Source: an uncultured Spirochaetota bacterium (lineage in GTDB: Bacteria; Spirochaetota; Spirochaetia; SZUA-6; Fen-1364). Taken from it: a DNA stretch of 64,000 nt. The notes under the pieces are model-generated. The model made no database searches. It was not told where the DNA came from and worked only from the letters and a program-made list of their open reading frames with translations. The stretch spans positions 576,001 to 640,000 of the forward strand of contig CAVTHO010000004.1 of NCBI GenBank assembly GCA_963734545.1, given 5' to 3'. This document shows, one piece after another, positions 1 to 64,000 of this stretch. The position numbers and the translations under genes are program-made. Position 1 is the stretch's first letter. The number at the start of each line of letters is the position of its first letter.

Positions 1-2
1 TC

Positions 3-386
3 GGGGCACCCGAAGTCGGGGTTGTCGAGCTCTCGGTGGGCGCGGGCCTCGTCACCATCATCTTCGTTTTTGCCATCAACATCGCCGGAGAGGAGACCGC
101 CGTTGCGGGCGCACTCGTTCCGCGGCCTCTCGCCTGGGTCCTGATGGCCCTGTTCCTGCTCCTCCTCCTCTGGCTGACCGTGCCCCGGCTCGTCATTCCC
201 GCTCTGAGCCGTGATGCCCTTCCCTTCCTGCGGGCGGTCTGGCAGGAGCGCAGCCTGGATACCATCCTGCAGGTGGCGCTCATCTTCAGCGGTGTGCTCG
301 GCTCCATCGGCCTCCTTGCCGACCGAAGGGAGCCGGCACAGGCGGAGAACAATGCGCGCGACGGCGCGACAGGAGGCACCCCTTGA
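3..386 (+). CDS. Hydrogenase/Mrp-type membrane subunit (DUF4040/MbhD-E-like), 5'-truncated by the window edge
   Basis: Frame is open from base 3: GAPEVGVVELSVGAGLVTIIF matches the MnhB/DUF4040-type helix. Hydrophobic, and first gene of the hydrogenase operon. Confidence 0.65.
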   Translation, partial: GAPEVGVVELSVGAGLVTIIFVFAINIAGEETAVAGALVPRPLAWVLMALFLLLLLWLTVPRLVIPALSRDALPFLRAVWQERSLDTILQVALIFSGVLGSIGLLADRREPAQAENNARDGATGGTP

Positions 387-694
387 GCGGCGACATGTGG
401 ACCATCGCGATAGCCGCGGTGGCAGGCCTCGTGGCTATCGGGATCTACGGCCTCCTGATTCTGCGCAACCTGATCAAAATCGTGGTCGCCCTCCAGGTCT
501 TTGCCAAGGGGACAATCCTGATCATGGTCGTGGCCGGCGGGATGGCGGGAAAACCGGCCATCGGCCAGAGCCTTGCCATCACCGTGCTCGTAGCCGACAC
601 CGCGATCACGGTCGTGGCACTGGCCCTCGCAATCCAGGTCCGTCGCTGGTGCGGAACTCTTGATACGCGCGCCATCTCCACGTTGAGGAGATAG
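383..694 (+). CDS. NuoK/MnhC-like membrane subunit
   Basis: 103 aa with 3 TM helices, IGIYGLLILRNLIKIVVAL motif; overlaps the upstream stop codon. Confidence 0.85.
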   Translation: MSGDMWTIAIAAVAGLVAIGIYGLLILRNLIKIVVALQVFAKGTILIMVVAGGMAGKPAIGQSLAITVLVADTAITVVALALAIQVRRWCGTLDTRAISTLRR

Positions 695-696
695 GG

Positions 697-2460
697 ATGG
701 AACATTCCTGGCTGCTTCCCCTGACTGTTTTCCTCCCCTGGGCCGGAGCCATCGTGGTGCTCGCCGCGGGCAGGGCCCCGAGGCTGCGCACCGGGCTGGC
801 CATCGCATTCGCCGCGGCGGACGCGGTGCTCTCCGTCCTTCTCATCCCGCTCGCGTCAGGAAAGACGGGTTTCTCGGTCGTGCTGGGAGGGCCGTTCGGT
901 GAGCTGAGCCTCCTGCCGGACGCCTTCGGCGTTTTCCTCGCCGCGGTGGCGGCGGTGATCGGCGGCCTGGCCGTGGTGTTTTCCGTGGACTACATGCGGG
1001 GAGAGGGGGGACAGGGACGCTACTATGCGCTGGTCCTCTTCTTCATCGGCGCAATGGTCGGCCTGGTGCTCTCCGCGAATCTGCTGATGGTGGTCGTGTT
1101 CTGGGAGATCACGGCGCTCTGCTCGTGGACGCTTATTTCATTTCACAACGACGATCCAAAGGCAGTGGCGGGCGGCATCAAGGCGCTCATCGTCACCGGG
1201 CTGGGAGGCGTGGGCCTCCTGGCAGGCTCCCTCGCCATTTACGCGCAGACCGGGAGCTTCGACATCCCCACGTTCATGGCCCAGGCGCACGGGTTCCCGC
1301 CGCAGCTCCTGGCGTGGATCGCGTTCGGGTTCCTGGCCGCGGCAGCGGCCAAGTCCGCGCAGTTCCCTTTCCAGACCTGGCTGCCGGATGCCATGGAAGC
1401 GCCCACACCGATCTCGGCCCTCATCCATGCCGCCACCATGGTGAACGCCGGCGTGTATCTGCTTGCCCGTTTCTATCCCGCATTCAGCTCCGTGCCGGGA
1501 TGGACCCTTGCCGTCGTGTCGGTAGGCGTCATTTCCGCATTCATCGCGGGCATCATGGCGGTGGTTGCCAACGACCTGAAGCGGGCTCTCGCGTGGTCCA
1601 CGGTGAGCCAGCTCGGGTTCATGGTCTACGCCATCGGCGCGGGAGGGATCTTCCAGAGCCAGTTCCATCTTCTCAGCCACTCGGTATTCAAGGCGCTGCT
1701 CTTTCTCGGCGCGGGCGCCGTGATTCACTCGGTGGGCACCCGGGACATGCGCGAGATGGGGGGACTCTCGAAAAAGATGCCGATCACCTGCGGGGTCTTC
1801 ATCATCGGGGCGCTCGCCCTTGCCGGGGTCCCGCCGGTGAACGGCTTCTGGAGCAAGGAGCTTCTCCTCGAAGGAGGTCTCCTCCACGGACCCCTCTGGG
1901 CCTATGTCGTGATGATCGTCACGGCAGGCCTGACCGCGCTGTATACGATGCGCTTCGTCTGGATGGTGTTCTTTGCCGCGCCCGGCAAGGAAATCCATGC
2001 GCATGAGGCAGGCCCGGCCATGAAAGTTGCGTTGATCCCCCTTGCGCTGGGAAGCCTGCTCACCTGGCTGCTCGCGGGACCTTTCCATGCGCTGTTTGCG
2101 CACACCCTTCCCTTCCACTTCGGCGGCGCGGGGGAGGGCGAGGCCGCGGGAACAGGGGAAATGGTCGTGGAAGTGATCACCTCGCCCTCCACGTGGATTG
2201 CGCTGGCCGTTGTCGTGATCGGCATCCTGGCGTGGATGAGCAGGGGATTGTTTGCAAAGCTGGGAACCGGATTGCGCCCGGCGCGCCGCGCGGCGGAGGC
2301 CGGGTTCGGTTTTGAGGCGATCAACAGCGCGGTCATCAAGGCCGTGCAGGGCGCGGGAGAAGGCCTGCGCGCCACACAGACAGGGATTCTCAACTGGAAC
2401 ATCGCGGCAATCGTGATTGCGGTCATCGCGGTCCTCGCCGCCGTTGCGTGGGGAGGATGA
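697..2460 (+). CDS. NuoL/MnhA-like proton-translocating antiporter subunit
   Basis: Motifs FWEITALCS, AKSAQFPFQTWLPDAMEAPTPISALIHAATMV, HSVFKALLFLGAG, GFWSKE. Confidence 0.93.
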   Translation: MEHSWLLPLTVFLPWAGAIVVLAAGRAPRLRTGLAIAFAAADAVLSVLLIPLASGKTGFSVVLGGPFGELSLLPDAFGVFLAAVAAVIGGLAVVFSVDYMRGEGGQGRYYALVLFFIGAMVGLVLSANLLMVVVFWEITALCSWTLISFHNDDPKAVAGGIKALIVTGLGGVGLLAGSLAIYAQTGSFDIPTFMAQAHGFPPQLLAWIAFGFLAAAAAKSAQFPFQTWLPDAMEAPTPISALIHAATMVNAGVYLLARFYPAFSSVPGWTLAVVSVGVISAFIAGIMAVVANDLKRALAWSTVSQLGFMVYAIGAGGIFQSQFHLLSHSVFKALLFLGAGAVIHSVGTRDMREMGGLSKKMPITCGVFIIGALALAGVPPVNGFWSKELLLEGGLLHGPLWAYVVMIVTAGLTALYTMRFVWMVFFAAPGKEIHAHEAGPAMKVALIPLALGSLLTWLLAGPFHALFAHTLPFHFGGAGEGEAAGTGEMVVEVITSPSTWIALAVVVIGILAWMSRGLFAKLGTGLRPARRAAEAGFGFEAINSAVIKAVQGAGEGLRATQTGILNWNIAAIVIAVIAVLAAVAWGG

Positions 2461-2461
2461 A

Positions 2462-4036
2462 ATGGGGTGGCCGAACTGGGTCTGGATGATCGCCCTCCCG
2501 ATAGTCACCTCGCCCCTCGTGTATCTGTGCGGACGGCTTTTCCAGCGCGCCCGCGATGCGGCGGGAATCCGGGACGCGGCCGCAGGTCGGCGCGCCGCGC
2601 GTCCCTGGAAGGCAAATCCCGTCCGCTGGATAAGCCTTGCCATCCTCCTGGCCTCCAGTGTTGCGCTGGTCCTTGCATGGCGGGACCTTGCTGCCGGAGC
2701 CGGCATGACGCTTTCCGTCGGCATCATCGCCCTCAAGTTCGACGGAATCAGCCTCCTGCTCTCCGCGGCAATCCTTGCGCTCGGTGTGATGGTCTCGCTC
2801 TTCTCGGGGCCTTACATCGGCCACGAGGACGGGCAGGAGAAGTATCACGCGCTCCTCAACGCGATGATCGGGGCCATGATCGGGCTGGGCTGCGCGGCGG
2901 ACCTCTTCAACCTGTGGGTCTGGTTCGAGACGGCGGCGGTTGCCTCCTATATGCTCGTGGCCTATCACTCGGACCGGCCGGCGAGCCTGGAGGCAGGGGT
3001 CAAGTACCTCGTGCAGAACTCGGTGGGTTCCATGCTCGTGCTGGTGGGGATCGGGCTCGTCTTCTCGCAGACTGGCACGCTCAGCCTGTCGGAGCTCAAG
3101 TCCCTTATTGCCGGGGGCTCCGTTCCGCGATTCCCGCTCCTCGCCTCGGGCGCCCTCTTCTGCATCGGGTTCGGTGTGAAGATCGCCATCGTCCCCATGC
3201 ACACCTGGCTGCCGGACGCGCATTCGCAGGCGCCCAGCGGGATCAGCGCCATGCTGTCAGGGGTCGTGATCCAGACCGGGCTGGTCGCGCTCCTGCGCGC
3301 GCTCTCCGTCATCATCGACATTTCGGCCGGATGGGGAACGCTCCTCCTGGTCTTCGGCGCGGTGAACATGCTGGTGGGAAACCTCCTGGCCCTGCGGCAG
3401 ACCCAGGTCAAGCGGCTGCTCGCCTATTCCAGCCTCACCCACGTCGGCTACATGCTCCTCGGCCTCGGATTCGCGATCACGTTCGGACAGGCGGAGGGAG
3501 CGCAAGGCGGCGTGTTCCACCTGCTCACCCACGCCGCCATGAAGGGGCTCGCTTTCCTCGCGGCCGGCTGCCTGCTGTTCGCGCTGAGGCTCTCCCGAGG
3601 TGACGCAGGGCCGCTCACCACCGCTGACCTGGCGGGCGCATCGCGCCGCTATCCCATTACCGCCCTGGCGCTCACCATCGCCCTCCTCAGCCTGGGCGGG
3701 CTTCCTCCCCTGGGAGGCTTCATGTCCAAGTGGCAGATATTCGCCTCGGGTGTGCAATCAGGTAATCCGATTGCGATTGCCCTGGTCGTGTTCGGGGTGC
3801 TCAACAGCCTGCTCTCCCTCGGCTATTACGCTCCGCTGGTGAGCATCATGTACCGGCGCGAGCAGTCGGACGTTGTCATCGGCGGGTCGCGCGTGCCTTC
3901 CGCCATGGTGGTGCCCCTCGTTCTCCTCTCCATCGTCGTGGTGGCGCTCGGCGTATGGCCGGCGCTTGCATCGGGCCTGACCGGACCAGCGGGCCGGGTT
4001 ATCCTCGATATTTTTGCAAAGCAAGGAGGGATGTGA
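2462..4036 (+). CDS. NuoN/MnhD (MbhH)-like antiporter subunit
   Basis: Motifs DLFNLWVWFE, EAGVKY, KIAIVPMHTWLPDAHSQAP, KRLLAYSS, GFMSKW. ATG at 2462 follows GGAGG. Confidence 0.92.
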   Translation: MGWPNWVWMIALPIVTSPLVYLCGRLFQRARDAAGIRDAAAGRRAARPWKANPVRWISLAILLASSVALVLAWRDLAAGAGMTLSVGIIALKFDGISLLLSAAILALGVMVSLFSGPYIGHEDGQEKYHALLNAMIGAMIGLGCAADLFNLWVWFETAAVASYMLVAYHSDRPASLEAGVKYLVQNSVGSMLVLVGIGLVFSQTGTLSLSELKSLIAGGSVPRFPLLASGALFCIGFGVKIAIVPMHTWLPDAHSQAPSGISAMLSGVVIQTGLVALLRALSVIIDISAGWGTLLLVFGAVNMLVGNLLALRQTQVKRLLAYSSLTHVGYMLLGLGFAITFGQAEGAQGGVFHLLTHAAMKGLAFLAAGCLLFALRLSRGDAGPLTTADLAGASRRYPITALALTIALLSLGGLPPLGGFMSKWQIFASGVQSGNPIAIALVVFGVLNSLLSLGYYAPLVSIMYRREQSDVVIGGSRVPSAMVVPLVLLSIVVVALGVWPALASGLTGPAGRVILDIFAKQGGM

Positions 4037-4037
4037 G

Positions 4038-4349
4038 ATGCCGTTTGCGTTCTCTCCCCCCATCGCGTTCGCCGTGTACTTCCTGCTCGCGGGAATACTT
4101 CTGGCGGTGGCCCAGTCCATTGCCGCCAGGGGGACGCCGAGCGCGTCCAAGACCAAGACCTACAGCAGCGGAGAGGAGGCCCAGACAGGTGCCGCCTCCC
4201 CGGGGTACAAGCCTTTTTTCATGGTCGCTTTTTTCTTCGCGATCCTGCATCTCGGGGTGCTGATCGTGGGAAGCGGCGGGTTCACGCCCGTGACGGGCGT
4301 TTACATCCTGGGACTGATCTTTTCCCTCGTGGCCCTGGCGCTGGGATAG
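4038..4349 (+). CDS. NuoA-like small membrane subunit
   Basis: 3 TM helices with the KTKTYSSGE loop typical of NuoA/MbhI-like subunits; RBS GGAGG upstream. Confidence 0.75.
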   Translation: MPFAFSPPIAFAVYFLLAGILLAVAQSIAARGTPSASKTKTYSSGEEAQTGAASPGYKPFFMVAFFFAILHLGVLIVGSGGFTPVTGVYILGLIFSLVALALG

Positions 4350-4351
4350 AC

Positions 4352-4924
4352 ATGAGGAGAAAGGGGGCGCATATGGGAAAACAGCTCGAGGGCAGGCTCC
4401 CCGGAGTTTTCCGGTCCGCGATGGACAAGGCGGCCCTGTGGTCGCGCATCAACTCACCCTGGCTGGTCCACTTCAACAGCGGCTCCTGCAATGGGTGCGA
4501 CATCGAGATCCTGGCCACGCTCGCTCCGCGCTATGACCTGGAGCGTTTCGGGGTGAAGCTGCAGGGCTCTCCCCGGCACGCGGACGTCCTCATCTGCACG
4601 GGCCCTGTCACGCGCCAGGCGCGTGACAGGCTTCTCCGCACCTACGAGCAGATGCCTGCTCCGAAGTTCGTGATCGCGGTTGGATCGTGCAGCATCTCCG
4701 GTGGAGCGTTCCATGGCTGCTACAACATCGTGGGAGACGTCGGCGATGTAATCCCCGTCGACGTGTACATACCCGGCTGCCCGCCGCGGCCGGAGGCGAT
4801 CATCGACGGCGTGGTGCAGCTTCTGCAGAAACTGAAGCCGCCCAAGGCCGCGCCAACGAAATCCGCGGAATACCGCGGCGCCGGGAAATCCGCGGAAGAC
4901 CGCGGCGCGGGGGGCACGCCATGA
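4352..4924 (+). CDS. Group 4 [NiFe]-hydrogenase small subunit (NuoB/EchC/MbhJ-like)
   Basis: [4Fe-4S] ligand motifs GSCNGCDIE, SPRHADVLICTG, AVGSC and YIPGCPPRPE. Alternative start at 4373. Confidence 0.93.
   Translation: MRRKGAHMGKQLEGRLPGVFRSAMDKAALWSRINSPWLVHFNSGSCNGCDIEILATLAPRYDLERFGVKLQGSPRHADVLICTGPVTRQARDRLLRTYEQMPAPKFVIAVGSCSISGGAFHGCYNIVGDVGDVIPVDVYIPGCPPRPEAIIDGVVQLLQKLKPPKAAPTKSAEYRGAGKSAEDRGAGGTP
4860..4908 (+). repeat. Two tandem copies of palindromic repeat AATCCGCGGA(A/G)TACCGCGGCGC inside the small-subunit CDS
   Basis: AATCCGCGGAATACCGCGGCGC at 4860-4881 and AATCCGCGGAAGACCGCGGCGC at 4887-4908; they encode KSAEYRGAG-KSAEDRGAG. Confidence 0.85.
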
Positions 4925-6665
4925 GCGTCGATACAACCCTTGGCAGCATGACGGAGCTGTTGAAGCCCTGGACCGTCCTGTCCCGACCGGTCAGCGACAC
5001 CCGTCTGGAGGTGGAGACGACCGCGGAGAACATCGTCCCGGCGGTCGGCGCGCTGAAGGGCGCGCAGTGGGGGTTCCTGTCGGCCATCACCGGGCTCGAC
5101 CATGGCGCCGCCGTCAAGGCGGATTCCGGTGCCGCCGCTTCCGGCGCCGCCCCGCCCAGCCGGCAGAGCCCGCCCGCAATGGCGGCGGCTTCGAAGTGCT
5201 CTATCACTTCTGCCGCGGACCCTCGGTCCTCACCTTCCGGGTGAAGCTGCCCCGGGAGACTCCCACGGTGCCGACCCTGAGCACCCTCGTGCCTTCGGCG
5301 CTGATCTATGAAAAGGAGCTTGCGGAAACATTCGGCGTCACGATCGAGGGCCTGCCTGACAGGAGGAGGCAGTTCCTTTCCGATGACTGGCCGACGAATC
5401 TCTACCCGATGAGAAAGGACTTTTCTCCCGGCTCGGCTGAAGGGATTGCGCGGGCAGCCCCCGTGGCTCCCCCTGTCGAGAGAAGAGGGACGCCGGGCAC
5501 ATTCATCGTCCCCATCGGGCCCCAGCATCCTGCCCTGAAGGAGCCCGGGCACTTCGAGCTCACCGTGGACGGTGAGATCGTCACGCACGCCAGCATCCGG
5601 CTCGGCTACGTGCACCGCGGCATCGAGAAAGGCGCCGAGGATCGAAGCTGGATCCACAATGTCTACCTCATGGAGCGCATCTGCGGCATCTGCTCCCACA
5701 TCCACTCCACCGCCTACGTGCTGGGCGTGGAGAAGCTCGCGGGGACCGCCGCGCCGCCGCGGGCACAGGCCATCAGGACCATCTTCGCGGAGATGGAGCG
5801 CATCCACAGCCACTTACTCTGGCTGGGTGTCGCCGCGCACGAGGCGGGATTCGACACGCTTTTCATGTACAGCTGGAGGGACCGGGAGACCATCATGGAC
5901 CTCCTGGAAGAGATATCCGGCAACCGGGTGAACTACTCGGTGAATCTCCTGGGCGGCGTGAAATACGACATCGACGCAAAGGGCGCGGACTCGCTCCGCC
6001 GCGGCCTGGACTTCCTGGAAAAGCGCACGCGCCACTATCTGAAGATCGTCACGAGCGATGAGAGCTTCCTCCGCCGCACGCGCGGCGTGGGAGCCATCAC
6101 CTTCGAACAGGCCAACATCCTGGGGACCGTCGGGCCCACGGCGCGCGCGTCCGGGGTTTCCCGGGACCTGCGCGTGGAGGCGCCGTACATGGCCTACCCC
6201 GACTTCCCGGTCAAGACCGTGCTGGACACGAGGTGCGACCTGGAGGCGCGCTTCGTCGTCCGCATCAACGAGCTGTTCGAATCGTACCGGCTCATCCACG
6301 CGATTCTCGAACGGCTCCCGCCGGGAGACCTCGCCGCTGCCCTGCCCCGCCGGGTGCCGGAGGGCGAGGTGATCAGCAGGGTGGAGGCGCCGCGCGGCGA
6401 GCTGTTCTACTTCATCAAGAGCACCGGCGGGGTGAAACCGGACAGAGTGAAGGTGCGCACGCCCAGCCTGTGCAACTGGGCGGCGGTGCTCAGCGTGGCC
6501 GTGGGTCACAAGCTGGCCGACATCCCGATGATCATGGTGGGAATCGATCCCTGCTTCTCCTGCAACGACCGCTCGATCACGGTCCGGCGCCGTGACGGAG
6601 ACGAGCACTGGACCTGGGAAGAGCTCAGGCGCTACGGGATCTCGTACTACGGAGGGGAGGCATGA
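4921..6665 (+). CDS. Fused NuoC/NuoD-like [NiFe]-hydrogenase large subunit, one frameshift near 5150
   Basis: The N-part (MSVDTT...FLSAITGLD) shifts frame in a C-run into ORF 5067-6665. Ni ligands ERICGICSHIH and DPCFSCNDR are intact and followed by a C-terminal extension. Confidence 0.92.
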
Positions 6666-7594
6666 ACGTCGTCCTCGCGATCGTGGCAATGCTGATCTTC
6701 CCCGGCGGGTTGTTCGTGATCGTCGGCAGCCTGGCGTACGAATACGTGGACCGCAAGCTCGTGGCCCGGTTCCAGAACAGGGTGGGACCCCGATGGTTCC
6801 AGCCGCTCGCGGACCTGGTGAAGCTCCTCGTGAAGGAGGAGATCGTACCGGCCGGGGTGAACCGGGGCCTGTTCATCTGGCTGCCGGTCGCCGCGCTGGC
6901 CGCGACGTTCACGGCAGCCCTGTACATCCCGATGGCGGGTCTTGCCCCCACGTGGGGGTACCGCGGGGACCTCGTGGTGACCGTCTACCTGCTCATGATG
7001 ATGACGCTCTGCATCGGTCTTGCCGGCGCGAACACCGCTGACAGGTTCTCCCTTGTCGGGTCCACGCGCGCCCTCACCCAGCTTTTCTCCTACGAGGCGC
7101 CGTTCCTGCTGGCCCTGCTGGGGCCGGCAATCGCCGCCGGGACCTGGCGGATCTCCGAGGTCAACGGGTACGCGCGGGAGAGCATGTGGATGATCGTCAC
7201 GCAGCCGCTCGGGTTCCTCGTTGCGCTGATCGGCCTGATGGGCAAGCTGGAGCTGCCCCCATTCGACGCGCCCGAGGCGGAAACGGAGATCGTCTCCGGC
7301 GCGCTCACCGAGTACAGCGGCCGCGGGCTCGCGTTTTTCCGCCTCGGCAGGGACATCGAGCTCCTGGTGGGCCTGACCCTGATCTCGGCCTTCTACCTCG
7401 GGGGCCTGGCCAATCCCCTGCAGTTCGTGCTGAAGACAATAGCACTGCTCTTCATCACGGCGGCCCTCCAGTCCCTCTTTGCCCGCCTGCGCATCGACCA
7501 GACCGTGGGTCTCTGGTGGCGCGCGGGGGCGGTGCTGGCGCTCGTGCAGCTCCTGATCCTGATCGGCCTCCGGGCCCTGGGGGTGCATCTATGA
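6662..7594 (+). CDS. NuoH/HycD/MbhM-like membrane subunit
   Basis: DRKLVARFQNRVGP, QPLADLVKLLVKE, PFDAPEAETEIVSGALTEYSG. Confidence 0.93.
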   Translation: MNVVLAIVAMLIFPGGLFVIVGSLAYEYVDRKLVARFQNRVGPRWFQPLADLVKLLVKEEIVPAGVNRGLFIWLPVAALAATFTAALYIPMAGLAPTWGYRGDLVVTVYLLMMMTLCIGLAGANTADRFSLVGSTRALTQLFSYEAPFLLALLGPAIAAGTWRISEVNGYARESMWMIVTQPLGFLVALIGLMGKLELPPFDAPEAETEIVSGALTEYSGRGLAFFRLGRDIELLVGLTLISAFYLGGLANPLQFVLKTIALLFITAALQSLFARLRIDQTVGLWWRAGAVLALVQLLILIGLRALGVHL

Positions 7595-8001
7595 AAATCG
7601 CCTCGATGCTGAACGACGTCTTCGCCTCCCTCTTCAAGCGGCCCTTCACCGAGCTCTATCCCTACGCCGTGCACCCCGCCCCCGCGCGCCTGCGCGGCAA
7701 GCTCCTCTGGGAGGAAAGCAAGTGCAAGGGGTGCATGCTCTGCGTGAAGGACTGCCCCGCCCGGGCAATCGAGATCGACGTGGCGGACAGGGCGGCGAAG
7801 AAGTACGTGTTCCACTACCACATCGACAGGTGCATCTACTGCGCCCAGTGCGTGGCGAGCTGCAAGGAGAACGCGCTCTCCATGTCGAGCGAGCTCTACC
7901 ACCTCGCCTCGACGGACAAGAAGAAGTTCACCGAGGTCTACCGCGGCGCGGGGGAAGGCGCCTGCGTGGAGGAAGCGGCCCCCGAGGAAGAGGCGCCGTA
8001 G
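7591..8001 (+). CDS. NuoI/MbhN-like 2x[4Fe-4S] ferredoxin subunit
   Basis: ATG at 7591 overlaps the upstream stop. Motifs CKGCMLCVKDCP and CIYCAQCVASC. Confidence 0.92.
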   Translation: MKIASMLNDVFASLFKRPFTELYPYAVHPAPARLRGKLLWEESKCKGCMLCVKDCPARAIEIDVADRAAKKYVFHYHIDRCIYCAQCVASCKENALSMSSELYHLASTDKKKFTEVYRGAGEGACVEEAAPEEEAP

Positions 8002-10041
8002 GATATCTCCGCCCTGGCGAGTGAAGGCCTGCCCTTGGGCACGAGGTCCCCGCTCACGGGCACGGGCACGATGACAAAGGGAATGCCGAGCTGGTGCAGC
8101 CGCCTCTGCACGGCAAAGGTGACATAGTTGTAGAGCACGCGGGAGAGTATGGTCTCCTCTTTGAAGACGATACGGCCGCCGAAGAAGATGCAGTTCGGGT
8201 AGTCGGTGAACATCTTTCCGGCCAAGCCGCAGATCTCATCCACCACGTCGGTGCCGATCAGGGGAAAGCCGCGGCCGTAGAGCCCCTCGCTGCGCACGAA
8301 GCTCACGTACCTGTCCAGACTCTCCTTGATGTGCGTCTCGAGCTTTTCCAGCTCGTCTTTTCCCTTGAAACGCTCCGCGTCGATGATGCCTGCCTGGATG
8401 AAGAAAAAATTCCGCACCCCCTTGCCGAAAAGACGCACCACATTGAAAAGCGTATGCAGGCCCATCCCGTTGTAGCCGCTGACCAGGATCACGGCCGTCT
8501 TTGCCCGGGGGCTGTAGCGGGGGCTCCTGCGCCTGCCCTTCCCGCCATGGTTGTCGGCCCGGGAGGCCTCCACCACCTGTACAAGGGTGTCGAGGTGAGT
8601 CAACTGCTTCTGCGTCTGCCTGTAAAACCGCCTGATCGCAACCGCCACGAGCATGAGGGATCCGGTGACGAACAGCGTGATCCAGCCGCCTTCTCCGAAC
8701 TTGATCACGATCATCGTGAGAAGAATGAAAACCGTGAGCACGAGCCCGACGCCGTTCACCAGTATCTTCCTCCACCAGCGGCGCTCGGTCTGCCGGGCGC
8801 GCCACCAATGCAGCACCATTCCGAGCTGTGAAAAGAAGAAAGTGATGAAGACGTTGATGCTGTAGAGGACGACCATGAACTTGACGGATCCCCGCGTGAG
8901 GAAAAGGAGAATGAGTGCCGCAGCCCCGGTGAGCAGAATGCCGTTCTTGATGACGAACCGCTCACTGAGGAGGCTGAACTGCTGGGGAAACCACCGGTCC
9001 ATGGACATGTAGGAGAGCACGCGGGGAGCGCTGAGAAAGCCTGTCTGTGCCGCCGCGAAGAGGAGAGCCGCCTCGGAAAGGAGCGTGAGCGTCACGAAAA
9101 CGCCGCCCATTGGGCCCCACCCCGCCGGTGAGCCGGCCGAACAGGGTGGCGTTCAACGTCTTGCCCGCCTCGTGGCGCACGTCGAAGATCAGGTAGCCGA
9201 TCATCAGGCCCGCGGCCAGAAAGGCCAGGGAGATCGCCATGTAGCGCATCGTGGTCTTGGCCGTCTTGACTCGGGGCTCGCGAAGGATCGGCATGGCATT
9301 GCTCACCGCTTCGATGCCGGTGAAGGTCCCCGCCCCCATGCTGTACGCGCGCAGTATCAGGAACAGGACCCCGAAGCTCCCCACTTCCACCGAGGTCTGC
9401 CGCACCTCCTGGGCCGTCCGGGAGGCAAGCACGCCGAACTGAGGAATATTGGCCGCAACGGCGTAGACCACGGCGACAACATGCATGAGGATGAAGATCA
9501 GAAAGACCGGCGTGAGGGTCATGACGGATTCCCTGACACCCCGGAAGTTCAGCAGGATCAGAAGAATCACGCCGCCTGCGGCAACCACGAGCTTCAGCGG
9601 CTGGTAGCTTATGGGCAGGGAGCTGAAGATTGCGTCGGTCCCGCTCGCAATGGAAAGCGCGATGGTGAGAACGTAGTCCACCAGCAGCGCGCACCCCGAG
9701 GCCATGCCCAGCGTCGGGTTGAGAAGCTTGCTCGCAACGACGTAGCCCCCGCCGCCGCCCGGGAACACCTCGACGATCTGCGAGTAGCTTGCCGCGATCA
9801 CGAATATCGTGAGCGCAGTGGCGGCCGCCACGAAGATCCCCAGGGGCACGTGGTTCCCCAGGGCGAGAAAGGCCTCCTCGGGGCCGTAGCTGGAGGAGGT
9901 CAGCCCGTCCGAGCCCAGGCCCACCCATGCAAGGAGGGCGACAAGGGATATCTTCTGAAAGAGCGCGGGATCGTCGACGGAGCGCGCGCCGCCGATCACG
10001 AAGTCTTTCACACGGTGCAGGATTCGGGACGCTGTCGTCAT
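7938..10041 (-). CDS. APC-family transporter, KimA/YdaO-like (possible K+ uptake), frameshift near 9120
   Basis: GSDGLTSSSYGPEE, GGGGYVVAS, TFTGIEAVSN, multi-TM core plus a soluble C-terminal domain. Two ORFs join at a G-run. Confidence 0.8.
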
Positions 10042-10159
10042 TCAGTGGGATCTTACCCGTGTCCGTGGCGCGGATGCAATCCCCGACACGCCTTGAATTG
10101 GACGTTTCGCGAGTGTACAATGTCTAGGCGCGATTCAACCTGGTCTCAAGGAGCAAGAG

Positions 10160-10780
10160 ATGTTTGCCGGTAAAACCCTGCTGGAAGTCCTCGCAATGGG
10201 CGGAATCACGATGTACGTGCTTCTGCTCTGCTCCGTTCTCTCTCTGGGCGTCATCATCGACCGGCTGGCCAGCTATTGGAGAAAGTCGCGCGTGCAGCGT
10301 GACGCGTTCATGGACCGGGTCAGGGACGAGCTGAAGAAGAAGGACCTCGAGCGGGCCGTCGAGATCTGCCGCGACGTCGAGGCTCCCTTTGCAAAGGTCG
10401 TGCTCGCCGGCCTCGAGAAGGCGGGGCGGACCGAGAAGCTCATCACGGGGGTCATGGAGCGGCAGATCACCATGGAGGTGGGCAAGCTGGAACGGCTCAC
10501 GAGCATCGTGGGCACCATCGGCAACATCGCCGTGTATGTCGGGCTGTTCGGCACGGTGCTGGGAATCATCCGCGCTTTCCACGACATCTCCCTCGCGGGT
10601 ACCGGTGGAATGGACGTGGTCATCGGAGGCGTGGCGGAAGCGCTCATCACCACGGCAACCGGTCTGGCGGTCGCCGTGCCGTCGGTCGTGCTGTACAACT
10701 ATTTCAGCAGGCGTATCGAGCGTTTCGTGAGCGACATGCAGCTCGCCGCCTCGGAGGTCGTCGACCTGGTGGCCAGATAA
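10160..10780 (+). CDS. exbB: MotA/TolQ/ExbB proton channel protein
   Basis: VGLFGTVLGIIRAF and GVAEALITTATGLAVAVP. Confidence 0.88.
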   Translation: MFAGKTLLEVLAMGGITMYVLLLCSVLSLGVIIDRLASYWRKSRVQRDAFMDRVRDELKKKDLERAVEICRDVEAPFAKVVLAGLEKAGRTEKLITGVMERQITMEVGKLERLTSIVGTIGNIAVYVGLFGTVLGIIRAFHDISLAGTGGMDVVIGGVAEALITTATGLAVAVPSVVLYNYFSRRIERFVSDMQLAASEVVDLVAR

Positions 10781-10781
10781 C

Positions 10782-11189
10782 ATGCGGACCTACCGTCATC
10801 GCCGCCGCGAGCTCTTCGAGGGCATCAACATCACCCCTTTCACGGACGTGGTGCTCGTCCTGCTGATCATCTTCATGATCGCCACCCCCCTCCTGATCCG
10901 CTCGGAGATCAAGGTGAACCTGCCCCGCACGTCGAACGCCGAAGCGGCGCCGCAAAAGACCCTGGTGATCACGATCGATGCGGCGGGCGGCGTGTACGTG
11001 GAGGGCGCGCGCACGGCGCTCGCAAACCTCAGGCCCGGTCTTGTCGCGGCGCTTGCGAAACGCCCCGGCTCGCCGGTGATCATCATGGGGGACAGGGACG
11101 TGCGCTACGACCTCGTGATCAGGGTGCTGGAAATCGCCCGTTCAGCCGGGGTCAACCGTCTCTCCCTGGCGGTGGAAGTCAGAAAGTAG
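10782..11189 (+). CDS. exbD: ExbD/TolR biopolymer transport protein
   Basis: INITPFTDVVLVLLIIFMI; directly follows exbB. Confidence 0.9.
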   Translation: MRTYRHRRRELFEGINITPFTDVVLVLLIIFMIATPLLIRSEIKVNLPRTSNAEAAPQKTLVITIDAAGGVYVEGARTALANLRPGLVAALAKRPGSPVIIMGDRDVRYDLVIRVLEIARSAGVNRLSLAVEVRK

Positions 11190-11210
11190 AGCACGGCCCC
11201 GGAGGCGGAC

Positions 11211-11270
11211 CGGCCTGAATCCGCGGAGTACCGCGGCGCGGCCTGAATCCGCGGAGTACCGCGGCGCGGC
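11211..11270 (+). repeat. Tandem 28-bp duplication containing the CCGCGG-AGTA-CCGCGG palindromic repeat
   Basis: CGGCCTGAATCCGCGGAGTACCGCGGCG at 11211-11238 and 11239-11266, downstream of exbD. Confidence 0.9.
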
Positions 11271-11373
11271 GTTCCCGCGAGTAACACGAAACGCCGCCGA
11301 ATGTGTTTCATCCCTCGACAGGCCGGTATCCGGCCGCTTATACTGCGCATGATCGATCACAAAGGAGGCTGCC

Positions 11374-11883
11374 ATGGATCAACGGTCGAGGTCCGCCCTC
11401 GTGGTGGGAACGATCCTCATCCTGCTGGGAGTATTCTTCCTGGTCACGCGGTTCGTGCCGGGTATCCTGGACACGTTCTCCTGGCCGTTCGTGGTCATTG
11501 GAGTCGGCGTCATCTTCATGATCCTGGCCATTGCCACGTGGACCCCCGGATTGGCGGTGCCCGCGTGCATCATCGCCGGCATCGGCTGCATTCTCTACTG
11601 GCAGAACAGCACGGGCCAGTGGTGGACGTGGTCCTTTGCATGGGCGCTCATTCCCGGTTTTGTCGGCGTGGGAGTGGCGGTGAGCGAGCTTCTGGAGGGA
11701 CGCCCGCTCAAAGCGCTGGTAGAAGGGGGCTGGCCCATCGTCATCAGTCTCCTGCTGTTCTTCCTCTTCGGCTCCTTCTTCGGCGGCGTGCCCTGGCTGG
11801 GTCCCTGGTGGGCCGTGGTTCTTATCGCGATCGGCGTCCTCGTGATTCTGCAGCCTCTGATTAGAAAAGGAAAGGGAAACTGA
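11374..11883 (+). CDS. LiaI/LiaF-like multi-pass membrane protein
   Basis: Repeated GxILIxLG...WP helical hairpins; RBS AAGGAGG. Confidence 0.7.
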   Translation: MDQRSRSALVVGTILILLGVFFLVTRFVPGILDTFSWPFVVIGVGVIFMILAIATWTPGLAVPACIIAGIGCILYWQNSTGQWWTWSFAWALIPGFVGVGVAVSELLEGRPLKALVEGGWPIVISLLLFFLFGSFFGGVPWLGPWWAVVLIAIGVLVILQPLIRKGKGN

Positions 11884-11884
11884 C

Positions 11885-12718
11885 ATGAGACGTTGGAGCT
11901 TCGTTGTCGGGGCAGTCCTCATCGTTCTCGGGGTGCTGGCAATCCTCCAGACGGCACTGAACGTCCTGGGCGTCGCGTTCCGCATCGGCTGGATCTTCTG
12001 GCCCCTGCTGCTTATCGGCGTGGGCGTCTGGTTCATCATGGGCTTTGCCGGCGGCGGCTTCGCCCGGGGCGATCGCGGGGGCGTGACACGCGAGCAATCC
12101 GCCCTCCCCCTCGAGGGCGCGACCGAGGCAGCCATCACCGTCCGGCACGGTGCCGGTCGGCTCACGATGAGCGGCGGTGCCGGTTCCGACCAGCTCCTGA
12201 CCGGCAGCTTCGGAGGCGGGCTGGACGCCACCCGCAGGAGTGAGGGCGGCAGGCTCACGGTGGACATGAGGGTGAAAGACCGTGACGTGTCGCATTACAT
12301 CTTCCCGTGGGGCCGCGGCTGGGCAGGCGTGCTGGACTGGGATATCGCGCTGAATCCCTCCATTCCCCTTTCCCTGCGCCTGGAGACGGGGGCAAGTGAA
12401 AGCAGGCTGTCCCTCACGGACGTTCAGGTACGCGAGCTCAGCATCAAGACCGGCGCAAGCTCCACGACCGTCGACCTTCCCCGGGCAGCGGGCTTCACTC
12501 GTGTGCACGTGGAGTCCGGCGCCGCCGCAATAAAGCTCCGGGTGCCGCAGGGCGTGGCCGCGTCCATCCAGGTGAAGAGCGCGCTGGCCGGTATTCACGT
12601 GGACAAGGCCCGATTCCCCCTCGCCGCCTCCGGCTACGCCTCCGCGGACTATGCCGGGGCCGCAAACAAAGTGGAAATCTTCGTCGAGACGGGCGTGGGA
12701 TCGGTGGACATCTATTAG
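11885..12718 (+). CDS. LiaF-like membrane protein with C-terminal toast-rack (DUF2154-like) beta domain
   Basis: Two N-terminal TM helices (FWPLLLIGVG), then repeated GA/GV beta motifs ending VETGVGSVDIY. Confidence 0.7.
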   Translation: MRRWSFVVGAVLIVLGVLAILQTALNVLGVAFRIGWIFWPLLLIGVGVWFIMGFAGGGFARGDRGGVTREQSALPLEGATEAAITVRHGAGRLTMSGGAGSDQLLTGSFGGGLDATRRSEGGRLTVDMRVKDRDVSHYIFPWGRGWAGVLDWDIALNPSIPLSLRLETGASESRLSLTDVQVRELSIKTGASSTTVDLPRAAGFTRVHVESGAAAIKLRVPQGVAASIQVKSALAGIHVDKARFPLAASGYASADYAGAANKVEIFVETGVGSVDIY

Positions 12719-12730
12719 CGCGCCGCCCGA

Positions 12731-12798
12731 AGGCGTAGCCAAGGATGGCGAGGTCGGCCGAGGCCAGGGATGGCCGAAAGGCCGACGCGGCTATCCAC
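12731..12798 (+). ncRNA. Structured 3'-UTR/intergenic element with GGA-loop hairpins, copy A
   Basis: 42/56 nt identical to the reverse complement of 22331-22395, with 5 compensatory base-pair changes. Confidence 0.55.
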
Positions 12799-12865
12799 GC
12801 GAGGGTTTGGCTGCCTTTTGCTTGCCATCGCCCTGCAGGGCTAATCGCGGACGCCGGCGCTCTTG

Positions 12866-12887
12866 AATCCGCGGAATACCGCGGCGC
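12866..12887 (+). repeat. Single copy of palindromic repeat AATCCGCGGAATACCGCGGCGC
   Basis: Exact match to the copy at 4860-4881. Confidence 0.85.
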
Positions 12888-12993
12888 TTTGCCTTTCCCG
12901 TGAGGCGCAAGTATCTTATTCCCACAGGAGTAGAGACTGCTGCACCCCGGCAGGGCGCTTGCGTTTCCCAAGGGCAGGCTTCTGGCGCTGCTC

Positions 12994-14269
12994 GTGATCG
13001 GAACGGCGGTGCTTTGTTCCTGCCAGGTTCGGGGTGCCAGGACGAGCGTTTTCCTTCGGGCGCTTGCCCCCGGTCCGGCCTCATCTGCTACCTCGCACCA
13101 GAAGGGAACATCAGGCTCATCGATCCCAGAACCGGACACCAGCGGGCCCTCACCGACGATGCCGGGCAGGAACGCGGATGGCGCGGTGGTCTACGCCGCC
13201 CCGACGTGGTCTCCGGACAGCTCGCTCATAGCCTTCGCGCGCATTTCCGTGAGCGGAGACGCGACCCTCAACGACGCGTCCCTGTACACCGTGGCTATCG
13301 ATGGAAAACGGCTCTCGCGCCTGCTCTCCGGCACACGGCTGCAGCCATTCTATCTCTTCTGGTCACCGGATTCCCGCCGTGTCAGCCTGCTCTCCCAGGT
13401 GCGCGGGGAGAACGCGCTGGAGCTCGGCATTGCCACGGCGGGCGCCGATGGAGACTATCGCAGCCTGGACGGTGGAGCTCCTGTGTACTGGGACTGGCTG
13501 GGTGACGGCCGGACGGTGGTCGCGCATGTGAATGGAGGAAGGAACGCGAGGGGCGATGAGAGACTGTCTGTCCTGAAAGTCGACTCGGCGTCTGTTCGCT
13601 CGGACGTCAATGTGGAAGGCGGCTTCTTCCAGGCGCCGAATATCTCACCTGACGGCAGGAGTTTTGTCTACGCTTCTTCCAGCCTGTCGGGCTTCACGCT
13701 GCACCTTCGCGCCCTTGACGGCTCCGCGGACCGCGACATCGCGACGGGTGAAGGGGGGACCTTCTTCTCCCTCTCGTCGGACGGGAAGCGTCTTGCCTAC
13801 CTTTCCGCCGCTGCCATGCAGCCGTTTCCCCTCGGCAAGCTCACGATCGTGGACCTTGCCGGAAGCGCAAGAGCCAGGACAGTGGAGGACGCGCCCGTGC
13901 TGGCGTTCTTCTGGGCTCCCAACGGCCGCAGCCTGGCCTACATCGTGCCGGAGACCAACGGGAATATCGACCCGCAGTTCCTGCACTCCGATGAGACTCC
14001 CTACCTGAGGCTGGTCGGCTGTGACGCGGCCACCGGGCAAGACGTGGACCATCGCCCGGTTTCCGCCCACGCGCGGTATCTTCAGTGTTCTCCCGTTCTT
14101 CGATCAGTTCCAGCGGTCCGCGACAATATGGTCGCCGGACAGCCGTTACATCCTGTTCACCGCGCTGACAATGGATGGATCCCCGGGCCTTTTTATTGCG
14201 CGAGCCGACCGCACGGTCACGCCGCGGTTTCTCACTGACGGGGATTACGCCTTCTGGTCCTGGAAGTAG
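12994..14269 (+). CDS. TolB-like PD40 beta-propeller lipoprotein, about 3 frameshifts (near 13070, 13166, 14035); start may lie near 12937
   Basis: Hydrophobic stretch with lipobox-like VLCSC. Repeats PTWSPD, FWSPD, NISPDG, FWAPNG and IWSPD are spread across frames. Confidence 0.7.
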
Positions 14270-14305
14270 TGGGAAGCTGACCGCGGCGGGGAGCCAAGAA
14301 TAAGA

Positions 14306-14335
14306 AACATGCTCAAACGTACGTTTGAGCATGTT
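14306..14335. repeat. Perfect 30-bp palindrome AACATGCTCAAACGTACGTTTGAGCATGTT
   Basis: 15+15 perfect inverted repeat with no spacer, between convergent genes. Confidence 0.9.
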
Positions 14336-14379
14336 CGAGCTACGTACCCTGGCAGGCGTGAATGTACATTTGAACGCGT

Positions 14380-14444
14380 TCAGCCCTATGGCTGCACTCA
14401 GCCCTATGGCTGTACTCAGCCCTCGTTGGCTGTACTCAGCCCTT
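14380..14444. repeat. Tandem 18-20 bp repeat TCAGCCCT(AT/CGTT)GGCTGYAC, 3.5 copies
   Basis: Units start at 14380, 14398, 14416 and 14436; the last overlaps the aminotransferase stop codon. Confidence 0.85.
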
Positions 14445-15764
14445 GACCAGCGTGTCGGTGTAGGCCAGTCCCTTCTCGATGGTCTCTACCATCTCGTCGA
14501 TCTGCTGCTTGTTGATGATGATGGGCGGCGAGATGAATATGTAGTCCCAGTTGCAGTACAGGTACAGGCCGTTGTCCATGAATATCTTGCCCAGGGGACC
14601 CGAGACATTGCGGATCGAGTCATTGAAACCGGCAAGCGGCGTCTTGGTCTTCTTGTCCGCCACCAGCTCGATGCAGGCCCACAGGCCCACGCAGCGGGTG
14701 TCCCCCACCGAGGGGTGCTTGCCCTCGAGCTCCTTGAGCTTCTTCGCGAGGTAGCGGCCGTTCTCCGCCGACTGCTCGATGAGGTTTTCCTTCTTGTAGA
14801 CCTCGATGTTGGCGATCCCGCAGGCGCACGCCAGCGCGTGGCCGGTGTAGGTAAGGCCGCTCACGAACTTCCGCTCCTGGAAGTAGTCCCAGATCTTCTT
14901 GCTCCAGATCGTGGCGCCGAGCTGAATGTAGCCGGAGGTGATGCCTTTGGCCGTGCTGATGATGTCCGGCACGATGTCGTAGTGATCGATGCCGAACCAT
15001 TTTCCCGACCGGCCCCAGGCGGCCATGACCTCGTCCGAGATGAGAAGGATCCCGTTCTCGTCGCAGAGCTGGCGCAGGCCCTTCATGTAGCTCTTGGGCG
15101 GCGGGATGATCCCGTTGGTGCCGACGATCGGCTCGATGATGATGGCGGCGACACTCTTGGGGTTGTCGTACATGAGCTGCTCTTTGAGAACGGCGAGAGT
15201 CTTCTGGCCGCACTCCTCCTCGTCCTTTGAGCCGAAGGGGCAGCGGTACGGATACGGACCAAAGAAGTGCACCACACCGGGGATGCCCGGCTCTGCGGGC
15301 CAGCGGCGCGGGTCTCCCGTCAACGTGATGGCTCCCGCCGTGGCGCCGTGGTAGCTCTTCCAGGCCGCGTAGATCTTGTGCCGGCCGGTGAACCAGCGCG
15401 CGGACTTGATGGCGTTCTCGTTCGCCTCGGCCCCGCCGTTGGTGAACAGCACGTAGTCCAGGTCTCCCGGGGTCACCTCTGCCACCATTGCGGCGAGCTT
15501 TGACTTCGCCTCGGTGCTGAACCCGGGGGACACGAAGCAGAGCTTGTCCATCTGCGCCTTCATGGCGTCAATGACGTGCTTGTTGCCGTGCCCCAGGTTG
15601 ATGTTCAGGAGTCCCGCGCAGCCGTCCATGATCCGGCGGCCGTCCGTGTCGTACATGTAGATGCCGTCGGCATGATCGATCACCTTGGGCAGCCAGCCGC
15701 CCTGGGCCTTCCAGCTGTAGATGACGTGTTCGCGGTCCAGCTTCTGCAGTTGCTCGGTATTCAT
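14436..15764 (-). CDS. Class III PLP aminotransferase, probable beta-alanine aminotransferase
   Basis: GGAEANENA, SYHGAT, LISDEV, PDIISTAKG (PLP lysine); last gene of the pyrimidine degradation operon. Confidence 0.88.
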   Translation of the reverse strand: MNTEQLQKLDREHVIYSWKAQGGWLPKVIDHADGIYMYDTDGRRIMDGCAGLLNINLGHGNKHVIDAMKAQMDKLCFVSPGFSTEAKSKLAAMVAEVTPGDLDYVLFTNGGAEANENAIKSARWFTGRHKIYAAWKSYHGATAGAITLTGDPRRWPAEPGIPGVVHFFGPYPYRCPFGSKDEEECGQKTLAVLKEQLMYDNPKSVAAIIIEPIVGTNGIIPPPKSYMKGLRQLCDENGILLISDEVMAAWGRSGKWFGIDHYDIVPDIISTAKGITSGYIQLGATIWSKKIWDYFQERKFVSGLTYTGHALACACGIANIEVYKKENLIEQSAENGRYLAKKLKELEGKHPSVGDTRCVGLWACIELVADKKTKTPLAGFNDSIRNVSGPLGKIFMDNGLYLYCNWDYIFISPPIIINKQQIDEMVETIEKGLAYTDTLVKG

Positions 15765-15780
15765 TCCCTCTCCTCTCCCC

Positions 15781-17026
15781 TCAGAGCTCGTTCGCCGTTT
15801 TCAGCAGGGCGTGCAGAAGCACGTTCGCCCCCGCCTCGCAATCGCTCCCATTTTGTGTTTTCCACTTCGACATGGCTCCGGCCGCCGATGCTCGGCACGA
15901 ATATCATTGCCGTGGGGCATACCTGGTTCATGTAGCTCGCATCGTGCCCGGCGCCGCTCACCATGTGCAGGTGTGGAGTAGCCCAAGTTCCTTCGCGGTG
16001 TCCAGCACCCTCTGCACCAGCTTCTCGTCGAATGGCGCGTGGGCAACACGCCACGTTTCGTCTATCCGCATCGGGGTTCCCCGGCGCCCGGCTATCCCGG
16101 CAAAATCCTTCTTCAAGAGCTCCCAGGCTTTCAAGGCATGGTCGTCATCCCAGGACCGAATGTCAACGGTGAAATGCACCTTGTCCGGAATGATGTTGCG
16201 CGAGTTGGGATAGTTCTGGATCTCCCCGACCGTGGCGACCATGTTGCCCTTCATCCGATCCGGCAGCGTGTTCACCGCGAGGATCATCTCCGCGGCGGCG
16301 CACAAGGCGTCCTTCCTGCCCTCCATGGGGGTCGGGCCCACCTGGTTCGCCTCCCCCTCCAGGTACACGTCGTACCAGTGCAGGCAGAGGATGCCCTTGG
16401 GAGCGCCGATGGTCTTGCCCTGCCTCTCCAGCATGGGGCCCTGCTCGATATGGTACTCGAAGTACGCATGCGCGGGCCATTTCTTCGCCGGGATCGTGCC
16501 CTTGTATCCGATCCGCTGCAGCTCCTCCCCGAATACCTTCCCGTCCTTGTCCGTCCGCGCGTACACCCAGTCGCGCTGCAGCGCGCCGGCCCACACTCCC
16601 GATGCCACCATGGCGGGCGCGAACCGCGAGCCTTCCTCATTTGTCCAGTCCACGATGTACAAGCGGCCGCTCGGTCTGCACCTTGTTGTCGTGAGGGTGC
16701 GCATGACCTCCAGGGCGCCCATGACCCCGAGGATCCCGTCGAACCTGCCGCCCCGGGGCTGGGAGTCCACGTGGGAGCCGCTCATCACGGGGGGAAGAGC
16801 GTCGTTCGTTCCCGGTCCTGCGGCCGAAGATGTTGCCCATCTCGTCGATGGTCACGCTCGAAGTCGATCTCCTTCAGCCACTTCACGAAGAGATCGCGCG
16901 CTCTCTTGTCCTCGTCCGACAGGGTGAGCCGCTGCACGCCGCCGCCGGCGTGGCGCCGATCTTCGCCATCTCCTCCAGGCTGGCGCGCAGACGCGCGCCG
17001 TTGACCCGCAGCTTTGATGTGTCCAT
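15781..17026 (-). pseudogene. M20-family Zn amidohydrolase (N-carbamoyl-amino acid/beta-ureidopropionase, PydC/HyuC-like) broken by about 8 indels; real pseudogene or sequencing error
   Basis: Fragments MDTSKLRVNGARL, DEMGNIFG, GSHVDSQPRGGRFDGILG, TNEEG, EYHIEQGP, SGAGHDA, GRSH and GANVLLHALL fall in alternating frames. Confidence 0.75.
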
Positions 17027-17049
17027 GCGTTGCCCTCCCGAAAAAGCGC

Positions 17050-18441
17050 TCAATACGCGGCGAGCGGTTCTCTCTTGACGAACCTGCCCCTGCCCACCTC
17101 GCCGACGAACTTCATCTGGTCACCGGACCACTCCGCCACCCGCTTGCCGCGGGAGTACACGATCTCCGGCATCCCGGTCATCTCGAAGCCTTCCCACGGC
17201 GTGTAGTCCACGTTCTGGTGGAGCTTCTTCTGCGTGATCGTGAACTTGCGCTTCGGGTCGAAGACCACGATATCGGCGTCCTTGCCCGCGGCGATGGCGC
17301 CCTTGTTCTTCAGGCCGAACATCCGGGCCGTTCCCGTGGAGAGGACTTCCACCATTCTCTCCAGGGTGATGCGCCCCTTCACCACGCCTTCGGTGTGCAG
17401 GAGCATCAGCATGGTTTCGATGCCGGGGGCGCCGTTGGGGATCTTCTTGTAGTCATCCTTGCCGGCCATGTCCTTCTGCCCCTTGAAGTTGAACGGGCAG
17501 TGGTCAGTGCCCACTGTCTGCACGTCTCCGTCCCGCAGGCCCTGCCAGAGCTCGTTGCAGCTCTCCTGCGGACGAAGCGGCGGGGACATCACGTACTTGG
17601 CGCCGTTCCAGTTCGGCTCATTGTATCGGTCTTCAGTCAAAGTCAGGTACTGCGGACAGGTCTCCGCATGGATCTGTACACCACGGTCCCGGGCCTCCTT
17701 GATTGTCCAGAGACCCCTGGCCGACGAAAGGTGCACCACGTAAATCCTGCTGCCGGTGAACTCGGCCGCCTTCGCCGCCCGATACACCGCTTCCTCTTCC
17801 GCCATGATCGCGTGGGCCCGTGCATGATCCATCGGCGTGAGCTTTCCCTCCGCCGCGAGCTGTTCGTTCAGCCGGCGGATCATGTCGAAGCTCTCCGCGT
17901 GCACCTGCACGAGACCGCCATGTTTCTTCGTCTCCTCCAGGAGCCGGATCATGGTGTAGTCATCCACCCGGAAGTCGTAAAAGAGGAAGATCTTGAAGCT
18001 CGGGGTGCCGTACTCGTTGATGGCCTTCTTCACTTCCTCGATCACCTCGGGACGCGCGTCCGTGACGCCGGGGTGAATGCTGTAGTCCACGACGGTCTTC
18101 CCGTCCGCCTTGCCTTTCTGGCGCTCCACCGCGTCGCGGAGCATCTCTCCCTTTCCCTGGAGGCTGAAGTCGATGATGGAGGTGGTGCCCCCGCAGGCGG
18201 CGGCAATGGAACCGGTCTTCCAGTCGTCCGAGGATGTGGTGCCCATGAAGGGCATGTCGATATGAGTGTGTGGATCGATGGCGCCCGGCAGGATGTACTT
18301 GCCGGCTGCGTCCACCGTCTCGTCAGCCTTGACGGCAAGAGCGGTGCCGATGGACTTTATCGAATCCCCCTCCACGTAGACATCCGCCGTGAACGAGCCG
18401 GTGGATGTGACGACACGACCGTTTTTCAGTAGAACGCTCAT
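17050..18441 (-). CDS. hydA: Dihydropyrimidinase
   Basis: PGAIDPHTH, SFKIF (carbamylated Lys), VHAES, VVHLS, YVMSPPLR, TDHCPF, IPNGAPGIE. Confidence 0.95.
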   Translation of the reverse strand: MSVLLKNGRVVTSTGSFTADVYVEGDSIKSIGTALAVKADETVDAAGKYILPGAIDPHTHIDMPFMGTTSSDDWKTGSIAAACGGTTSIIDFSLQGKGEMLRDAVERQKGKADGKTVVDYSIHPGVTDARPEVIEEVKKAINEYGTPSFKIFLFYDFRVDDYTMIRLLEETKKHGGLVQVHAESFDMIRRLNEQLAAEGKLTPMDHARAHAIMAEEEAVYRAAKAAEFTGSRIYVVHLSSARGLWTIKEARDRGVQIHAETCPQYLTLTEDRYNEPNWNGAKYVMSPPLRPQESCNELWQGLRDGDVQTVGTDHCPFNFKGQKDMAGKDDYKKIPNGAPGIETMLMLLHTEGVVKGRITLERMVEVLSTGTARMFGLKNKGAIAAGKDADIVVFDPKRKFTITQKKLHQNVDYTPWEGFEMTGMPEIVYSRGKRVAEWSGDQMKFVGEVGRGRFVKREPLAAY

Positions 18442-18462
18442 GTGTGTGTTCCTCCTTTTTGC

Positions 18463-19758
18463 TTACGCGCCGGTGAATTGACTCACCTTGATCTGCCGTT
18501 TCGTTCCCGGATCCTTGACCGGCGTTTCCTGCCGCTTCCAGCCCCGGGGCATCTCCTTGTAGGTGATGAGGTCGGGGACCGGACAGATGAAGTTGCAGAT
18601 CATGCAGCTCAGGCACTTGTCCTCCGTCAGCTTGGGCCGGCGCTTTTCCGCTTCCCACTCCAGGGCCTGGCCGCCGGCGTCACGGCACACGATGTAGCAC
18701 TGTCCGCAGCCGATGCATTTTTCCAGGTCATACTGCGCCACGCCCTGCCGCTTCAGATCGAAGTGATCAGTGGTCTGCAGGTGCGGCAGTGTCTTTCCGA
18801 TCAGGTCCGCCATGCTCGTGATGCCGCGGGACACCATGTAGTCGGTGATGCCCTCGATCATGTCTTCCACGATCCGGTAACCATAGTGGATGATTCCCGT
18901 GGTCACCTGGAGCGTCGTGGCTCCCACCAGCAGGTATTCGAGCGCGTCCACCCAGGTCTCTATGCCGCCCATGGCAGAGAGTGGCAGATCGAGCTCCTTG
19001 CACTGCGCCATTTCCGCAATGAAGTGAAGGGCGATGGGTTTTATCGCGGCGCCCGAGTAACCGCTCATTGCACCCACGCCGAAGACATTGGGCCGGGGGA
19101 CAAGGTCATCGAGGCCGATCCCTGATATCGCCCGGAAGGTATTCACCGCCGAGATTCCGTCCGCCCCGCCCTTCTTGGCAAAGAGCGCCGGCTCGGTCAT
19201 GTCGGTGATGTTCGGGGTCATCTTGGCGAGCACGGGAATCTTCACGGCTTTCTTCACCGTGGCGGTGAACTTTTCAAGAAGGTGGAACGCCTGCCCCACC
19301 TTGTGTCCCGAGCCCTCCACGGTCATGTGGGGGCAGGAGAAGTTCAGCTCGAGCATGTCCGCCCCGTGATCTTCACTCGCCTTGGCCAGGTAGCCCCACT
19401 CATCGTTGGAGAATCCCATGATGCTCGCAATGATGGGGCGGTCAGGGTACTTCTTTTTCAGATAGAGGAAATCCGCCAGGTTGTCCTTCAGAGGACGATC
19501 CGATATCTGCTCCACGTTCTGCAGCCCCACCACGTGCTTGTCCTCGTAGTGATAGGGGCTCATGCGGGGAGAGGGATGGATGATCGGGATGCGGTCCGAA
19601 TTCAGGGTCTTGTAGCACACCCCTGCCCAGCCGTGCTCATACGCTTTTTCCACCATTTCGGCGCTGTTCGACACCGGCGAGGAGGACAGCAGGAAGGGGT
19701 TCCTGAATCTCACGCCGCAGAAGCTCACCGAAAGGTCGGTCTTGTGATTTGTCCCCAT
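18463..19758 (-). CDS. preA: Dihydropyrimidine dehydrogenase subunit PreA
   Basis: LELNFSCPH, KMTPNITD, GYSGAAIKPIA, C-terminal 2x[4Fe-4S]. Confidence 0.93.
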   Translation of the reverse strand: MGTNHKTDLSVSFCGVRFRNPFLLSSSPVSNSAEMVEKAYEHGWAGVCYKTLNSDRIPIIHPSPRMSPYHYEDKHVVGLQNVEQISDRPLKDNLADFLYLKKKYPDRPIIASIMGFSNDEWGYLAKASEDHGADMLELNFSCPHMTVEGSGHKVGQAFHLLEKFTATVKKAVKIPVLAKMTPNITDMTEPALFAKKGGADGISAVNTFRAISGIGLDDLVPRPNVFGVGAMSGYSGAAIKPIALHFIAEMAQCKELDLPLSAMGGIETWVDALEYLLVGATTLQVTTGIIHYGYRIVEDMIEGITDYMVSRGITSMADLIGKTLPHLQTTDHFDLKRQGVAQYDLEKCIGCGQCYIVCRDAGGQALEWEAEKRRPKLTEDKCLSCMICNFICPVPDLITYKEMPRGWKRQETPVKDPGTKRQIKVSQFTGA

Positions 19759-19770
19759 TGCTTTCCTCCT

Positions 19771-21087
19771 TCAGCTCAGGGCTTCGCGGATTGCCCGCGC
19801 GGCCAGCTTGCCGTCCTGCACCGCATCAACCACCAGGGCAGGGCCCCGGACTATGTCTCCGCCTGCAAAAGTAGTCTTCGCGGAGGTCTTCCGTGTCTTC
19901 TCATCCGCGACAATCAGGCCTCGCCGGTCCACCGCGACCATCCCCGACCAGTCGGCGGGATCGGGGCGATTGCCGATTGCCTCTATGGCAAGCTGGGCCT
20001 CGAGGGTCCACTCGGAACCCTTGATTTCGGCAGGCGCTCGGCGCCCGGAGGCATCTGGTTCACCCAGGCGGGTCCGCACGAGGGCAAGTCCCTTCAGCTT
20101 CCCCTGGCCGTCAGCCAGGTACTCTTTCGGCTGGTTGAGAAGAAGGAAATGGACTCCTTCACGGAGAGCGGCAAGGCGCTCCTCTTCCTCCGCCGGCATC
20201 TGGGCAAAGGAGCGGCGGTACACGAGGTAGGCGTCCCTGGCCCCCAGCTTCAGGGCGGACTCCACGCAGTCCATGGCAACGCTTCCTCCGCCGATGACAG
20301 CTACAGCCTTGCCTTCGACCATCCGTGACAGCTTGTCATAAGCCTCTTCCCTCAGCAGGGCGAGAAACTCCACTGAAGTGAGGACGCCTGCTACCTTGTC
20401 GGCTCCGGGGATACGCTCGGCTCCCCAGAGTCCCGGCGCGATGAAGGCTGCCTTGAAGCCTTCATTGAGCAGCTTCTCCGCGCCTTTGGCGCCATCAATA
20501 CGGGTATTGCAGATGAACTTGACGCCAAGGAACTCCAGGTCCGCCAGTTCGTGCGCAAGGAAGCTCCTGTCGAACCGGTAGGCGGGCACACCGTAGCGGA
20601 TGACGCCTCCCGGCTCCCCGCGCTCCTCGAATACCGTCACCTGGAACCCGGACTTGGCCAGCTCAGCGGCGCAGGACAGGCCTGCCGGCCCGGAGCCTAC
20701 AACCGCGACCTTTTCCGGCCGCGCCGCCGGCTTGTCGAATGCCCTGAATCCGGTTTTCCATCCATGCTCGATCAGGGCGCGCTGGATCCTGCCGATCTCT
20801 ATGGGCCTGCCGATGCCGGTGGCGCTGCACTCCTTCTCGCACAACCGGGAGGTCGGACAAAGGACCCCGCATGCCCCGCCGAGGGAGTTGTTCGACTTCA
20901 CCGTGCGGATGGCACCCGTAATGTTGCGCAGGCGAAGCTTGCGGATAAAGGTGCCGGGATCAGTCTCCGCGGGACATCCCTTGGAGCAGGGAGCATCGTG
21001 GCACAGGAGGCAGCGATCTGCCTCGGCCATGGCCTGCCACAGATCGAATCCCTTCTCCATCTGTTGGAAGCGCTCAAGCTGGATCAC
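19771..21087 (-). CDS. preT: Dihydropyrimidine dehydrogenase subunit PreT (GltD-like)
   Basis: GTG at 21087 after AAGGAGG. RCLLCHDAPCSKGCP, GSGPAG, IGGGSVAMD, FAGGD. Confidence 0.9.
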   Translation of the reverse strand: MIQLERFQQMEKGFDLWQAMAEADRCLLCHDAPCSKGCPAETDPGTFIRKLRLRNITGAIRTVKSNNSLGGACGVLCPTSRLCEKECSATGIGRPIEIGRIQRALIEHGWKTGFRAFDKPAARPEKVAVVGSGPAGLSCAAELAKSGFQVTVFEERGEPGGVIRYGVPAYRFDRSFLAHELADLEFLGVKFICNTRIDGAKGAEKLLNEGFKAAFIAPGLWGAERIPGADKVAGVLTSVEFLALLREEAYDKLSRMVEGKAVAVIGGGSVAMDCVESALKLGARDAYLVYRRSFAQMPAEEEERLAALREGVHFLLLNQPKEYLADGQGKLKGLALVRTRLGEPDASGRRAPAEIKGSEWTLEAQLAIEAIGNRPDPADWSGMVAVDRRGLIVADEKTRKTSAKTTFAGGDIVRGPALVVDAVQDGKLAARAIREALS

Positions 21088-21287
21088 TGCGGAGCCTCCT
21101 TGAAAAAAGTATTGGCGTCTGCCGGTTCCGGGGAATTGCTCCCCTGCCGGCACGCGGAAACGACTGCGCTTCTTGAAGAATTTGAATGCCGTCCGCCGGG
21201 ACTGTGTGACCCGCCCACCACGATCCGGCCTGCTGCGCATGCCGCAGGGGGACCAGGCCGCAGCGGTTTGCCGCAGCGGACTCCCGG

Positions 21288-21316
21288 ATTATAGGTCCAG
21301 TTGCTCCATTTGTAAA
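21288..21316 (-). promoter_or_regulatory. Sigma70-like promoter of the preT operon
   Basis: TTTACA-17-TATAAT on the minus strand. Confidence 0.7.
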
Positions 21317-21342
21317 CAAAAATAAACGCGAGCAAAAATGAT

Positions 21343-21372
21343 TTGACGGCTTTTTTCTGTTTGTCCTATAAT
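21343..21372 (+). promoter_or_regulatory. Sigma70-like promoter of the nitrilase gene
   Basis: TTGACG-18-TATAAT, then AAGGAG and ATG at 21391. Confidence 0.7.
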
Positions 21373-21390
21373 CAGCCAAAGGAGACACAC

Positions 21391-22260
21391 ATGCCACGAG
21401 TGATCCGTTGCGGCCTGATCCAGGCCTCGAACCCCACGCACGAGGGCTCCCTCCAGGAAATCAAGGAGAAGATGATCCAGAAGCACATGCCCCTTATCGA
21501 CGAGGCGGGCAAGAAGGGAGTCCAGGTCCTGTGCCTGCAGGAGATATTCCACGGCCCCTATTTCCCGGCGGAGCAGGACATCAAGTGGTACAAGACCGCC
21601 GAACCGGTGCCGGGACCCATCACGGAGAGGATGGCCCCGATTGCGAAGAAGTACCGCATGGTGATGATCCTGCCCGTCTACGAGATGGAGCAGGAGGGCG
21701 TGTACTACAACACCGCGGCGGTGCTCGATGCAGACGGGAAGTACCTCGGGAAGATGCGCAAGGTGCACATTCCCCACACTTATCCCGCCTTCTGGGAGAA
21801 GTTCTATTTCAAGCCCGGCACGATTCCATTCCCCGTCTTCCAGACCGCGTATGCGAAAATCGGGATCTACATCTGCTACGACCGGCATTTTCCAGAGTGC
21901 GCGCGCATCCTGGCACTCAAGGGAGCGGAGATCCTGTTCAACCCTTCCGCCACGACCGAGGGCAAGTCCAAATACCTCTGGGAGCTGGAGCAGCCTGCCC
22001 AGGCGGTGGCAAACGGGGTGTTTATCGGGGCCAACAACAGGGTGGGAGTCGAAAAGCCCTGGGAGTTCGGCAAGTTCTACGGATCGAGCTACTTCGTGGA
22101 TCCGCGCGGGAAGATTCTCGTCAAAGGCTCCGAGGACAAGGACGAGGTGGTAGTGGCAGATCTGGACATGGACCAGATCCGGGAAGTGCGCGACGGCTGG
22201 CAGTTCTTCCGTGACCGCCGCCCCGAGCTGTACACCGAAATCGGACAGCAACTTCCGTAA
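21391..22260 (+). CDS. Nitrilase-family beta-ureidopropionase (N-carbamoyl-beta-alanine amidohydrolase)
   Basis: E-K-C triad in LQEIF, RKVHIP and ICYDRHFPE; also FWEKFYF and FFRDRRPE; lies in the pyrimidine cluster. Confidence 0.88.
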   Translation: MPRVIRCGLIQASNPTHEGSLQEIKEKMIQKHMPLIDEAGKKGVQVLCLQEIFHGPYFPAEQDIKWYKTAEPVPGPITERMAPIAKKYRMVMILPVYEMEQEGVYYNTAAVLDADGKYLGKMRKVHIPHTYPAFWEKFYFKPGTIPFPVFQTAYAKIGIYICYDRHFPECARILALKGAEILFNPSATTEGKSKYLWELEQPAQAVANGVFIGANNRVGVEKPWEFGKFYGSSYFVDPRGKILVKGSEDKDEVVVADLDMDQIREVRDGWQFFRDRRPELYTEIGQQLP

Positions 22261-22279
22261 AGAGACGCCCGTTGTAAGG

Positions 22280-22319
22280 AAATAAAAAAGGCGCCGGGAA
22301 CCCCGGCGCCTTTTTATTT
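22280..22319. terminator. Bidirectional rho-independent terminator
   Basis: A-tract, GGCGCCGGG...CCCGGCGCC stem and T-tract between convergent genes. Confidence 0.9.
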
Positions 22320-22330
22320 CAGAAAGTCTC

Positions 22331-22395
22331 GTGGCTATGGGGCGCCTTCCGTACTTCCCTGTACTCGGCGCCCCTCGCCCTCCATGGCTACGCCT
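22331..22395 (-). ncRNA. Structured 3'-UTR element with GGA-loop hairpins, copy B
   Basis: Homolog of 12731-12798. Starts across the NCS1 stop codon and contains the GTAC-AGGGAA-GTAC hairpin. Confidence 0.55.
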
Positions 22396-23836
22396 GCTTT
22401 TCTTTCAGCGCGCTCGCGAAGATCCACTCCAGCAGGAATGCAATGACAACCGAGAAGTACCAGATCACGCCGCCGGGGAACGGGATCTTCAGCGCCCCGA
22501 TGTTGATGTACGCCATCTGGTTGATGAGCGCCGCGATAACGTAGCAGAGGATCCAGGTAAGGATCAGCGACACGTACGCCGAGACGCTCCACCCGTTGCG
22601 GAACCAGTACTTGCCCGAGCCCTTGGTAAACAGGGCCCCCATGTCGAGCTTCTGTCTATTCACGACCCAGTAGTTGGCGATCATGAGACCCGCAATCGGG
22701 CCCAGCAGGATGCCATAGTTCCCTGCCCACCCCTGGATGTAATTGACATACTGGGGGCCATTGCCGACCGCCCACCAGGGGGCCGCGAAGAAAGCGATGA
22801 CCGAGCCGATGATGATGGCCGGCTTCCAGCGCAGCTTGAAGGTGGACATGAGGATATTGAACAGGGGAATAGAGTTCGCGGTCATGTCCGTGGACCAGGG
22901 TGCAAGGAACGCGAACAGCAGTCCGATGAGGGCGGGAATTATTCCCGGAGCGAACTTGACGATGATATCCTGCGGCAGAATTGTGCCTGTCAGCGCCACC
23001 GCGGTGAATCCGAGCGCGGTTCCCAGCATCTGGCAGAGAACGATTCCGACGAACAGCCCGATGCCGAATGCGCCCTTCTTCTGCGGGTTTATGCCGCGGG
23101 AGATATCCGAAATGTTCAGCGCGACTGTTGCCCACCAGTTCGTTTGAACGGCCAGATACGCCAGGAATGGCAAGGTAAGATAGCCCGCCTTGCTTACCCA
23201 CAGGGTCGGGATATTCGGCTTGAACTCCCCACGGGTGAGCAGGAAAATGACCAGCCAGACGAAATAGACGAGCATGATCGGGCCGGCCCAATTGGCCATT
23301 TTCCCGATTCCCTGCAGCCCGAACAGCATGACCAGAACAAAGGAGCCCAGGTAAACGAGCAGGGCGATCCACAGGTAGCTGATGGAAACCGAGAGCACCT
23401 GGTCCTTGGGAATGCCGGGGATGAGGGAAACAACGATCATGGTCATTGCCAGGGAGCCTGCCCAGGCTTCCACGCCAAACCACACAAGTCCGGAGAGACC
23501 CCTCATGATGACCGGTATGTGCGTGCCGCGGAAACCGAAGGTGGATCTGAGCTGGACAGGGAAGGTGAGCGCGTGCCGCACACCTACCGTGCCGTTCAGC
23601 CACATGACCACTACCGCGGCCAGGTTTCCGACAAGCGAGCCCCAGAGCACCTGCCAGAAGTTCAGCCCGAGTCCCTGTCCGATGGGTCCCAGGAAGAACA
23701 TCGGGATGCAGGTGTTCATGGAGAACATCATGAGCGTCCATGTCCACGTGCCGTACTTCTGGGCGCTGCGTGGAATGGGCATCAGGTCCGGGTTTTCTGT
23801 ATACCCTTTCGGAACCACAGTCACGACGTCTGCCAT
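22388..23836 (-). CDS. NCS1-family nucleobase:cation symporter (uracil/pyrimidine permease)
   Basis: NPDLMP, FPVQLRSTFGFRG, WFGVEAW, ALNISDISR, GPIAGLMIANYW; about 12 TM helices. Confidence 0.9.
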   Translation of the reverse strand: MADVVTVVPKGYTENPDLMPIPRSAQKYGTWTWTLMMFSMNTCIPMFFLGPIGQGLGLNFWQVLWGSLVGNLAAVVVMWLNGTVGVRHALTFPVQLRSTFGFRGTHIPVIMRGLSGLVWFGVEAWAGSLAMTMIVVSLIPGIPKDQVLSVSISYLWIALLVYLGSFVLVMLFGLQGIGKMANWAGPIMLVYFVWLVIFLLTRGEFKPNIPTLWVSKAGYLTLPFLAYLAVQTNWWATVALNISDISRGINPQKKGAFGIGLFVGIVLCQMLGTALGFTAVALTGTILPQDIIVKFAPGIIPALIGLLFAFLAPWSTDMTANSIPLFNILMSTFKLRWKPAIIIGSVIAFFAAPWWAVGNGPQYVNYIQGWAGNYGILLGPIAGLMIANYWVVNRQKLDMGALFTKGSGKYWFRNGWSVSAYVSLILTWILCYVIAALINQMAYINIGALKIPFPGGVIWYFSVVIAFLLEWIFASALKEKQA

Positions 23837-23874
23837 AGTGCCTCCTTCTCATGAAAGGATTAGGTTAGTGTCCC

Positions 23875-23903
23875 ACTATAAAACGGGTTTTTCGGGAAAG
23901 CAA
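23875..23903 (-). promoter_or_regulatory. Sigma70-like promoter of the NCS1 gene
   Basis: TTGCTT-17-TATAGT on the minus strand. Confidence 0.55.
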
Positions 23904-23958
23904 CATTTTTTTTATAAATATCCGATGATGGGGCTCAGCCGTCGGCCTGATGTTTGCA

Positions 23959-23987
23959 TTGACGGGAGGCCTCGTTGGTGGTAATCT
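23959..23987 (+). promoter_or_regulatory. Sigma70-like promoter of mmsA
   Basis: TTGACG-17-TAATCT, RBS AAGGAG. Confidence 0.6.
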
Positions 23988-24017
23988 GGAATCAACCCCC
24001 AGATCAAGGAGATCTAC

Positions 24018-25550
24018 ATGACCCAGACAGCCATAAAACTTAAGTATTTCGCGGGCGGGTGGAAGGAATCTAAGACCACGAAATACATGGATTGTTTCGA
24101 TCCCTCTACGGGCGAAGTGATCGCCCAGGCCCCCCAGTGCACCCCCGCGGAGGTGGAGGAGGCAATCGCGGCCGCAGCCGCAGCTTTTCCCGAGTGGTCG
24201 GACACGCCTCCCAGCAAGCGCGTACAGGTCCTTTTCCGAATGAAGAGCCTGCTGGACAAGCACCTGGATGAGCTGACCATGCTCGTCGCAAAGGAGCACG
24301 GCAAGGTCCTGGACGAGGCAATGGGAGATGCCATCAAGGTGACGGAGCTCGTGGAGTTCGCCTGCGGCATCCCCCACCTGATGAAGGGCCCTGCCATCAT
24401 GAATGCCACGGCGGGCTATGACACCACCCAGTACATGGAGCCCCTCGGCGTTTTCGCCGGTATCGTGCCCTGGAATTTCCCCGCAATGCTGCCCATGGGC
24501 TGGGTTGCGCCCCTCTGCATTGCCACGGGAAACACGCTGGTGCTGAAGCTGGCAAGCTTCGTCCCCCAGTCCGCAATCAGGATCATGGACCTGTGGGAAG
24601 AGGCCGGACTGCCCAAGGGAGTGATCAACCTGGTGACCTGCTCGCGCAATGAAGCGGAGATACTGCTCCGGCACCCCGACATAAAGGGCGTCTGCTTTGT
24701 CGGCTCGACGTCCGTCGGCAAGCACATCTATGCAACGGCAGCGGCAAACGGCAAGCGCGTCCAGGCGCTCACGGAAGCAAAGAATCATGCCCTCGTGCTC
24801 AGGGACGCTGCGCTGGAGCGGACCGCCCGCGGCATCGTGAACTCCGCCTGCGGGTGCGCGGGAGAGCGCTGCATGGCGCTGCCTGTTGTGGTGGTGGAGG
24901 AAGCAATCGCGGACAAGCTGGTGGCAGTGCTGGCAAAGGTGATGTCGGAACTGAAGGTCGGCCCCGCGTATGACAAGACCAGCCAGCTCGGGCCCCTCGT
25001 CAACGCCGAGCATCGGCAGTCTGTCATCAAGTGGATCGAGAAAGGCGTCGAGGAAGGCGCAGAGCTCGTGCTGGACGGCCGCAAGGTGTGCGTCAAAGGG
25101 TATGAAAAGGGCTTCTACCTGGGAGCCACCCTGTTCGACCACGTGAAACCGGGCATGACCATCGGAGACCGTGAGATATTCGGCCCGGTGCTCTGCGTGA
25201 AGCGCGTCAAGGACTTCGAGGAGGGCCTGGCGCTCATGAACAAGAGCGAGTTCGCCAATGGATCGGTGATCTTTACGCAGAACGGCTACTATGCGCGGGA
25301 GTTCTCCAAGAGAACCCACGGCGGCATGGTCGGCGTGAACGTAGGCATACCCGTTCCGCTGGGCATATTCGGGTTCACCGGGCACAAGAACTCGTTCTTC
25401 GGTGACCTGCACACCATGGGCGCCGATGCTGTTCGATTTTTCACGGAGCTCAAGACCGTCACGGCGCACTGGTTCTCCGAAGCGGAAGCTCGGGAAGCCA
25501 AAGTGCTCAATAGCTGGGATGGCATGATGTCGATGCCGGACAAGAAATAG
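24018..25550 (+). CDS. mmsA: CoA-acylating (methyl)malonate-semialdehyde dehydrogenase
   Basis: PWNFP, FVGST, GKRVQA...AKNH, AGERCMA, EIFGPV, GMVGVNVGIPVP. Confidence 0.93.
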   Translation: MTQTAIKLKYFAGGWKESKTTKYMDCFDPSTGEVIAQAPQCTPAEVEEAIAAAAAAFPEWSDTPPSKRVQVLFRMKSLLDKHLDELTMLVAKEHGKVLDEAMGDAIKVTELVEFACGIPHLMKGPAIMNATAGYDTTQYMEPLGVFAGIVPWNFPAMLPMGWVAPLCIATGNTLVLKLASFVPQSAIRIMDLWEEAGLPKGVINLVTCSRNEAEILLRHPDIKGVCFVGSTSVGKHIYATAAANGKRVQALTEAKNHALVLRDAALERTARGIVNSACGCAGERCMALPVVVVEEAIADKLVAVLAKVMSELKVGPAYDKTSQLGPLVNAEHRQSVIKWIEKGVEEGAELVLDGRKVCVKGYEKGFYLGATLFDHVKPGMTIGDREIFGPVLCVKRVKDFEEGLALMNKSEFANGSVIFTQNGYYAREFSKRTHGGMVGVNVGIPVPLGIFGFTGHKNSFFGDLHTMGADAVRFFTELKTVTAHWFSEAEAREAKVLNSWDGMMSMPDKK

Positions 25551-25561
25551 ACGGACCCAAC

Positions 25562-25595
25562 AAGGACGCCCGGCCTCCTCGGCCGGGCGTTCCTT
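25562..25595. terminator. Hairpin terminator between convergent genes
   Basis: AAGGACGCCCGGCC-TCCTC-GGCCGGGCGTTCCTT. Confidence 0.7.
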
Positions 25596-25606
25596 CTCGG
25601 GCTGCC

Positions 25607-26941
25607 TTAGATAATGTAGAACAGGTACAGCAGCAGATTGCAGACGAGCACGACCACAATCATGATCGGATACGACACCTTGCAGTAATATCCCCAGCCT
25701 ATCTTCTTCTCGGTCATCCGTTCGTACGTTGCAACGGCAACCACATTCGCCGAGGCGCCGATAGGTGTGCCGTTTCCGCCGATGTCGGTCCCGAGCGCGG
25801 CGGACCAGACCAGCGGCAGGAGCGAGAATCCAGGCGCGCCGCCCATGTGCTTGAGAATGGGCGCCATGGTAGCGGCGAAAGGAACGTTATCCACAATGGA
25901 AGACCCGAATGCGCCCACCCAGAGGATGATGGACATCGCGACGAAGAAGTTCCCAGCGGAGAGCTCCCTCACCTTGTCGGCGACCATGGTCAGAAGGCCC
26001 ACGTGCTCCATCGCGCCTACGATCAGGAACAGGCCGGCAAAGAAAGCGATCGTGGGGTAGTCGATCTTGTGGAGGACTTTCCCCATTTGCTTCCCGCCCA
26101 GAAGCAGGGCGAGCAGCGCTCCGGTGATGGCGATTGTCGCGACAGAGAGGTGAGTCATGCTGTGCGTGACCAGGGCGGCAACGACATAGAAAATAGCGAT
26201 CAGGCCCACTGCAAAGAGTCTCTTGTCCTGAACGGCACGCGCAGGGTCCAGGGAGTTTACCTGCTGCTCGAGTCGAATCGGATCCTCCCGCAGGTGCCTG
26301 CGAGCCGCGAAAATCTCCTTCCGGAAAAACAAGATGAAGAGAGCGATGCAGACGACAAACCCGATCCAGGCAATGGCGCCGGTATTCTCGACGAAATCAA
26401 GAAACGAAAGGTTGAAGTACGTCCCAAGAATCACATTTGGTGGATCCCCGACCATGGTCGAGGCGCCGCCGATATTGGCTGCGCTGATCTCGGCAAGAAT
26501 CAGCGGGAGCGGATTGATCCCGATGATGGCCGCCACTTCAATGGTGAGGGTGGACATGAAGAGCATGACGGTGATGCTGTCCACGAACGCGGAGAGGAAC
26601 GCCGCAAGGAACGGGAAGAGGATGAAGAGCTTCAGGGGATCCAGCTTGACCCACCGGGCGCTGTGGAGGCCGAGCCATCGGAAGAATCCTGAGAGGCTCA
26701 TGGTTTCTATGATCACCATCATTCCGAACACGAAGAGGATGGTCTCCCAGTTCTCGTAGTGCAGGAGCTCCTTGGGGCCCAGGACGAAGATAAACGCCAG
26801 CACGGCGCCGAGCATTGCCGCGATGGTGCGGTTCACCTTTTCGGAAATGATCAGACCATAGGAGAGGACGAATATCCCCAGCGCGATCCATTGTTGTGTT
26901 GTGATATGATTCCCCCTGCCGAGCCAGGCTGCGCCCCGCAT
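25607..26941 (-). CDS. ArsB/NhaD/SLC13-family (P-protein-like) transporter; true start possibly ATC at 26905
   Basis: SAFVDSIT, ANIGGASTMVGDPPN, SSIVDNVP, GGNGTPIGASANVV. Confidence 0.88.
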   Translation of the reverse strand: MRGAAWLGRGNHITTQQWIALGIFVLSYGLIISEKVNRTIAAMLGAVLAFIFVLGPKELLHYENWETILFVFGMMVIIETMSLSGFFRWLGLHSARWVKLDPLKLFILFPFLAAFLSAFVDSITVMLFMSTLTIEVAAIIGINPLPLILAEISAANIGGASTMVGDPPNVILGTYFNLSFLDFVENTGAIAWIGFVVCIALFILFFRKEIFAARRHLREDPIRLEQQVNSLDPARAVQDKRLFAVGLIAIFYVVAALVTHSMTHLSVATIAITGALLALLLGGKQMGKVLHKIDYPTIAFFAGLFLIVGAMEHVGLLTMVADKVRELSAGNFFVAMSIILWVGAFGSSIVDNVPFAATMAPILKHMGGAPGFSLLPLVWSAALGTDIGGNGTPIGASANVVAVATYERMTEKKIGWGYYCKVSYPIMIVVVLVCNLLLYLFYII

Positions 26942-27020
26942 ATTACAGGAAGTCATTTGCCTTGGCAAATCTTTTTTTCCGAAAATGGTCGTTGACTCGC
27001 CCGGACAACGCAATTAGCTT
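26940..27020. promoter_or_regulatory. Divergent promoters with inverted repeat ATTTGCC-TT-GGCAAAT
   Basis: Minus strand TTGCCA-17-TAATAT (26968-26940); plus strand TTGACT-17-TAGCTT (26992-27020); inverted repeat at 26955-26970. Confidence 0.5.
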
Positions 27021-27041
27021 TGTGCCGGAGATCCAGAAGCC

Positions 27042-27683
27042 ATGAGCTGCCCCCAGTGTATCGGCATTGAAGAGCTTTTCGACAGGAAACTTGCTGCGAA
27101 GGAGCTGAGGCGGTTCCAGCAGAAGGGCGCCCGCGCCACCACCAGGCTTCTTGTCGAAAAGGTCTCGGCGGAAGGAGTGGAGGACCTCACGCTCCTGGAC
27201 ATCGGGGGCGGCGTCGGCGCCGTCCAGGTCGGACTCCTGTCAGCAGGCGCCCGTTCGGCGGTCGACATCGACGCCTCTTCGGCATACCTAGATGCGGCAC
27301 GGGAGGAGGCCGCGCGGCGCGGCTTCGACGGGCGCGTGACGTATCGCCACGGCGACTTCGTCGCGCTTGCCGACAAGGTCGAGGACGCGGATATCGTCAC
27401 CCTGGATCGTGTCATCTGCTGCTACGACGACGCGCGGGCGCTCGTCGAGCTGTCCGCAAGGAAAGCCAGGAGAATTCTCGCCTTTGTCTATCCTCGGGAC
27501 TCCTGGCTCACGAAGCTCATCAATTCATTTCTCAATCTGTTTCGCATCGCGCAGAGATCGGGATTCCGCACCTTTGTACATCCCCGCCCCGTTGTCGAGG
27601 CCGCCGTGCGCGCGGGCGGTCTCGAGCGCCGCGGCAGATACCCGCGCGGCTTCTGGGAGCTCGCCGTGTTCGTGCGGCCCTGA
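27042..27683 (+). CDS. Class I SAM-dependent methyltransferase
   Basis: LLDIGGGVG, DIDAS, HGDF, LDRVICCY. Confidence 0.85.
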   Translation: MSCPQCIGIEELFDRKLAAKELRRFQQKGARATTRLLVEKVSAEGVEDLTLLDIGGGVGAVQVGLLSAGARSAVDIDASSAYLDAAREEAARRGFDGRVTYRHGDFVALADKVEDADIVTLDRVICCYDDARALVELSARKARRILAFVYPRDSWLTKLINSFLNLFRIAQRSGFRTFVHPRPVVEAAVRAGGLERRGRYPRGFWELAVFVRP

Positions 27684-29993
27684 CTAGTGCGGCGGGGCCG
27701 GCGTGGCAGGCCCGAAGACGCCCATTCCCTTCTGTGATTCTCCATCCAGATAAACCTGCAGGAACAGTCCCTGCCTGACCGAGGGCACGTGCACGAGCTT
27801 GATCACTTCCGCAAGGTCCTTCAGCCCGGGATCGATTCGGGCAAGGGAGTTCTCCGAGCCGAGCAGCAGCTCCTCCTTCAGCATGTTCCCCGGTGTATCG
27901 GGGTACAGGGGCATGATGGCGATGTCCGCCTCGACGAGGTCCTGGAAGAAATGCGTGCCATAGGAGACCTCAGGAGTATAACCGTCCCGGGCAAAAGCGA
28001 TTTCTACGAGGAGCCGCGTGTTGTTGATGTCCGAGTAGGTGACCCTCACGCCGAGGTTGATGTCGTTGCTCCCCCACCTGCCGGGGCCGAGAAGCGCATA
28101 GCGCTTTCCTGCCAGGCGCTGATTGAGCTGGCCCACGGCCCACCCCACCCTGTGCTTCTTCTCTACGCTGTCCAGCCGGTCGTATGCGCGGGGATCCACG
28201 TACACGATGAACTCGATATCGGGGATCGAGACGCTGGAAAGACCCGAGTGCGTGACAAAGAGTTTTTCCGTCTCCGGCACGCCGGCCGGAATCACGACCC
28301 GATCCACTTCCCTTCGCAGGGAGAGGGACCTGCACTGAAGGATGTACAGCTTCCCGTCGTCCCAGGCGAACTCCATGTCGACGGGCCTTCCGTAGGCTGC
28401 CTGGACAGTGGCGAGGAGCTTCTTTGCAAGCGGGACGAATGGCGACTTGGAAAGGAAGTTTTCGAATGTCAGGCAGAGCGAAGAGGCCGGCAATTCCTGC
28501 GTCTTGAAAAGCGGCGCGCGCATCTCCCCGTTTGCGGCCAGGGAGACCGCCATGAAAAGATCCGGATGCGCGGTCTGCGTTGCCAGCGACCGGAAATCCA
28601 CGGTCTCGAAGGTCCCCTTCTTGAGATTTATGGCATCCACCATCTTCTGCGAATACTTGTAGATCTGCTCAGGCGTGACCTCGGGACGGAGCAGGGCATG
28701 GCTCAACGGAACCATGCGGGGATAATCGCCCCCCACCCTGTCCACGGCGCGCGTGCCCAGCCCGAACACGAGCCGCACCAGGCCGTCCGCTTTCCTGATC
28801 TTCGGGTTCCATGCCCACGTATTCGATGAATACATCACGCCGGCTGCCAGGGGGAAGAGCCAGTCCCCGAACCTGCGTCCCACCACCTTCTGCACGATCA
28901 TGGCCATGCGCTCGTTGTAGTCGAGGAGGCTGTGATCCCTGCGGTAGATGATGGGATCGGGTCCGTACATGCTGGCAAGGACGGTCTTCACGCCGCGCAG
29001 GAAGGCGGCCAGCCGCGCATCCTCGTCTCCGAGATTGGCGAGGAAGATCGACTGGTACTTGCCCGAGAACGCGAGGCCGAAGCTGTCCTCGAGGTAGCTG
29101 GAGGAACGCACGATGATGGGGTGCTCGCCGATCTGGCGGATGAGGAGCCTGAACTCCTCCAGGACGTCGGCGGGGAATGATGCCTTCTCGAACATGCCGC
29201 CGACGCGCTTGAACTCCTCGTCAATCGCCTCCCTGTCGCGGTACTTGTGCGTATGGAAGCCGTAGAAATGGTTCCGGTCGATGAAATCGGAGAATACACC
29301 GGAGCTGATGTACCAGGTTTCAGGAACCGCGATGTATTTCTCGAAATCCGGATCCCGCTCCGTCAGGATGGGCAGGAGGATCTTCTGAGCCACGATCATG
29401 CCGGCGGCCTTGCCCCCGAGCTTGCCCGGATAGGCCACGTGACCGATCGTGTGGCCCAGCACCGTGTCGATATCCCGGATGGTGACGTGGTTCTTGGCAA
29501 TGCCGATGAAGGGGAGCTGGCTGGACATGTAGCGGGAGAGCAGCGAAACCCGGATGCCTTCCGCCTCCTCGCGTGATATGTACAGCTCCCCCTTCGGTAT
29601 GTCGCAGAACTCCCGCAAGGCGCGCCAGATCGTCTCCGCAGGGGCGCTGTCACTCGCCACCACCCGACCCAGCTCCTGGCACTTGTCCCTCTTGCGGACG
29701 AGATTGACCCAGTTCTCCGCCTCTTCGGGGCTTACCGTGTTGGCGAAGAGAAGGTCGATGAGTGCATCGGCGTACTCCGCGCGATTGAGCTCGGTGTCCT
29801 CGACACCGTCCGCCTGCATCTGCTCTCCCGCCATCGCGGCAAGGCCTTCCCGGGTGATGACGCCGCGATCTGCCAGCACGTCCAGAAAAGTGCTGCGCAT
29901 CTGGGGCAGAAGCTCGGGATAGCGCGCGATGGTGCGAAAGAGACGATAGCCCTTGACGGGGCTGAGAGTGGCCGGACCCCCGCGCGCGCTCAC
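27684..29993 (-). CDS. PEP/pyruvate-binding (PEP synthase N-terminal, ATP-grasp-like) domain protein
   Basis: LGGKAAG, IVRSSSYLEDS...FSGKY, GLGTRAVDR, PVDMEFA, LQCR, GPGRWGS, SYGTHFFQDLVE. No phospho-His domain seen. Confidence 0.85.
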   Translation of the reverse strand: MSARGGPATLSPVKGYRLFRTIARYPELLPQMRSTFLDVLADRGVITREGLAAMAGEQMQADGVEDTELNRAEYADALIDLLFANTVSPEEAENWVNLVRKRDKCQELGRVVASDSAPAETIWRALREFCDIPKGELYISREEAEGIRVSLLSRYMSSQLPFIGIAKNHVTIRDIDTVLGHTIGHVAYPGKLGGKAAGMIVAQKILLPILTERDPDFEKYIAVPETWYISSGVFSDFIDRNHFYGFHTHKYRDREAIDEEFKRVGGMFEKASFPADVLEEFRLLIRQIGEHPIIVRSSSYLEDSFGLAFSGKYQSIFLANLGDEDARLAAFLRGVKTVLASMYGPDPIIYRRDHSLLDYNERMAMIVQKVVGRRFGDWLFPLAAGVMYSSNTWAWNPKIRKADGLVRLVFGLGTRAVDRVGGDYPRMVPLSHALLRPEVTPEQIYKYSQKMVDAINLKKGTFETVDFRSLATQTAHPDLFMAVSLAANGEMRAPLFKTQELPASSLCLTFENFLSKSPFVPLAKKLLATVQAAYGRPVDMEFAWDDGKLYILQCRSLSLRREVDRVVIPAGVPETEKLFVTHSGLSSVSIPDIEFIVYVDPRAYDRLDSVEKKHRVGWAVGQLNQRLAGKRYALLGPGRWGSNDINLGVRVTYSDINNTRLLVEIAFARDGYTPEVSYGTHFFQDLVEADIAIMPLYPDTPGNMLKEELLLGSENSLARIDPGLKDLAEVIKLVHVPSVRQGLFLQVYLDGESQKGMGVFGPATPAPPH

Positions 29994-31237
29994 ACCCAGC
30001 CGCGAAGCTTGCAGGCTTCCGCTACTCTGCTCACGGATACGAGGTATGCGGCTTCCCGCATGTTGCTCTTGTGCCGTTCGTGCATTGCATACACGTCCTG
30101 GAAAGCCTTCGTCATCTTCTCATCCAGCCTGCTGTAGACCAGATCGAGATTCCAGTAGTAGTTATATGCGTTCTGCACCTGCTCGAAGTACGACACGGTC
30201 ACCCCGCCCGCGTTTGCCAGGAAGTCGGGAATGACGAACACGTCGTTCTTGAAGAGGATGACGTCCGCCTCCGGCGTCGTGGGGCCGTTGGCCAGCTCGC
30301 AGACGATCTTCGCCTTGATGCGATCCGCGTTCTTGTCCGTGATGGAGTTTTCGAGCGCTGCCGGGAACAGGACGGTGACGTCGAGCTCCAGCAGTTTCTC
30401 ATTGGTGATGCTTTCCGCGTCGGGAAAGTCCTTGAGGCTGCCGGTACGCCGCTTGTGGTCGGCGAGCGCCTTCGCGTTGATTCCGCGCGCATTGTGCACC
30501 CCGCCTTGAGAGTCCGAGGCGGCCACGAGCTTGAGTCCGAGGAGCTCCTCCCCGAGGGACGCCGCGTACTGGCCCGCGTTCCCGAAACCCTGGATGGCCA
30601 TGGTCTTGCCATTGAGATCCAGCCCGAGCTTCGCCGCCGCCTCGCGCGTCACGTAGATGCCGCCGCGCGCAGTGGCGTCGCCGCGGCCGGCGGAGCCGCC
30701 GAGGGCTATCGGCTTGCCGGTGATCACGCCGGGGCTGTGCGTGCCGATGATCGTCTCGTACTCGTCCATCATCCACGCCATTATGTCCGGCGTGGTATAC
30801 ACGTCGGGAGCCGGCACGTCGCCGGTTTCCGAGAGGAATCGTCCCACTGCCCGCACGTAGGCGCGCGCCAGCTTCTCTTTCTCCGTTGCGGAAAGCTCCT
30901 TGGGATTGCACGTCACACCGCCCTTTGCCCCCCCGAGGGGAAGGTCCACGACCGCCGTCTTCCAGGTCATCCAGGCGGAGAGCGCCCTCACCGTATCGAT
31001 GGTTTCATCCGGGTGCCAGCGAAGACCGCCTTTTGTGGGGCCGCGCGCGCCGTTGTAGTGGACACGATAGCCATGGAAGACCCTGACGGAGCCGTCGTCC
31101 AGGCGGACGGGGAACGATACCTGCAGCTCGCGCTGGGGCCAGCGGAGGAGTTGGTGGGTGGCTTCGTCCAGTCCAAGGGTCGCCGCCGCCGTGTCCAGCT
31201 GTTTCTGCGCAATCTTGAAGGGGTTCAGCTCAGCCAT
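29990..31237 (-). CDS. gdhA: Glutamate dehydrogenase (Glu/Leu/Phe/Val dehydrogenase family)
   Basis: GPTKGGLR, MTWK, GGAKGG, DVPAPD, QGFGNAG, ANAGGVTVSYFE. Confidence 0.93.
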   Translation of the reverse strand: MAELNPFKIAQKQLDTAAATLGLDEATHQLLRWPQRELQVSFPVRLDDGSVRVFHGYRVHYNGARGPTKGGLRWHPDETIDTVRALSAWMTWKTAVVDLPLGGAKGGVTCNPKELSATEKEKLARAYVRAVGRFLSETGDVPAPDVYTTPDIMAWMMDEYETIIGTHSPGVITGKPIALGGSAGRGDATARGGIYVTREAAAKLGLDLNGKTMAIQGFGNAGQYAASLGEELLGLKLVAASDSQGGVHNARGINAKALADHKRRTGSLKDFPDAESITNEKLLELDVTVLFPAALENSITDKNADRIKAKIVCELANGPTTPEADVILFKNDVFVIPDFLANAGGVTVSYFEQVQNAYNYYWNLDLVYSRLDEKMTKAFQDVYAMHERHKSNMREAAYLVSVSRVAEACKLRGWV

Positions 31238-31306
31238 GCATGTTACTCCTTGTCTTCCTGCCTGGATACTATATGCGAGAGAATTCCCGGGCGCAAGTCA
31301 CGAGGA

Positions 31307-32227
31307 TCAGCCCGCCAGATCCCTTGCGCACTCCGCGGCGATGCGGCAGGCCAGGCGCACGTTATTGTGGAACAGCCTGATATTGGTCTCGAGAGACGCG
31401 CCGCCGGAGAGCTCGACGATCCGGGAAAGAAGGAACGGCGTCACTTCCTTGCCGCTGACCGCGCGGCGTTCCAGGTCTTTCAGGGCCTGACCGATCCACC
31501 CGTCCATCGTTGACCGGGGGATCTCCCACTCGACGGGAACCGGGTTCGCCACGAGGATGCCCTGGGGGAATCCCAATGAGCGCTGCACCTGCAGCATGCG
31601 CGCGATCTCCCCGGGGGAATCGGCCCTGAGGAACAGACCGAGGCCGCTGGACCGGGAATAGAATGCGGGAAACTCGGAGGTGCCGTATCCCACGACCGGC
31701 ACGCCAAGGGTTTCCAGCATCTCGAGTGTCTTCGGAAGATCGAGGATCGCCTTGGCGCCCGCCGAGACCACGCACACGGAGGTGGCGGCAAGCTCGCCCA
31801 GGTCCGCGGAGACGTCATACGTGTCAGAGGCTCCCCGATGCACACCGCCGATGCCGCCCGTGGCGAACACGTCGATACCGGCCTGCCGCGCGGCAATCAT
31901 GGTGGCGCACACGGTGGTGGCCGCGGTTTTCCGGGCAGCAAGGGCCCAGGAGAGATCGCGCCGGGACGCCTTCAGCACTCCCTTTTCCGTGCCCAGCCTC
32001 TCCAGCTCCTGCCGGTCAAGACCGACCGCGATCTTCCCGTCCAGGAGGGCGATGGTCGCGGGCACGGCGCCGCATTCCCGCGCAAGGGCCTCCGCGGCGA
32101 GCGCCGTTTCCACGTTGCGTGGATAGGGCATGCCATGGCTGATGATCGTGGATTCGAAAGCAACAACCGGCCGGCGCGCGCGCAGCGCATCCGCCACTTC
32201 GACGGACAGTCTCACCAGGTCAATCAC
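31307..32227 (-). CDS. psuG: Pseudouridine-5'-phosphate glycosidase
   Basis: ESTIISHGMPYP, KASRRD, ATGGIGGVHRG, DVSADL, GAKAILD, GKEVTPFLL. Confidence 0.95.
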   Translation of the reverse strand: MIDLVRLSVEVADALRARRPVVAFESTIISHGMPYPRNVETALAAEALARECGAVPATIALLDGKIAVGLDRQELERLGTEKGVLKASRRDLSWALAARKTAATTVCATMIAARQAGIDVFATGGIGGVHRGASDTYDVSADLGELAATSVCVVSAGAKAILDLPKTLEMLETLGVPVVGYGTSEFPAFYSRSSGLGLFLRADSPGEIARMLQVQRSLGFPQGILVANPVPVEWEIPRSTMDGWIGQALKDLERRAVSGKEVTPFLLSRIVELSGGASLETNIRLFHNNVRLACRIAAECARDLAG

Positions 32228-33049
32228 AGCGCGCCTCGCTGGAGCTTTTCCTCGACGAAAGCCATTGCCCCGTGCACGGCGGCGGTTATTTCCTCCCCTG
32301 CATGGAGCCGTGAAAGAAGCGCGGCAAGCAGCAGGTCTCCTGCGCCGGTGGTATCCTGCGCCTGCACGACAACGGACGGCGGGAAATCCTCCCGGCCCTC
32401 CTTGCGGTACAATTGTGCCCCCTCGCTGCCGCGTGTCACGAGAATATTCAGAATGCGCTTCTCCGCCATGAACGCGGGAATATCAGTCGTGAGAGCCCGC
32501 AGCTCCTCACCGGTCGGGGTGAGGAGATACAGGCCACGGAGGGCCCCGGCGATGCCGAACGGCCTTTTCCACGGACACGGGCTCGAAAACCACGCGCGTA
32601 CGGTCCGCGTAGCGGCGCGTCAGGTCCGCGAGGAGCCGGGGCGACAGGTTCGCATCCAGCACGAGGAAGTCCTTCTGCCCGGGATCACCGAGCCGGCTGA
32701 TCACGAAGTCAGCGGAGAGGGACTCTTCCACGATGCGAAAGTCCGAGGCACCTACTTTCAGGCTCCCTTTTTCCATGAGCGCGAGGTACAGCGGGGGTCC
32801 GGCGTCCGCGCCCCGCACCACCTGGAGGGCCACATCACCGTCGGCTTCCAGCGCCTGCCGTGCCCACTGCGAGATAGGGTCGACCCCCAGCGCGGTGATG
32901 AACCGCCTGGGCGCGTCGAGATTGCTGAAAATGCGATACCCCACCCCGCCGAGCCCGAGCTTGATGTCCGATGGGTTCGAAGTGCCTTCGAGAAACTTTT
33001 CCCGGACAGCGATCATGTCGATTGCAACGGCGCCCACTACAAAGATCAT
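32224..33049 (-). CDS. psuK: PfkB-family kinase, probable pseudouridine kinase, frameshift near 32550
   Basis: VVGAVAID, GGVG, LDANL, FEPVS, VTRGSEG, DTTGAGD; translationally coupled to psuG. Confidence 0.75.
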
Positions 33050-33118
33050 GCACATGACGATGCGCGATCCTCTTCCGACTGTCAATTCTCCTGTCGTTGT
33101 GGTATCAATGATACTGCG

Positions 33119-34750
33119 ATGGCACACGGCACCGCGGGCAGAGAGCAGGACATCGTTCTCAAGGGCGGTCTCGTCGTCGACGGCACGGGCGGCGCGCCTT
33201 TTTCCGGCACTATTCTGATCCGGGCGGGCAAAATCCATCACATATCACCCCGGCCCATCCGCTCCAAAGGCATTGCGATCGACTGCGCGGGCAAGGTCAT
33301 CGCGCCCGGATTCATCGATGCGCATTCCCACCTGGACTGGCACATACCCATCAAGGGGCACGATGAGCTGAAGTACCCTTTCCTGGCGCAGGGCATAACG
33401 ACCGTGGTGGCGGGAAATTGCGGGGCATCCGCCGCCGGCTTCAGGGAGAACAGCGCCTGGAAGGGGCAGGCCGAGAGCAATCTCCTGAGGAACGGACTTC
33501 TGAAAATCGAATGGGATTCGGTGAGCGACTATCTGTCGCGCATCGGCTCATCCGGCGCCAGCCATAACATCGCGCTGCTCGTGGGGCATGGCTCGACGCG
33601 CGCCTCCATTCGCGGCAATGTCCCCTCTCCCCTTCATCCCTACGAGGCCAAGGAGCTTCTGTGGCTGCTGGAAAACGCCATGGATCAGGGGGCCTGCGGA
33701 GTCTCGCTCGGCCTTCAGTACGAACCAGGCCTTTTTGCCAGTCCCGAGGAAATCAGGGAAGTCGCCCTGTTGGTCAAGAAAAAGGGCAAGATCCTCTCGG
33801 TTCACCTGCGCGCCCTTTCCGCCCTTGCCCCCGGATACCCTCTGCGGGCCTTCGGAGAGCCGCATAACGTGGCTGCGCTCCGCGAGATGCTGGACCTTGC
33901 GAGGCGCACCGGCGTGCGGCTCCAGATCTCGCATCTCATCTTCGTCGGCTCACGGACATGGCGGACAGCGGAGACCGTTCTGGAGCTCATCGACAAGGCC
34001 ATCGCGGACGGTGTCGACGTGCGCTTTGACGCCTACCCCTTTCACTGCGGAGCGTCGGTGATCAGCGTCATGCTGTCCCCGTGGTTCATTGCGAAAGGCC
34101 AGGCCGCCTACGAGGATGCCGGGGCGCTTCGACAGCAGAAGCGGGAAATACAGCGCGTGGAGCGTCTGCTCGGCTTCGGGCCGTCGGATATCCAGGTGAC
34201 TGATACGCTGGACAGCGACCTTGCCGACTACAACGGGAAGTTCCTTCACGAGATCGCGCGCGTGCGCAGGATGAACCCCGTCGAGGCTTTGATCGATATC
34301 TCGCGGCGAAGCCACGGGCGCGCGCGGGTGCTCTGTCATCGCTACAGCAATGACAAGATCGTCGAAGCCCTGATGAAGCACCCTGCCGCGCTCTTCATGA
34401 CGGACGCCTGGGTGGAGCGGACCGGGCTGCAGAACCCCTCCGCGTACGGGGCTTTCCCGCGGCTGCTGCAGATGACGCGCGAGCGCCGGTTGCTGCCGCT
34501 GGAGGAAGTGATCCGCAAGATGACCGGCGCAACGGCAGAGCGTTTCGGGCTTGCCGGCCGGGGTGTGCTGAGGGAAGGATTCCCCGCGGACGTCACGGTC
34601 TTCGACTATGAAAACGTACGGGACAACACGACAACCAGTGAGACCAGCATGGCGCCTTCGGGCATCGAATACGTGATCGTGAACGGACAAAAGATAATCG
34701 GGGCGGGGCGGAAGGAACACCCCCTGAACGCCGGCGTCGCTCTTCCCTGA
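33119..34750 (+). CDS. N-acyl-D-amino-acid deacylase-family amidohydrolase
   Basis: VVDGTG, APGFIDAHSH, QGITTVVAGNCG, QISH, YGAFPR, IRKMTG, ADVTVFD. Confidence 0.88.
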   Translation: MAHGTAGREQDIVLKGGLVVDGTGGAPFSGTILIRAGKIHHISPRPIRSKGIAIDCAGKVIAPGFIDAHSHLDWHIPIKGHDELKYPFLAQGITTVVAGNCGASAAGFRENSAWKGQAESNLLRNGLLKIEWDSVSDYLSRIGSSGASHNIALLVGHGSTRASIRGNVPSPLHPYEAKELLWLLENAMDQGACGVSLGLQYEPGLFASPEEIREVALLVKKKGKILSVHLRALSALAPGYPLRAFGEPHNVAALREMLDLARRTGVRLQISHLIFVGSRTWRTAETVLELIDKAIADGVDVRFDAYPFHCGASVISVMLSPWFIAKGQAAYEDAGALRQQKREIQRVERLLGFGPSDIQVTDTLDSDLADYNGKFLHEIARVRRMNPVEALIDISRRSHGRARVLCHRYSNDKIVEALMKHPAALFMTDAWVERTGLQNPSAYGAFPRLLQMTRERRLLPLEEVIRKMTGATAERFGLAGRGVLREGFPADVTVFDYENVRDNTTTSETSMAPSGIEYVIVNGQKIIGAGRKEHPLNAGVALP

Positions 34751-34800
34751 GCGCCGCGGTATCCCCGCGGATTTATCGCGCCGCGGTATTTCCGCGGATT
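34751..34800 (-). repeat. Two tandem reverse-orientation copies of the CCGCGG-N5-CCGCGG palindromic repeat
   Basis: GCGCCGCGGTATCCCCGCGGATT (34751-34773) and GCGCCGCGGTATTTCCGCGGATT (34778-34800) fill the gap between convergent stop codons. Confidence 0.85.
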
Positions 34801-36301
34801 ATCGTAGTATCTTCTTCAGCTCCTCTTCCCACCGCCCGTACGCCTCGAGATAGGCGGGTCTCCGCGATTGATCCGGCTCGGCGATCTGCACGGCCTTCAG
34901 GCCGACAAAAGCCTCTTTCATGGTGGTGTACACACCCGCGCCGAGGCCGGCGCCGCGCGCGGCGCCCTGCGCGCCGTCCGTGCTGAAGAGCTCCACCCGG
35001 GCTCCCGTGACGCTGGCAAAGGCGTCGCGAAACAGCGGACTGAGGAACATGTTGGCGTGACCGGCGCGCACGGTGCGTGCTTCGACCCCCATGCCTCTCA
35101 TGATCCCGAGGCCGTACTGAAGCGCGAATACGATCCCTTCCTGCGCAGCCCGGAGAAGGTGAGGAATACCGTGCCTGTTGAAGTCGAGCCCGAGGATCGA
35201 CGCGCCCGGGTTCCTGTTCTCCAGCGTCCTTTCCGCGCCGTTTCCGTAGGGGAGGATGATCAGGCCGTCGGACCCGATCGGCGCCTCCGAGGCGACCCGG
35301 TTCAGCTCGTCATAGGGGACCGCTCCCGAGTCCCCCACGAGCAGGCGTCGGATCCAGCTGTAAAGGATGCCTGTCCCATTGACGCACATGAGGACGCCGT
35401 AGCGGGGGTTCTCCTTCGAATGCGTGACGTGGACAAATGTGTTCACCCGTGACGCCTCGTCATGGGCCGGCGAGGAGGTGATGCCATAGACCACGCCGGA
35501 AGTTCCCGCGGTGGTGGCAGCCTCCCCCGGATCCACCACGCTGAGGGAAAACGCGTTGTTCGGCTGATCGCCCGCCCTGTAGCAGACCGGCGTTCCCTTC
35601 TTCAGGCCGAGCGCGGCGGCCGCTTCAGCCGTCAGACCGCCCTGCACGGAGAATGTCGGCGAGGGCTCGGGAACCATTTCCCGAGGAATCCCGTACCAAT
35701 CCAGCACGAAATCCGCCAGACCCTGCCGTGAGAAATCCCAGAGGATGCCCTCCGAGAGCCCCGAAGGAGACGTGCGGATTTCCCCCGTCATGCGCAGGGC
35801 CACCCAGTCACCGGGGAGCATGAACTTTGCGACACGTGCGAAAATGTCCGGCTCGTTCTCTTTTACCCATGCGAGCTTGGAGGCGGTGAAATTGCCGGGG
35901 GAGTTCAGCAGGCGTGAGAGGCAGGTCTGCTCACCAATGCCGCGAAACGCATTTTCGCCGATCTGCACCGCCCTGCTGTCGCACCAGATGATGGAAGGCC
36001 GCAGCACCTTCCCGGCCTTGTCCACGAGCACCAGGCCGTGCATCTGGTAGGTGATTCCGATCCCGAGGACCGCGTCGAATGCCTTCCCCGTGGAAGCCTT
36101 GAGCTCCGCGGCTGCCGCGAGGATGTTCTCCCACCAGATCGAAGGGTCCTGCTCGGCCCAGCCCGGCCGCTTTGCCTCTATGGCAAGCTCCTTCTTCGGG
36201 GAGGTTGCCGCGCCTGCCACGACCCCTGTGCCCGCGTCCAGCAGAGTCGCCTTGATCGCGGAGCTCCCCACGTCGATGCCCAAGAGGTATCCGTCACGCA
36301 T
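34799..36301 (-). CDS. xylB: FGGY-family carbohydrate kinase, xylulokinase-like
   Basis: LGIDVGSS, QMHGLV, IIWCDSR, AGDQ, GTSG, PYGNGAER. Confidence 0.85.
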   Translation of the reverse strand: MRDGYLLGIDVGSSAIKATLLDAGTGVVAGAATSPKKELAIEAKRPGWAEQDPSIWWENILAAAAELKASTGKAFDAVLGIGITYQMHGLVLVDKAGKVLRPSIIWCDSRAVQIGENAFRGIGEQTCLSRLLNSPGNFTASKLAWVKENEPDIFARVAKFMLPGDWVALRMTGEIRTSPSGLSEGILWDFSRQGLADFVLDWYGIPREMVPEPSPTFSVQGGLTAEAAAALGLKKGTPVCYRAGDQPNNAFSLSVVDPGEAATTAGTSGVVYGITSSPAHDEASRVNTFVHVTHSKENPRYGVLMCVNGTGILYSWIRRLLVGDSGAVPYDELNRVASEAPIGSDGLIILPYGNGAERTLENRNPGASILGLDFNRHGIPHLLRAAQEGIVFALQYGLGIMRGMGVEARTVRAGHANMFLSPLFRDAFASVTGARVELFSTDGAQGAARGAGLGAGVYTTMKEAFVGLKAVQIAEPDQSRRPAYLEAYGRWEEELKKILR

Positions 36302-36438
36302 GTGGTGGTTATACCCGAGCGCGCCCGGCTTGGGAAGTCCGCGCGGCGCCGGCCGTACGGCGCCGCATCCGGTGGAGAGTCTCGTTCCTTGACGCCGGCG
36401 GACCGAGCGTCTATGCTTTTCTGTCGGGGGAGGCGCAC

Positions 36439-36702
36439 ATGGAACCAGACAAGGGGAACGAGTTCAAGGTCAAGGGCGAAGAGCTGCTCAAAAAGATCAA
36501 AGACATCGTCCACGAGGGAAATGTCCGCAAGATCATCATCAAGGACGACAAGGGCACGCCCTACATGGAGATTCCGCTTACGTTCGGCGTGGTCGGGGCC
36601 CTTATTGCCCCCGTGCTGGCCGCGGTGGGAGCGCTTGCCGCGCTGGCGTCCAACTTTACCCTGGAGATCGTGCGCAAGGACGGGGATTCCAAGACCACCT
36701 AG
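36439..36702 (+). CDS. DUF4342-like small protein
   Basis: KIKDIVHEGNVRKIII...EIPLTFGVVGALIAPVLAAVG. Confidence 0.8.
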   Translation: MEPDKGNEFKVKGEELLKKIKDIVHEGNVRKIIIKDDKGTPYMEIPLTFGVVGALIAPVLAAVGALAALASNFTLEIVRKDGDSKTT

Positions 36703-36896
36703 TAGCGGCGCGAACCTCCCAGGATCCGGGACGGCAGAAAAAGGATTGCCTTGATGAGCGCCAGGACTGCATCCATCGTCATGCCCACTACCCGGAAGGG
36801 CAGCAGCACCAGCCACGCAATGGGGTAGAGCACGAGAACAACAAGGGCCAGCGGCCAGCAGATCAGGACCAGCAGCAGCCAGATCAGGAATCTCAT
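36699..36896 (-). CDS. Small hydrophobic membrane protein, hypothetical
   Basis: 65 aa with CWPLAL...YP...LLPFR; preceded by TTGACA-18-TACCCT. Confidence 0.65.
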   Translation of the reverse strand: MRFLIWLLLVLICWPLALVVLVLYPIAWLVLLPFRVVGMTMDAVLALIKAILFLPSRILGGSRRY

Positions 36897-37012
36897 GGGT
36901 GTGAGGGTAGACGGACCGCCCGGTGATTGTCAATTCAAAGCACACATCCGAGGGGCAAAATCCGTCTCCCGCGGGGTTGTATATCGGTCACCAGAAAGAC
37001 AAGGAGGATGTC

Positions 37013-37306
37013 ATGTCTGACCTCAATGCGAAGGTCGAGCTTGCGCACAAGATCGCGGAGCGCAAGCTGGCGTTCATACGGCACGCAATCAGCTACCTGG
37101 TCGTCATCATCGGCCTGGCCATCGTCAACAACCTCGGCTATGCGAGCGACGGGCCGCGGTACCAGTGGTGGCTCTGGGTGGCGTTCGGATGGGGAATCGG
37201 CGTCGTCTCTCATTTCCTCTCCGCATTCCTCTACCAGTCCGGCAACCTTGTGGAAAAGATGGCGAAACGCGAGCTGGAGAAGATGAATGAGTCGAACAAG
37301 ACTTAG
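37013..37306 (+). CDS. 2TM-domain protein
   Basis: AAGGAGG then ATG at 37013; HAISYLVV...WWLWVAFGWGIGVVSHF. Confidence 0.8.
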   Translation: MSDLNAKVELAHKIAERKLAFIRHAISYLVVIIGLAIVNNLGYASDGPRYQWWLWVAFGWGIGVVSHFLSAFLYQSGNLVEKMAKRELEKMNESNKT

Positions 37307-38192
37307 CCCCATCGACATCCTCGGGATCACTTTGGGAGTCATCGTCATCCTCATCGTCATCGGCAGCGTGGTCGTGATCGCGCAGGGCCGGATGTTCGAC
37401 TTCAGATGGTCGATTCCCGAGCTGCGCGGCTCCTGGGCGCGCCCGCAGGCCTCCATCGGCGGCCCGGTACGGGAAGAAAAGGACGAGAAAATAGCGGGAG
37501 ACTTCGCGGAGATCGAGGTGCGCACCATCGCCGGCTCCATAGCGATCAGCGGGACCTCCGCCGGCGGGGTGAACGTGCACTCCGTGAAGACCGCGATGTT
37601 CCGCAATGCAGCCGACAATGTTCATGTCGAAATCCGGAAACAGGGGAACCGCCTCGTCGTGGAGGAGAAGCACGAGCCGCGTTTCTTCTTTCCCTCCGGC
37701 ACGATCTCGTTCCAGGTCGTGATCCCCCGGGGCGTGAAGCTCATCGATGCGCACTCCGTCAGCGGAAGCATCACGGTGCATGATGTCCTGTCGGGCATCG
37801 ATCAGAGCCTGAGCACGATTTCAGGATCCGTCTCCACGAGCCGCGCGCACAACCTGAGCGCATCCAGCACGAGCGGTCAGATCCAATTCGCCTCGGACGG
37901 CGGCTCTCTCAGCGCGCGCACCGTTTCCGGCTCGATCAATGGTGACATAGACTCCCTTGAAAAAGGGGGTTCCGCACGCCTCGCCACGGTTTCCGGCTCG
38001 GTCACCCTGAACGCGTTCCCCGGCCTGGACGCTAAAATCTCCCTTCATTCGGTGAGCGGGCGCGTTTCCTGTGATTTCCCCGTCACGATCTCCGAGCAGA
38101 AGAACAACCGTCTGGAGGGAACGATCGGCGCGGGGGCGGCCAGCCTGGACGCGGGCACGATCAGCGGAAGCATCAGCATCAACAAGAAGTAG
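37287..38192 (+). CDS. DUF4097-family beta-strand repeat membrane-anchored protein
   Basis: N-terminal TM helix, repeated (T/S)(V/I)SGS(I/V) motifs. Confidence 0.8.
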   Translation: MSRTRLSPIDILGITLGVIVILIVIGSVVVIAQGRMFDFRWSIPELRGSWARPQASIGGPVREEKDEKIAGDFAEIEVRTIAGSIAISGTSAGGVNVHSVKTAMFRNAADNVHVEIRKQGNRLVVEEKHEPRFFFPSGTISFQVVIPRGVKLIDAHSVSGSITVHDVLSGIDQSLSTISGSVSTSRAHNLSASSTSGQIQFASDGGSLSARTVSGSINGDIDSLEKGGSARLATVSGSVTLNAFPGLDAKISLHSVSGRVSCDFPVTISEQKNNRLEGTIGAGAASLDAGTISGSISINKK

Positions 38193-38277
38193 GGGCGGCG
38201 TGCTGCTGCCGGGCGTGCGCCCCTGGCTTGCACGTCGTGCTGCCTCCGTATAGGATCGCGTCCAGGCAGCACGGCTC

Positions 38278-41200
38278 ATGGCAACCGACAAGAGAAAGCA
38301 TACACGTGTCAGTCACCGCGACACGGTGGAGCTCACATCAGGGTCGTACACGTTCTCCGGAACCTCCGTCAACGTCAGTACGAGCGGAATGCAGGTGGTT
38401 GTCCGGCTGCCGGAGTCTCATGATTCGATCCGCAGCATAGCCTTCCAGATCCCCGGCTCCGGCGAACGCGTCGAGCTGCCCTGTCGCCTGATTCGCAATT
38501 CGGAACACGATGTCGAGGGTGACCAGGTCCTGGGCCTCGAATTTCTCTACGAAGCGGATGCCCAGCTCCTGCTCATCGAGAAGTTCATCCAGGATACCCA
38601 GCGCAGCAGGGACGATGCACGCGAGCTTCCCCGGACCTCCTGCCACCTGGACGATGTCACGGTCGAAAACCAGGCGGTCGAGGTTCTCTCCATTGACAAC
38701 CTCTCCACCGAGGGAATGCTTCTCAGCTATCGCGGAAACCTGAGACAGGGCGACCCGCTCACCGTGAGCGTGGGCATTCCGGGGGACGAGCGCCGCCTGC
38801 GCCTGACGGGCGTCGTGGTGTACGTGATGGAGAACGTGCTTCGGGGATCTTTGACGGCGGGCTTGCGGCTGTCGGTCATGAAAGAGACCGAGGAACGCAG
38901 ACTGAGGAATCTCATCGTCGCCTGCTCCTCGGGGAGCGCGATACGCGGCCTGCACCAGCACATTCATTCCAGGACGCTGGAACCCGAGTCCCGAATAACA
39001 GATCCGGTCCTGATCAGCGACATCCTGCAGGCTCTGCAAGTGGAATGCGTGCGCCTGAGCACGCTGGTAGAAGGTTCCTTCACCATCCTCGAGCATGAGG
39101 TTGAGGGCGTTGACCAGGACCTGCGGCGGTTCACGATCAAGCCGGACAGAGCGCTCGTCTCGCGCGCCCTCACACCGGGTGTAGCGGTGTACTTCAGCTT
39201 CTACAGGAACAAGGCCAGCTACTACTTCAAGGCGGAAGCCGCCTCCGCCAGCGACCAGCTCTTGAGCTTCCCTTTTCCCGTCGTCGTGTTCCGCACGGAC
39301 AAGAGATCCTACCAGAGAAAGCCGCTGCAGAACGTCTCTCGCGTGAGGCTGGGGGTCCTCGGAGAGAAGTCGGAAAGGCATACCTTCGAGGGGACATTGA
39401 TCGACATCAGCCGCAGAGGGTTTCTCTGCGAGCTTCATCTCACCGCCGAATCCCAGGCATTATTTCAGAAGGGAAAAGGCATTCATTACACCGTGGACGA
39501 CAGGCTGGGTCTGGGAAGCGAAGGCCAGATCCGACACCTGAAGGCTCTGCCTTCACCCGAAGGCGTTATGCTCCAGGTCGGTGTGGAGGCGGGAATCGGC
39601 AGAAACGCGGTGCGTTCCCGCCGCATCCCGGATGCAGAATGGGAAGAAGGGAACTCGAGCAGGAACTGGCCGCCCGGTCCTGAAAGGCACATCGAGTCCC
39701 ACGTCGTGAGGTTCCCTGACAGGGACGGCCATGAAATCTGCGCCTTCCTCAACGCCACCGAGCTGCGGGTCAAAGCTCCCGTCGTCATCATCCCCTCGGC
39801 ATACGGGAAAAAGAAGGAAGCATTTTCTCCCCTCGTGGCGACCCTGCTCGCGAGCTTCTGGAGCGAGGGAAAGAACATCGTCACGCTGCGCTTCGACGGC
39901 ACCAACCGCCCGGGGGAAAGCTACCAGGAGGAAAGCAATCCACGGCGCGGGTACGAAATGCTCTCCTACAGGATCAGCCAGGGGCTCGGCGATCTCCAGG
40001 CGGCCCTGGACTTCGTACGCGACAACCCGTACTTCATCGCGGAAAAGGTGATCATGGTCTCCTTCAGCATGTCCGCCATTGACGTGCGGCGCCTGCTGAG
40101 CAGGGACGAGGAAAGTGGTGTCGACTACTGGATCAGCGTCATGGGGGTTCCCGCTGCGCAGACCACGCTCCGCAACATCCTGGGCGGCATCGACATCATC
40201 AGCAATTACCGCCTGGGGATTCCGAACGGCATCATCGGGCTGCTGGGGCATCTCATCGACATGGACATCATGGCGGCAGATGTGGTGGACAAGAAATACG
40301 CCTTCCTCACCGACGCGCGCCTGGACATGTCGCGCATCGCCATTCCCGTTCTGTGGATCTACGGCGTGTACGACAAGTGGGTGGAGATGGACGAGGTCAA
40401 GGACCTGATGTCGGTCAAGGCGCGCGGGACACGCGAGACGCTCGAGATCCCCACCGGGCACAACCTGCGCACCAGTGACGACGCCATCCAGACCTTCAAG
40501 CTGATCGCCAGCTCCATCCATGAAAAGCTGTACGGAAAACAGGTCACGGCGCGCGACCCCTGGAAAGAAGAGATGATGCGCGTGCTCACGGAGGAACGCG
40601 AGCGGCTTGAGAACAGGGCGGCTCCCCCGCTCACGGACTACTGGCGCGGGTACCTCCTCGGCAACGAGAGGAACACGGTCGGGTACGATTTCTATCGCCA
40701 TATCCCGGAGTTCAAGTCGTTTTTCAGAACACAGGCAAAATGCCTGTCGCTGGAGGCGGAGGAGATCGTTGCAGACCTGGGCTGCGGCACGGGAATCTTC
40801 CTGGAGGAGCTCCTGGACTTCATTGCGGGCAGGGAAGAGCGAACATCGGTACGAGAGATCACGGCAATCGACCTTATTCCGGACGCTCTGGACAGGACAA
40901 GGGCAAAGTGCGAAAGGATCGTCGCGAGGCACCCCGGCCTGGCTGAAATCGGCTTCCGGTATGTCCAGAAGAACCTGGAGCCCAACAGGCTCATCCCCGT
41001 TGCGCGTTTCATTGAATCAGATGCGCCGTCACTCGAGTCGCTTCGCAACAGGATCGAGGGGCTTTCCAGCAGAGTGCTCGACCGCCTCATCGAGCGAACC
41101 CCACCGGGGCTGCTGGAGGTGATGCGCGGTGCGGTCTCGGAAGAGATGATCTCAGGGCTTGCATCGACCCTGGAGCCGGTGGAGATGCAGACGGTACTGG

Positions 41201-41793
41201 AGTTCAACAGGGCGGCGCGCTTCCTGCAGAATCGGATCGGGCCCCGGGACATCAGGCCGGAGCGCCAGGCCGCGCAGATCGCCCCCGGCAGCCTGCGCAC
41301 GAGCGACCTGTTGTTCGAGACTCTGAGCTTCGACGACTGTGATTCCGTCCTGACCCTGGGGCTGCCTGAGAATCACTTCACAAAGATCGTCGCGAGCCTC
41401 TTCATCTCCTACCTTCGCAATCCAGACTACGCCCTTGCCGAGTGCCATCGCATGCTCACGCCGGGGGGGACCCTCGTGGTGTCCTCCATGAAACCCGACA
41501 GCGATATCTCCACGATATTCACCAACTATATACGAAAGGTGCTGAACCCAAGCTGCCCCGAAGAGGGCGAGAAGGACGACGAAGGCAGCGCCAGCGCTGC
41601 CCGGGCCATGCTCAACGAAGCGGCGAGCCTGTTCGAGCTGGAAGAAGACGGCTTCTTCAAGTTCTACACTGCGGATGAGCTGACAAAGCTGCTTTCCAGC
41701 GCCGGATTCGACGAAATCAGGGTGTTTCCTTCGATGGGAAACCCGGCCCAGGCAAATGTCGCGGTTGCAAGAAAAAGGTTGACAAAATCTTAG
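38278..41793 (+). CDS. Multidomain protein: 3 PilZ domains + LuxD-like acyl-ACP thioesterase + class I SAM methyltransferase
   Basis: PilZ motif pairs RKHTR/NVSTSG, RELPR/NLSTEG and RSYQR/DISRRG. Hydrolase triad candidates SFSMS, YDKWV, GHNL. Methyltransferase motifs DLGCGTG, IDLI and ECHRMLTPGG. Confidence 0.85.
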   Translation: MATDKRKHTRVSHRDTVELTSGSYTFSGTSVNVSTSGMQVVVRLPESHDSIRSIAFQIPGSGERVELPCRLIRNSEHDVEGDQVLGLEFLYEADAQLLLIEKFIQDTQRSRDDARELPRTSCHLDDVTVENQAVEVLSIDNLSTEGMLLSYRGNLRQGDPLTVSVGIPGDERRLRLTGVVVYVMENVLRGSLTAGLRLSVMKETEERRLRNLIVACSSGSAIRGLHQHIHSRTLEPESRITDPVLISDILQALQVECVRLSTLVEGSFTILEHEVEGVDQDLRRFTIKPDRALVSRALTPGVAVYFSFYRNKASYYFKAEAASASDQLLSFPFPVVVFRTDKRSYQRKPLQNVSRVRLGVLGEKSERHTFEGTLIDISRRGFLCELHLTAESQALFQKGKGIHYTVDDRLGLGSEGQIRHLKALPSPEGVMLQVGVEAGIGRNAVRSRRIPDAEWEEGNSSRNWPPGPERHIESHVVRFPDRDGHEICAFLNATELRVKAPVVIIPSAYGKKKEAFSPLVATLLASFWSEGKNIVTLRFDGTNRPGESYQEESNPRRGYEMLSYRISQGLGDLQAALDFVRDNPYFIAEKVIMVSFSMSAIDVRRLLSRDEESGVDYWISVMGVPAAQTTLRNILGGIDIISNYRLGIPNGIIGLLGHLIDMDIMAADVVDKKYAFLTDARLDMSRIAIPVLWIYGVYDKWVEMDEVKDLMSVKARGTRETLEIPTGHNLRTSDDAIQTFKLIASSIHEKLYGKQVTARDPWKEEMMRVLTEERERLENRAAPPLTDYWRGYLLGNERNTVGYDFYRHIPEFKSFFRTQAKCLSLEAEEIVADLGCGTGIFLEELLDFIAGREERTSVREITAIDLIPDALDRTRAKCERIVARHPGLAEIGFRYVQKNLEPNRLIPVARFIESDAPSLESLRNRIEGLSSRVLDRLIERTPPGLLEVMRGAVSEEMISGLASTLEPVEMQTVLEFNRAARFLQNRIGPRDIRPERQAAQIAPGSLRTSDLLFETLSFDDCDSVLTLGLPENHFTKIVASLFISYLRNPDYALAECHRMLTPGGTLVVSSMKPDSDISTIFTNYIRKVLNPSCPEEGEKDDEGSASAARAMLNEAASLFELEEDGFFKFYTADELTKLLSSAGFDEIRVFPSMGNPAQANVAVARKRLTKS

Positions 41794-41806
41794 ATCCTTC
41801 TACAAT
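41779..41806 (+). promoter_or_regulatory. Internal sigma70-like promoter for the ligase-ACP genes
   Basis: TTGACA-16-TACAAT overlapping the end of the PilZ gene; RBS GAGGA before ATG 41845. Confidence 0.6.
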
Positions 41807-41844
41807 AGCCGTTAGTCCAATTAACTCTAATAGAAGAGGAATCT

Positions 41845-43239
41845 ATGATTGGCATAGGGCAAGCCATCAGCGCCTCTCTCCGCGATTGGGGTGATTGGCC
41901 CGCTTTCCTTCAAGTAAGCAAGGCCCGCGGGATCTCTTCCACCTCTTCCGCCGCGTTCTCAGCGAGAATCATCGAGATTGCCCGACAACTCTCGGCCTGG
42001 GGGATTCGGGAAAAGTACCTGGTTCCCCTGTTCCTCGACAACTCAACCGACTTCATCACCATATTCCTGGCCCTGCTCCACATCGGCGCCATCCCTGTCC
42101 TGGTGAAGCGGGAGTACAGGGCCCTGGAGCTGGATGAGATCTTCAGCAATGCCCGTCCCCAGGCCGTGATCACCGAACAGGAGCACATGCGGCTCCTGAC
42201 GCCCTACCTCCGCGACACAATTGTCATTATGCGGTCGGAAAGCCGATTCTCCCTGACGCAATCCGCCGAGGGCCTGCAGTGCCGTGAGGACATCCCGGAT
42301 GACATTGCCTCCATCAACTACACGTATCGAGGATACGGCTACACCCTGGGCGCCATGGTCTCCCACGCTCAGTACCTGCACGGCGCACGGGTGCTGCAGG
42401 ACGGCCTCCAGGCATCAGCGGGAGAAAAGATGCTCATCATCCTGCCGATGGCCCATATCTTCACGATGGTGGGCTGCATTCTCGTCCCTCTGCTCTTCCG
42501 AATGACCAGCGTGATCGTGGACTCCCTGCACCCGCGGCTCCTCTTCCAGTACATCCGCGACTTCCGCATCGAGCACGTGACGTCCGTGCCGGAGATCTAT
42601 GAGCTGCTCTACCGGCTGCGCGACCCTGCCGCGGACCTGTCCTCTCTCAAGGTCTTTGTGTCGGGCGGAAGCCTCCTGACCCCGGACAGCTATTCGACCC
42701 TGACCCGGGCCTTTTCCGTCGACCTGCTTCACGGGTACGGACTGACGGAGTTCACGCCGGTCAGCCGCAACGTGCGCCACGCGGCCAGGCCGGGAACCGT
42801 CGGGCCGCTCTGCGACCAGGTAGAGTGCCGGATAGACCCGGCAGGTCCGGACGGGGCCGGAGAGATCCTGATCAGGACGCCGCACGAGATAGGCAGGTAC
42901 TACCACAGGCCGCGCGAGTCCGACGAAGCGCGGCGCGATGGCTGGTTTCGCACAGGGGATATGGGCCGCATGGACGACGGCCACTTGGTGTTCGTGAAAG
43001 AGCTGAAGAATACGAGAAAAATCAACGGCAACCTCGTGGACATGGAAGAGGTCAGCCGCGCGTTCCGGCTGGACAAGGACGTGGCGGAGGTGCAGGTGGG
43101 GTGGGAAAACAACTCCCTTTTTGCAAACCTTGCATTGAGCCGGCATATCGACTTTGAAGAAAAGACGAAACGGCTGAAGACCTCGCTGCGGGACGTTCTT
43201 GCGGAGTACAAGATACCCCGGCGCTTGAGCGTGTTGTAG
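41845..43239 (+). CDS. AMP-binding (ANL superfamily) acyl-CoA/acyl-ACP ligase-like protein, divergent
   Basis: LPMAHIF, SGGS, GYGLTE and FRTGDMG are present. The P-loop is degenerate (YTYRGYGYTLG) and the C-terminus is short. Confidence 0.8.
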   Translation: MIGIGQAISASLRDWGDWPAFLQVSKARGISSTSSAAFSARIIEIARQLSAWGIREKYLVPLFLDNSTDFITIFLALLHIGAIPVLVKREYRALELDEIFSNARPQAVITEQEHMRLLTPYLRDTIVIMRSESRFSLTQSAEGLQCREDIPDDIASINYTYRGYGYTLGAMVSHAQYLHGARVLQDGLQASAGEKMLIILPMAHIFTMVGCILVPLLFRMTSVIVDSLHPRLLFQYIRDFRIEHVTSVPEIYELLYRLRDPAADLSSLKVFVSGGSLLTPDSYSTLTRAFSVDLLHGYGLTEFTPVSRNVRHAARPGTVGPLCDQVECRIDPAGPDGAGEILIRTPHEIGRYYHRPRESDEARRDGWFRTGDMGRMDDGHLVFVKELKNTRKINGNLVDMEEVSRAFRLDKDVAEVQVGWENNSLFANLALSRHIDFEEKTKRLKTSLRDVLAEYKIPRRLSVL

Positions 43240-43252
43240 GAGGCACGGAAAC

Positions 43253-43528
43253 ATGGGCAATGTACAGGAATACCAGAGCGCGACGCAATTCAAGAATGCA
43301 ATCAAGCAGATCGTGTCACGGATCTCCCGGATCGATGTGGCGGAGCTGGATGACGGGCTCTTGATACGCGAAGAGCTGGGAATCGACAGCCTGATGGCAA
43401 TGGAGATCATTGCCACCTGCGAAAAGCTGCTGGGTTTTAGGATTGATGAAACACTATTCGCCGACGTGAAGACAGTAGAAGATTTCTTCGAGCTTCTCAT
43501 GACCCTCGTAGGGAGGGTGAATGCGTAA
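43253..43528 (+). CDS. Acyl carrier protein
   Basis: Acidic 91-aa protein with the ELGIDSLMAMEI phosphopantetheine site and KTVED. Confidence 0.9.
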   Translation: MGNVQEYQSATQFKNAIKQIVSRISRIDVAELDDGLLIREELGIDSLMAMEIIATCEKLLGFRIDETLFADVKTVEDFFELLMTLVGRVNA

Positions 43529-43705
43529 ATCAGAGCTGCGCATGCTTCCCGCTTCCCCGGCCAGCTCGGTCTTGCTGACGGCCGCAGCGCACGTGCGTTG
43601 CAGCGGGAGTTTTGCCGTAAAAGGGACCGCCTGGCCTGTGACCAGAAGCGCTCCATTGCTATCCTGCGGAAGGCTGGAGCGACTGTCGCAGTCTGGCAAA
43701 CGAGC

Positions 43706-45037
43706 TCAGGCCAGTTGTTTGTATATTTCCTTGAAATAGGCCGACCTGTCCCTGAAAGCCCTCTCGTTGAATATCTGGCGATATGCCCAGATAAAGCCGT
43801 CTTCGAGCTGCTCCTTGGTCATTCCCTTTGGCCGGAAGGTGACGTCGAGGAACGTACAGCGCTCCCAGAACGGCTCGGGGTAGAGGAACCTGTCCTCTTC
43901 CTTCAATCGTTCATACATTCGTGACCCCGGCAGCGGGGTGGCCACCGTCAGCTGGCCGGTCAGCTGGTTTCGGTTCATGAAGTCGACAACGCGGCTGAAC
44001 ACCCCCTGGTTGTCGTGGTCGAGGCCAAAAATAAACGAGCTGAACACCACGATGCCGTGCTCCTGGATGCGGCGCACATGCGCCTCGTAATTCGGAAGCT
44101 GGCGCAGCTTCCAATCATTGCGGTTCATCCCTGATAGATTCTGGGGATCGAGACTTTCGAAACCGATGAGCAGGAAAAGACATCCGGAACGGTAGATCTG
44201 CTGGAGAAGCTCTTCGTCCGCGCCAATGGCGATATCCGTTTGGCCGATCCAACGGACCTTGAGCTCCTCAAGCGCCACCAGAAGCTCCTTGGCGAATCGT
44301 CGATCGGTGAACAGGTTGTCATCAGCGAAGAGGATGAGGCGGTTCGGGACACTGCGTCTTATCGCAGCAATTTCGTTGCGAACCTGAAGTATGGTCTTTT
44401 TGCGCGGCTTCTTTCCGTAGATCCCGGTTACCAGGCAGAACTCGCAATCGTGTGGGCAGCCCCTGCTCGCCTGGACCGGCACAAAGTTGTAGAAGTGTTC
44501 CGGGTCGAGCAGTGTCTTGCTTCCACTCAGAAGATCGTAGCGAGGCAATGGCGATGTGGTGAGATCTATGTAATGACCCGCAGTGTTGCGGTAGATTTGT
44601 TGCGGCTCCCCATTCTGAAAGTCCTGGAGGAAGCGGGGCCAGAGCTCCTCGGCCTCGCCGACGACGACCGTGTCAGCACGGGAAGCGGCCTCTTGTGGCA
44701 TCATGGTGGCGTGACTTCCCCCGATGACAACATAGACGCCCCGGGCCCGGAACTCAGCAGCGATTTGATAGGCACGGACGATAGTCTGAGTCATTGCAGT
44801 GATCCCGACCAGGTCGTAGTTCGCCGTGTAGTCTATCGGAGCAAAGTCTTCGTGGACGATCTCGACGTCGATGGCTGGCGGAGTCAAGCCGGCTATGGTG
44901 AGCAGACTCAAAGACGGCGAGTACCAAGCCTTCAAGAACTTGTGGCACTCACGCAGTGCAAGCGTTATCTTCTCGGTCTTTGCCCAGACATCACGTCTTG
45001 GATTTATCAGGCATATTCGACTCAATGTGCGGCGCAC
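43706..45037 (-). CDS. B12-binding radical SAM protein
   Basis: IGGSHAT cobalamin-domain motif, RGCPHDCEFC, FADDN, IGFES, FIFGLD, TPLPGS. Confidence 0.9.
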   Translation of the reverse strand: MRRTLSRICLINPRRDVWAKTEKITLALRECHKFLKAWYSPSLSLLTIAGLTPPAIDVEIVHEDFAPIDYTANYDLVGITAMTQTIVRAYQIAAEFRARGVYVVIGGSHATMMPQEAASRADTVVVGEAEELWPRFLQDFQNGEPQQIYRNTAGHYIDLTTSPLPRYDLLSGSKTLLDPEHFYNFVPVQASRGCPHDCEFCLVTGIYGKKPRKKTILQVRNEIAAIRRSVPNRLILFADDNLFTDRRFAKELLVALEELKVRWIGQTDIAIGADEELLQQIYRSGCLFLLIGFESLDPQNLSGMNRNDWKLRQLPNYEAHVRRIQEHGIVVFSSFIFGLDHDNQGVFSRVVDFMNRNQLTGQLTVATPLPGSRMYERLKEEDRFLYPEPFWERCTFLDVTFRPKGMTKEQLEDGFIWAYRQIFNERAFRDRSAYFKEIYKQLA

Positions 45038-45211
45038 GGGCGCGAGTATATGACGCAGCGATCTCCCGGCGCAAGGGCAATCTCGAGACGCAGCGCGGGA
45101 GGATCCTGACCAGGGGCTTCTGCAAGCGTGCGAAAGGGTATATGATGCTGGAAATGCCCGGCGCGCTCAGTATTTCTGGAAGGTGTGAGAAAATACCATA
45201 GAAAGGCGAGA

Positions 45212-47726
45212 ATGAGCTCAGAGAATCCGGCTCTCTCAAGCGACCTATCCTCTCTCCACGCCGGATTCGAGGCGGAAACCAGGGAAAAAGCGATTCGAGA
45301 CCTTCGTCTCGTCGTAGTGATCGCGGGTGTTTTCTACATGCTCTTCCTCATTCTCGACTATTTCGCGTATCCCGGCCTATTTCTCACTTTTCTGCTGATA
45401 CGGTGCATAGTCGTTTTCGGCAGTGGGCTGATTTTTCTTCTGATGTGGACACCAATGGGCACAGCGCACCCCCGCCTTTTCGCGATGCTTGAATACCTGT
45501 TGTGCGGCTCGGGCATCATGGTGATGGTTCATCTTTCAGGCGGTTACACCAGCTCGTACTATGCCGGCGTCATCCTGGTCCTGCTGTTTTTCATTTCCAT
45601 CCTACCCCTGGACGACAAGAGAACCCTGTTCATATGCGTGATTCTCTACGCAATGTATCTCGTGCCGATCCTCGCGCTGCAGAGGATCGTCCGATTCGAT
45701 ATATTCCTGAACAACAACTTCTTTCTCTTCACCACGATCGCTCTTGTAGTCCTCAGCTCGCAACTTGCCACCCAGATGCGGTTTCGGGAGTTCAGCGGCA
45801 GATTCAATCTTGCCCGCGCAAATGAGGAGCTGAAGAAGCTCGACGTCCTGAAGTCCCAGTTCTTCGCGAACGTGAGCCACGAGGTCCGCACTCCCCTCAC
45901 CTCCATCCTGTCGCCCATCCAGAGCCTGTACCAGGGAGACCTTGGGCCCCTGGTTCCCGAGCATCAAATGCTCATCGGACAGGTCTACCGCAACGCGCTG
46001 AAGCTGCTCGATATGATCAACCAGATGCTCGATTTCTCGAAATTCGAAGCACGCAAGATGCAGCTCCGTCTCAAGCACGTCGACATAGACGAGCTGGCAC
46101 GGGACATCGTGACGACCTTCCAGGACGTCACGGAGCGGAAGGGATTGAAGCTGCGCTACGTGGTTGAGGGGGAATTGCCGCCCGCATACCTGGACGCGGA
46201 AAAGCTCGAGCGAATCCTTACCAATCTGATTCGAAACGCCATCAAGTTCACAGAGAGCGGGTCCATTACCGTCCGGGTCGGCGCCACGCCGGTGAACCGG
46301 TGGCTCGAAGTCAGGGACACCGGCATCGGCATTCCGATGCAGCATCTTGCGAATATCTTCAACAGGTTCCAGCAGGTGGACTCCTCCTCCACGCGAAAAT
46401 ACGAAGGAACGGGGCTCGGTCTCACGATCGTCAAGGAGTCGGTGGAGCTGATGCAGGGGAGCGATCAATGTCCAGAGCGAGGAAAGGCGGGGCACGACGT
46501 TTCGGATCGAGCTGCCGGCAAACCTGGATCAGCTTGCCCCGGACGCGTTCGTCGACAGGAGGAAGGACGCGCAGCGCCGGCAGCCCGCTGATGAGTTCGA
46601 CGGCGACGAAAAAAGAAGGAAAGCGCGGCGTGAATCGGACCTGGCGCGGATCACCGTGGATGATCTTGCCCTTATCGAGAAAGAGACCATCGACCGCGAA
46701 GCAAAGGACGGCCGCGTCCCTGCGCACGATGGGAACGGCAACGCCGACCACATCCTGCTCGTGGAGGACAACGTCGACCTCAGGGCCTACATCAGCAAGA
46801 TGCTCTCCCGGTTCGGGCATGAAGTGGCCACGGCCATCGACGGACTGGACGGCTGGGAGCATGCACAGACGGACCTCCCCGATCTCGTGGTGTCGGACAT
46901 CATGATGCCGCGCATGGACGGCTACGAGCTGGTGGGCCGGATCAAGTCCACTGACACGACCCGGCATATCCCGGTGATCCTGATCACGGCGAAGCCGGAG
47001 ATCGAATCCAAGCTGGAAGGGCTGCAGAAGGGCGCGGACGACTATCTGCCCAAGCCCATCAACATCCGCGAGCTGGACGCCCGCATCCGGAACCTTCTCG
47101 TGACCCGGAACCTCCAGCAGGCGCTGGCGCGTGAAGCCGAGCTGGGCGCGCGGATGGAAGAGCTCAGCATGAGCTTCTCCCAATCACTGGAGATCCGGGA
47201 CTTCAACACTGCCGGCCATTCGCGTGACGTCCTGTACCTGGGCACGATCATCGCGGAAGGAATCGGCATCCCGGTGGACCGCATGCTGAAGGATTCACTT
47301 CTCCTGCACGATATCGGCAAGCTGGGCATACCCGACCGGATTCTCCTCAAGGAGTCGCCGCTGAACGAGGAGGAGTGGAAGATCATGAGAACCCACCCCG
47401 AGCTGGGGGCGAGCCTGCTCGGGCACTTCGAGTCCTATCGGGAGATAAGCAGCATCATCCTCGCGCACCAGGAGCACCTGAACGGCACCGGCTATCCACG
47501 GGGATTGAAGGGCGACGAGATCCCCCTGTTCGCCCGGATCATCGCCATCGCGGATGCCTACCACGCAATGACCAGCAACCGCCCGTACCGCAAGGCGCTC
47601 CCGGCGAGCAGGGCAGTGCTCGAGCTCACGCGGAACCGCGGCACGCAGTTCGATGCCGCGCTCGTCGATGCCTTCATAAAGGGTCTCCTGCAGCGCAGGA
47701 TCATTACGATGGAAGACATCATGTGA
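45212..47726 (+). CDS. Membrane sensor histidine kinase fused to REC and HD-GYP phosphodiesterase domains, frameshift in G-run near 46458
   Basis: 5-6 TM helices; H-box SHEVRTPL; boxes NAIKFT, DTGIG, GTGLGL. The shifted frame reads MQGAINVQSE...TTFRIELP and runs without a stop into REC (VEDN, SDIMMP, KP) and HD-GYP (HDIGK, GTGYP, IADAYHAM). Confidence 0.85.
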
Positions 47727-47765
47727 GCGGGTAGCAATGGCGGAAGCGCCGCCGCGAGAGCGGGC

Positions 47766-48797
47766 TCAGGGCAGCCGGTTGAACCACAGCAGAGAGAGCG
47801 TACCGGCGAGCAGGAGCAGCGCTATTGCGATTGCCGTAAACAGCGCGGTGACCTCGGTCTGGTCCTTCCCCACGATGAGGCGGGTGCTCAGGGATTTGTA
47901 GATTTTTATCAGGTCCCCGGCGTCGTTCGCCTTGAAATACTGCCCGCCCGTGTTCTGCGCAATTCTCTTCAGGCTCGCCTCGTCGAGTCCCACACGGAAC
48001 GAGCGGCCTTCGAAGCCGATGACGTCTCCCCGCGCGCTTCCCAGCCCCACGGTGAATATGCGGATTCCCCGGTTGGCCGCTTTCTCCGCCGCGTCCAGCG
48101 GATCGGGTCCCTGGTTGTTCTGTCCGTCGCTGAGCAGGACGATGACCGCGGAATTGTTCGAACCGGGCGCAACCGGATCCGGTTCAGGCGGTGACGGCGG
48201 TGCCGGCAGCAGCGGATCACTCGGAGCCGACAGGGAGGCAGGGGTCTGACCTGGCTGCTCATCCTCCAGAATGGCGTCCAAGGCGACGAGGATCCCGCTT
48301 CCGATGGCCGTTCCCCGCTGGAGCATGAGACGCTCGATCGCGCCGCGTATGTCCTCCCGGGCGGTGGTCGGTGCCTGTACCAGTGCCGCTGTCCCGCTGA
48401 AAGCGGCGACCCCGATCCGCACCCGGGGCGGCTGCTTGTTTACGAATTCGAGCGCCGCCTGTTTTGCCGCCTCCATCCGGGTCGGCTTGATGTCCTGCGC
48501 GCGCATGCTTCCCGAGATGTCCATGGCAAGGATCACCGTGCCCCTGTTCGAGGGCAGGGAGATGGTGGCAAGCGGGCGCGCCAACGCGAAGATCATGACT
48601 GTCAGCGAGACCAGGAAAAGCAGGGCCGGGATGTGCCGGCGAAAGCCGGGGCCCCGGCCAAGGGCATCCTTCACGAGCATCAGGCTCGCATAGCGGATTG
48701 CGAACTTCTGCCGGCGTCTCTGCGCCCAGAGGTAGAAAAGAACGAGCACCGGCACGAGCAGCAGGAACCAGAGCATCGAGGTCCATTGAAATGTCAT
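47766..48797 (-). CDS. BatA-like VWA-domain membrane protein
   Basis: MIDAS DISGSM, TAIG, LLSDG; N- and C-terminal TM helices. Confidence 0.9.
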   Translation of the reverse strand: MTFQWTSMLWFLLLVPVLVLFYLWAQRRRQKFAIRYASLMLVKDALGRGPGFRRHIPALLFLVSLTVMIFALARPLATISLPSNRGTVILAMDISGSMRAQDIKPTRMEAAKQAALEFVNKQPPRVRIGVAAFSGTAALVQAPTTAREDIRGAIERLMLQRGTAIGSGILVALDAILEDEQPGQTPASLSAPSDPLLPAPPSPPEPDPVAPGSNNSAVIVLLSDGQNNQGPDPLDAAEKAANRGIRIFTVGLGSARGDVIGFEGRSFRVGLDEASLKRIAQNTGGQYFKANDAGDLIKIYKSLSTRLIVGKDQTEVTALFTAIAIALLLLAGTLSLLWFNRLP

Positions 48798-49726
48798 GAC
48801 ACTTCCCGCAGGCCGTGCGCGGCACGGGAGGCCGGTGCCGCGCGGCGCTGTTTGCGCTCAATGGCGAACCGGACGATTTCCCTCGCCATGTCGCCCTCCG
48901 TGGACAATGAGAGGAGCTCGACGCCCCGACGGGCGAGCAGGCTGTCGAGCTCCTCACGCCTCTTGCGGGCGGCCGCGGCGAACCGCCTCCTGAAACCGTG
49001 GTCGTGCGTGTCGAGGAAGAGCTGCTCGCCCGTTTCCGCGTCCTCGAACACGATGGCGCCCACGTCCGGGAGCTCCGACTCCCGCGGGTCGGAGAGCCGC
49101 ACCCCGAGGATCTCGTGTCTGCGGGTGAGCATGTCCAGCGGCTTGTCCCAGCCCGTCACGCTGAGAAAGTCGGACACGACGAACAGCAGGGAACGCCGGC
49201 CGATGATGCGGAGGGCCGATTCGAGGAGCAGGGAGAGGTCGGTCTGGGGCGCGCGCTGAAGCCGGGGCTGACCCTGAAGCTCCTGGATGAGGCGCAGGAC
49301 ATGGGTCCGCCCGCCCCGCGCGGGAATGGTGCGCGCGGGCGCGCCGCTGAAGATCAGCGCCCCTACCCGGTTTCCGTGCCGCGTGAGCAGCCGCGCAAGG
49401 ACGCCGACGAAGTCGACGAGCAGCTTCCTCTTGTCCGTGGCAACCGTGCCGAAGTCCACCGAGGGGCTCATGTCGAGGAGGAACCACGCGGTGACCTCCC
49501 TGTCCTCCATGTACTGCCGCACGTAGGGGGTCTGCAGCCGCGCTGTCACGTACCAGTCGATCGTCCGCACGTCGTCGGTGAGCTGGTATTCGCGCAGGTC
49601 CGCCAGCTCGAGCCCGAAGCCGCGGAACAAGGTCCGATAGTTGCCCTGCAGGATCCCGTCGAGCCGGCGGATCACCGTCCAGTCCAGCCGCTGGAGAATC
49701 CTCTCGGGGTCAGAGGGCTGCGGCAT
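48794..49726 (-). CDS. DUF58-domain protein
   Basis: LREYQLTDDVRTIDWYVTAR, VSDF; lies in a MoxR operon. Confidence 0.9.
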   Translation of the reverse strand: MPQPSDPERILQRLDWTVIRRLDGILQGNYRTLFRGFGLELADLREYQLTDDVRTIDWYVTARLQTPYVRQYMEDREVTAWFLLDMSPSVDFGTVATDKRKLLVDFVGVLARLLTRHGNRVGALIFSGAPARTIPARGGRTHVLRLIQELQGQPRLQRAPQTDLSLLLESALRIIGRRSLLFVVSDFLSVTGWDKPLDMLTRRHEILGVRLSDPRESELPDVGAIVFEDAETGEQLFLDTHDHGFRRRFAAAARKRREELDSLLARRGVELLSLSTEGDMAREIVRFAIERKQRRAAPASRAAHGLREVS

Positions 49727-50729
49727 GACTCTGCAGCGCCTGGGCGGGTGCGGGAACCGCCTGCATCACCTTCTGGATGATCGCATCGGTGCTCACCCCG
49801 TCGGAGAGGGCCTCGTAGGACGGGATGATGCGATGACGCATCACGTCGTGCACCATGTCGACGATGTCCTGGGGAATGACGTACGATCTCCCGCGCACGA
49901 AGGCCAGCGCGCGTCCGGCAATGACGAGATTGATCGAGGCGCGGGGGCTCGCGCCGTATACGATGTACTTCGCCACTTCCGGCACTCCATGCCTGTCCGG
50001 GCTGCGCGTGGCGGCGGCAAGCCGCACGGCGTACTGCACGAGCAGGGGGTCCACGAACACGCCCTCGCAGGCCTGGCGGAGCTGCAGGATCTGCTCGGTG
50101 GTCACGACCGCGGCCGGCTGGGCCAGCGCGGTCGTCATCCTCTGCACGATGACGAACTCCTCCGGCTCGCTGGGGTAGTCCACGAGGACTTTCATCATGA
50201 AGCGATCGACCTGCGCCTCGGGAAGCGGATAGGTCCCGTCCGTCTCGATGGGGTTCTGCGTTGCCATGACGAGGAAGGGTTCCGCGACCTTGAACGTCTC
50301 CCCGCCGATGGTCACCTGGCGCTCCTGCATGACCTCCAGGAGCGCGCTCTGCACCTTGGCAGGGGCGCGATTGATCTCGTCAGCGAGGAGCAGGTTGGCG
50401 AAAACGGGACCGAGGGACGTGCTGAACTCACCGGTCCGCTGATTGTAGATGCGTGTGCCCACCAGGTCCGCGGGAACGAGATCCGGTGTGAACTGGATCC
50501 TCTTGAATACCCCGTTCATCGCCGACGCGAGGGTCTTGACCGTCAGGGTCTTTGCCAGTCCCGGCACGCCCTCCACGAGCAGGTGGCCTTGAGAAAGGAG
50601 CGCGACGAGCACGCGCTCCAGAAGGTGGTCCTGCCCGACGATCACCTTCTTCACCTCGTAGAGTATCTTCTCCATGAGCTGTGCCTGCTCGAGGTAAGCT
50701 CCTTCCGCCCCAATGTGCATGCTTTCCAT
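49710..50729 (-). CDS. MoxR-family AAA+ ATPase
   Basis: GVPGLAKT, RIQFTPDLVPAD, LLADEINRA, ATQNP, YPLPEAQVDRF. Alternative start at 50674. Confidence 0.93.
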   Translation of the reverse strand: MESMHIGAEGAYLEQAQLMEKILYEVKKVIVGQDHLLERVLVALLSQGHLLVEGVPGLAKTLTVKTLASAMNGVFKRIQFTPDLVPADLVGTRIYNQRTGEFSTSLGPVFANLLLADEINRAPAKVQSALLEVMQERQVTIGGETFKVAEPFLVMATQNPIETDGTYPLPEAQVDRFMMKVLVDYPSEPEEFVIVQRMTTALAQPAAVVTTEQILQLRQACEGVFVDPLLVQYAVRLAAATRSPDRHGVPEVAKYIVYGASPRASINLVIAGRALAFVRGRSYVIPQDIVDMVHDVMRHRIIPSYEALSDGVSTDAIIQKVMQAVPAPAQALQSHAAAL

Positions 50730-50761
50730 AATGGTTCTCCCTTTCGCGGTACTCCGTGAAG

Positions 50762-51613
50762 CTAAACGGGGGGTGAGCCGACCACGCCGCCCGCCGTGTC
50801 GATGGGGACGGCGAAGCCGATCCCGATGAATACGTCCTGGTTTGTCGGATTCAAGAGCGATGTGACGATGCCCACCACTTCCCCGTTCCTGTTGACCAGA
50901 GGCCCCCCGGAGTTGCCGGGGTTCACCGCGGCATCGAACTGGATGAGGTTTTTCAGCGTGGCCCCTGTCTCACGGGAGGTGTACTGCCTGCCCAGGCCGG
51001 AGACGACACCGTCGGAGGTCGAAAAGAAGACCCCGAACGGGTTGCCCACCGCGATCACCTCGTCCCCGACGTGCAGGGAGGCCGAGCTCACGAGGGTCGC
51101 GGGCTTCAGGTCATCCGGCACCTTCATGGCGCTCAGCACCGCAAGGTCGTTCTCCGGCTGCCGCACCATCACCTGCGCATCCGACTCCGTGCCGTCCGCG
51201 AACACGACCTTCACCGAGGCGGCGTCCTTCACGACGTGAAGGCAGGTCAGGATGATGCCCGTGTCCACGACCACGACGCCGGCGCCCAGCGACGCGCGGG
51301 GCTTCCCGTCTCCGGGCACGACGGCCTCCACCGCCACGACGGACGGCAGAATGACGTCATAGGCGACCGAGGCATTCGAGGGTTTGGGCGGCGCGTTCTC
51401 GAGAGAGCGGTCCACCGCCGCGTCGATGTCTCTCTGGGTGAGTCGTTGCGGGACCGGCCGGAGCGCGTTGTAGACGAGGAGGGCAACGAGCGTGATGATG
51501 ATCTGGGCGGCTATGAGGAAAAGCGTCCGATGGCCCTGGTACGCGCCCCTGAGCCATTGACGGACAAGCTGCCAGTCTGAAGGCGGGCTCGCCTTAGGAT
51601 CTTCTATATACAC
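50762..51613 (-). CDS. Trypsin-like (S1C/HtrA-type, no PDZ) membrane-anchored serine protease
   Basis: Triad motifs TCLHVV, NDLAV, NPGNSGGPL. Confidence 0.88.
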   Translation of the reverse strand: MYIEDPKASPPSDWQLVRQWLRGAYQGHRTLFLIAAQIIITLVALLVYNALRPVPQRLTQRDIDAAVDRSLENAPPKPSNASVAYDVILPSVVAVEAVVPGDGKPRASLGAGVVVVDTGIILTCLHVVKDAASVKVVFADGTESDAQVMVRQPENDLAVLSAMKVPDDLKPATLVSSASLHVGDEVIAVGNPFGVFFSTSDGVVSGLGRQYTSRETGATLKNLIQFDAAVNPGNSGGPLVNRNGEVVGIVTSLLNPTNQDVFIGIGFAVPIDTAGGVVGSPPV

Positions 51614-51666
51614 AGATGAAGATACTGCGATGCGGCGGCCGGGGGAAATAATATCCGGTTATCTTC

Positions 51667-54000
51667 TCAGAAGCGCACGCCCAGGCCCAGCATCACAGTG
51701 GGCTGAAATACCGTCTTGGAGGGATTGGCGCCGCTGATTCCGTCGGAGAGATAGGGGACCAGGACGCGGACGGCCGTGCCCGCTGTCAATGACACGCCGC
51801 CAAAAAGCTCCAGCCCGATCGCGGCGCGCAGGCGGGGAAACAACGCGCCGACCGTGGAGGCGCCGAGGTCCGGGAATCCCAGTCGCTCAGTCACCATGGA
51901 AAGCTCGTAGTCCAGGTAGAAGGGATTGATACTGGAGCGTCCTCCCAGCCCCAGGCCAAGGGACCAGAGCGAAGGGTCAGGCCCCGGCTTCCACCCCACG
52001 CTGAAAATGGTGTACAGATACCGGGTGCCGAGGGACAGCGCCGCCGTGGTCGTCCCTGCCATGTCCACCCACAGGTCCACACTGTGGTGTCCCTTGGCCT
52101 CGATGGAAACCAGGCCGACAGGGACCCCCTCGATCTCCTCGGAAATGTTGAGCACGCCGACCTGCGTGCCGGAAACGTGCCGGGCGATGTTGACGACGCC
52201 GACCTGCGCGCCGCTGACTGTATCCGCCACGTTCACAACGCTGATCTGGGGGCCCGTCAGGGTCCGGCCCCAGTTGAATACGCCGGCCACCTGGGCGCCG
52301 CTCACATCGACCCCTGCCCAGTTGAAAAGTCCCGCCACCTGCGCGCCCCGTGCCGCGCCGAGGGACACGTTGCCCAGCCCGGCAAGCTGCGCGCCGTTGA
52401 GGCCGCCGCTGACATTGACCAGCCCCGCTGCCTGGACGTACCGGGCTTCGCCGCCAAGGTAGTTGACCAATCCCGCTGCCTGGAAGCCGTTGAGCCTGCC
52501 CAGGACGACGTTTGCAAGACCGGCACCCTGAAAACCGGTCACGTCATGGGATTCGAGGTTTGCCAGTCCGCCGATCTCGAATCCGCGCGAGTAGGATGAC
52601 GAGCCGATCAGGAGGTTGATCCCCACGACATGATCGGCGCTCGAGGAGAAGAGCCCGTTCGACACGTCCGGCAGCAGGCTAAAGGCGATCGGGCTTGGCC
52701 GCGGAGGGCCGCTCGCCCGGGGGGCTGGTTCGGACCCGTCCGCCGGAGCTTCCTCTGCCGGCGGGCCGACCTGCTGGGTGGACGGGCCGATAGAGGTCGC
52801 TGCCGCAGCCGCCGAGATGGCAGCGCCGACTGCTCCGCCGATGGCGGCACCGACCGCGGCGCCTATGGCCGCCCCCGGTTCTGTTCGCGTGACCACGGGC
52901 GGCATGCCCTGGTCGTAGGGCGGCTGGCTCCCGGCCTGATCGCCGCGGGCCGTGGCTTTGTCCAGCGGCACGGCGCGCAGCATGGCCATGGTAAGAGTGC
53001 CGCGCTGCCGCGTCGTGACACGCACGTCCCCCGCAAAACGAGCCCCCTTCTTGTCGAGCACGACGGAGTAGACACCGGGCTCGAGACCCAGCTCCGTTTT
53101 CTGGCCTTCCACCTTGTTCAGCTCGACGGCGAGCGTGCCTTGATCGTCGCGGAAGTACAGTCTCCCCCCGATGTTTTCCGCCACGGTGAGCCCCGCGGCG
53201 GAAGACCTCAGGTCGGTGAGCACGAGGTCACCCGATCCTGTCAGGTTAATGTCATACGCGGCATGCTGGGGCCCGTACTCGGTCTTTTCCGTTGAAGCGA
53301 GGGTTTCCTGGAAAGCATAGGCATAGGCCTCGTTGAGGGTCACGACTCCGTCCCCTGCCGTGTCCGCGGCGCCGCGCAGACCCGATATCAGGTAGTGCGT
53401 GAAGAAGGACGCGCCGATCCTGTCCGATTCCTGCGCCGCCTCCTCTGCCGAGGCCGAGGTGAGGTACGCGTGCCCCGTCATGTCCGAGGAGGCGTCGAAA
53501 AGGAACGCGGGACGCGCAACGCCTCCCTTTGCGCGCGTGAGGGACCCTGATGAGCACGAGTCGAGGATGGCCACCTTGACGTCCGCCGGTATGTCGTTGA
53601 TGTCGCGTCGAAACTGCTCCCACGTGTAGCGGTCCTTGCCCAGTATGAGCCCGTCGTCGTCGGAATGGCCCGAATAGTAAATGACGAGCTCGCGGCGTTC
53701 ATCCATCTCCCTCGGGGATTTGACCATCTGGCCAACCCTTCCCAGGGCATCCTCGAAGCGTGAGAGGTCGGGGCTCAAGGTCAGGACCAGGTCCTGCGCG
53801 CGGACACCGCCCAGGTCCTGGAGCACGGCCGCAAAGGACCGCGCATCTGTTTCCGCGTATTTCAGACGGATGAGGTTTTCACCGCCATAGTTGGAGCCGA
53901 CGACCATTGCGAAACGCCGGAGGGGCACCGGCGAGTCGGCTCCCACAGCCCAGGCGACGGAGCCGAGCAGGAGGATGAATAACGCGCGCTTCACATTCAT
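51667..54000 (-). CDS. Exported caspase-family (peptidase C14) protein with GxQxAGLxN repeats and a C-terminal beta-rich domain
   Basis: Signal peptide; His/Cys dyad in YYSGHS and ILDSCSSG; about 9 repeats of roughly 15 aa; terminal Phe. Confidence 0.85.
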   Translation of the reverse strand: MNVKRALFILLLGSVAWAVGADSPVPLRRFAMVVGSNYGGENLIRLKYAETDARSFAAVLQDLGGVRAQDLVLTLSPDLSRFEDALGRVGQMVKSPREMDERRELVIYYSGHSDDDGLILGKDRYTWEQFRRDINDIPADVKVAILDSCSSGSLTRAKGGVARPAFLFDASSDMTGHAYLTSASAEEAAQESDRIGASFFTHYLISGLRGAADTAGDGVVTLNEAYAYAFQETLASTEKTEYGPQHAAYDINLTGSGDLVLTDLRSSAAGLTVAENIGGRLYFRDDQGTLAVELNKVEGQKTELGLEPGVYSVVLDKKGARFAGDVRVTTRQRGTLTMAMLRAVPLDKATARGDQAGSQPPYDQGMPPVVTRTEPGAAIGAAVGAAIGGAVGAAISAAAAATSIGPSTQQVGPPAEEAPADGSEPAPRASGPPRPSPIAFSLLPDVSNGLFSSSADHVVGINLLIGSSSYSRGFEIGGLANLESHDVTGFQGAGLANVVLGRLNGFQAAGLVNYLGGEARYVQAAGLVNVSGGLNGAQLAGLGNVSLGAARGAQVAGLFNWAGVDVSGAQVAGVFNWGRTLTGPQISVVNVADTVSGAQVGVVNIARHVSGTQVGVLNISEEIEGVPVGLVSIEAKGHHSVDLWVDMAGTTTAALSLGTRYLYTIFSVGWKPGPDPSLWSLGLGLGGRSSINPFYLDYELSMVTERLGFPDLGASTVGALFPRLRAAIGLELFGGVSLTAGTAVRVLVPYLSDGISGANPSKTVFQPTVMLGLGVRF

Positions 54001-54011
54001 GACCGCAATCC

Positions 54012-54800
54012 CTACTTCTTCACGAGAAGCGAGTACTGTCCCAGGCCGCCGGGAAGACCAAGGCCCTCCCGCTCAGCGGCCCCGGGTCGGGCGGCCAGGG
54101 CACGCGCTGCCCGGTCCACGTCTCCGACCTCGAAGGGAGAAGCCGCATACACAAGAAAGAATCGCTCGAACCGGGGGGCATCGTCCAGCTCATACGCGGA
54201 CGGAAGGACCACCTGGCCCTGCAGGTCCAGGGGAGGCGCGGCGCGGGACCCTCCCCGATAGCCCGCCGGCACGTGCCACGTGACGGCGCCTCGGCCGTCC
54301 ACGGAGAGAATGACCCCGTATTTGGCCTCTCCCGCCGTGTAGCTGATCTGCAGGACATCGGCCCGCCGGGCCGACGCGCCGGGGCGCAGCTCCTCCGCGC
54401 CGCCGGCGGGCGTCTTGCGGAAAAGATTGAGATGCGTCGTGAGGCCCTTGAGCCTCGTCTCATTCGGGACGATCCGCTCCCGGACCACGACGAGAGAAAG
54501 GACAAGAATCACCATTGCGGCGGCCGGCAGCGCCCAAGCCATGGTCTGCGCCCTGCGCGGCCGCGCCGCCCTTCCGCCCGCCTGGAGCAGTCTCTCCTTG
54601 ATTGCAGGCACGATGCGTTCCGCCGGATAGTCCGCCATGATCTCCCGGTTGGACTGGGTGATCGCGGCCAGTCTCTCTCTCAGTGTTTCGTCTCGCTCCA
54701 GCTCGTCGCGCACCATCCGCTCCTGGCCCGAAGAGAGCTCCCCTAGAATATACTGCTCCAGCAGCAGGTCCGATACAGTCTGTTTCTGCGGCATCTTCAT
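54012..54800 (-). CDS. Putative anti-sigma factor (ActD-like), single TM with extracytoplasmic domain
   Basis: ATG at 54800 overlaps the sigma stop. N-terminal LLEQYILGEL anti-sigma-like helix, TM, RLKG, SAYELDDAP. Confidence 0.7.
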   Translation of the reverse strand: MKMPQKQTVSDLLLEQYILGELSSGQERMVRDELERDETLRERLAAITQSNREIMADYPAERIVPAIKERLLQAGGRAARPRRAQTMAWALPAAAMVILVLSLVVVRERIVPNETRLKGLTTHLNLFRKTPAGGAEELRPGASARRADVLQISYTAGEAKYGVILSVDGRGAVTWHVPAGYRGGSRAAPPLDLQGQVVLPSAYELDDAPRFERFFLVYAASPFEVGDVDRAARALAARPGAAEREGLGLPGGLGQYSLLVKK

Positions 54801-55276
54801 GCCTCCTCCAGAGCGCGAGTGCGCTCCTTGAGCTGGCGCAGGCGCTTGCGCACCCCGGACACGGACAGGCCGACGTGGCCCGCCACCTCTTCGAGCGTCA
54901 TGCCGTCCACGTAGTGCATCACCGCCATGGTGCGCGTCGAGGCGCGCTCCCGCCCGAAGATGCGATCCAGGACGTGCCGGTCGAGGGCCCTCGACTCCAC
55001 GTCCTCGGCGGATGCGATGCGCTCCAGGGCTGCTTCCCCCGCCGACTGCGGGCGCCTGCGCGCCGTGCGCATCATGTTCAGGCAGACATTTGTGGCGATA
55101 GTGTAGAGCATGCTCGACGGTGCCTTGTCCGTGAGCCTTTCCTGGAAGCGCAGAAGCTTCACAAAGGTCTCCTGGGCGGCATCCATTGCCTGTTCCTCGT
55201 CGACGAGAAGGGCACGGCATCTGCGCAGGACCATGGGTCCGTACTTCCTGTAGAGGGCATCGACGTCCAGCGCCAC
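54797..55276 (-). CDS. ECF-family RNA polymerase sigma factor
   Basis: DAAQETFVK and LYTIATNVCLN (region 2); GMTLEEVA...SVSGVRKRL (region 4). GTG start at 55276. Confidence 0.9.
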   Translation of the reverse strand: MALDVDALYRKYGPMVLRRCRALLVDEEQAMDAAQETFVKLLRFQERLTDKAPSSMLYTIATNVCLNMMRTARRRPQSAGEAALERIASAEDVESRALDRHVLDRIFGRERASTRTMAVMHYVDGMTLEEVAGHVGLSVSGVRKRLRQLKERTRALEEA

Positions 55277-55385
55277 CAGCTTCTCCCGCTCATCACAGAC
55301 TATAACACGGAAAACTCCGCGGAGTGACACCCTCCAAAAAACGGGGTGTTGTACTCATATGATATCCCACAGAGGAGGCATTCTG

Positions 55386-55976
55386 ATGAAATCCACGTTC
55401 CTCGTCCTTGTGCTGGCGCTGACGGCACTCGGCATGCCGTGTGATGCGGGCGCCGTGCGCCTGACGGGAAATGTCTCAGCCGACTTTCTCGGGGGCAATT
55501 CCGGCCAGCAAATCATAAACACATTCACGGTAGGTGACCAGCCTTTTTTCTGGGGCTTTGGATGGGAAGTGATCATCGACCGGTTCGGGTTCGGGGGCGA
55601 CTATATGGTGAGCTTCTATCGCGATGCCGCCGAGCAATGGTGGCTCGACTGGTACGCCCCTGCTCTCTTCGTGAGCTTCCACCCACTTGGCGGCAAATCC
55701 TTCCTGGATCCCTTCCTCCAGCTGGGCGTCGGCTGCTCCGGCCAGGTGTTTCTCGAGCCTCAGCGCATGCCCATGGGCCCGAGTCCCCGCCAGGACCTGT
55801 CACTTTCCCTCTTCCCGTTCGTGGGGGCAGGCCTTGCCTTCAATCTCGAGGGTTTCCTCCTGAGCGCAAAGGCGATCTACACCCCCTATTGGTCCCAGGT
55901 TCCGGTGACGGACATTCCGAGCTACCCTCTGGGCAAGTTCCAGGTGACGGTGAGCGCGGGAATCTCACTCGGCTGA
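55386..55976 (+). CDS. Exported hypothetical protein, probable small outer-membrane beta-barrel
   Basis: Signal peptide, alternating aromatic beta-strands, C-terminal VTVSAGISLG. Confidence 0.6.
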   Translation: MKSTFLVLVLALTALGMPCDAGAVRLTGNVSADFLGGNSGQQIINTFTVGDQPFFWGFGWEVIIDRFGFGGDYMVSFYRDAAEQWWLDWYAPALFVSFHPLGGKSFLDPFLQLGVGCSGQVFLEPQRMPMGPSPRQDLSLSLFPFVGAGLAFNLEGFLLSAKAIYTPYWSQVPVTDIPSYPLGKFQVTVSAGISLG

Positions 55977-56047
55977 AACCCGCAAGCTCGCGGATGAGTA
56001 AGACGAAGCAGCCGATTCTGTGCTAATTTGCCCGCCGGAGGCGAGGC

Positions 56048-57265
56048 ATGAAGCCGGCGGGCACATTTGTCGGATTTGGTTTCGGTCCCATACAGACCGG
56101 CCTGATGCTCTGTGAGGCTCTCGAATCGGGGAGCTTCGAACGGTTCGTCGTTGCCGAGGTGGACCAGGCCCTGGTGGACGCAGTCCGCGGGAACGGAGAC
56201 ACGGTTACCATCAACATCGCCGGAGAGACCGCGATACGCAGGATGAGTCTGCCCGGGGTCCGGCTTCTCAATCCCCGGGTCGGCGGGGACAGGAAGGAAA
56301 TCGTGGCTGCAATCGGGTCAGCCACGGAGCTTGCTACTGCAATTCCGAGCGTCGAGCTGTATGGGGCGGGAGGGGATGCGTCCGTGGCGGCCCTGCTCGC
56401 GGAGGGCGCCGCGGGCGGGCGCGCGCGCGTCCTCTACGCGGCGGAGAACAACAACTACGCGGCAGAAATTCTCATGCAGGAGATCGCGGGACGCGCGCCG
56501 CGCGCTGCTTTCCCGCACCTCCAGGCGCTGGATACGGTGATCGGGAAGATGAGCGGCCTGATCACGACCGTGGAGGAGATGCGGCAGCTCGGGCTCGCTC
56601 CCCTGGTACCGGGTCTCGACAAATGCGTGCTCGTTGAAGAGTTCAACCGGATCCTCATTTCGAGAATCACGCTGCCCGGATTCACGCGCGGCATCCGGGT
56701 GTTTGAGGAAAAGGACGACCTTATTCCCTTCGAGGAGGCAAAGCTCTACGGCCACAACGCCGTGCACGCCCTCTTGGGCTACCTGGCACGGCTGCGTGGA
56801 CACAGGTTCATGAGCAGCATCAGGGAGGACAGCGAGCTCCGGGCGCTCGGGCGCCGGGCGTTCCTCCAGGAATCGGGCGTCGCGATGGTCCGCCGGCACG
56901 GAGGGACCGGCGATCCGCTGTTCACGGCGGACGGCTGGGGGGCGTACGCCGAAGATCTCCTTCAACGGATGACCAACCCGTTCCTGCATGATGATGTGGA
57001 GCGGATCATCCGCGACCCCAGACGCAAGCTCGGATGGAGCGACCGATTCTTCGGAACGATGCGGGCGGCCCTGCAGGCCGGCATCCAGCCGCACTCCATG
57101 GCGCTGGGAGCGGCTGCGGCCGCCAGCGCGGCCGGCATCCCTCCCGGAAAAACGAGGGAGCACCTGGTGGCGCTGTGGGGCAGCGAGGCAGCGGGAGAAG
57201 AGCGCGAGGCATGTCTCTCCCTCGTGGAGGACGCGATGACCCGACTTGCCTCCTGGCGCGCGTGA
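56048..57265 (+). CDS. Mannitol-1-phosphate 5-dehydrogenase-like (polyol dehydrogenase family)
   Basis: GFGFGPI Rossmann start, AAENN, EAKLYGHNAVH, RMTNPFLHDDVERIIRDPRRKL. Confidence 0.75.
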   Translation: MKPAGTFVGFGFGPIQTGLMLCEALESGSFERFVVAEVDQALVDAVRGNGDTVTINIAGETAIRRMSLPGVRLLNPRVGGDRKEIVAAIGSATELATAIPSVELYGAGGDASVAALLAEGAAGGRARVLYAAENNNYAAEILMQEIAGRAPRAAFPHLQALDTVIGKMSGLITTVEEMRQLGLAPLVPGLDKCVLVEEFNRILISRITLPGFTRGIRVFEEKDDLIPFEEAKLYGHNAVHALLGYLARLRGHRFMSSIREDSELRALGRRAFLQESGVAMVRRHGGTGDPLFTADGWGAYAEDLLQRMTNPFLHDDVERIIRDPRRKLGWSDRFFGTMRAALQAGIQPHSMALGAAAAASAAGIPPGKTREHLVALWGSEAAGEEREACLSLVEDAMTRLASWRA

Positions 57266-57372
57266 CAGCCCCGGCAGGCTCAGACGCGGCCTGTCGAAAT
57301 GCCACGGGCCGCGCACACGCGGTTCCGTGGCCGCCTTGACCGCACCTGCCGCCCCTCCTACTATCACCGGCG

Positions 57373-59139
57373 ATGCGTAAAACAAAAATCGTCTGTACCC
57401 TGGGCCCCGCCACAGATGACGTGGAAGTGCTCTGCCGCCTGCTGCAGGCAGGTATGAACGTGGCCCGATTCAACATGGCACACAGCGACCTTGCCTACCA
57501 TGCCGACATGATCTCCAAGGTGCGCGAGGCAAGCCGTTCGACCGGTATCCCTGTTGCTCTTCTCATCGACATCAAGGGACCCGAGGTGCGCACGGGAATG
57601 GTTGCCGGCGGGGGCGAGGTGGAGCTGGCGACCGGCAGCGTGATTACCGTCACGGTGGATGACGGCCCTTGCTCGGCGGAGCGCGTGAGCCTCTCGTACA
57701 AAGACCTGCCGGATCAGGTCACCCCCGGCATTCACATCCTCATCGCGGACGGGCTCATCGATCTGGAAGTGACGTCCGTGCAGGGCAGGGAGACGCGGTG
57801 CGCCGTACGCACCGGCGGGACGCTCGGCTCCCACAAGAACGTGAACATCATCGGCATAAGAAGCCGCCTTCCTGCCGTCACGGAGAAGGACATCGAGAAC
57901 CTGCATTTCGCCGTCTCCAAGGACATGGATTTCGTTGCCGCGTCGTTCGTCCGCAGGCCTGAGGACATTCTCGAAATCCGGCAGATCCTGCTGAAGGCCG
58001 GCTCGCACATGCATATCGTGGCGAAGATCGAGGACGGGGAAGGCGTGGCGAACATCGACGAGATCATCCGGGTTTCCGACGGCATCATGATTGCCCGCGG
58101 AGACCTGGGGGTGCAGCTTGCCACCGAGCAAATCCCCCTGGTGCAGAAGAGGATCATCCTCAAATGCCACGGCCAGAACAAAACGGTGATCACCGCGACG
58201 CAGATGCTGGATTCGATGATTCACAATCCCCGGCCCACCCGCGCCGAGGCCACAGACGTGGCGAACGCCATTTTCGATGGATCCGACGCTGTCATGCTCT
58301 CCGGCGAAACGGCGAGCGGGCAATATCCCGTGGCTGCCGTCCAGGTAATGGACTCCATTGCCCGTACGACGGAGGCCTCACCGGAGTACGAGTCCCGGGT
58401 GAAGCGCTTTTTCCGTCTTGACGAGATCGGGGAGGACATCGCGCAGGCGGTCACACGGAGCGCGTTCCTGGTGGCACGGGAAATCAACGCCACGGCGATC
58501 ATCGCGCCGACGCTCCGCGGCAACACGCCGCGCCTGATCAGCAAGTACCGGCCCTCGCAGCCGATATTCGCCATCACCCCCTCCGAGTCTGTCCAGCGGC
58601 GGCTCCTCCTGTACTGGGGCGTCTATCCGCTGCTCTGCGACCTTGCCGACAATTCAGACACCATGCAGAACAACGCGCTCGTGGCCGCCATGGAAAAAGG
58701 GCTGGTGAAGAAGCACGACAAGGTCGTGATCGTGGCCGGCGTCCCCCTGCACTCGCCCATCATGCTCAATACGATCAAGGTCCACTTCGTGGGGAACGTC
58801 CTGGCAAAGGGAGAGAGGGGATTCGGGGGCTATCGCTCCGGGAAAATCGTGCGGGTCGAGGATGCCCTGGACGCGGAGCTCCGGCTCAAGCACGACGGTA
58901 CCGAGATACTTCTGGCGCGTTTCCTCACGCCGGATTTCCTGCCGATCCTCAAAGGGGTCGGCGGCATCGTGCTGGAGGAGTCCTCCTACCTGAGCCCCGA
59001 GCAGATCCGCCAGATCGCTCCGGACATCGCGGCGATCTCCTCCGTGACCGGCGCCATGGTACTGCTCGAAGACGGCTTCACCGTGACGCTGCACGGAGAC
59101 GAGTGCGTGGTCTACGAGGGCATCATCAGCGGGAAATGA
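57373..59139 (+). CDS. pyk: Pyruvate kinase with extra C-terminal PEP-utiliser-like domain
   Basis: KTKIVCTLGPA, AKIE, IMIARGDLGV, ATQMLDSM, MLSGETA. Confidence 0.96.
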   Translation: MRKTKIVCTLGPATDDVEVLCRLLQAGMNVARFNMAHSDLAYHADMISKVREASRSTGIPVALLIDIKGPEVRTGMVAGGGEVELATGSVITVTVDDGPCSAERVSLSYKDLPDQVTPGIHILIADGLIDLEVTSVQGRETRCAVRTGGTLGSHKNVNIIGIRSRLPAVTEKDIENLHFAVSKDMDFVAASFVRRPEDILEIRQILLKAGSHMHIVAKIEDGEGVANIDEIIRVSDGIMIARGDLGVQLATEQIPLVQKRIILKCHGQNKTVITATQMLDSMIHNPRPTRAEATDVANAIFDGSDAVMLSGETASGQYPVAAVQVMDSIARTTEASPEYESRVKRFFRLDEIGEDIAQAVTRSAFLVAREINATAIIAPTLRGNTPRLISKYRPSQPIFAITPSESVQRRLLLYWGVYPLLCDLADNSDTMQNNALVAAMEKGLVKKHDKVVIVAGVPLHSPIMLNTIKVHFVGNVLAKGERGFGGYRSGKIVRVEDALDAELRLKHDGTEILLARFLTPDFLPILKGVGGIVLEESSYLSPEQIRQIAPDIAAISSVTGAMVLLEDGFTVTLHGDECVVYEGIISGK

Positions 59140-59181
59140 CGGGGCGCATTCTGCAGCGACCCGCAGGGCGCCCATCTTCCG

Positions 59182-60304
59182 CTACTGAATGGTCTTTTCG
59201 AACTCTTCGATGAGCTCGCGCTGCCGGGCGCTCACTGCGCGGGGGATGACCACGGACACTTTCACGAGCTCGTCCCCGACTCCCCGGCCCCGCAGCTCGG
59301 GCATCCCCTTGCCCTTGAGCCTGAACACCGTGCCGCTCTGCGTGCCGGCAGGGATCTTCATCACGACAGCGCCGTCCATGGTCGGCACGCTGAGCTCCGC
59401 GCCGAGGATCGCGCGCGGAAGGCTGATGGTGAGCTCCGTGAGAAGGTCCGCACCCTGCCTCTGGAACTGCGCATGGGGAAGGACCTCCACGACCAGGAAC
59501 AGGTCGCCCTTGCCCTTCTCTCCCGATTCGCCCTCCCCTTTCATGCGGAGGCGCGCGCCCGTGTCCACTCCCGGCGGGATCGTGACGGAAAGGGATTTCG
59601 TGACGGTCACCCGGCCCTGGCCCCCGCATTCCTGGCAGGGCGTCAGGATAATGGAGCCGGTTCCCCCGCACCGGGTGCACGGCTGGGCCATCTGGAAAAT
59701 CCCGCTGGAGACGAGCTTGCTGCCCGGTGCCCCGACAATCGGGGCAGGTGGTCTTGCTCGTCCCGGGAGCCGCGCCGGTTCCGCCGCAGACGGGGCACGA
59801 GTCGCGTCGAGACACGGAGATCGTCTTCTCCGTGCCGCGATACGCTTCCTCCAGAGTCACGGAAACGGCCGCCTCGAGGTCCTTTCCGCGGGCGCCCTCA
59901 GAGGCGGATCCCTTTGCCTTTCGCCGTCTGCCGCGCGTTCCGAAAAGGCCGAAGCCCGCGTCGCCGAAGAGGTTCTCGAAGAAGCTGCCTCCCAGGCCCT
60001 CGTCCCCCATTCCCTCGAAGACACTGCGAAAATCGGTGCCCCTGAAGATGTCTTCCCGCGCGAATTTCTGGTCGACGCCGTCGTGCCCGTACTGGTCGTA
60101 CAGGGCGCGCTTCTTCGGATCGGAAAGCACACCGTACGCTTCCGAGATTTCCTTGAACGCGTCCTCTGCCTGCTTCTTCTTGTCGGCGGACACGCGGTCA
60201 GGGTGGTGCCGGAGCGCGAGCTCCCGATAGGCCTTTCGGAGCTCCTCAGGAGTCGCGCCTTTCCTGATACCGAGGATTTCGTAATAGTCACGTTTTGTGG
60301 ACAT
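59182..60304 (-). CDS. dnaJ: Chaperone DnaJ, frameshift near 59724
   Basis: J-domain HPD, G/F region, four CxxCxGxG motifs split over two frames, C-terminal domain. Confidence 0.9.
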
Positions 60305-60314
60305 GGTTTTCCAT

Positions 60315-60341
60315 AAAAAGCCCCGGGGGCTGCCCGGGGCT
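60315..60341 (-). terminator. Rho-independent terminator between dnaK and dnaJ
   Basis: Minus strand AGCCCCGGG-CAGCC-CCCGGGGCT followed by a T-tract. Confidence 0.75.
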
Positions 60342-60349
60342 CACGTCGG

Positions 60350-62275
60350 CTATTTCTTCTCTTCGCGGAACTCCGCGTCGATCACGTCGTCGTCCTTCTT
60401 GCCCGAGGCCGCTCCGGCCTGCCCCTGGCCGTCCGACGAATCCCCGGGACCGGGACCCGGCTGCGGACCCGCCCCCTGCTGCTTGCCCGCGGCCTGCTTG
60501 TACACTTCTTCCGCGAGCTTGTGGGACGCCTTGGTCAGCTCCTCCATGCCCTTCTTGATCCGATCCACGTTCTTTTCCTTGATAGCGGACTTCAGATCGT
60601 TGAGCTTCGCCTCGATGTCGGCCCGCTCGGCCTGGCTGACCTTGTCCCCGTAGTCCTTGAGGGACTTCTCCACCGAATAGGCGAGAGTGTCCGCCTGGTT
60701 GACGGTCTCCACCTCTTCCTTCTTCTTGGTGTCTTCCGCCGCGAACTGCTCTGCCTGGCGCACCATCTTCTCGATCTCTTCCTTCGAGAGTTTTTTCGGC
60801 GCCGTGATCTTGATGGACTGCTGCTTTCCCGTCCCCAGGTCCTTGGCGGCCACGCTGACGATGCCGTTTGCGTCGATGTCGAAGGACACCTCCACCTGCG
60901 GCACCCCGCGGGGGGCGGGCGGAATGCCTACCAGGTTGAACCTGCCCAGCTCGACGTTGTCATTCGCCATGGGCCGTTCACCCTGGAGCACGCGTATCGT
61001 GACCTCGGTCTGGTTGTCCGCCGCGGTGGAGAAGATCTCGCTCTTCCGCGTGGGGATGGTCGTGTTGCGCTCGATGAGCTTCGTGCTCACGCCGCCGAGG
61101 GTCTCGATGCCGAGAGAGAGCGGGGTCACGTCCAGGAGGAGGACATCCTTCACCTCGCCCTTGATGATGGCCGCCTGGATCGCGGCGCCCATGGCGACGC
61201 ACTCCATGGGGTCGACGCCACGCTCGATCTTCTTGCCGAAGAAATCCTCCACGAACTTCTGCACGATCGGCATCCGGGTGGGTCCCCCCACCATGATGAT
61301 CTTGTCGATCTCCGCCCCGTTGTCGCTGAATTGAACCCCGTCCTTTGCAAATGCCCCCCGGGCATCCTTGAGCGCGGTCTCCAGCGGTGTGCGGCAGCGC
61401 TGGACGATGGGGCCGATGAGCTCTTCCAGCTTGGCCCGGTTCACCGTCATGGTGAGGTGCTTGGGGCCGCTGGCGTCCGCCGTGATGAAGGGGAGATTGA
61501 TGTCCGTCGTGAGCGTGCTGGACAGCTCCACCTTGGCTTTTTCCGCGGCCTCCCGGACCCTCTGGGTGGCCATGGTGTCCTTTTTCAGATCTATGCCCGT
61601 CTGGCGCATGAACTCCTTCTCGATGTACTCCACGAAGGCATTGTCCATGTCCGTGCCGCCGAGCTGGGTGTCCCCGCTCGTGGCAACGACCTTGAACCCG
61701 CCCTCTTTCCACATCTCCATGATGGTGACGTCCAGGGTGCCGCCGCCGAAGTCGAACACGAGGATCTTCAGCTCCTTGCCCGCCTTCTCCAGGCCGTAGG
61801 CAAGACACGCCGCGGTGGGTTCATTGATGATGCGCAGCACCTTCAGACCGGCAATCTCTCCGGCGTCCTTGGTGGCCGTGCGCTGGTTGTCGTCGAAATA
61901 CGCGGGACAGGTAATGACCACTTCCTCCACCGTGTCACCGAGGTATGCTTCCGCATCCTGCTTGACCTTCTGGAGTATGAACGCCGAGATCTGCTGGGCG
62001 CTGTATTCCTTTCCAAAGGCCTTGAACTTGTGGTCCGTTCCCATCTTTCTCTTTGCCGCGTAGATGGTGCCGTCAGGATTGATGGCAGCCTGCCTGCGCG
62101 CGGGTTCCCCCACGAGCCTTTCGCCCTCCTTGGTGAACGCCACGAATGATGGAAATGCCTTGCCCGAAGAGACGCCGGCCCCTTCCGCCGAGGGGATGAT
62201 AACCGGCCTGCCGCCCTCCATGACGGCAGCGGCAGAGTTCGATGTCCCGAGATCGATGCCGATGATACGACCCAT
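60350..62275 (-). CDS. dnaK: Chaperone DnaK (Hsp70)
   Basis: [46 protein letters not shown]. Confidence 0.97.
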
Positions 62276-62415
62276 ATCATTCTCCTTTGTGTCCTGCTCT
62301 CCCCTGCGCCGACATGCGGCGCGCTTCCGGGCGCACGGCTCTTCCGCTTTTCTGCCGCCCGGGGAAACCGGTCATCCGCTTCCTGGTATGATTGCGAGAG
62401 ACATCCGACTACAAA

Positions 62416-62444
62416 AATGTAAGTACTGAAGGCTCGGAAGTCAA
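62416..62444 (-). promoter_or_regulatory. Sigma70-like promoter of dnaK
   Basis: TTGACT-17-TACATT on the minus strand. Confidence 0.55.
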
Positions 62445-62518
62445 GCAGACAACGGCGATGCGCTGCCAAAATCCGCGACACATTGACGCCGGTTGCGCCG
62501 ACCATTAGAGTAGCCACT

Positions 62519-63848
62519 ATGCAGGTCCGCGCCCTCGCCTGGAGCTCCCTCACGGAGCAGGACAAACGCAAGATCTTCGCGCGCTCGGAGCAGGACATTG
62601 CGGCGGTCTTCCCCCGCGTGCGGGAAATCATCGAAAAAGTGCGCGTGGACGGCGATGCGGCGCTCATCGAATATACCCGGCAATTCAACAACGCGGACCT
62701 CACCGGCATTCCCCTCGCGGTAGGTGAGCGGGAATTCGCGGACGCGGAGAAGGCCCTCGATGCGCCGGTCAAGGATGCCATCAGGTTCTGCGTGGCAAAC
62801 GTGCGCGCCTATCATGAACAGCAGCTTCCCGGGGCCATGAGCTTCGGTGAGGTCCTCCCTGGCGTCTACGCGGGCGAGCGCGCCACTCCGATCCCGTCCG
62901 TGGCCCTGTATGCGCCGCGCGGCAAAGGGAGCTTCCCGTCATCGACCTACATGATGGCGGTCCCGGCGCACGTGGCGGGGGTCAGCCGCGTTGTCGTGGT
63001 AAGCCCGCCGGATTCCAGGGGCGCGTGCGACCCGGCCACGCTGTTTGCCGCCCGGCTGTGCGGCGTCCACGAAGTCTACCGTGTCGGCGGCGTGCAGGCC
63101 CTGGCGGCGCTTGCCTATGGCACGCAGAGCATCCGCCCGGTCGTGAAGCTCCTGGGACCGGGCAACCAGTACGTCACGGCGGCAAAGAGACTCCTGTTCG
63201 GGGTCGTCGACGTGGGACTGCCGGCCGGGCCCTCCGAATCCATGATCCTCGCGGACGACTCAGCCGACCCGCGGCTGCTCGCCCTCGACCTGCTGATCGA
63301 GGCGGAGCACGGACCGGATTCGCAGGCGCTTCTGGTCACCACGAGCGACAGATCGGCCCGCGCGGTCGCCGCGCACCTTCCCCGGCTCGTGTCCGAGCTG
63401 CCCGAGCCCCGCGCCTCCTATGCGGCGCAGGTGCTCGCCAACTATGGCGGCATCATCGTGGCCGCGGACCTCACCGAGGCCGTCTCCATCGCAAATGAGG
63501 TCGCCCCTGAGCACCTGCAGATCGCCACCTCGGACCCTCTGGAGACTCTCTCCCGGATCCAGGAACGCCGGCGAGATCCTCCTCGGGCAGCGCACCCCTT
63601 TTTCCCTTGCCAACTATGCCATCGGCGCCAACGCGGTGCTCCCCACGGGCGGGAAAGCGAAAACCTGCTCCCCCCTTTCCGTGCGGGATTTCCTCAAGTA
63701 CTCATCGGTCGCGTACCTGACCCGGCAGGGCCACGAGTCCGTCCGCCAGGCAGCGATCGTTCTCGCAGACTATGAAGGCTTTCCCGCGCATGCAAAGGCG
63801 CTCCGTGAAAGGAGGGGCAATGAGCCCGAAGACGACAGGCAGGTCTGA
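62519..63848 (+). CDS. Histidinol dehydrogenase-family protein (HisD paralog), frameshift near 63560
   Basis: GGVQA, GPGNQYV, PAGPSE, EAEHGPDS, APEHL; continues in the shifted frame as NAGEILLG...ANAVLPT...EGFPAHA. Confidence 0.85.
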
Positions 63849-64000
63849 ACCCCGCGCAAAGAAGGTGAAGAAGTCTCCGGGCACCAGGGCCCCTGCCCGT
63901 CGGCCGGCGCCGCCCAACTCCGCGGCATACCGCGGAAGGGGCCCCCGGGCCTGGGTGACCACCGCCAACATGGGTCTCGGCCACCAGAGGGCCGCCTACC
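63820..64000 (+). CDS. Partial CDS, possible GT-B/MGDG-synthase-like glycosyltransferase N-terminus
   Basis: AGGAGG, ATG at 63820, open to the window end; AWVTTANMGLGHQRAAY resembles the GxGHxxAA motif. Confidence 0.5.
   Translation, partial: MSPKTTGRSEPRAKKVKKSPGTRAPARRPAPPNSAAYRGRGPRAWVTTANMGLGHQRAAY
63916..63935 (+). repeat. Degenerate CCGCGG-CATA-CCGCGG repeat copy inside the last CDS
   Basis: AACTCCGCGGCATACCGCGG, translated NSAAYRG in the same frame as KSAEYRG at 4860. Confidence 0.6.

Follow-up and report, generated by a model that had tools for sequence, protein, structure and literature searches.

A conserved gene module of predicted acyl-carrier enzymes, a predicted c-di-GMP-receptor fusion and a membrane sensor kinase in uncultured Spirochaetota

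Cyanobacterial starter cassettes of the JamABC type use an ANL enzyme to attach a fatty acid to a dedicated acyl carrier protein (ACP), where the bound chain is altered by a tailoring enzyme and then handed off. For the Rpf/DSF system, excerpts from the literature describe an acyl-ACP-derived chain freed by thioesterase activity (PMC13660987) and a membrane kinase acting on a REC-HD-GYP protein, which places c-di-GMP under two-component control (bioRxiv 10.1101/2021.11.05.467447). In the cited passages, the Phc system of Ralstonia combines a sensor histidine kinase with a SAM methyltransferase whose product is a fatty acid methyl ester signal (PMC8578825, PMC11960443). Tandem PilZ proteins are reported, in part of a preprint, to carry usually a single canonical domain (bioRxiv 10.1101/2020.02.11.943704). 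A literature search found no description of the gene set reported here.

The window, a 64,000-nucleotide stretch of contig CAVTHO010000004.1, comes from an uncultured peat spirochaete whose genome is a MAG (89% complete, 4.9% contamination). ORFs and Pfam/NCBIfam matches placed five adjacent genes (A, B, C, D and E/F) where the preliminary description had located them. It is well supported that they form a conserved unit of predicted acyl-carrier enzymes, a predicted c-di-GMP-receptor fusion and a membrane sensor kinase-REC-HD-GYP, and a signal role of this module is plausible. Co-occurrence elsewhere had been set beforehand as the point on which the proposal could fail, and the gene order was found repeated in dozens of species-level genomes, so that the adjacency goes far beyond chance. 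Fusion gene A was encoded by 55 species-level genomes, chiefly Spirochaetota MAGs and a few Desulfobacterales. Among the loci with enough downstream sequence, the ligase-like gene stood beside A in 44/45, the ACP gene in 43/44, a radical SAM gene in 35/41 (33 on the same strand and 2 upstream), the kinase in 41/41 and REC-HD-GYP in 39/39. ORF clustering of the 55 loci revealed no further gene family in more than nine of them, and no diguanylate cyclase as a module member. The module genes of relatives overlap or abut, as in L011, where the kinase gene begins at 10373, before the end of the radical SAM gene at 10385, and many metagenome contigs also show the module gene order. Within the genus the module is patchy (8/21 genomes), and the flanking genes (FGGY kinase, DUF4097, BatA and DUF58) are syntenic with those of the relatives G002 and G014. 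The lower GC content noticed by eye in parts of 43700-45750 was borne out, with 0.511 for the ACP gene, 0.562 for the radical SAM gene and 0.519 for the transmembrane (TM) part of the kinase, versus 0.628 for the window. The sequences show the domain content and the intact motifs, and they show that the gene order and the pairing of A with this type of kinase are conserved.

Gene A (38278-41793, plus strand) encodes 1171 aa and was analysed by Pfam/NCBIfam, motifs, AF2 models and fold searches. Two PilZ domains (residues ~1-105 and ~110-215) are followed by a YcgR-like PilZN-PilZ3 unit (~249-432) matching the YcgR-like PP4397 (2gjg, 3kyf), a LuxD-like alpha/beta hydrolase (~470-755) and a class I SAM methyltransferase (~756-1171) with a helical insert of ~150 aa (~881-1030). 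[quoted passage not shown] The models reached pLDDT values of 93.9 (hydrolase) and 86.9.

The hydrolase had been read as a thioesterase, for which the kept triad and the top fold match, the acyl-ACP thioesterase LuxD (1tht; Foldseek E 2.3e-14, TM 0.77; VIA Z 28.0, rmsd 2.6 over 258 residues), speak in favor. A LuxD-type Acyl_transf_2 match also covered residues 563-713 (21.6 versus a cutoff of 20.3). However, feruloyl esterases and lipases fell within 1 Z of LuxD (Z 26.4-27.4), and the NCBIfam LuxD model scored 20 on A with a cutoff of 420, so the domain could instead be an O-esterase. The methyltransferase assignment was sustained by its SAM motif and by a class I match in two pieces (residues 825-880 and 1023-1145). 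Its model matched generic small-molecule methyltransferases only, such as CmoA and OxaG (Z ~20), and such matches would be compatible alike with O-, C-, N- or S-methylation, which cannot be told apart from them.

Gene B (41845-43239, plus strand) encodes an atypical ANL (AMP-binding) ligase-like protein of 464 aa with a Pfam AMP-binding match of 164.8 bits. At the position of the P-loop it reads YRGYGYTLG, and the family carries YRGxGYPLG in place of the SGTTGxxKG of adenylating relatives. The protein ends just past YKIP; aligned with malonyl-CoA and feruloyl-CoA synthetase chains, none of the 37 aligned members had the P-loop or the C-terminal segment seen in adenylating ANL enzymes, and all 37 stopped ~25 residues short of the C-terminus of their PDB relatives. 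ATP-dependent loading of an acyl chain onto the ACP may therefore not occur as had been proposed, and this step is doubtful as written. The carrier itself, gene C (43253-43528, plus strand), is a 91-aa ACP (Pfam PP-binding, 43.9 bits) with the phosphopantetheine-attachment motif DSL at Ser46.

Gene D (43706-45037, minus strand) encodes 443 aa with B12-binding and Radical_SAM Pfam domains. Its presence in the cluster was as first described, with the correction that it is encoded on the minus strand, within an insertion of 1.55 kb (43550-45099, unstranded), delimited by blastn and bridging contigs. In blastn comparisons this segment was missing from the same slot of G014, and its flanks lay 4 nt apart in L012; independent contigs from the metagenome runs X1, X5 and X6 span the junctions of the window's arrangement. 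The protein carries CPHDCEFC at residue 194, and CxxxCxxC was found in 35/35 radical SAM members. It belongs to a minority type (D), with 41-43% identity to the co-directional type (D2) of most loci. All NCBIfam matches of D stayed below their cutoffs, the nearest including HpnJ, HpnR and a "lipid biosynthesis B12-binding/radical SAM protein". The proposed tailoring step has its gene in most loci, but the enzyme is optional, since a radical SAM gene is missing at 6/41 loci and comes elsewhere in two types (~41% identical).

Gene E/F was called in the window as two plus-strand ORFs, 45185-46591 (multi-TM HisKA/HATPase) and 46656-47726 (REC and HD_5/HD). Its first part (45185-46460, plus strand), with a likely start at GTG 45185 or ATG 45212, comprises a MASE8-like membrane sensor, HisKA and HATPase according to Pfam, hydropathy and an atlas feature. 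The sensor has about six hydrophobic segments by hydropathy (residues ~40-195), which are joined by very short loops and themselves contain conserved polar residues; its MASE8 match was under the cutoff (E 0.01; atlas feature score 0.95). Three-frame translation and DNA alignment to L011 and L017 placed a one-base insertion at 46461-46463 (plus strand), which breaks the frame, and the X1 and X7 contigs of two other metagenome runs do not have the extra base at 46461. The second part (46464-47726, plus strand, frame 0) holds the HATPase end, a linker, REC and HD-GYP by Pfam, NCBIfam and PDB alignments. The kinase described as fused to REC-HD-GYP is indeed a single ORF in the relatives G002 (846 aa) and G001 (845 aa), but it is split in the window by the extra base.

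Among 38 hybrid kinases, the H-box, the REC Asp region, HD and GK were at least 90% conserved. When the HD-GYP domain was aligned to PDB chains 4mcw and 5z7c and to the family alignment, HD and GYP were intact, and HQEHLNGTGYP replaced the HHE motif; HQE instead of HHE was found in 26/34 members. HD-GYP proteins with altered HHE motifs are described, in an excerpt of one preprint, as showing no c-di-GMP hydrolysis (bioRxiv 10.1101/2021.11.05.467447). The altered HHE counts against the c-di-GMP degradation assigned to this domain. Within the genus, no part evolves faster or is more mosaic than the sensor: between the window and G002 it is 51% identical, compared with 94% for DHp/CA, 95% for HD-GYP and 94% for the hydrolase. 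Identity of the ACP is 64%, and a different radical SAM gene has taken the place of the other. The window sensor is closest to those of the D2-type loci L016 (73%) and L017 (70%), versus 45% for the D-type L015.

A sister subfamily of A keeps the pairing of fusion and kinase, with an MMPL lipid exporter in place of the ligase, ACP and radical SAM genes. It was sampled in 80 metagenome loci, A being recognised in 73. Where at least 1.5 kb of downstream sequence was available, the gene directly after A was a kinase with a homologous sensor in 21/42 loci and MMPL in 18/42; with at least 4.5 kb, a kinase lay no more than 4 kb away in 18/19. The alignment of sister and module kinases begins at residue ~30 and includes the membrane domain. 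No HD-GYP was found in the sister subfamily, which makes the phosphodiesterase link specific to the subfamily of the window. Both MMPL and LolA-like annotations occur beside the sister A, and these lipid-export genes lend new, annotation-based support to a product that would be lipid-like and exported.

With moderate confidence, the genes are explained as one functional module, in which c-di-GMP would control the release and methylation of an ACP-bound acid and a kinase-phosphodiesterase would reset the system. The module would have been conserved vertically among anaerobic Spirochaetota, where its distribution is patchy, and some Desulfobacterales would have acquired it from them. The private ACP would carry the acyl or acid substrate, loaded or handled by the atypical B, and in most lineages the B12 radical SAM enzyme would tailor the tethered chain. 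The acid on the carrier is probably released and methylated by the enzyme with three c-di-GMP-binding domains: the LuxD-like hydrolase would cleave the thioester and the methyltransferase would act on the freed acid, most simply giving a methyl ester, and the PilZ domains would make A depend on c-di-GMP by activation or inhibition. The hydrophobic product would then leave the cytoplasm. The neighbouring membrane sensor kinase probably destroys c-di-GMP; as a MASE8-like intramembrane sensor kinase, it would phosphorylate its own REC, and phospho-REC would switch HD-GYP on, lowering c-di-GMP and resetting A. The preliminary description is partly supported: the co-occurrence, the PilZ, triad and SAM motifs, the fused kinase of relatives and the lipid-export genes of the sister subfamily speak for it, and the atypical B, the optional radical SAM gene and the altered HHE leave parts of it unsupported. 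The frameshift of the window kinase gene and the interruption of the operon by a reversed gene count against the module explanation.

It is possible, although somewhat unlikely, that the module works as an autoinducer loop, which would be a specialisation of the preferred explanation and not an alternative to it. The methylated acyl product would exit the cell and serve as the ligand of the MASE8-like kinase, and its perception would destroy c-di-GMP and feed back on synthesis, a quorum-sensing-like arrangement with Rpf/Phc logic. In excerpts of the Phc literature, the Ralstonia operon likewise combines a sensor kinase and a methyltransferase whose product is a methyl ester signal (PMC8578825, PMC11960443). 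Two subfamilies that diverged deeply both keep A paired with the kinase, with different genes in between, exporters adjoin A in the sister, and the architecture of the sensor would suit a membrane-soluble ligand. The rapid, mosaic evolution of the sensor and the patchiness of the module point the same way, but fast evolution of membrane domains is common without a change of ligand, and sensor type is uncoupled from radical SAM type within the genus, the window combining a D-type enzyme with a sensor nearest the D2 type. Moreover, ORF clustering found no exporter in the window's own subfamily, and if c-di-GMP activates A, the wiring is a negative feedback, which would mean homeostasis and not a quorum switch.

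A further reading, which we regard as unlikely, is the remodelling of envelope or membrane lipids under c-di-GMP. Its product would be a structural lipid, such as a branched or methylated acyl chain or ester, bound for the membrane or outer membrane, and the kinase would sense the physical state of the membrane and not the product, a logic known from DesK-type kinases. The sister MMPL and LolA-like genes are of the kind that serves envelope lipid export, the E/F sensor sits within the membrane, lipid enzymes such as HpnJ and HpnR are among the sub-threshold neighbours of D, and, going by the title of PDB entry 1tht, enzymes of the LuxD kind take their substrates from the acyl-ACP pool. Nevertheless, a private ACP and a single-copy, patchy accessory operon are unusual for bulk lipid synthesis, ORF clustering revealed no module gene for acyl transfer to glycerol or a comparable acceptor, and a methyl ester is no head group for membrane anchoring.

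Protection, modification and deprotection through a methyl ester is the logic of BioC and BioH. A comparable scheme is improbable here: the methyltransferase would cap the free carboxylate of an ACP-bound dicarboxylic acid, the masked intermediate would be the substrate of the radical SAM enzyme, and the esterase domain would then strip the methyl ester, leaving a small polar metabolite. This would account for an esterase and a methyltransferase in one chain and for a hydrolase model as near carboxyl-esterases as LuxD, and B has malonyl-CoA synthetases as its best PDB relatives by sequence. The weak NCBIfam matches to the malonyl-ACP O-methyltransferase BioC (29.6 bits versus a cutoff of 184.95) and to the 2-oxoglutaryl-ACP ligase AmcH (86 bits versus 370) agree with it, but the supporting matches are all far under family cutoffs, the radical SAM gene is dispensable at 6/41 loci, and the sister subfamily dispenses with ACP, ligase and radical SAM genes and adjoins a lipid exporter. 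Finally, a chance neighbourhood or an assembly error without joint function, to which the reversed radical SAM gene in its inserted segment, the broken kinase gene and the MAG origin might point, is ruled out by a gene order that 55 species-level genomes share with many metagenome contigs, by ORF clustering, by the syntenic flanks and by the independent contigs that bridge the junctions.

Compared with the described systems, the module resembles Rpf/DSF of Xanthomonas in predicted thioesterase release, in a membrane kinase with REC-HD-GYP output and in an ANL-family gene within the cluster. It differs in joining kinase, REC and HD-GYP within a single polypeptide, in a synthase that itself bears three PilZ domains, in having a private ACP together with a B12 radical SAM enzyme and a methyltransferase, and in its host, which belongs to Spirochaetota and not to Gammaproteobacteria. 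With Phc (PhcB, PhcS) it shares a SAM methyltransferase paired with a sensor histidine kinase; its methyltransferase showed no specific similarity to PhcB, matching generic class I families only, and PilZ, ACP, radical SAM and HD-GYP components are absent from Phc, whose output is transcriptional (PhcA). Membership in the Rpf or Phc families was rejected, as no crotonase-family RpfF was among the Pfam/NCBIfam matches of the locus and the methyltransferase similarity was only generic. LuxD of the Vibrio lux system, a myristoyl-ACP thioesterase/acyltransferase, is the best fold match of the hydrolase, in which a Ser-Asp-His triad is conserved, but at 15-16% sequence identity, and the module hydrolase has no LuxC/LuxE partners and shares its chain with PilZ domains and a methyltransferase. 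The ligase-ACP-tailoring logic recalls JamABC-type cassettes, from which the module departs by an ANL member without P-loop and C-terminal segment, a B12 radical SAM enzyme for tailoring, no downstream PKS/NRPS, and proposed release by a c-di-GMP-receptor fusion. Among PilZ-gated enzymes and YcgR-like receptors (BcsA, YcgR/PP4397, MrkH), A is akin to PP4397 in its third PilZ unit; in contrast to what is reported as usual for tandem PilZ proteins, all three of its PilZ domains are canonical, and its output is a hydrolase-methyltransferase instead of a glycosyltransferase, a flagellar brake or a DNA binder.

The five components that the preliminary description had placed at 38278-47726 were all confirmed by ORF listing and profile scans, although the fourth gene lies on the minus strand and the fifth is split in the window. 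A Pfam and NCBIfam scan delimited the PilZ-hydrolase-methyltransferase fusion (38278-41793, plus strand, 1171 aa). It is followed on the plus strand by an AMP-binding (ANL) protein found by profile scan (41845-43239) and an ACP recognised by profile scan and by its DSL motif (43253-43528), then on the minus strand by a B12-binding radical SAM protein, also found by profile scan, with the motif CPHDCEFC at residue 194 (43706-45037), and finally by the kinase-REC-HD-GYP gene, which the ORF listing returned as two plus-strand ORFs (45185-46591 and 46656-47726). The neighbours are unrelated to the module, with an FGGY kinase and a DUF4097 gene upstream and a BatA/DUF58/MoxR set on the opposite strand downstream, and the host MAG comprises 5.14 Mb in 10 contigs at 89% completeness. 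Beyond the MoxR/DUF58/BatA set, the minus strand (50762-54000) encodes a 777-aa protein whose N-terminal domain is of the caspase type (Peptidase_C14); a trypsin-like peptidase gene adjoins it. On the other side of the module, a 970-aa ORF (31838-34750) carries amidohydrolase domains confined to its last ~160 residues, and its first ~800 residues gave no Pfam match. A near-consensus sigma-70-like site (TTGACA, 16 nt, TACAAT; 11/12) was noticed at 41779-41806, overlapping the end of the fusion gene and lying just 5′ of the ANL gene. Promoter and terminator counts in the region were not above those of shuffled sequence (3 vs 2.4 and 10 vs 6.8, respectively), and neither a riboswitch nor any further RNA family emerged from an Rfam scan of 36000-49000 (E up to 0.1).

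With each of 185,579 species represented by one genome, a pattern scan recovered 55 loci holding the fusion gene, and tblastn of the window proteins against them revealed the order fusion, ANL-like gene, ACP, radical SAM and kinase-REC-HD-GYP almost everywhere the contig extends. When only loci with enough downstream sequence were counted, the ANL-like gene was present in 44/45, the ACP in 43/44, the kinase in all 41 and the REC-HD-GYP part in all 39, and a radical SAM gene occupied its slot on the same strand in 33 of 41, with two more lying divergently upstream. Moreover, when every ORF across the 55 loci was clustered without supervision, exactly the five module families emerged; no other family occurred in more than nine of the loci, and the recurrent ones were housekeeping genes of single sub-lineages. 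This conserved linkage across 55 species-level loci rules out that the genes do not co-occur elsewhere. At 90% identity, the family comprises no fewer than 239 protein clusters, and the module is real and widespread in uncultured anaerobes. A single genome locus, L028 (JBDRMW010000183.1), carries the long fusion without ligase and ACP genes trailing it; the genes found there were a Na/alanine symporter fragment, a DsbD-like gene and pyruvate kinase. In line with the statement that no described system of such composition was known, full-text literature searches gave no description of the fusion or of the gene set, although supplementary tables of PilZ and HD-GYP surveys might list the architecture.

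According to their record titles, 44 of the 55 loci are from spirochaetes, six from Desulfobacterales or Thermodesulfobacteriota, two from 'Eubacteriales' bins and three are unlabelled, and the homologues of the fusion are labelled as Spirochaetia or Spirochaetota MAGs. Within the genus, the fusion was present in 8 of 21 genomes, the host's own included; no true match was obtained in 20 searched genomes from other genera of the same order, and an even sample of the phylum Spirochaetota contained it in 8 of 401 genomes. The metagenome runs with near relatives came from peat, freshwater, soil and wetland. In a midpoint-rooted FastTree phylogeny of 41 long fusion proteins, the Desulfobacterales sequences nested among the spirochaete ones, which suggests that the gene passed to Desulfobacterales by transfer.

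The N-terminal part of the fusion matched the PilZ family PF07238 in two stretches (69 bits vs a cutoff of 22.5) and the PilZ-type paralog domain TIGR02266 (54 bits). Since residues 249-432 also matched the YcgR-like protein PP4397 in a profile of 20 homologues, the N-terminus reads as PilZ, PilZ, PilZN-PilZ. One preprint gives RxxxR and [D/N]xSxxG as the c-di-GMP-binding motifs of PilZ, and states that tandem PilZ proteins usually have one canonical domain only (bioRxiv 10.1101/2020.02.11.943704). In contrast, all three domains of the fusion keep both motifs: R6/R10 with N32/S34/G37 in the first (kept in 36-39 of 41 members), R115/R119 with N141/S143/G146 in the second and R343/R347 with D376/S378/G381 in the third (41/41 members each). 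The three PilZ domains originally proposed were thus found with their motif pairs intact and are predicted c-di-GMP receptors. Two Desulfotignum MAG loci (L041 and L064) encode a fusion that lacks the first PilZ domain, the match beginning at residue 113.

The assignment of a thioesterase and a methyltransferase to the remainder of the fusion was supported in part. A LuxD-type acyl-transferase region was located by Pfam at residues 563-713, with a marginal PF02273 score (21.6 bits vs a cutoff of 20.3) and an NCBIfam LuxD equivalog score (NF052253) below its cutoff (20 vs 420). The model of this domain (pLDDT 93.9) had as its top fold match LuxD (1tht), a myristoyl-ACP thioesterase (Foldseek E 2.3e-14, TM 0.77; VIA-align Z 28.0), and the triad Ser597/Asp699/His728 is invariant in 41/41 members; however, feruloyl esterases and lipases lie within 1 Z of LuxD. 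The class I methyltransferase core comes in two pieces (residues 825-880 and 1023-1145) with an insert between them, and the domain (model pLDDT 86.9) keeps DxGxGxG and the acidic residue, but its Foldseek and VIA matches are generic class I only. For the ~150-aa helical insert, neither program identified a relative, and a search for stand-alone methyltransferase forms gave mostly fragments on short contigs.

The second protein had been called ANL-family ligase-like, a designation that stands for its PF00501 match (164.8 bits vs 29.9), whereas two parts of such a ligase are lacking in 37/37 members. All NCBIfam models scored under their own cutoffs. Its segment 'ytyrgygytlga' aligns with 'ytsgttgrskga' and 'ytsgstgrpkga' of PDB chains, so that YRGYGYTLG stands where malonyl-CoA and feruloyl-CoA synthetase chains have SGTTGRSKG or SGSTGRPKG, and the Ser/Thr/Gly-rich phosphate-binding loop (SGTTGxxKG) is absent. 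YRGxGYPLG is conserved in the family, with the P-loop replaced in 37/37 aligned members. In ANL enzymes, the C-terminal segment after the YK.P motif carries the catalytic (adenylation) lysine. The window protein stops just past YKIP, ~25 residues short of the synthetase chains: once its alignment to a 506-residue chain has come to position 478, only 3 residues are left. All 37 members either stop no more than a few residues from YKIP or continue into unrelated tails. Judged from these alignments, it is a strongly derived ANL protein.

The radical SAM protein carries both expected domains (PF02310, 45.4 vs 32.1 bits; PF04055, 42.5 vs 29.5 bits), and CxxxCxxC is kept in 35/35 members. The gene is on the minus strand in the window and optional in the loci, being missing in 6 of 41 cases. 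Two types, ~41-43% identical to each other, alternate in the slot, namely a common co-directional one and the minority type of the window. No named subfamily (HpnJ, BchE, PhpK, ladderane-type and others) exceeded its cutoff for either type, the best match being HpnJ at 92-116 bits vs a cutoff of 577.6. In genomes without a radical SAM gene in the locus (G007, G010 and G014), the only candidates elsewhere were 37-43% identical paralogues, which are indistinguishable from other B12 radical SAM genes. In another genome of the genus, five tandem B12-binding radical SAM paralogues, 33-39% identical to the window protein, were observed on one strand (G006:C27:2668-12486).

The kinase proposed to be fused to REC and HD-GYP is a single ORF in the relatives G002 (846 aa) and G001 (845 aa), but split by a frameshift in the window. 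Three-frame translation demonstrated that the reading of the HATPase domain switches from frame 2 to frame 0 around 46455-46465, and DNA alignment with relatives attributed the split to one extra base. This base, at 46461, is absent from contigs of close relatives in two other metagenome runs, and either a fault of the assembly or a recent, real inactivating mutation may account for it. A programmed frameshift at 46461 was rejected because the relatives simply lack the base. Among the hybrid proteins clustered, 34 of 38 have the order TM-HisKA-HATPase-REC-HD-GYP in one ORF. In the two Desulfotignum loci, the hybrid kinase has a different C-terminal domain and is followed by two separate REC-HD-GYP-like matches.

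Judged by its hydropathy, the kinase N-terminus has some six hydrophobic segments joined by very short loops. This region weakly resembles MASE8 (PF20968): the best profile match, in one of five orthologues, reached E 0.01 (16.4 bits vs a cutoff of 26.2), the second had E 1.4, the window's own kinase had no PF20968 match, and the Atlas feature score of the kinase to MASE8 clusters was 0.95. The HD-GYP domain matched HD_5 (122.8 bits) and HD (69 bits), its HDIGK and GTGYP align to 4mcw and 5z7c, and the HD and GYP motifs are intact. At the HHE position the window reads HQEHLNGTGYP, with HQE in 26 and HHE in 8 of 34 members. In a second preprint, the complete motif is HHExh(D/N)GxGYP, by which the window Asn falls within the consensus; HD-GYP proteins with more degenerate HHE motifs are described there as inactive, and REC-HD-GYP regulators as needing their kinases for activity (bioRxiv 10.1101/2021.11.05.467447).

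The module varies in the stretch around its radical SAM gene. Window 43550-45099 is a clean insertion relative to G014, in which the flanks lie 4 nt apart, and no meaningful flanking repeats were detected. Contigs from three other runs (X1, X5 and X6) span the junctions of the reversed radical SAM arrangement, which is therefore not a chimera of the window's assembly. The G014 locus and its flanks (L012, G014:C19:283000-301000; FGGY, DUF4097, DUF58, ACP, kinase) were recovered by tblastn as several fragments in differing frames, in keeping with an error-prone long-read assembly; apparent gene 'loss' at this locus therefore calls for caution. Against the closest relative, G002, blastn homology ends at 43502 and resumes at 45522, and the lower GC content noted by eye was borne out, the lowest GC falling in this same stretch. 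Identity to G002 is 94% for the hydrolase, 94% for DHp/CA and 95% for HD-GYP, vs 64% for the ACP and 51% for the kinase membrane domain, and the radical SAM protein is replaced (about 42%). The sensor type is not simply matched to the radical SAM type.

The methyltransferase-domain profile gathered a wider family of 366 clusters (50% identity, E up to 1e-30), including forms of ~830 aa and of 960-1110 aa. Six of ten forms scanned had a PilZ Pfam match, the two of 955-967 aa had Acyl_transf_2, and the triad, the methyltransferase motif and one PilZ motif pair were invariant in the alignments. The ~830-aa form defines a sister subfamily, of which 80 metagenome loci were examined; with the short form as query, 401 Spirochaetota genomes yielded the long form alone, in 8 of them. 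No ligase, ACP or radical SAM gene lay beside the fusion in the 80 loci. Where 1.5 kb or more of downstream sequence was available (42 loci), the fusion was directly followed by a kinase gene in 21 cases and by an MMPL transporter gene in 18; where the sequence extended to 4.5 kb or more (19 loci), 18 had a kinase within 4 kb. The sister kinase aligns to the window kinase from about residue 30, so that the homology includes the membrane domain, and a phosphorelay (REC-HATPase, then REC-GAF-kinase) without HD-GYP serves as its output. Recognisable MMPL genes occurred in 28 loci, LolA-like ones in 7. Upstream of the sister fusion, a large AAA_16 + Trans_reg_C regulator was observed in 24 loci and a P-loop kinase fused to a cytidine/dCMP-deaminase-type domain in 26, and an unannotated ~215-aa ORF followed the kinases in 8. 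Because the kinase is retained beside the fusion in the sister subfamily, the enzyme and the membrane kinase type common to both subfamilies form an old, stable pair, between whose genes lies either a lipid exporter or a cassette for substrate supply (ligase-ACP-radical SAM). The pairing, together with the exporter in the slot, is the best available, indirect evidence that the product would be hydrophobic and exported from the cytoplasm, and that enzyme and sensor would be functionally tied.

The reading that we consider somewhat probable is that the fusion would release and methylate a carrier-bound acyl chain under c-di-GMP gating, while the fused kinase-phosphodiesterase would set the local c-di-GMP level. 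Linkage, domains and motifs support the original interpretation to this extent, whereas the missing ANL P-loop and the HHE variant do not; the function is our inference in all its parts, from substrate and chemistry to the kind of methylation, the direction of PilZ control and the activity of the phosphodiesterase. Two other readings, remodelling of envelope lipids and masked chemistry of the BioC/BioH kind, are less probable alternatives. That the product of the fusion is the kinase's own ligand, which would make it an autoinducer, is plausible but less likely than not. Less likely still is a lipid-autoinducer family peculiar to free-living anaerobic spirochaetes, reaching some sulfate reducers by transfer, in which the product made on a private carrier by a c-di-GMP-gated thioesterase-methyltransferase would be a tailored acyl methyl ester, a MASE8-like kinase within the membrane would sense it and answer by destroying c-di-GMP, and the carrier-radical SAM-sensor stretch would be swapped between strains, yielding signal 'dialects' comparable to agr-type pherotypes. 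If this were true, one five-gene operon would hold a second messenger that gates, and is reset by, a cell-to-cell signal.

PilZ-type c-di-GMP receptors are best known for gating polysaccharide synthases, as flagellar brakes and as transcription factors. In this module, an enzyme of presumed carrier-protein-based small-molecule or lipid chemistry itself bears three intact PilZ domains, and the same operon encodes a sensor kinase with a c-di-GMP phosphodiesterase domain as its predicted output. If the favoured gating model holds, this would be a compact, self-contained circuit that connects a second messenger with the synthesis of a hydrophobic metabolite, and perhaps with its sensing. The family is large and modular, with a lipid exporter or a ligase-ACP-radical SAM cassette between enzyme and kinase, and three of its parts lend themselves to biochemical study, namely the ANL protein that lacks a P-loop, the HD-GYP domain in its HQE variant and the MASE8-like sensor, whose candidate ligand source is encoded alongside. 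Its hosts are uncultured spirochaetes of peat, sediment and soda lakes, and we know of no cultured host.

The preliminary description had compared the module with Rpf and Phc logic built from different parts, and the logic is indeed alike. Rpf/DSF signalling also has an acyl signal that a thioesterase releases, and its membrane kinase acts via REC-HD-GYP; unlike it, the module has no RpfF crotonase/ECH domain in the six ORFs or the conserved neighbours. In Phc, a methyltransferase makes a methyl ester that is paired with a sensor kinase, and the module likewise has a methyltransferase and a kinase, but its methyltransferase gives generic class I matches, with no specific similarity to PhcB shown. 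The module does not belong to the Rpf/DSF family and probably not to the Phc family, while resembling both in its logic.

Follow-up and report, generated by a model that had tools for sequence, protein, structure and literature searches.

Within the window, the whole 64,000-nt stretch of DNA analysed here, positions 38278..41793 of the plus strand hold an intact reading frame of 1171 aa that is open throughout. Its product is predicted to be a large uncharacterised enzyme that joins three PilZ domains to a LuxD-like acyl hydrolase and a methyltransferase, in the order PilZ–PilZ–N-domain–PilZ–hydrolase–methyltransferase. Full-length proteins among the relatives listed have 1130–1260 aa, and our literature search found no paper describing a triple-PilZ/hydrolase/methyltransferase enzyme. 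The gene is the first of a conserved module, whose product is probably a lipid-like molecule made under c-di-GMP control. An earlier note on this DNA had placed the first arginine of each PilZ motif and the hydrolase triad by nucleotide position, and translation returns the same codons (R6 at nt 38293, R115 at 38620 and R343 at 39304; Ser597 at nt 40066, Asp699 at 40372 and His728 at 40459).

The N-terminal 470 residues are assigned, from profiles and motifs, to two PilZ domains, an N-domain and a third PilZ domain, with all three predicted c-di-GMP sites intact. PilZ-1 (aa 4–104; 38287..38589, plus strand) carries R6xxxR10 and N32xS34xxG37, PilZ-2 (aa ~113–230; 38614..38967, plus strand) carries R115xxxR119 and N141xS143xxG146, and PilZ-3 (aa 341–470; 39298..39687, plus strand) carries R343xxxR347 and D376xS378xxG381. 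In the profile search proposed by the earlier note, against the PilZ and Acyl_transf_2 families, PilZ-1, PilZ-2 and the hydrolase score above the gathering cut-offs and PilZ-3 below. For Pfam PilZ (PF07238, cut-off 22.5 bits) the scores are 37.9 bits for PilZ-1, 30.4 bits for PilZ-2 (aa ~133–213) and 19.6 bits for PilZ-3 (E 0.0012, aa ~342–428). PilZ-3 is assigned by hhalign and its motifs as well: comparison of the family sub-alignments gives 96% probability for both PilZ-1/PilZ-2 and PilZ-1/PilZ-3. The three complete RxxxR and (D/N)xSxxG pairs reported earlier are borne out across the family, where each of the 15 motif positions is kept in 65–66 of 66 aligned N-terminal regions (24–86% identity to the window protein, D/N interchange counted as kept), with a single Q at PilZ-2 position 141.

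The N-domain (aa 231–340; 38968..39297, plus strand) is conserved and is homologous to the N-terminal domain of a sister clade of ~820-aa proteins, which consist of N-domain, a single PilZ and the hydrolase–methyltransferase core. The PilZ-3 motifs are invariant in this clade. The earlier note had called aa 231–340 YcgR-N-like, a label that the sequence does not carry: a Pfam search of this segment returned nothing at E<=1, a PilZN-type family is absent from the precomputed Pfam assignments of all 120 relatives listed and matches 0 of 15 sister-clade members, and hhalign assigns a probability of 1–2% to its alignment with the three PilZ domains. The N-domain precedes the last PilZ in every case, single-PilZ sister clade included, and therefore occupies the position held by PilZN in YcgR.

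The LuxD-like alpha/beta hydrolase (aa 471–780; 39688..40617, plus strand) has the predicted triad Ser597/Asp699/His728, proposed in the earlier note and invariant in 65/65 sequences. Pfam Acyl_transf_2 (PF02273, gathering cut-off 20.3 bits) scores 25.4 bits on the isolated domain and 21.6 bits on the whole protein, a marginal and partial match covering profile positions 76–220 of 294. At E<=0.01 it is matched by 49 of 65 relatives (best 6.6e-10), more than any other Pfam family found on their hydrolase domains (FSH1 16, Hydrolase_4 14, DLH 3), and by 0 of 15 sister-clade members. With the family profile as query, the LuxD structure 1THT is the only PDB match under E 0.01 (E 1.1e-4, 24.5 bits; next 0.28). 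The HMMER alignment spans nucleophile, lid and Asp and pairs Ser597 with chain residue 114 and Asp699 with 211; residues 114, 211 and 241 are those we take to be catalytic in 1THT. The parallels to LuxD drawn in the earlier note hold for the nucleophile and Asp motifs and for the lid stretch, whereas the His motif lies beyond this sequence alignment, as does His728. Among known families and solved structures alike, LuxD appears closest by sequence. The designation LuxD-family enzyme stands in this sense but not as orthology: the protein stays far below the cut-offs of the LuxD equivalog models NCBIfam NF052253 (20 bits vs cut-off 420) and PRK13604 (20.3 bits vs 529), and PF02273 is matched only in part.

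The C-terminal domain (aa 781–1171; 40618..41790, plus strand) is a methyltransferase, as claimed earlier, of the class I SAM type, with an intact motif I (D833xGCGTG839) that is invariant among relatives. Methyltransf_11, 23, 25, 12 and 31 each score above their own cut-offs. Because these families and the PDB matches are generic methyltransferases only, the sequence leaves O-, C- and N-methylation indistinguishable. An insert of ~150 aa within the domain (40900..41352, plus strand) gives no Pfam match at E<=1 and is absent from the sister clade, where it appears as an alignment gap.

The genes that follow form a conserved operon of ligase, acyl carrier protein (ACP), B12 radical-SAM enzyme and kinase–REC–HD-GYP protein, which the earlier note had missed. 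An acyl-adenylate (ANL/AMP-binding) ligase of 464 aa (41845..43239, plus strand; PF00501, 164.8 bits) lies downstream on the same strand in 60/62 loci; its best NCBIfam match, under cut-off, is a long-chain-fatty-acid–CoA ligase. Every ligase homologue stops a few residues past a conserved YKIP and falls short of the final 10–30 positions in the ANL profiles compared. This stretch is, we take it, the site of the catalytic Lys for the adenylation step, and normal ligase chemistry is therefore not assured. Beginning 13 nt past the ligase gene, a previously unannotated ORF encodes an ACP of 91 aa (43253..43528, plus strand; PF00550, 43.9 bits, cut-off 20.8) whose GIDS motif contains the Ser for phosphopantetheine. 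All 41 sequences compared keep D45 and S46, and the ACP gene is found on the same strand in 59/60 loci.

A carboxylesterase-type alpha/beta hydrolase, a class I methyltransferase and an ACP together recall the BioH/BioC/ACP set established in biotin synthesis. By analogy, the methyltransferase would protect the free carboxyl of a carrier-bound dicarboxylate during processing, for instance by the radical-SAM enzyme, and the hydrolase would later cut the methyl ester rather than a thioester. A weak match to BioC (TIGR02072, 29.6 bits) and JGI automatic names that include 'pimeloyl-ACP methyl ester carboxylesterase' point the same way. The BioC score, however, is far under the equivalog cut-off of 184.95 bits and no better than those of UbiE-type models, the JGI names are generic COG labels, and the hydrolase is nearest to LuxD, a thioester-directed acyltransferase and not a member of an esterase family. 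We consider such a protection cycle quite unlikely.

A B12-binding radical-SAM enzyme of 443 aa (43706..45037, minus strand; PF02310 and PF04055) comes next. Its gene is present in 43/57 loci, on the plus strand in all of those and inverted in the window, and the window enzyme belongs to the second of two lineages. It is followed by a histidine kinase (45185..46591, plus strand; HisKA, HATPase_c) with about six transmembrane helices (aa ~40–195, hydropathy scan) and without a large periplasmic domain, found on the same strand in 53/54 loci, and by a REC–HD-GYP c-di-GMP phosphodiesterase (46656..47726, plus strand; Response_reg 96.5 bits, HD_5 122.8 bits). A NosR-type model on the latter protein stays below cut-off (159.6 bits vs 400). 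In most relatives, kinase and REC–HD-GYP are one fused protein of ~840 aa; in the window, a frame change near 46458–46462 interrupts the gene and splits it in two. Other gene clusters in the loci were common to no more than 9 of them. The module lies outside a lux operon, as the earlier note had it: its neighbours are ligase, ACP, radical-SAM enzyme and kinase, and a search limited to the LuxE family gave matches only on another contig (C3), none near the window.

The genome has 13 GGDEF matches, so that c-di-GMP synthesis is predicted to be possible. The PilZ array might serve localisation, scaffolding or c-di-GMP buffering beside a constitutively active enzyme, and one report (10.1101/814665) describes protein–protein contacts mediated by a PilZ C-terminal helix. 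We regard a non-gating array as improbable, considering that all three motifs are kept almost without exception, that the hydrolase-adjacent PilZ is retained in the sister clade, that an HD-GYP phosphodiesterase is linked on the same strand in 50/52 loci, and that the family members P0162 and P0214 add a REC domain at the same N-terminal end, which fits a regulatory input there.

Spirochaetota and Desulfobacterota carry the module, as do a few further lineages. Of 80 sister-clade loci, 55 match a homologous membrane kinase, and an MMPL/RND lipid-type exporter adjoins the enzyme gene in 26 loci; where loci were mapped, it lies mostly between the enzyme gene and the kinase gene. Ligase, ACP and radical-SAM enzyme are essentially absent (1, 0 and 1 matches in the 80 loci). 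The ancestral hydrolase–methyltransferase core therefore needs none of the three and may use another acyl donor.

Since the kinase is the partner shared by both clades, methyltransferase and hydrolase could instead act on protein, most likely the membrane kinase, as writer and eraser (methylesterase) of a reversible methylation, a c-di-GMP-tuned adaptation of the CheR/CheB kind. Precedent comes from the PilZ protein MapZ, which controls the chemotaxis methyltransferase CheR1 according to 10.1101/2020.02.11.943704. Profile searches of the protein gave no match to the CheR or CheB families, however, the nearest relative of the hydrolase acts on acyl-ACP, and the clade-specific partners are lipid-related on both sides (ligase and ACP here, the MMPL exporter there). 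Protein methylation is, in our judgement, very improbable.

A reading close to that of the earlier note uses a donor from housekeeping metabolism: a LuxD-type thioesterase would take an ordinary acyl-ACP such as myristoyl-ACP from general synthesis, with ligase and ACP left to recycling or another branch, much as RpfB is tied to RpfF. Its appeal lies in LuxD as the nearest known relative and in the sister clade, which keeps the core without ligase and ACP; in Xanthomonas, moreover, the gene for RpfF, a signal synthase with thioesterase activity, is linked to one for a fatty-acid CoA ligase (PMC8042644). But an ACP beside the ligase in nearly every locus argues for a private substrate pool, and chain-length specificity is not readable from sequence. 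Supply from the general pool is in our view unlikely. The operon context both strengthens and changes the acyl-ACP reading: an acyl group on the cluster's own ACP is a likelier substrate than myristoyl-ACP drawn from the general pathway of fatty-acid synthesis. The remainder of the earlier proposal, namely that c-di-GMP would act allosterically and that a fatty acid would pass on to the methyltransferase, is plausible.

The results above establish which domains are present, how well motifs and triad are conserved, and the synteny; from these we infer a substrate, a product, an order of hydrolase and methyltransferase action, a direction of c-di-GMP control and a kinase cue. In the reading that we prefer, and to which we give an even chance of being right, a c-di-GMP-gated enzyme would offload and methylate a carrier-bound acyl group within a ligase/ACP/kinase–HD-GYP module. 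(i) The adenylate-forming ligase would load a carboxylic acid, probably of fatty type, onto the dedicated ACP; (ii) where encoded, the B12 radical-SAM enzyme would modify the tethered chain; (iii) the LuxD-like domain would remove the acyl group from the carrier; and (iv) the fused methyltransferase would methylate it, most simply converting the freed carboxyl to a methyl ester. Binding of c-di-GMP to the PilZ array would gate the catalytic half, and the membrane kinase–REC–HD-GYP protein would lower local c-di-GMP on a membrane or lipid cue, so that enzyme and kinase protein would form one circuit.

An extension, which we put forward tentatively and think unlikely, is that this circuit is a self-contained signalling system: the methylated fatty-acid ester made by the PilZ-gated synthase would be the signal, the kinase would sense the same molecule, and HD-GYP would degrade c-di-GMP with feedback onto the synthase. 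The ester would be radical-SAM-modified where that enzyme is present, and the signal could be diffusible or membrane-bound. If true, environmental Spirochaetota and Desulfobacterota would have a system akin to quorum sensing whose autoinducer synthase doubles as a c-di-GMP receptor.

Among the outputs known to be under PilZ control, polysaccharide synthases, flagellar brakes, pili and transcription predominate. The enzyme family would add carrier-protein-dependent synthesis of lipids or small molecules to the direct targets of c-di-GMP, and LuxD-type acyltransferases appear to have relatives far outside bioluminescence. Three intact PilZ sites in series would suit the study of cooperative second-messenger sensing, and tight linkage to a membrane kinase–HD-GYP phosphodiesterase would make a compact circuit, testable by heterologous expression. 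To our knowledge, c-di-GMP biology has hardly been characterised by experiment in the carrier lineages, Spirochaetota and Desulfobacterota known mostly through metagenome-assembled genomes.

Compared with known systems, the catalytic half resembles LuxD, the myristoyl-ACP acyltransferase/thioesterase of bacterial bioluminescence. In both, an alpha/beta hydrolase has a nucleophile elbow that departs from GxSxG (S-x-S-x-S in the window protein), but the relation is distant by the scores given above. The window domain, moreover, shares its polypeptide with a sensor array and a methyltransferase, lies outside a lux operon and has a dedicated ACP and ligase beside it. The closest receptor systems are the PilZ-gated BcsA (cellulose synthase), Alg44, YcgR and MrkH. 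An N-domain–PilZ unit beside an enzyme repeats the YcgR-like layout, whereas the output is a hydrolase–methyltransferase and not a glycosyltransferase, motor brake or DNA binder, and three PilZ domains are present with all motifs intact. Tandem PilZ proteins typically retain one canonical domain only, according to a survey.

The Rpf/DSF system of Xanthomonas (RpfF, RpfB, RpfC, RpfG) likewise encodes together an enzyme with acyl-ACP thioesterase action, a ligase for fatty acids, a sensor kinase in the membrane and a REC–HD-GYP c-di-GMP phosphodiesterase (PMC8042644). The window module differs: it has no crotonase-type synthase; in most loci of its type, a single polypeptide combines kinase and HD-GYP regulator; the synthase candidate itself carries the predicted c-di-GMP receptors; and ACP, radical-SAM enzyme and methyltransferase are added. 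For PhcB/PhcS quorum sensing of Ralstonia, PMC8578825 and PMC10576176 describe a SAM methyltransferase producing a fatty-acid methyl ester, methyl 3-hydroxymyristate, that is sensed by a histidine kinase; here the likeness to the window module lies in the proposed scheme and not in sequence similarity to PhcB.

An uninterrupted ORF of 1171 aa occupies positions 38278–41793 of the forward strand in the window, whose G+C content is ~62%, and was divided into domains by Pfam and NCBIfam scans. Two PilZ domains (PilZ-1, aa 4–104, 37.9 bits; PilZ-2, aa ~133–213, 30.4 bits) are followed by a 110-residue domain without a family match (N-domain, aa 231–340), a third PilZ domain (PilZ-3, aa ~342–428) that, at 19.6 bits (E 0.0012), stays under the cut-off of 22.5 bits, an alpha/beta hydrolase (aa 471–780) and a class I SAM methyltransferase (aa ~825–1145) that is split by an insert of ~150 residues without a Pfam match. 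The only Pfam family to match the hydrolase above its cut-off is Acyl_transf_2 (25.4 versus 20.3 bits), over profile positions 76–220 of 294.

Translation places R6, R115, R343, Ser597, Asp699 and His728 exactly where the earlier note had read them, and the three pairs of c-di-GMP motifs it proposed are borne out by conservation: each of the 15 defining residues is kept in 65–66 of 66 aligned N-terminal regions (24–86% identity; D/N interchange counted as kept). In the tandem PilZ proteins described in the main text of a PilZ survey (10.1101/2020.02.11.943704), one domain typically lacks the motifs, whereas the enzyme here retains all three sets. Ser597, Asp699 and His728 are invariant in all 65 hydrolase domains, as is motif I of the methyltransferase among the aligned relatives; the methyltransferase itself matches generic families only.

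The segment ahead of PilZ-3 had been called a YcgR-N-like spacer. The family assignment finds no support in the sequence, aa 231–340 matching no Pfam family; what stands is a conserved domain that, together with the following PilZ domain, has the order of YcgR-like receptors, a likeness of layout and not of sequence. Comparison by hhalign gives 1–2% probability between the N-domain and the protein's own PilZ domains, and 96% between PilZ-1 and either PilZ-2 or PilZ-3. The N-domain has a homologue at the N-terminus of the ~820-aa proteins that form a sister clade and consist of N-domain, one PilZ, hydrolase and a methyltransferase without insert; in their PilZ domain ERRDRxR and DxSxxG are invariant, and 5 of 15 members reach the Pfam PilZ model. 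The unit of N-domain and PilZ adjoining the enzyme therefore appears to be ancestral. Some other family members have two PilZ domains, and some begin with a REC receiver domain, which precedes the PilZ array in the relatives P0162, P0214 and P0058. Such variants fit an N-terminal regulatory input, to be weighed against the alternative that the PilZ domains are non-allosteric, and the domain order of the REC-bearing members suggests that in them this core can be controlled directly by phosphorylation as well.

We compared the hydrolase with Vibrio LuxD, to which the earlier note had likened it. Searched against the PDB, the single sequence finds 1THT, named 'thioesterase' and taken by us to be Vibrio LuxD, at E 0.01, with a dienelactone hydrolase chain scoring about equally on the N-terminal half; a profile of 65 family sequences finds 1THT at E 1.1e-4 (24.5 bits) as the only match below E 0.01, the runner-up lying at E 0.28. 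In the HMMER alignments to 1THT, whose catalytic triad is presumably formed by residues 114, 211 and 241, the proposed parallels hold for nucleophile, lid and Asp motif, while the His falls outside the aligned region. When each of the 65 domains was searched against Pfam, 49 matched Acyl_transf_2 (best E 6.6e-10), 16 FSH1, 14 Hydrolase_4, 3 DLH and 1 Abhydrolase_1. Alpha/beta hydrolases vary most in the lid, and homology extending through it argues for a specific kinship with the LuxD lineage. A LuxD orthologue is ruled out, as the curated LuxD models, which have cut-offs of 420 and 529 bits, give the protein a score of 20. Nor was a lux context found: a search for the LuxE family gave matches on another contig only. 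A profile search for stand-alone hydrolase relatives returned 14 matches, all fragments of the same fused family, and found no bridge to free LuxD-like proteins, for which the word-index limit of the search may be the reason. The ~560-aa hydrolase–methyltransferase forms P0178 and P0225 resembled a free core but are not claimed as one: P0178, at least, clusters with an 820-aa protein at 90% identity and is therefore probably a truncated gene call.

The earlier note had set the gene outside a lux operon, and none was seen; it did not include the genes that lie downstream. An AMP-binding ligase gene (41845–43239, +; PF00501, 164.8 bits), whose best curated model is a long-chain-fatty-acid–CoA ligase at a score below the cut-off, is followed after 13 bases by an unlisted ORF for a 91-aa acyl carrier protein (ACP; 43253–43528, +; PP-binding, 43.9 bits; GIDS motif). 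Further downstream lie a B12-binding radical-SAM gene (43706–45037, −), a histidine kinase with ~six transmembrane helices and without a sizeable periplasmic domain (45185–46591, +) and a REC-HD-GYP regulator (46656–47726, +). We scanned one genome per GTDB species, confirmed 187 loci and kept 78. Where a locus extends far enough downstream to be counted, the PilZ gene is followed by the ligase (60 of 62 loci), the ACP (59 of 60), a radical-SAM gene (43 of 57), the kinase (53 of 54) and REC-HD-GYP (50 of 52, with 300 aa or more aligned). All counted module genes share one strand, and no further ORF cluster is common to more than 9 loci. The upstream genes for a DUF4097/LiaG-like protein (37287–38192, +), an FGGY sugar kinase (34799–36301, −) and a protein of 970 aa that carries an amidohydrolase domain at its C-terminus (31838–34750, +) have tblastn matches in 1, 3 and 2 of 78 loci, respectively, and therefore lie outside the module.

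The window's own copy departs from this pattern. Kinase and REC-HD-GYP form one ~840-aa protein in most loci. Within 46440–46480 of the window the reading frame shifts near 46458–46462, beside a short G run, and the fused protein of locus L006 aligns with aa 6–418 in one frame and aa 417–838 in the following one. Either the gene is truly frameshifted, and thereby split or disabled, or the assembly is in error at this point. The radical-SAM gene has the opposite orientation to its counterparts in all 43 loci with one in this slot and belongs to a minority lineage, being 56–65% identical to those of L007, L026 and L027 but only ~38–44% identical to the main lineage, which is the one in the closest relatives of the window; in L007 the minority form lies upstream and divergent. 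The slot appears to have been refilled or rearranged. In promoter and terminator scans the counts (3 and 12) came close to what shuffling predicts (2.5 and 8.0). The best sigma-70-like match of the region (41779–41806; TTGACA, 16 nt, TACAAT; 11/12) overlaps the final codons of the PilZ gene, ahead of the ligase gene, and may be an internal promoter; overall, such sites are as numerous as the shuffle predicts.

A word-indexed protein search found 183 relatives, of which the 120 best are mostly 1130–1260 aa long, with full-length coverage at 40–87% identity; those that bear a name are called only 'PilZ domain-containing protein' or have generic methyltransferase or hydrolase labels. The loci come mostly from Spirochaetota MAGs, with a minority from Desulfobacula, Desulfotignum or Thermodesulfobacteriota and single loci labelled Aminicenantes or Eubacteriales; all homologues are metagenome-assembled or metagenomic sequence. 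Within the window's phylum the hydrolase profile matches 8 of 401 sampled genomes and 2 of 153 genera, a patchy distribution, and the window's genome holds one copy of the enzyme.

The sister clade served as a control. Its neighbourhood was characterized by ORF clustering and by Pfam on one representative locus (L139). From 80 metagenome loci, ligase, ACP and radical-SAM genes are all but missing (1, 0 and 1 matches), and none of 15 scanned members matched PF02273 at E≤0.01. A homologous membrane kinase is present in 55 of the 80 loci (alignments up to 469 aa), whereas REC matches end at or below 256 aa, so that HD-GYP is missing there. An MMPL/RND transporter adjoins the enzyme gene in 26 loci, mostly between the enzyme and kinase genes where mapped; a kinase-REC-HATPase protein occurs in 51 loci, a REC-GAF-kinase in 16, and, upstream, a Trans_reg_C + AAA_16 regulator in 28 and an AAA-deaminase protein in 22. 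The neighbourhood (e.g. L139:3619–17887) also holds a 223-aa protein without a Pfam match. Since the kinase is homologous in both clades, the common partnership is that of PilZ-hydrolase-methyltransferase protein and polytopic kinase, which is also the pairing on which a rival reading, a CheR/CheB-like protein methylation cycle acting on the kinase, would build. Each clade has its own predicted lipid-related additions, carrier protein and ligase in the window's and a lipid-type exporter in the sister's. In the window's clade, the HD-GYP output goes along with an insert in the methyltransferase and with two additional PilZ domains.

From the observed domains, conserved residues and synteny we propose, at even odds, a c-di-GMP-gated bifunctional enzyme that would take an acyl group from the carrier protein through Ser597 and methylate it; its substrate, its product, the order of the two activities, the sign of regulation and the ligand of the kinase are what we infer. 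Ligase and ACP would supply the substrate, the radical-SAM enzyme, where present, would modify it, the LuxD-like domain would remove the acyl group before methylation, and the linked kinase-REC-HD-GYP would control how much c-di-GMP is present locally. Such an enzyme would most simply yield a fatty-acid methyl ester, perhaps with a branched chain. Against acyl offload and methylation stand the weak LuxD match, the sister clade, which works without ligase and ACP and without a PF02273 match in its scanned members, and the generic methyltransferase. The interrupted kinase gene of the window and the ligases themselves count against it as well. In the window's ligase and the ANL genes of L002–L079 the C-terminus is short: all 70 clustered ORFs, of median length 465 aa, stop a few residues past a conserved YKIP motif and lack the last 10–30 positions of the ANL family profiles compared, a stretch that we take to contain the catalytic Lys needed for adenylation. 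Rival readings of the enzyme are a BioC/BioH-like protect–deprotect function and the use of housekeeping acyl-ACP.

Full-text searches found no paper on the triple-PilZ/hydrolase/methyltransferase architecture or its cluster, nor one that combines LuxD, acyl carrier protein, methyltransferase and c-di-GMP. Term searches in the main texts of two PilZ surveys (10.1101/814665, 10.1101/2020.02.11.943704) and a Leptospira c-di-GMP survey (PMC12943098) did not find the architecture, which their supplementary tables may include; 'hydrolase' appears nowhere in these main texts, and where 'methyltransferase' is mentioned, which is seldom, CheR is meant. Taken singly, the components have precedents in PilZ-fused enzymes, LuxD-type acyltransferases and signals that are methyl esters of fatty acids; new, within the literature searched, are their combination, an array of three intact PilZ domains and the circuit linked to it. 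The simplest product of acyl offload and methylation would be the same kind of molecule as the Ralstonia signal, which available descriptions give as a fatty-acid methyl ester. The gene set of the module parallels that of the Xanthomonas Rpf/DSF system, in which, according to PMC8042644, a synthase that cleaves acyl-ACP is linked to a ligase for fatty acids, a membrane kinase and an HD-GYP regulator.
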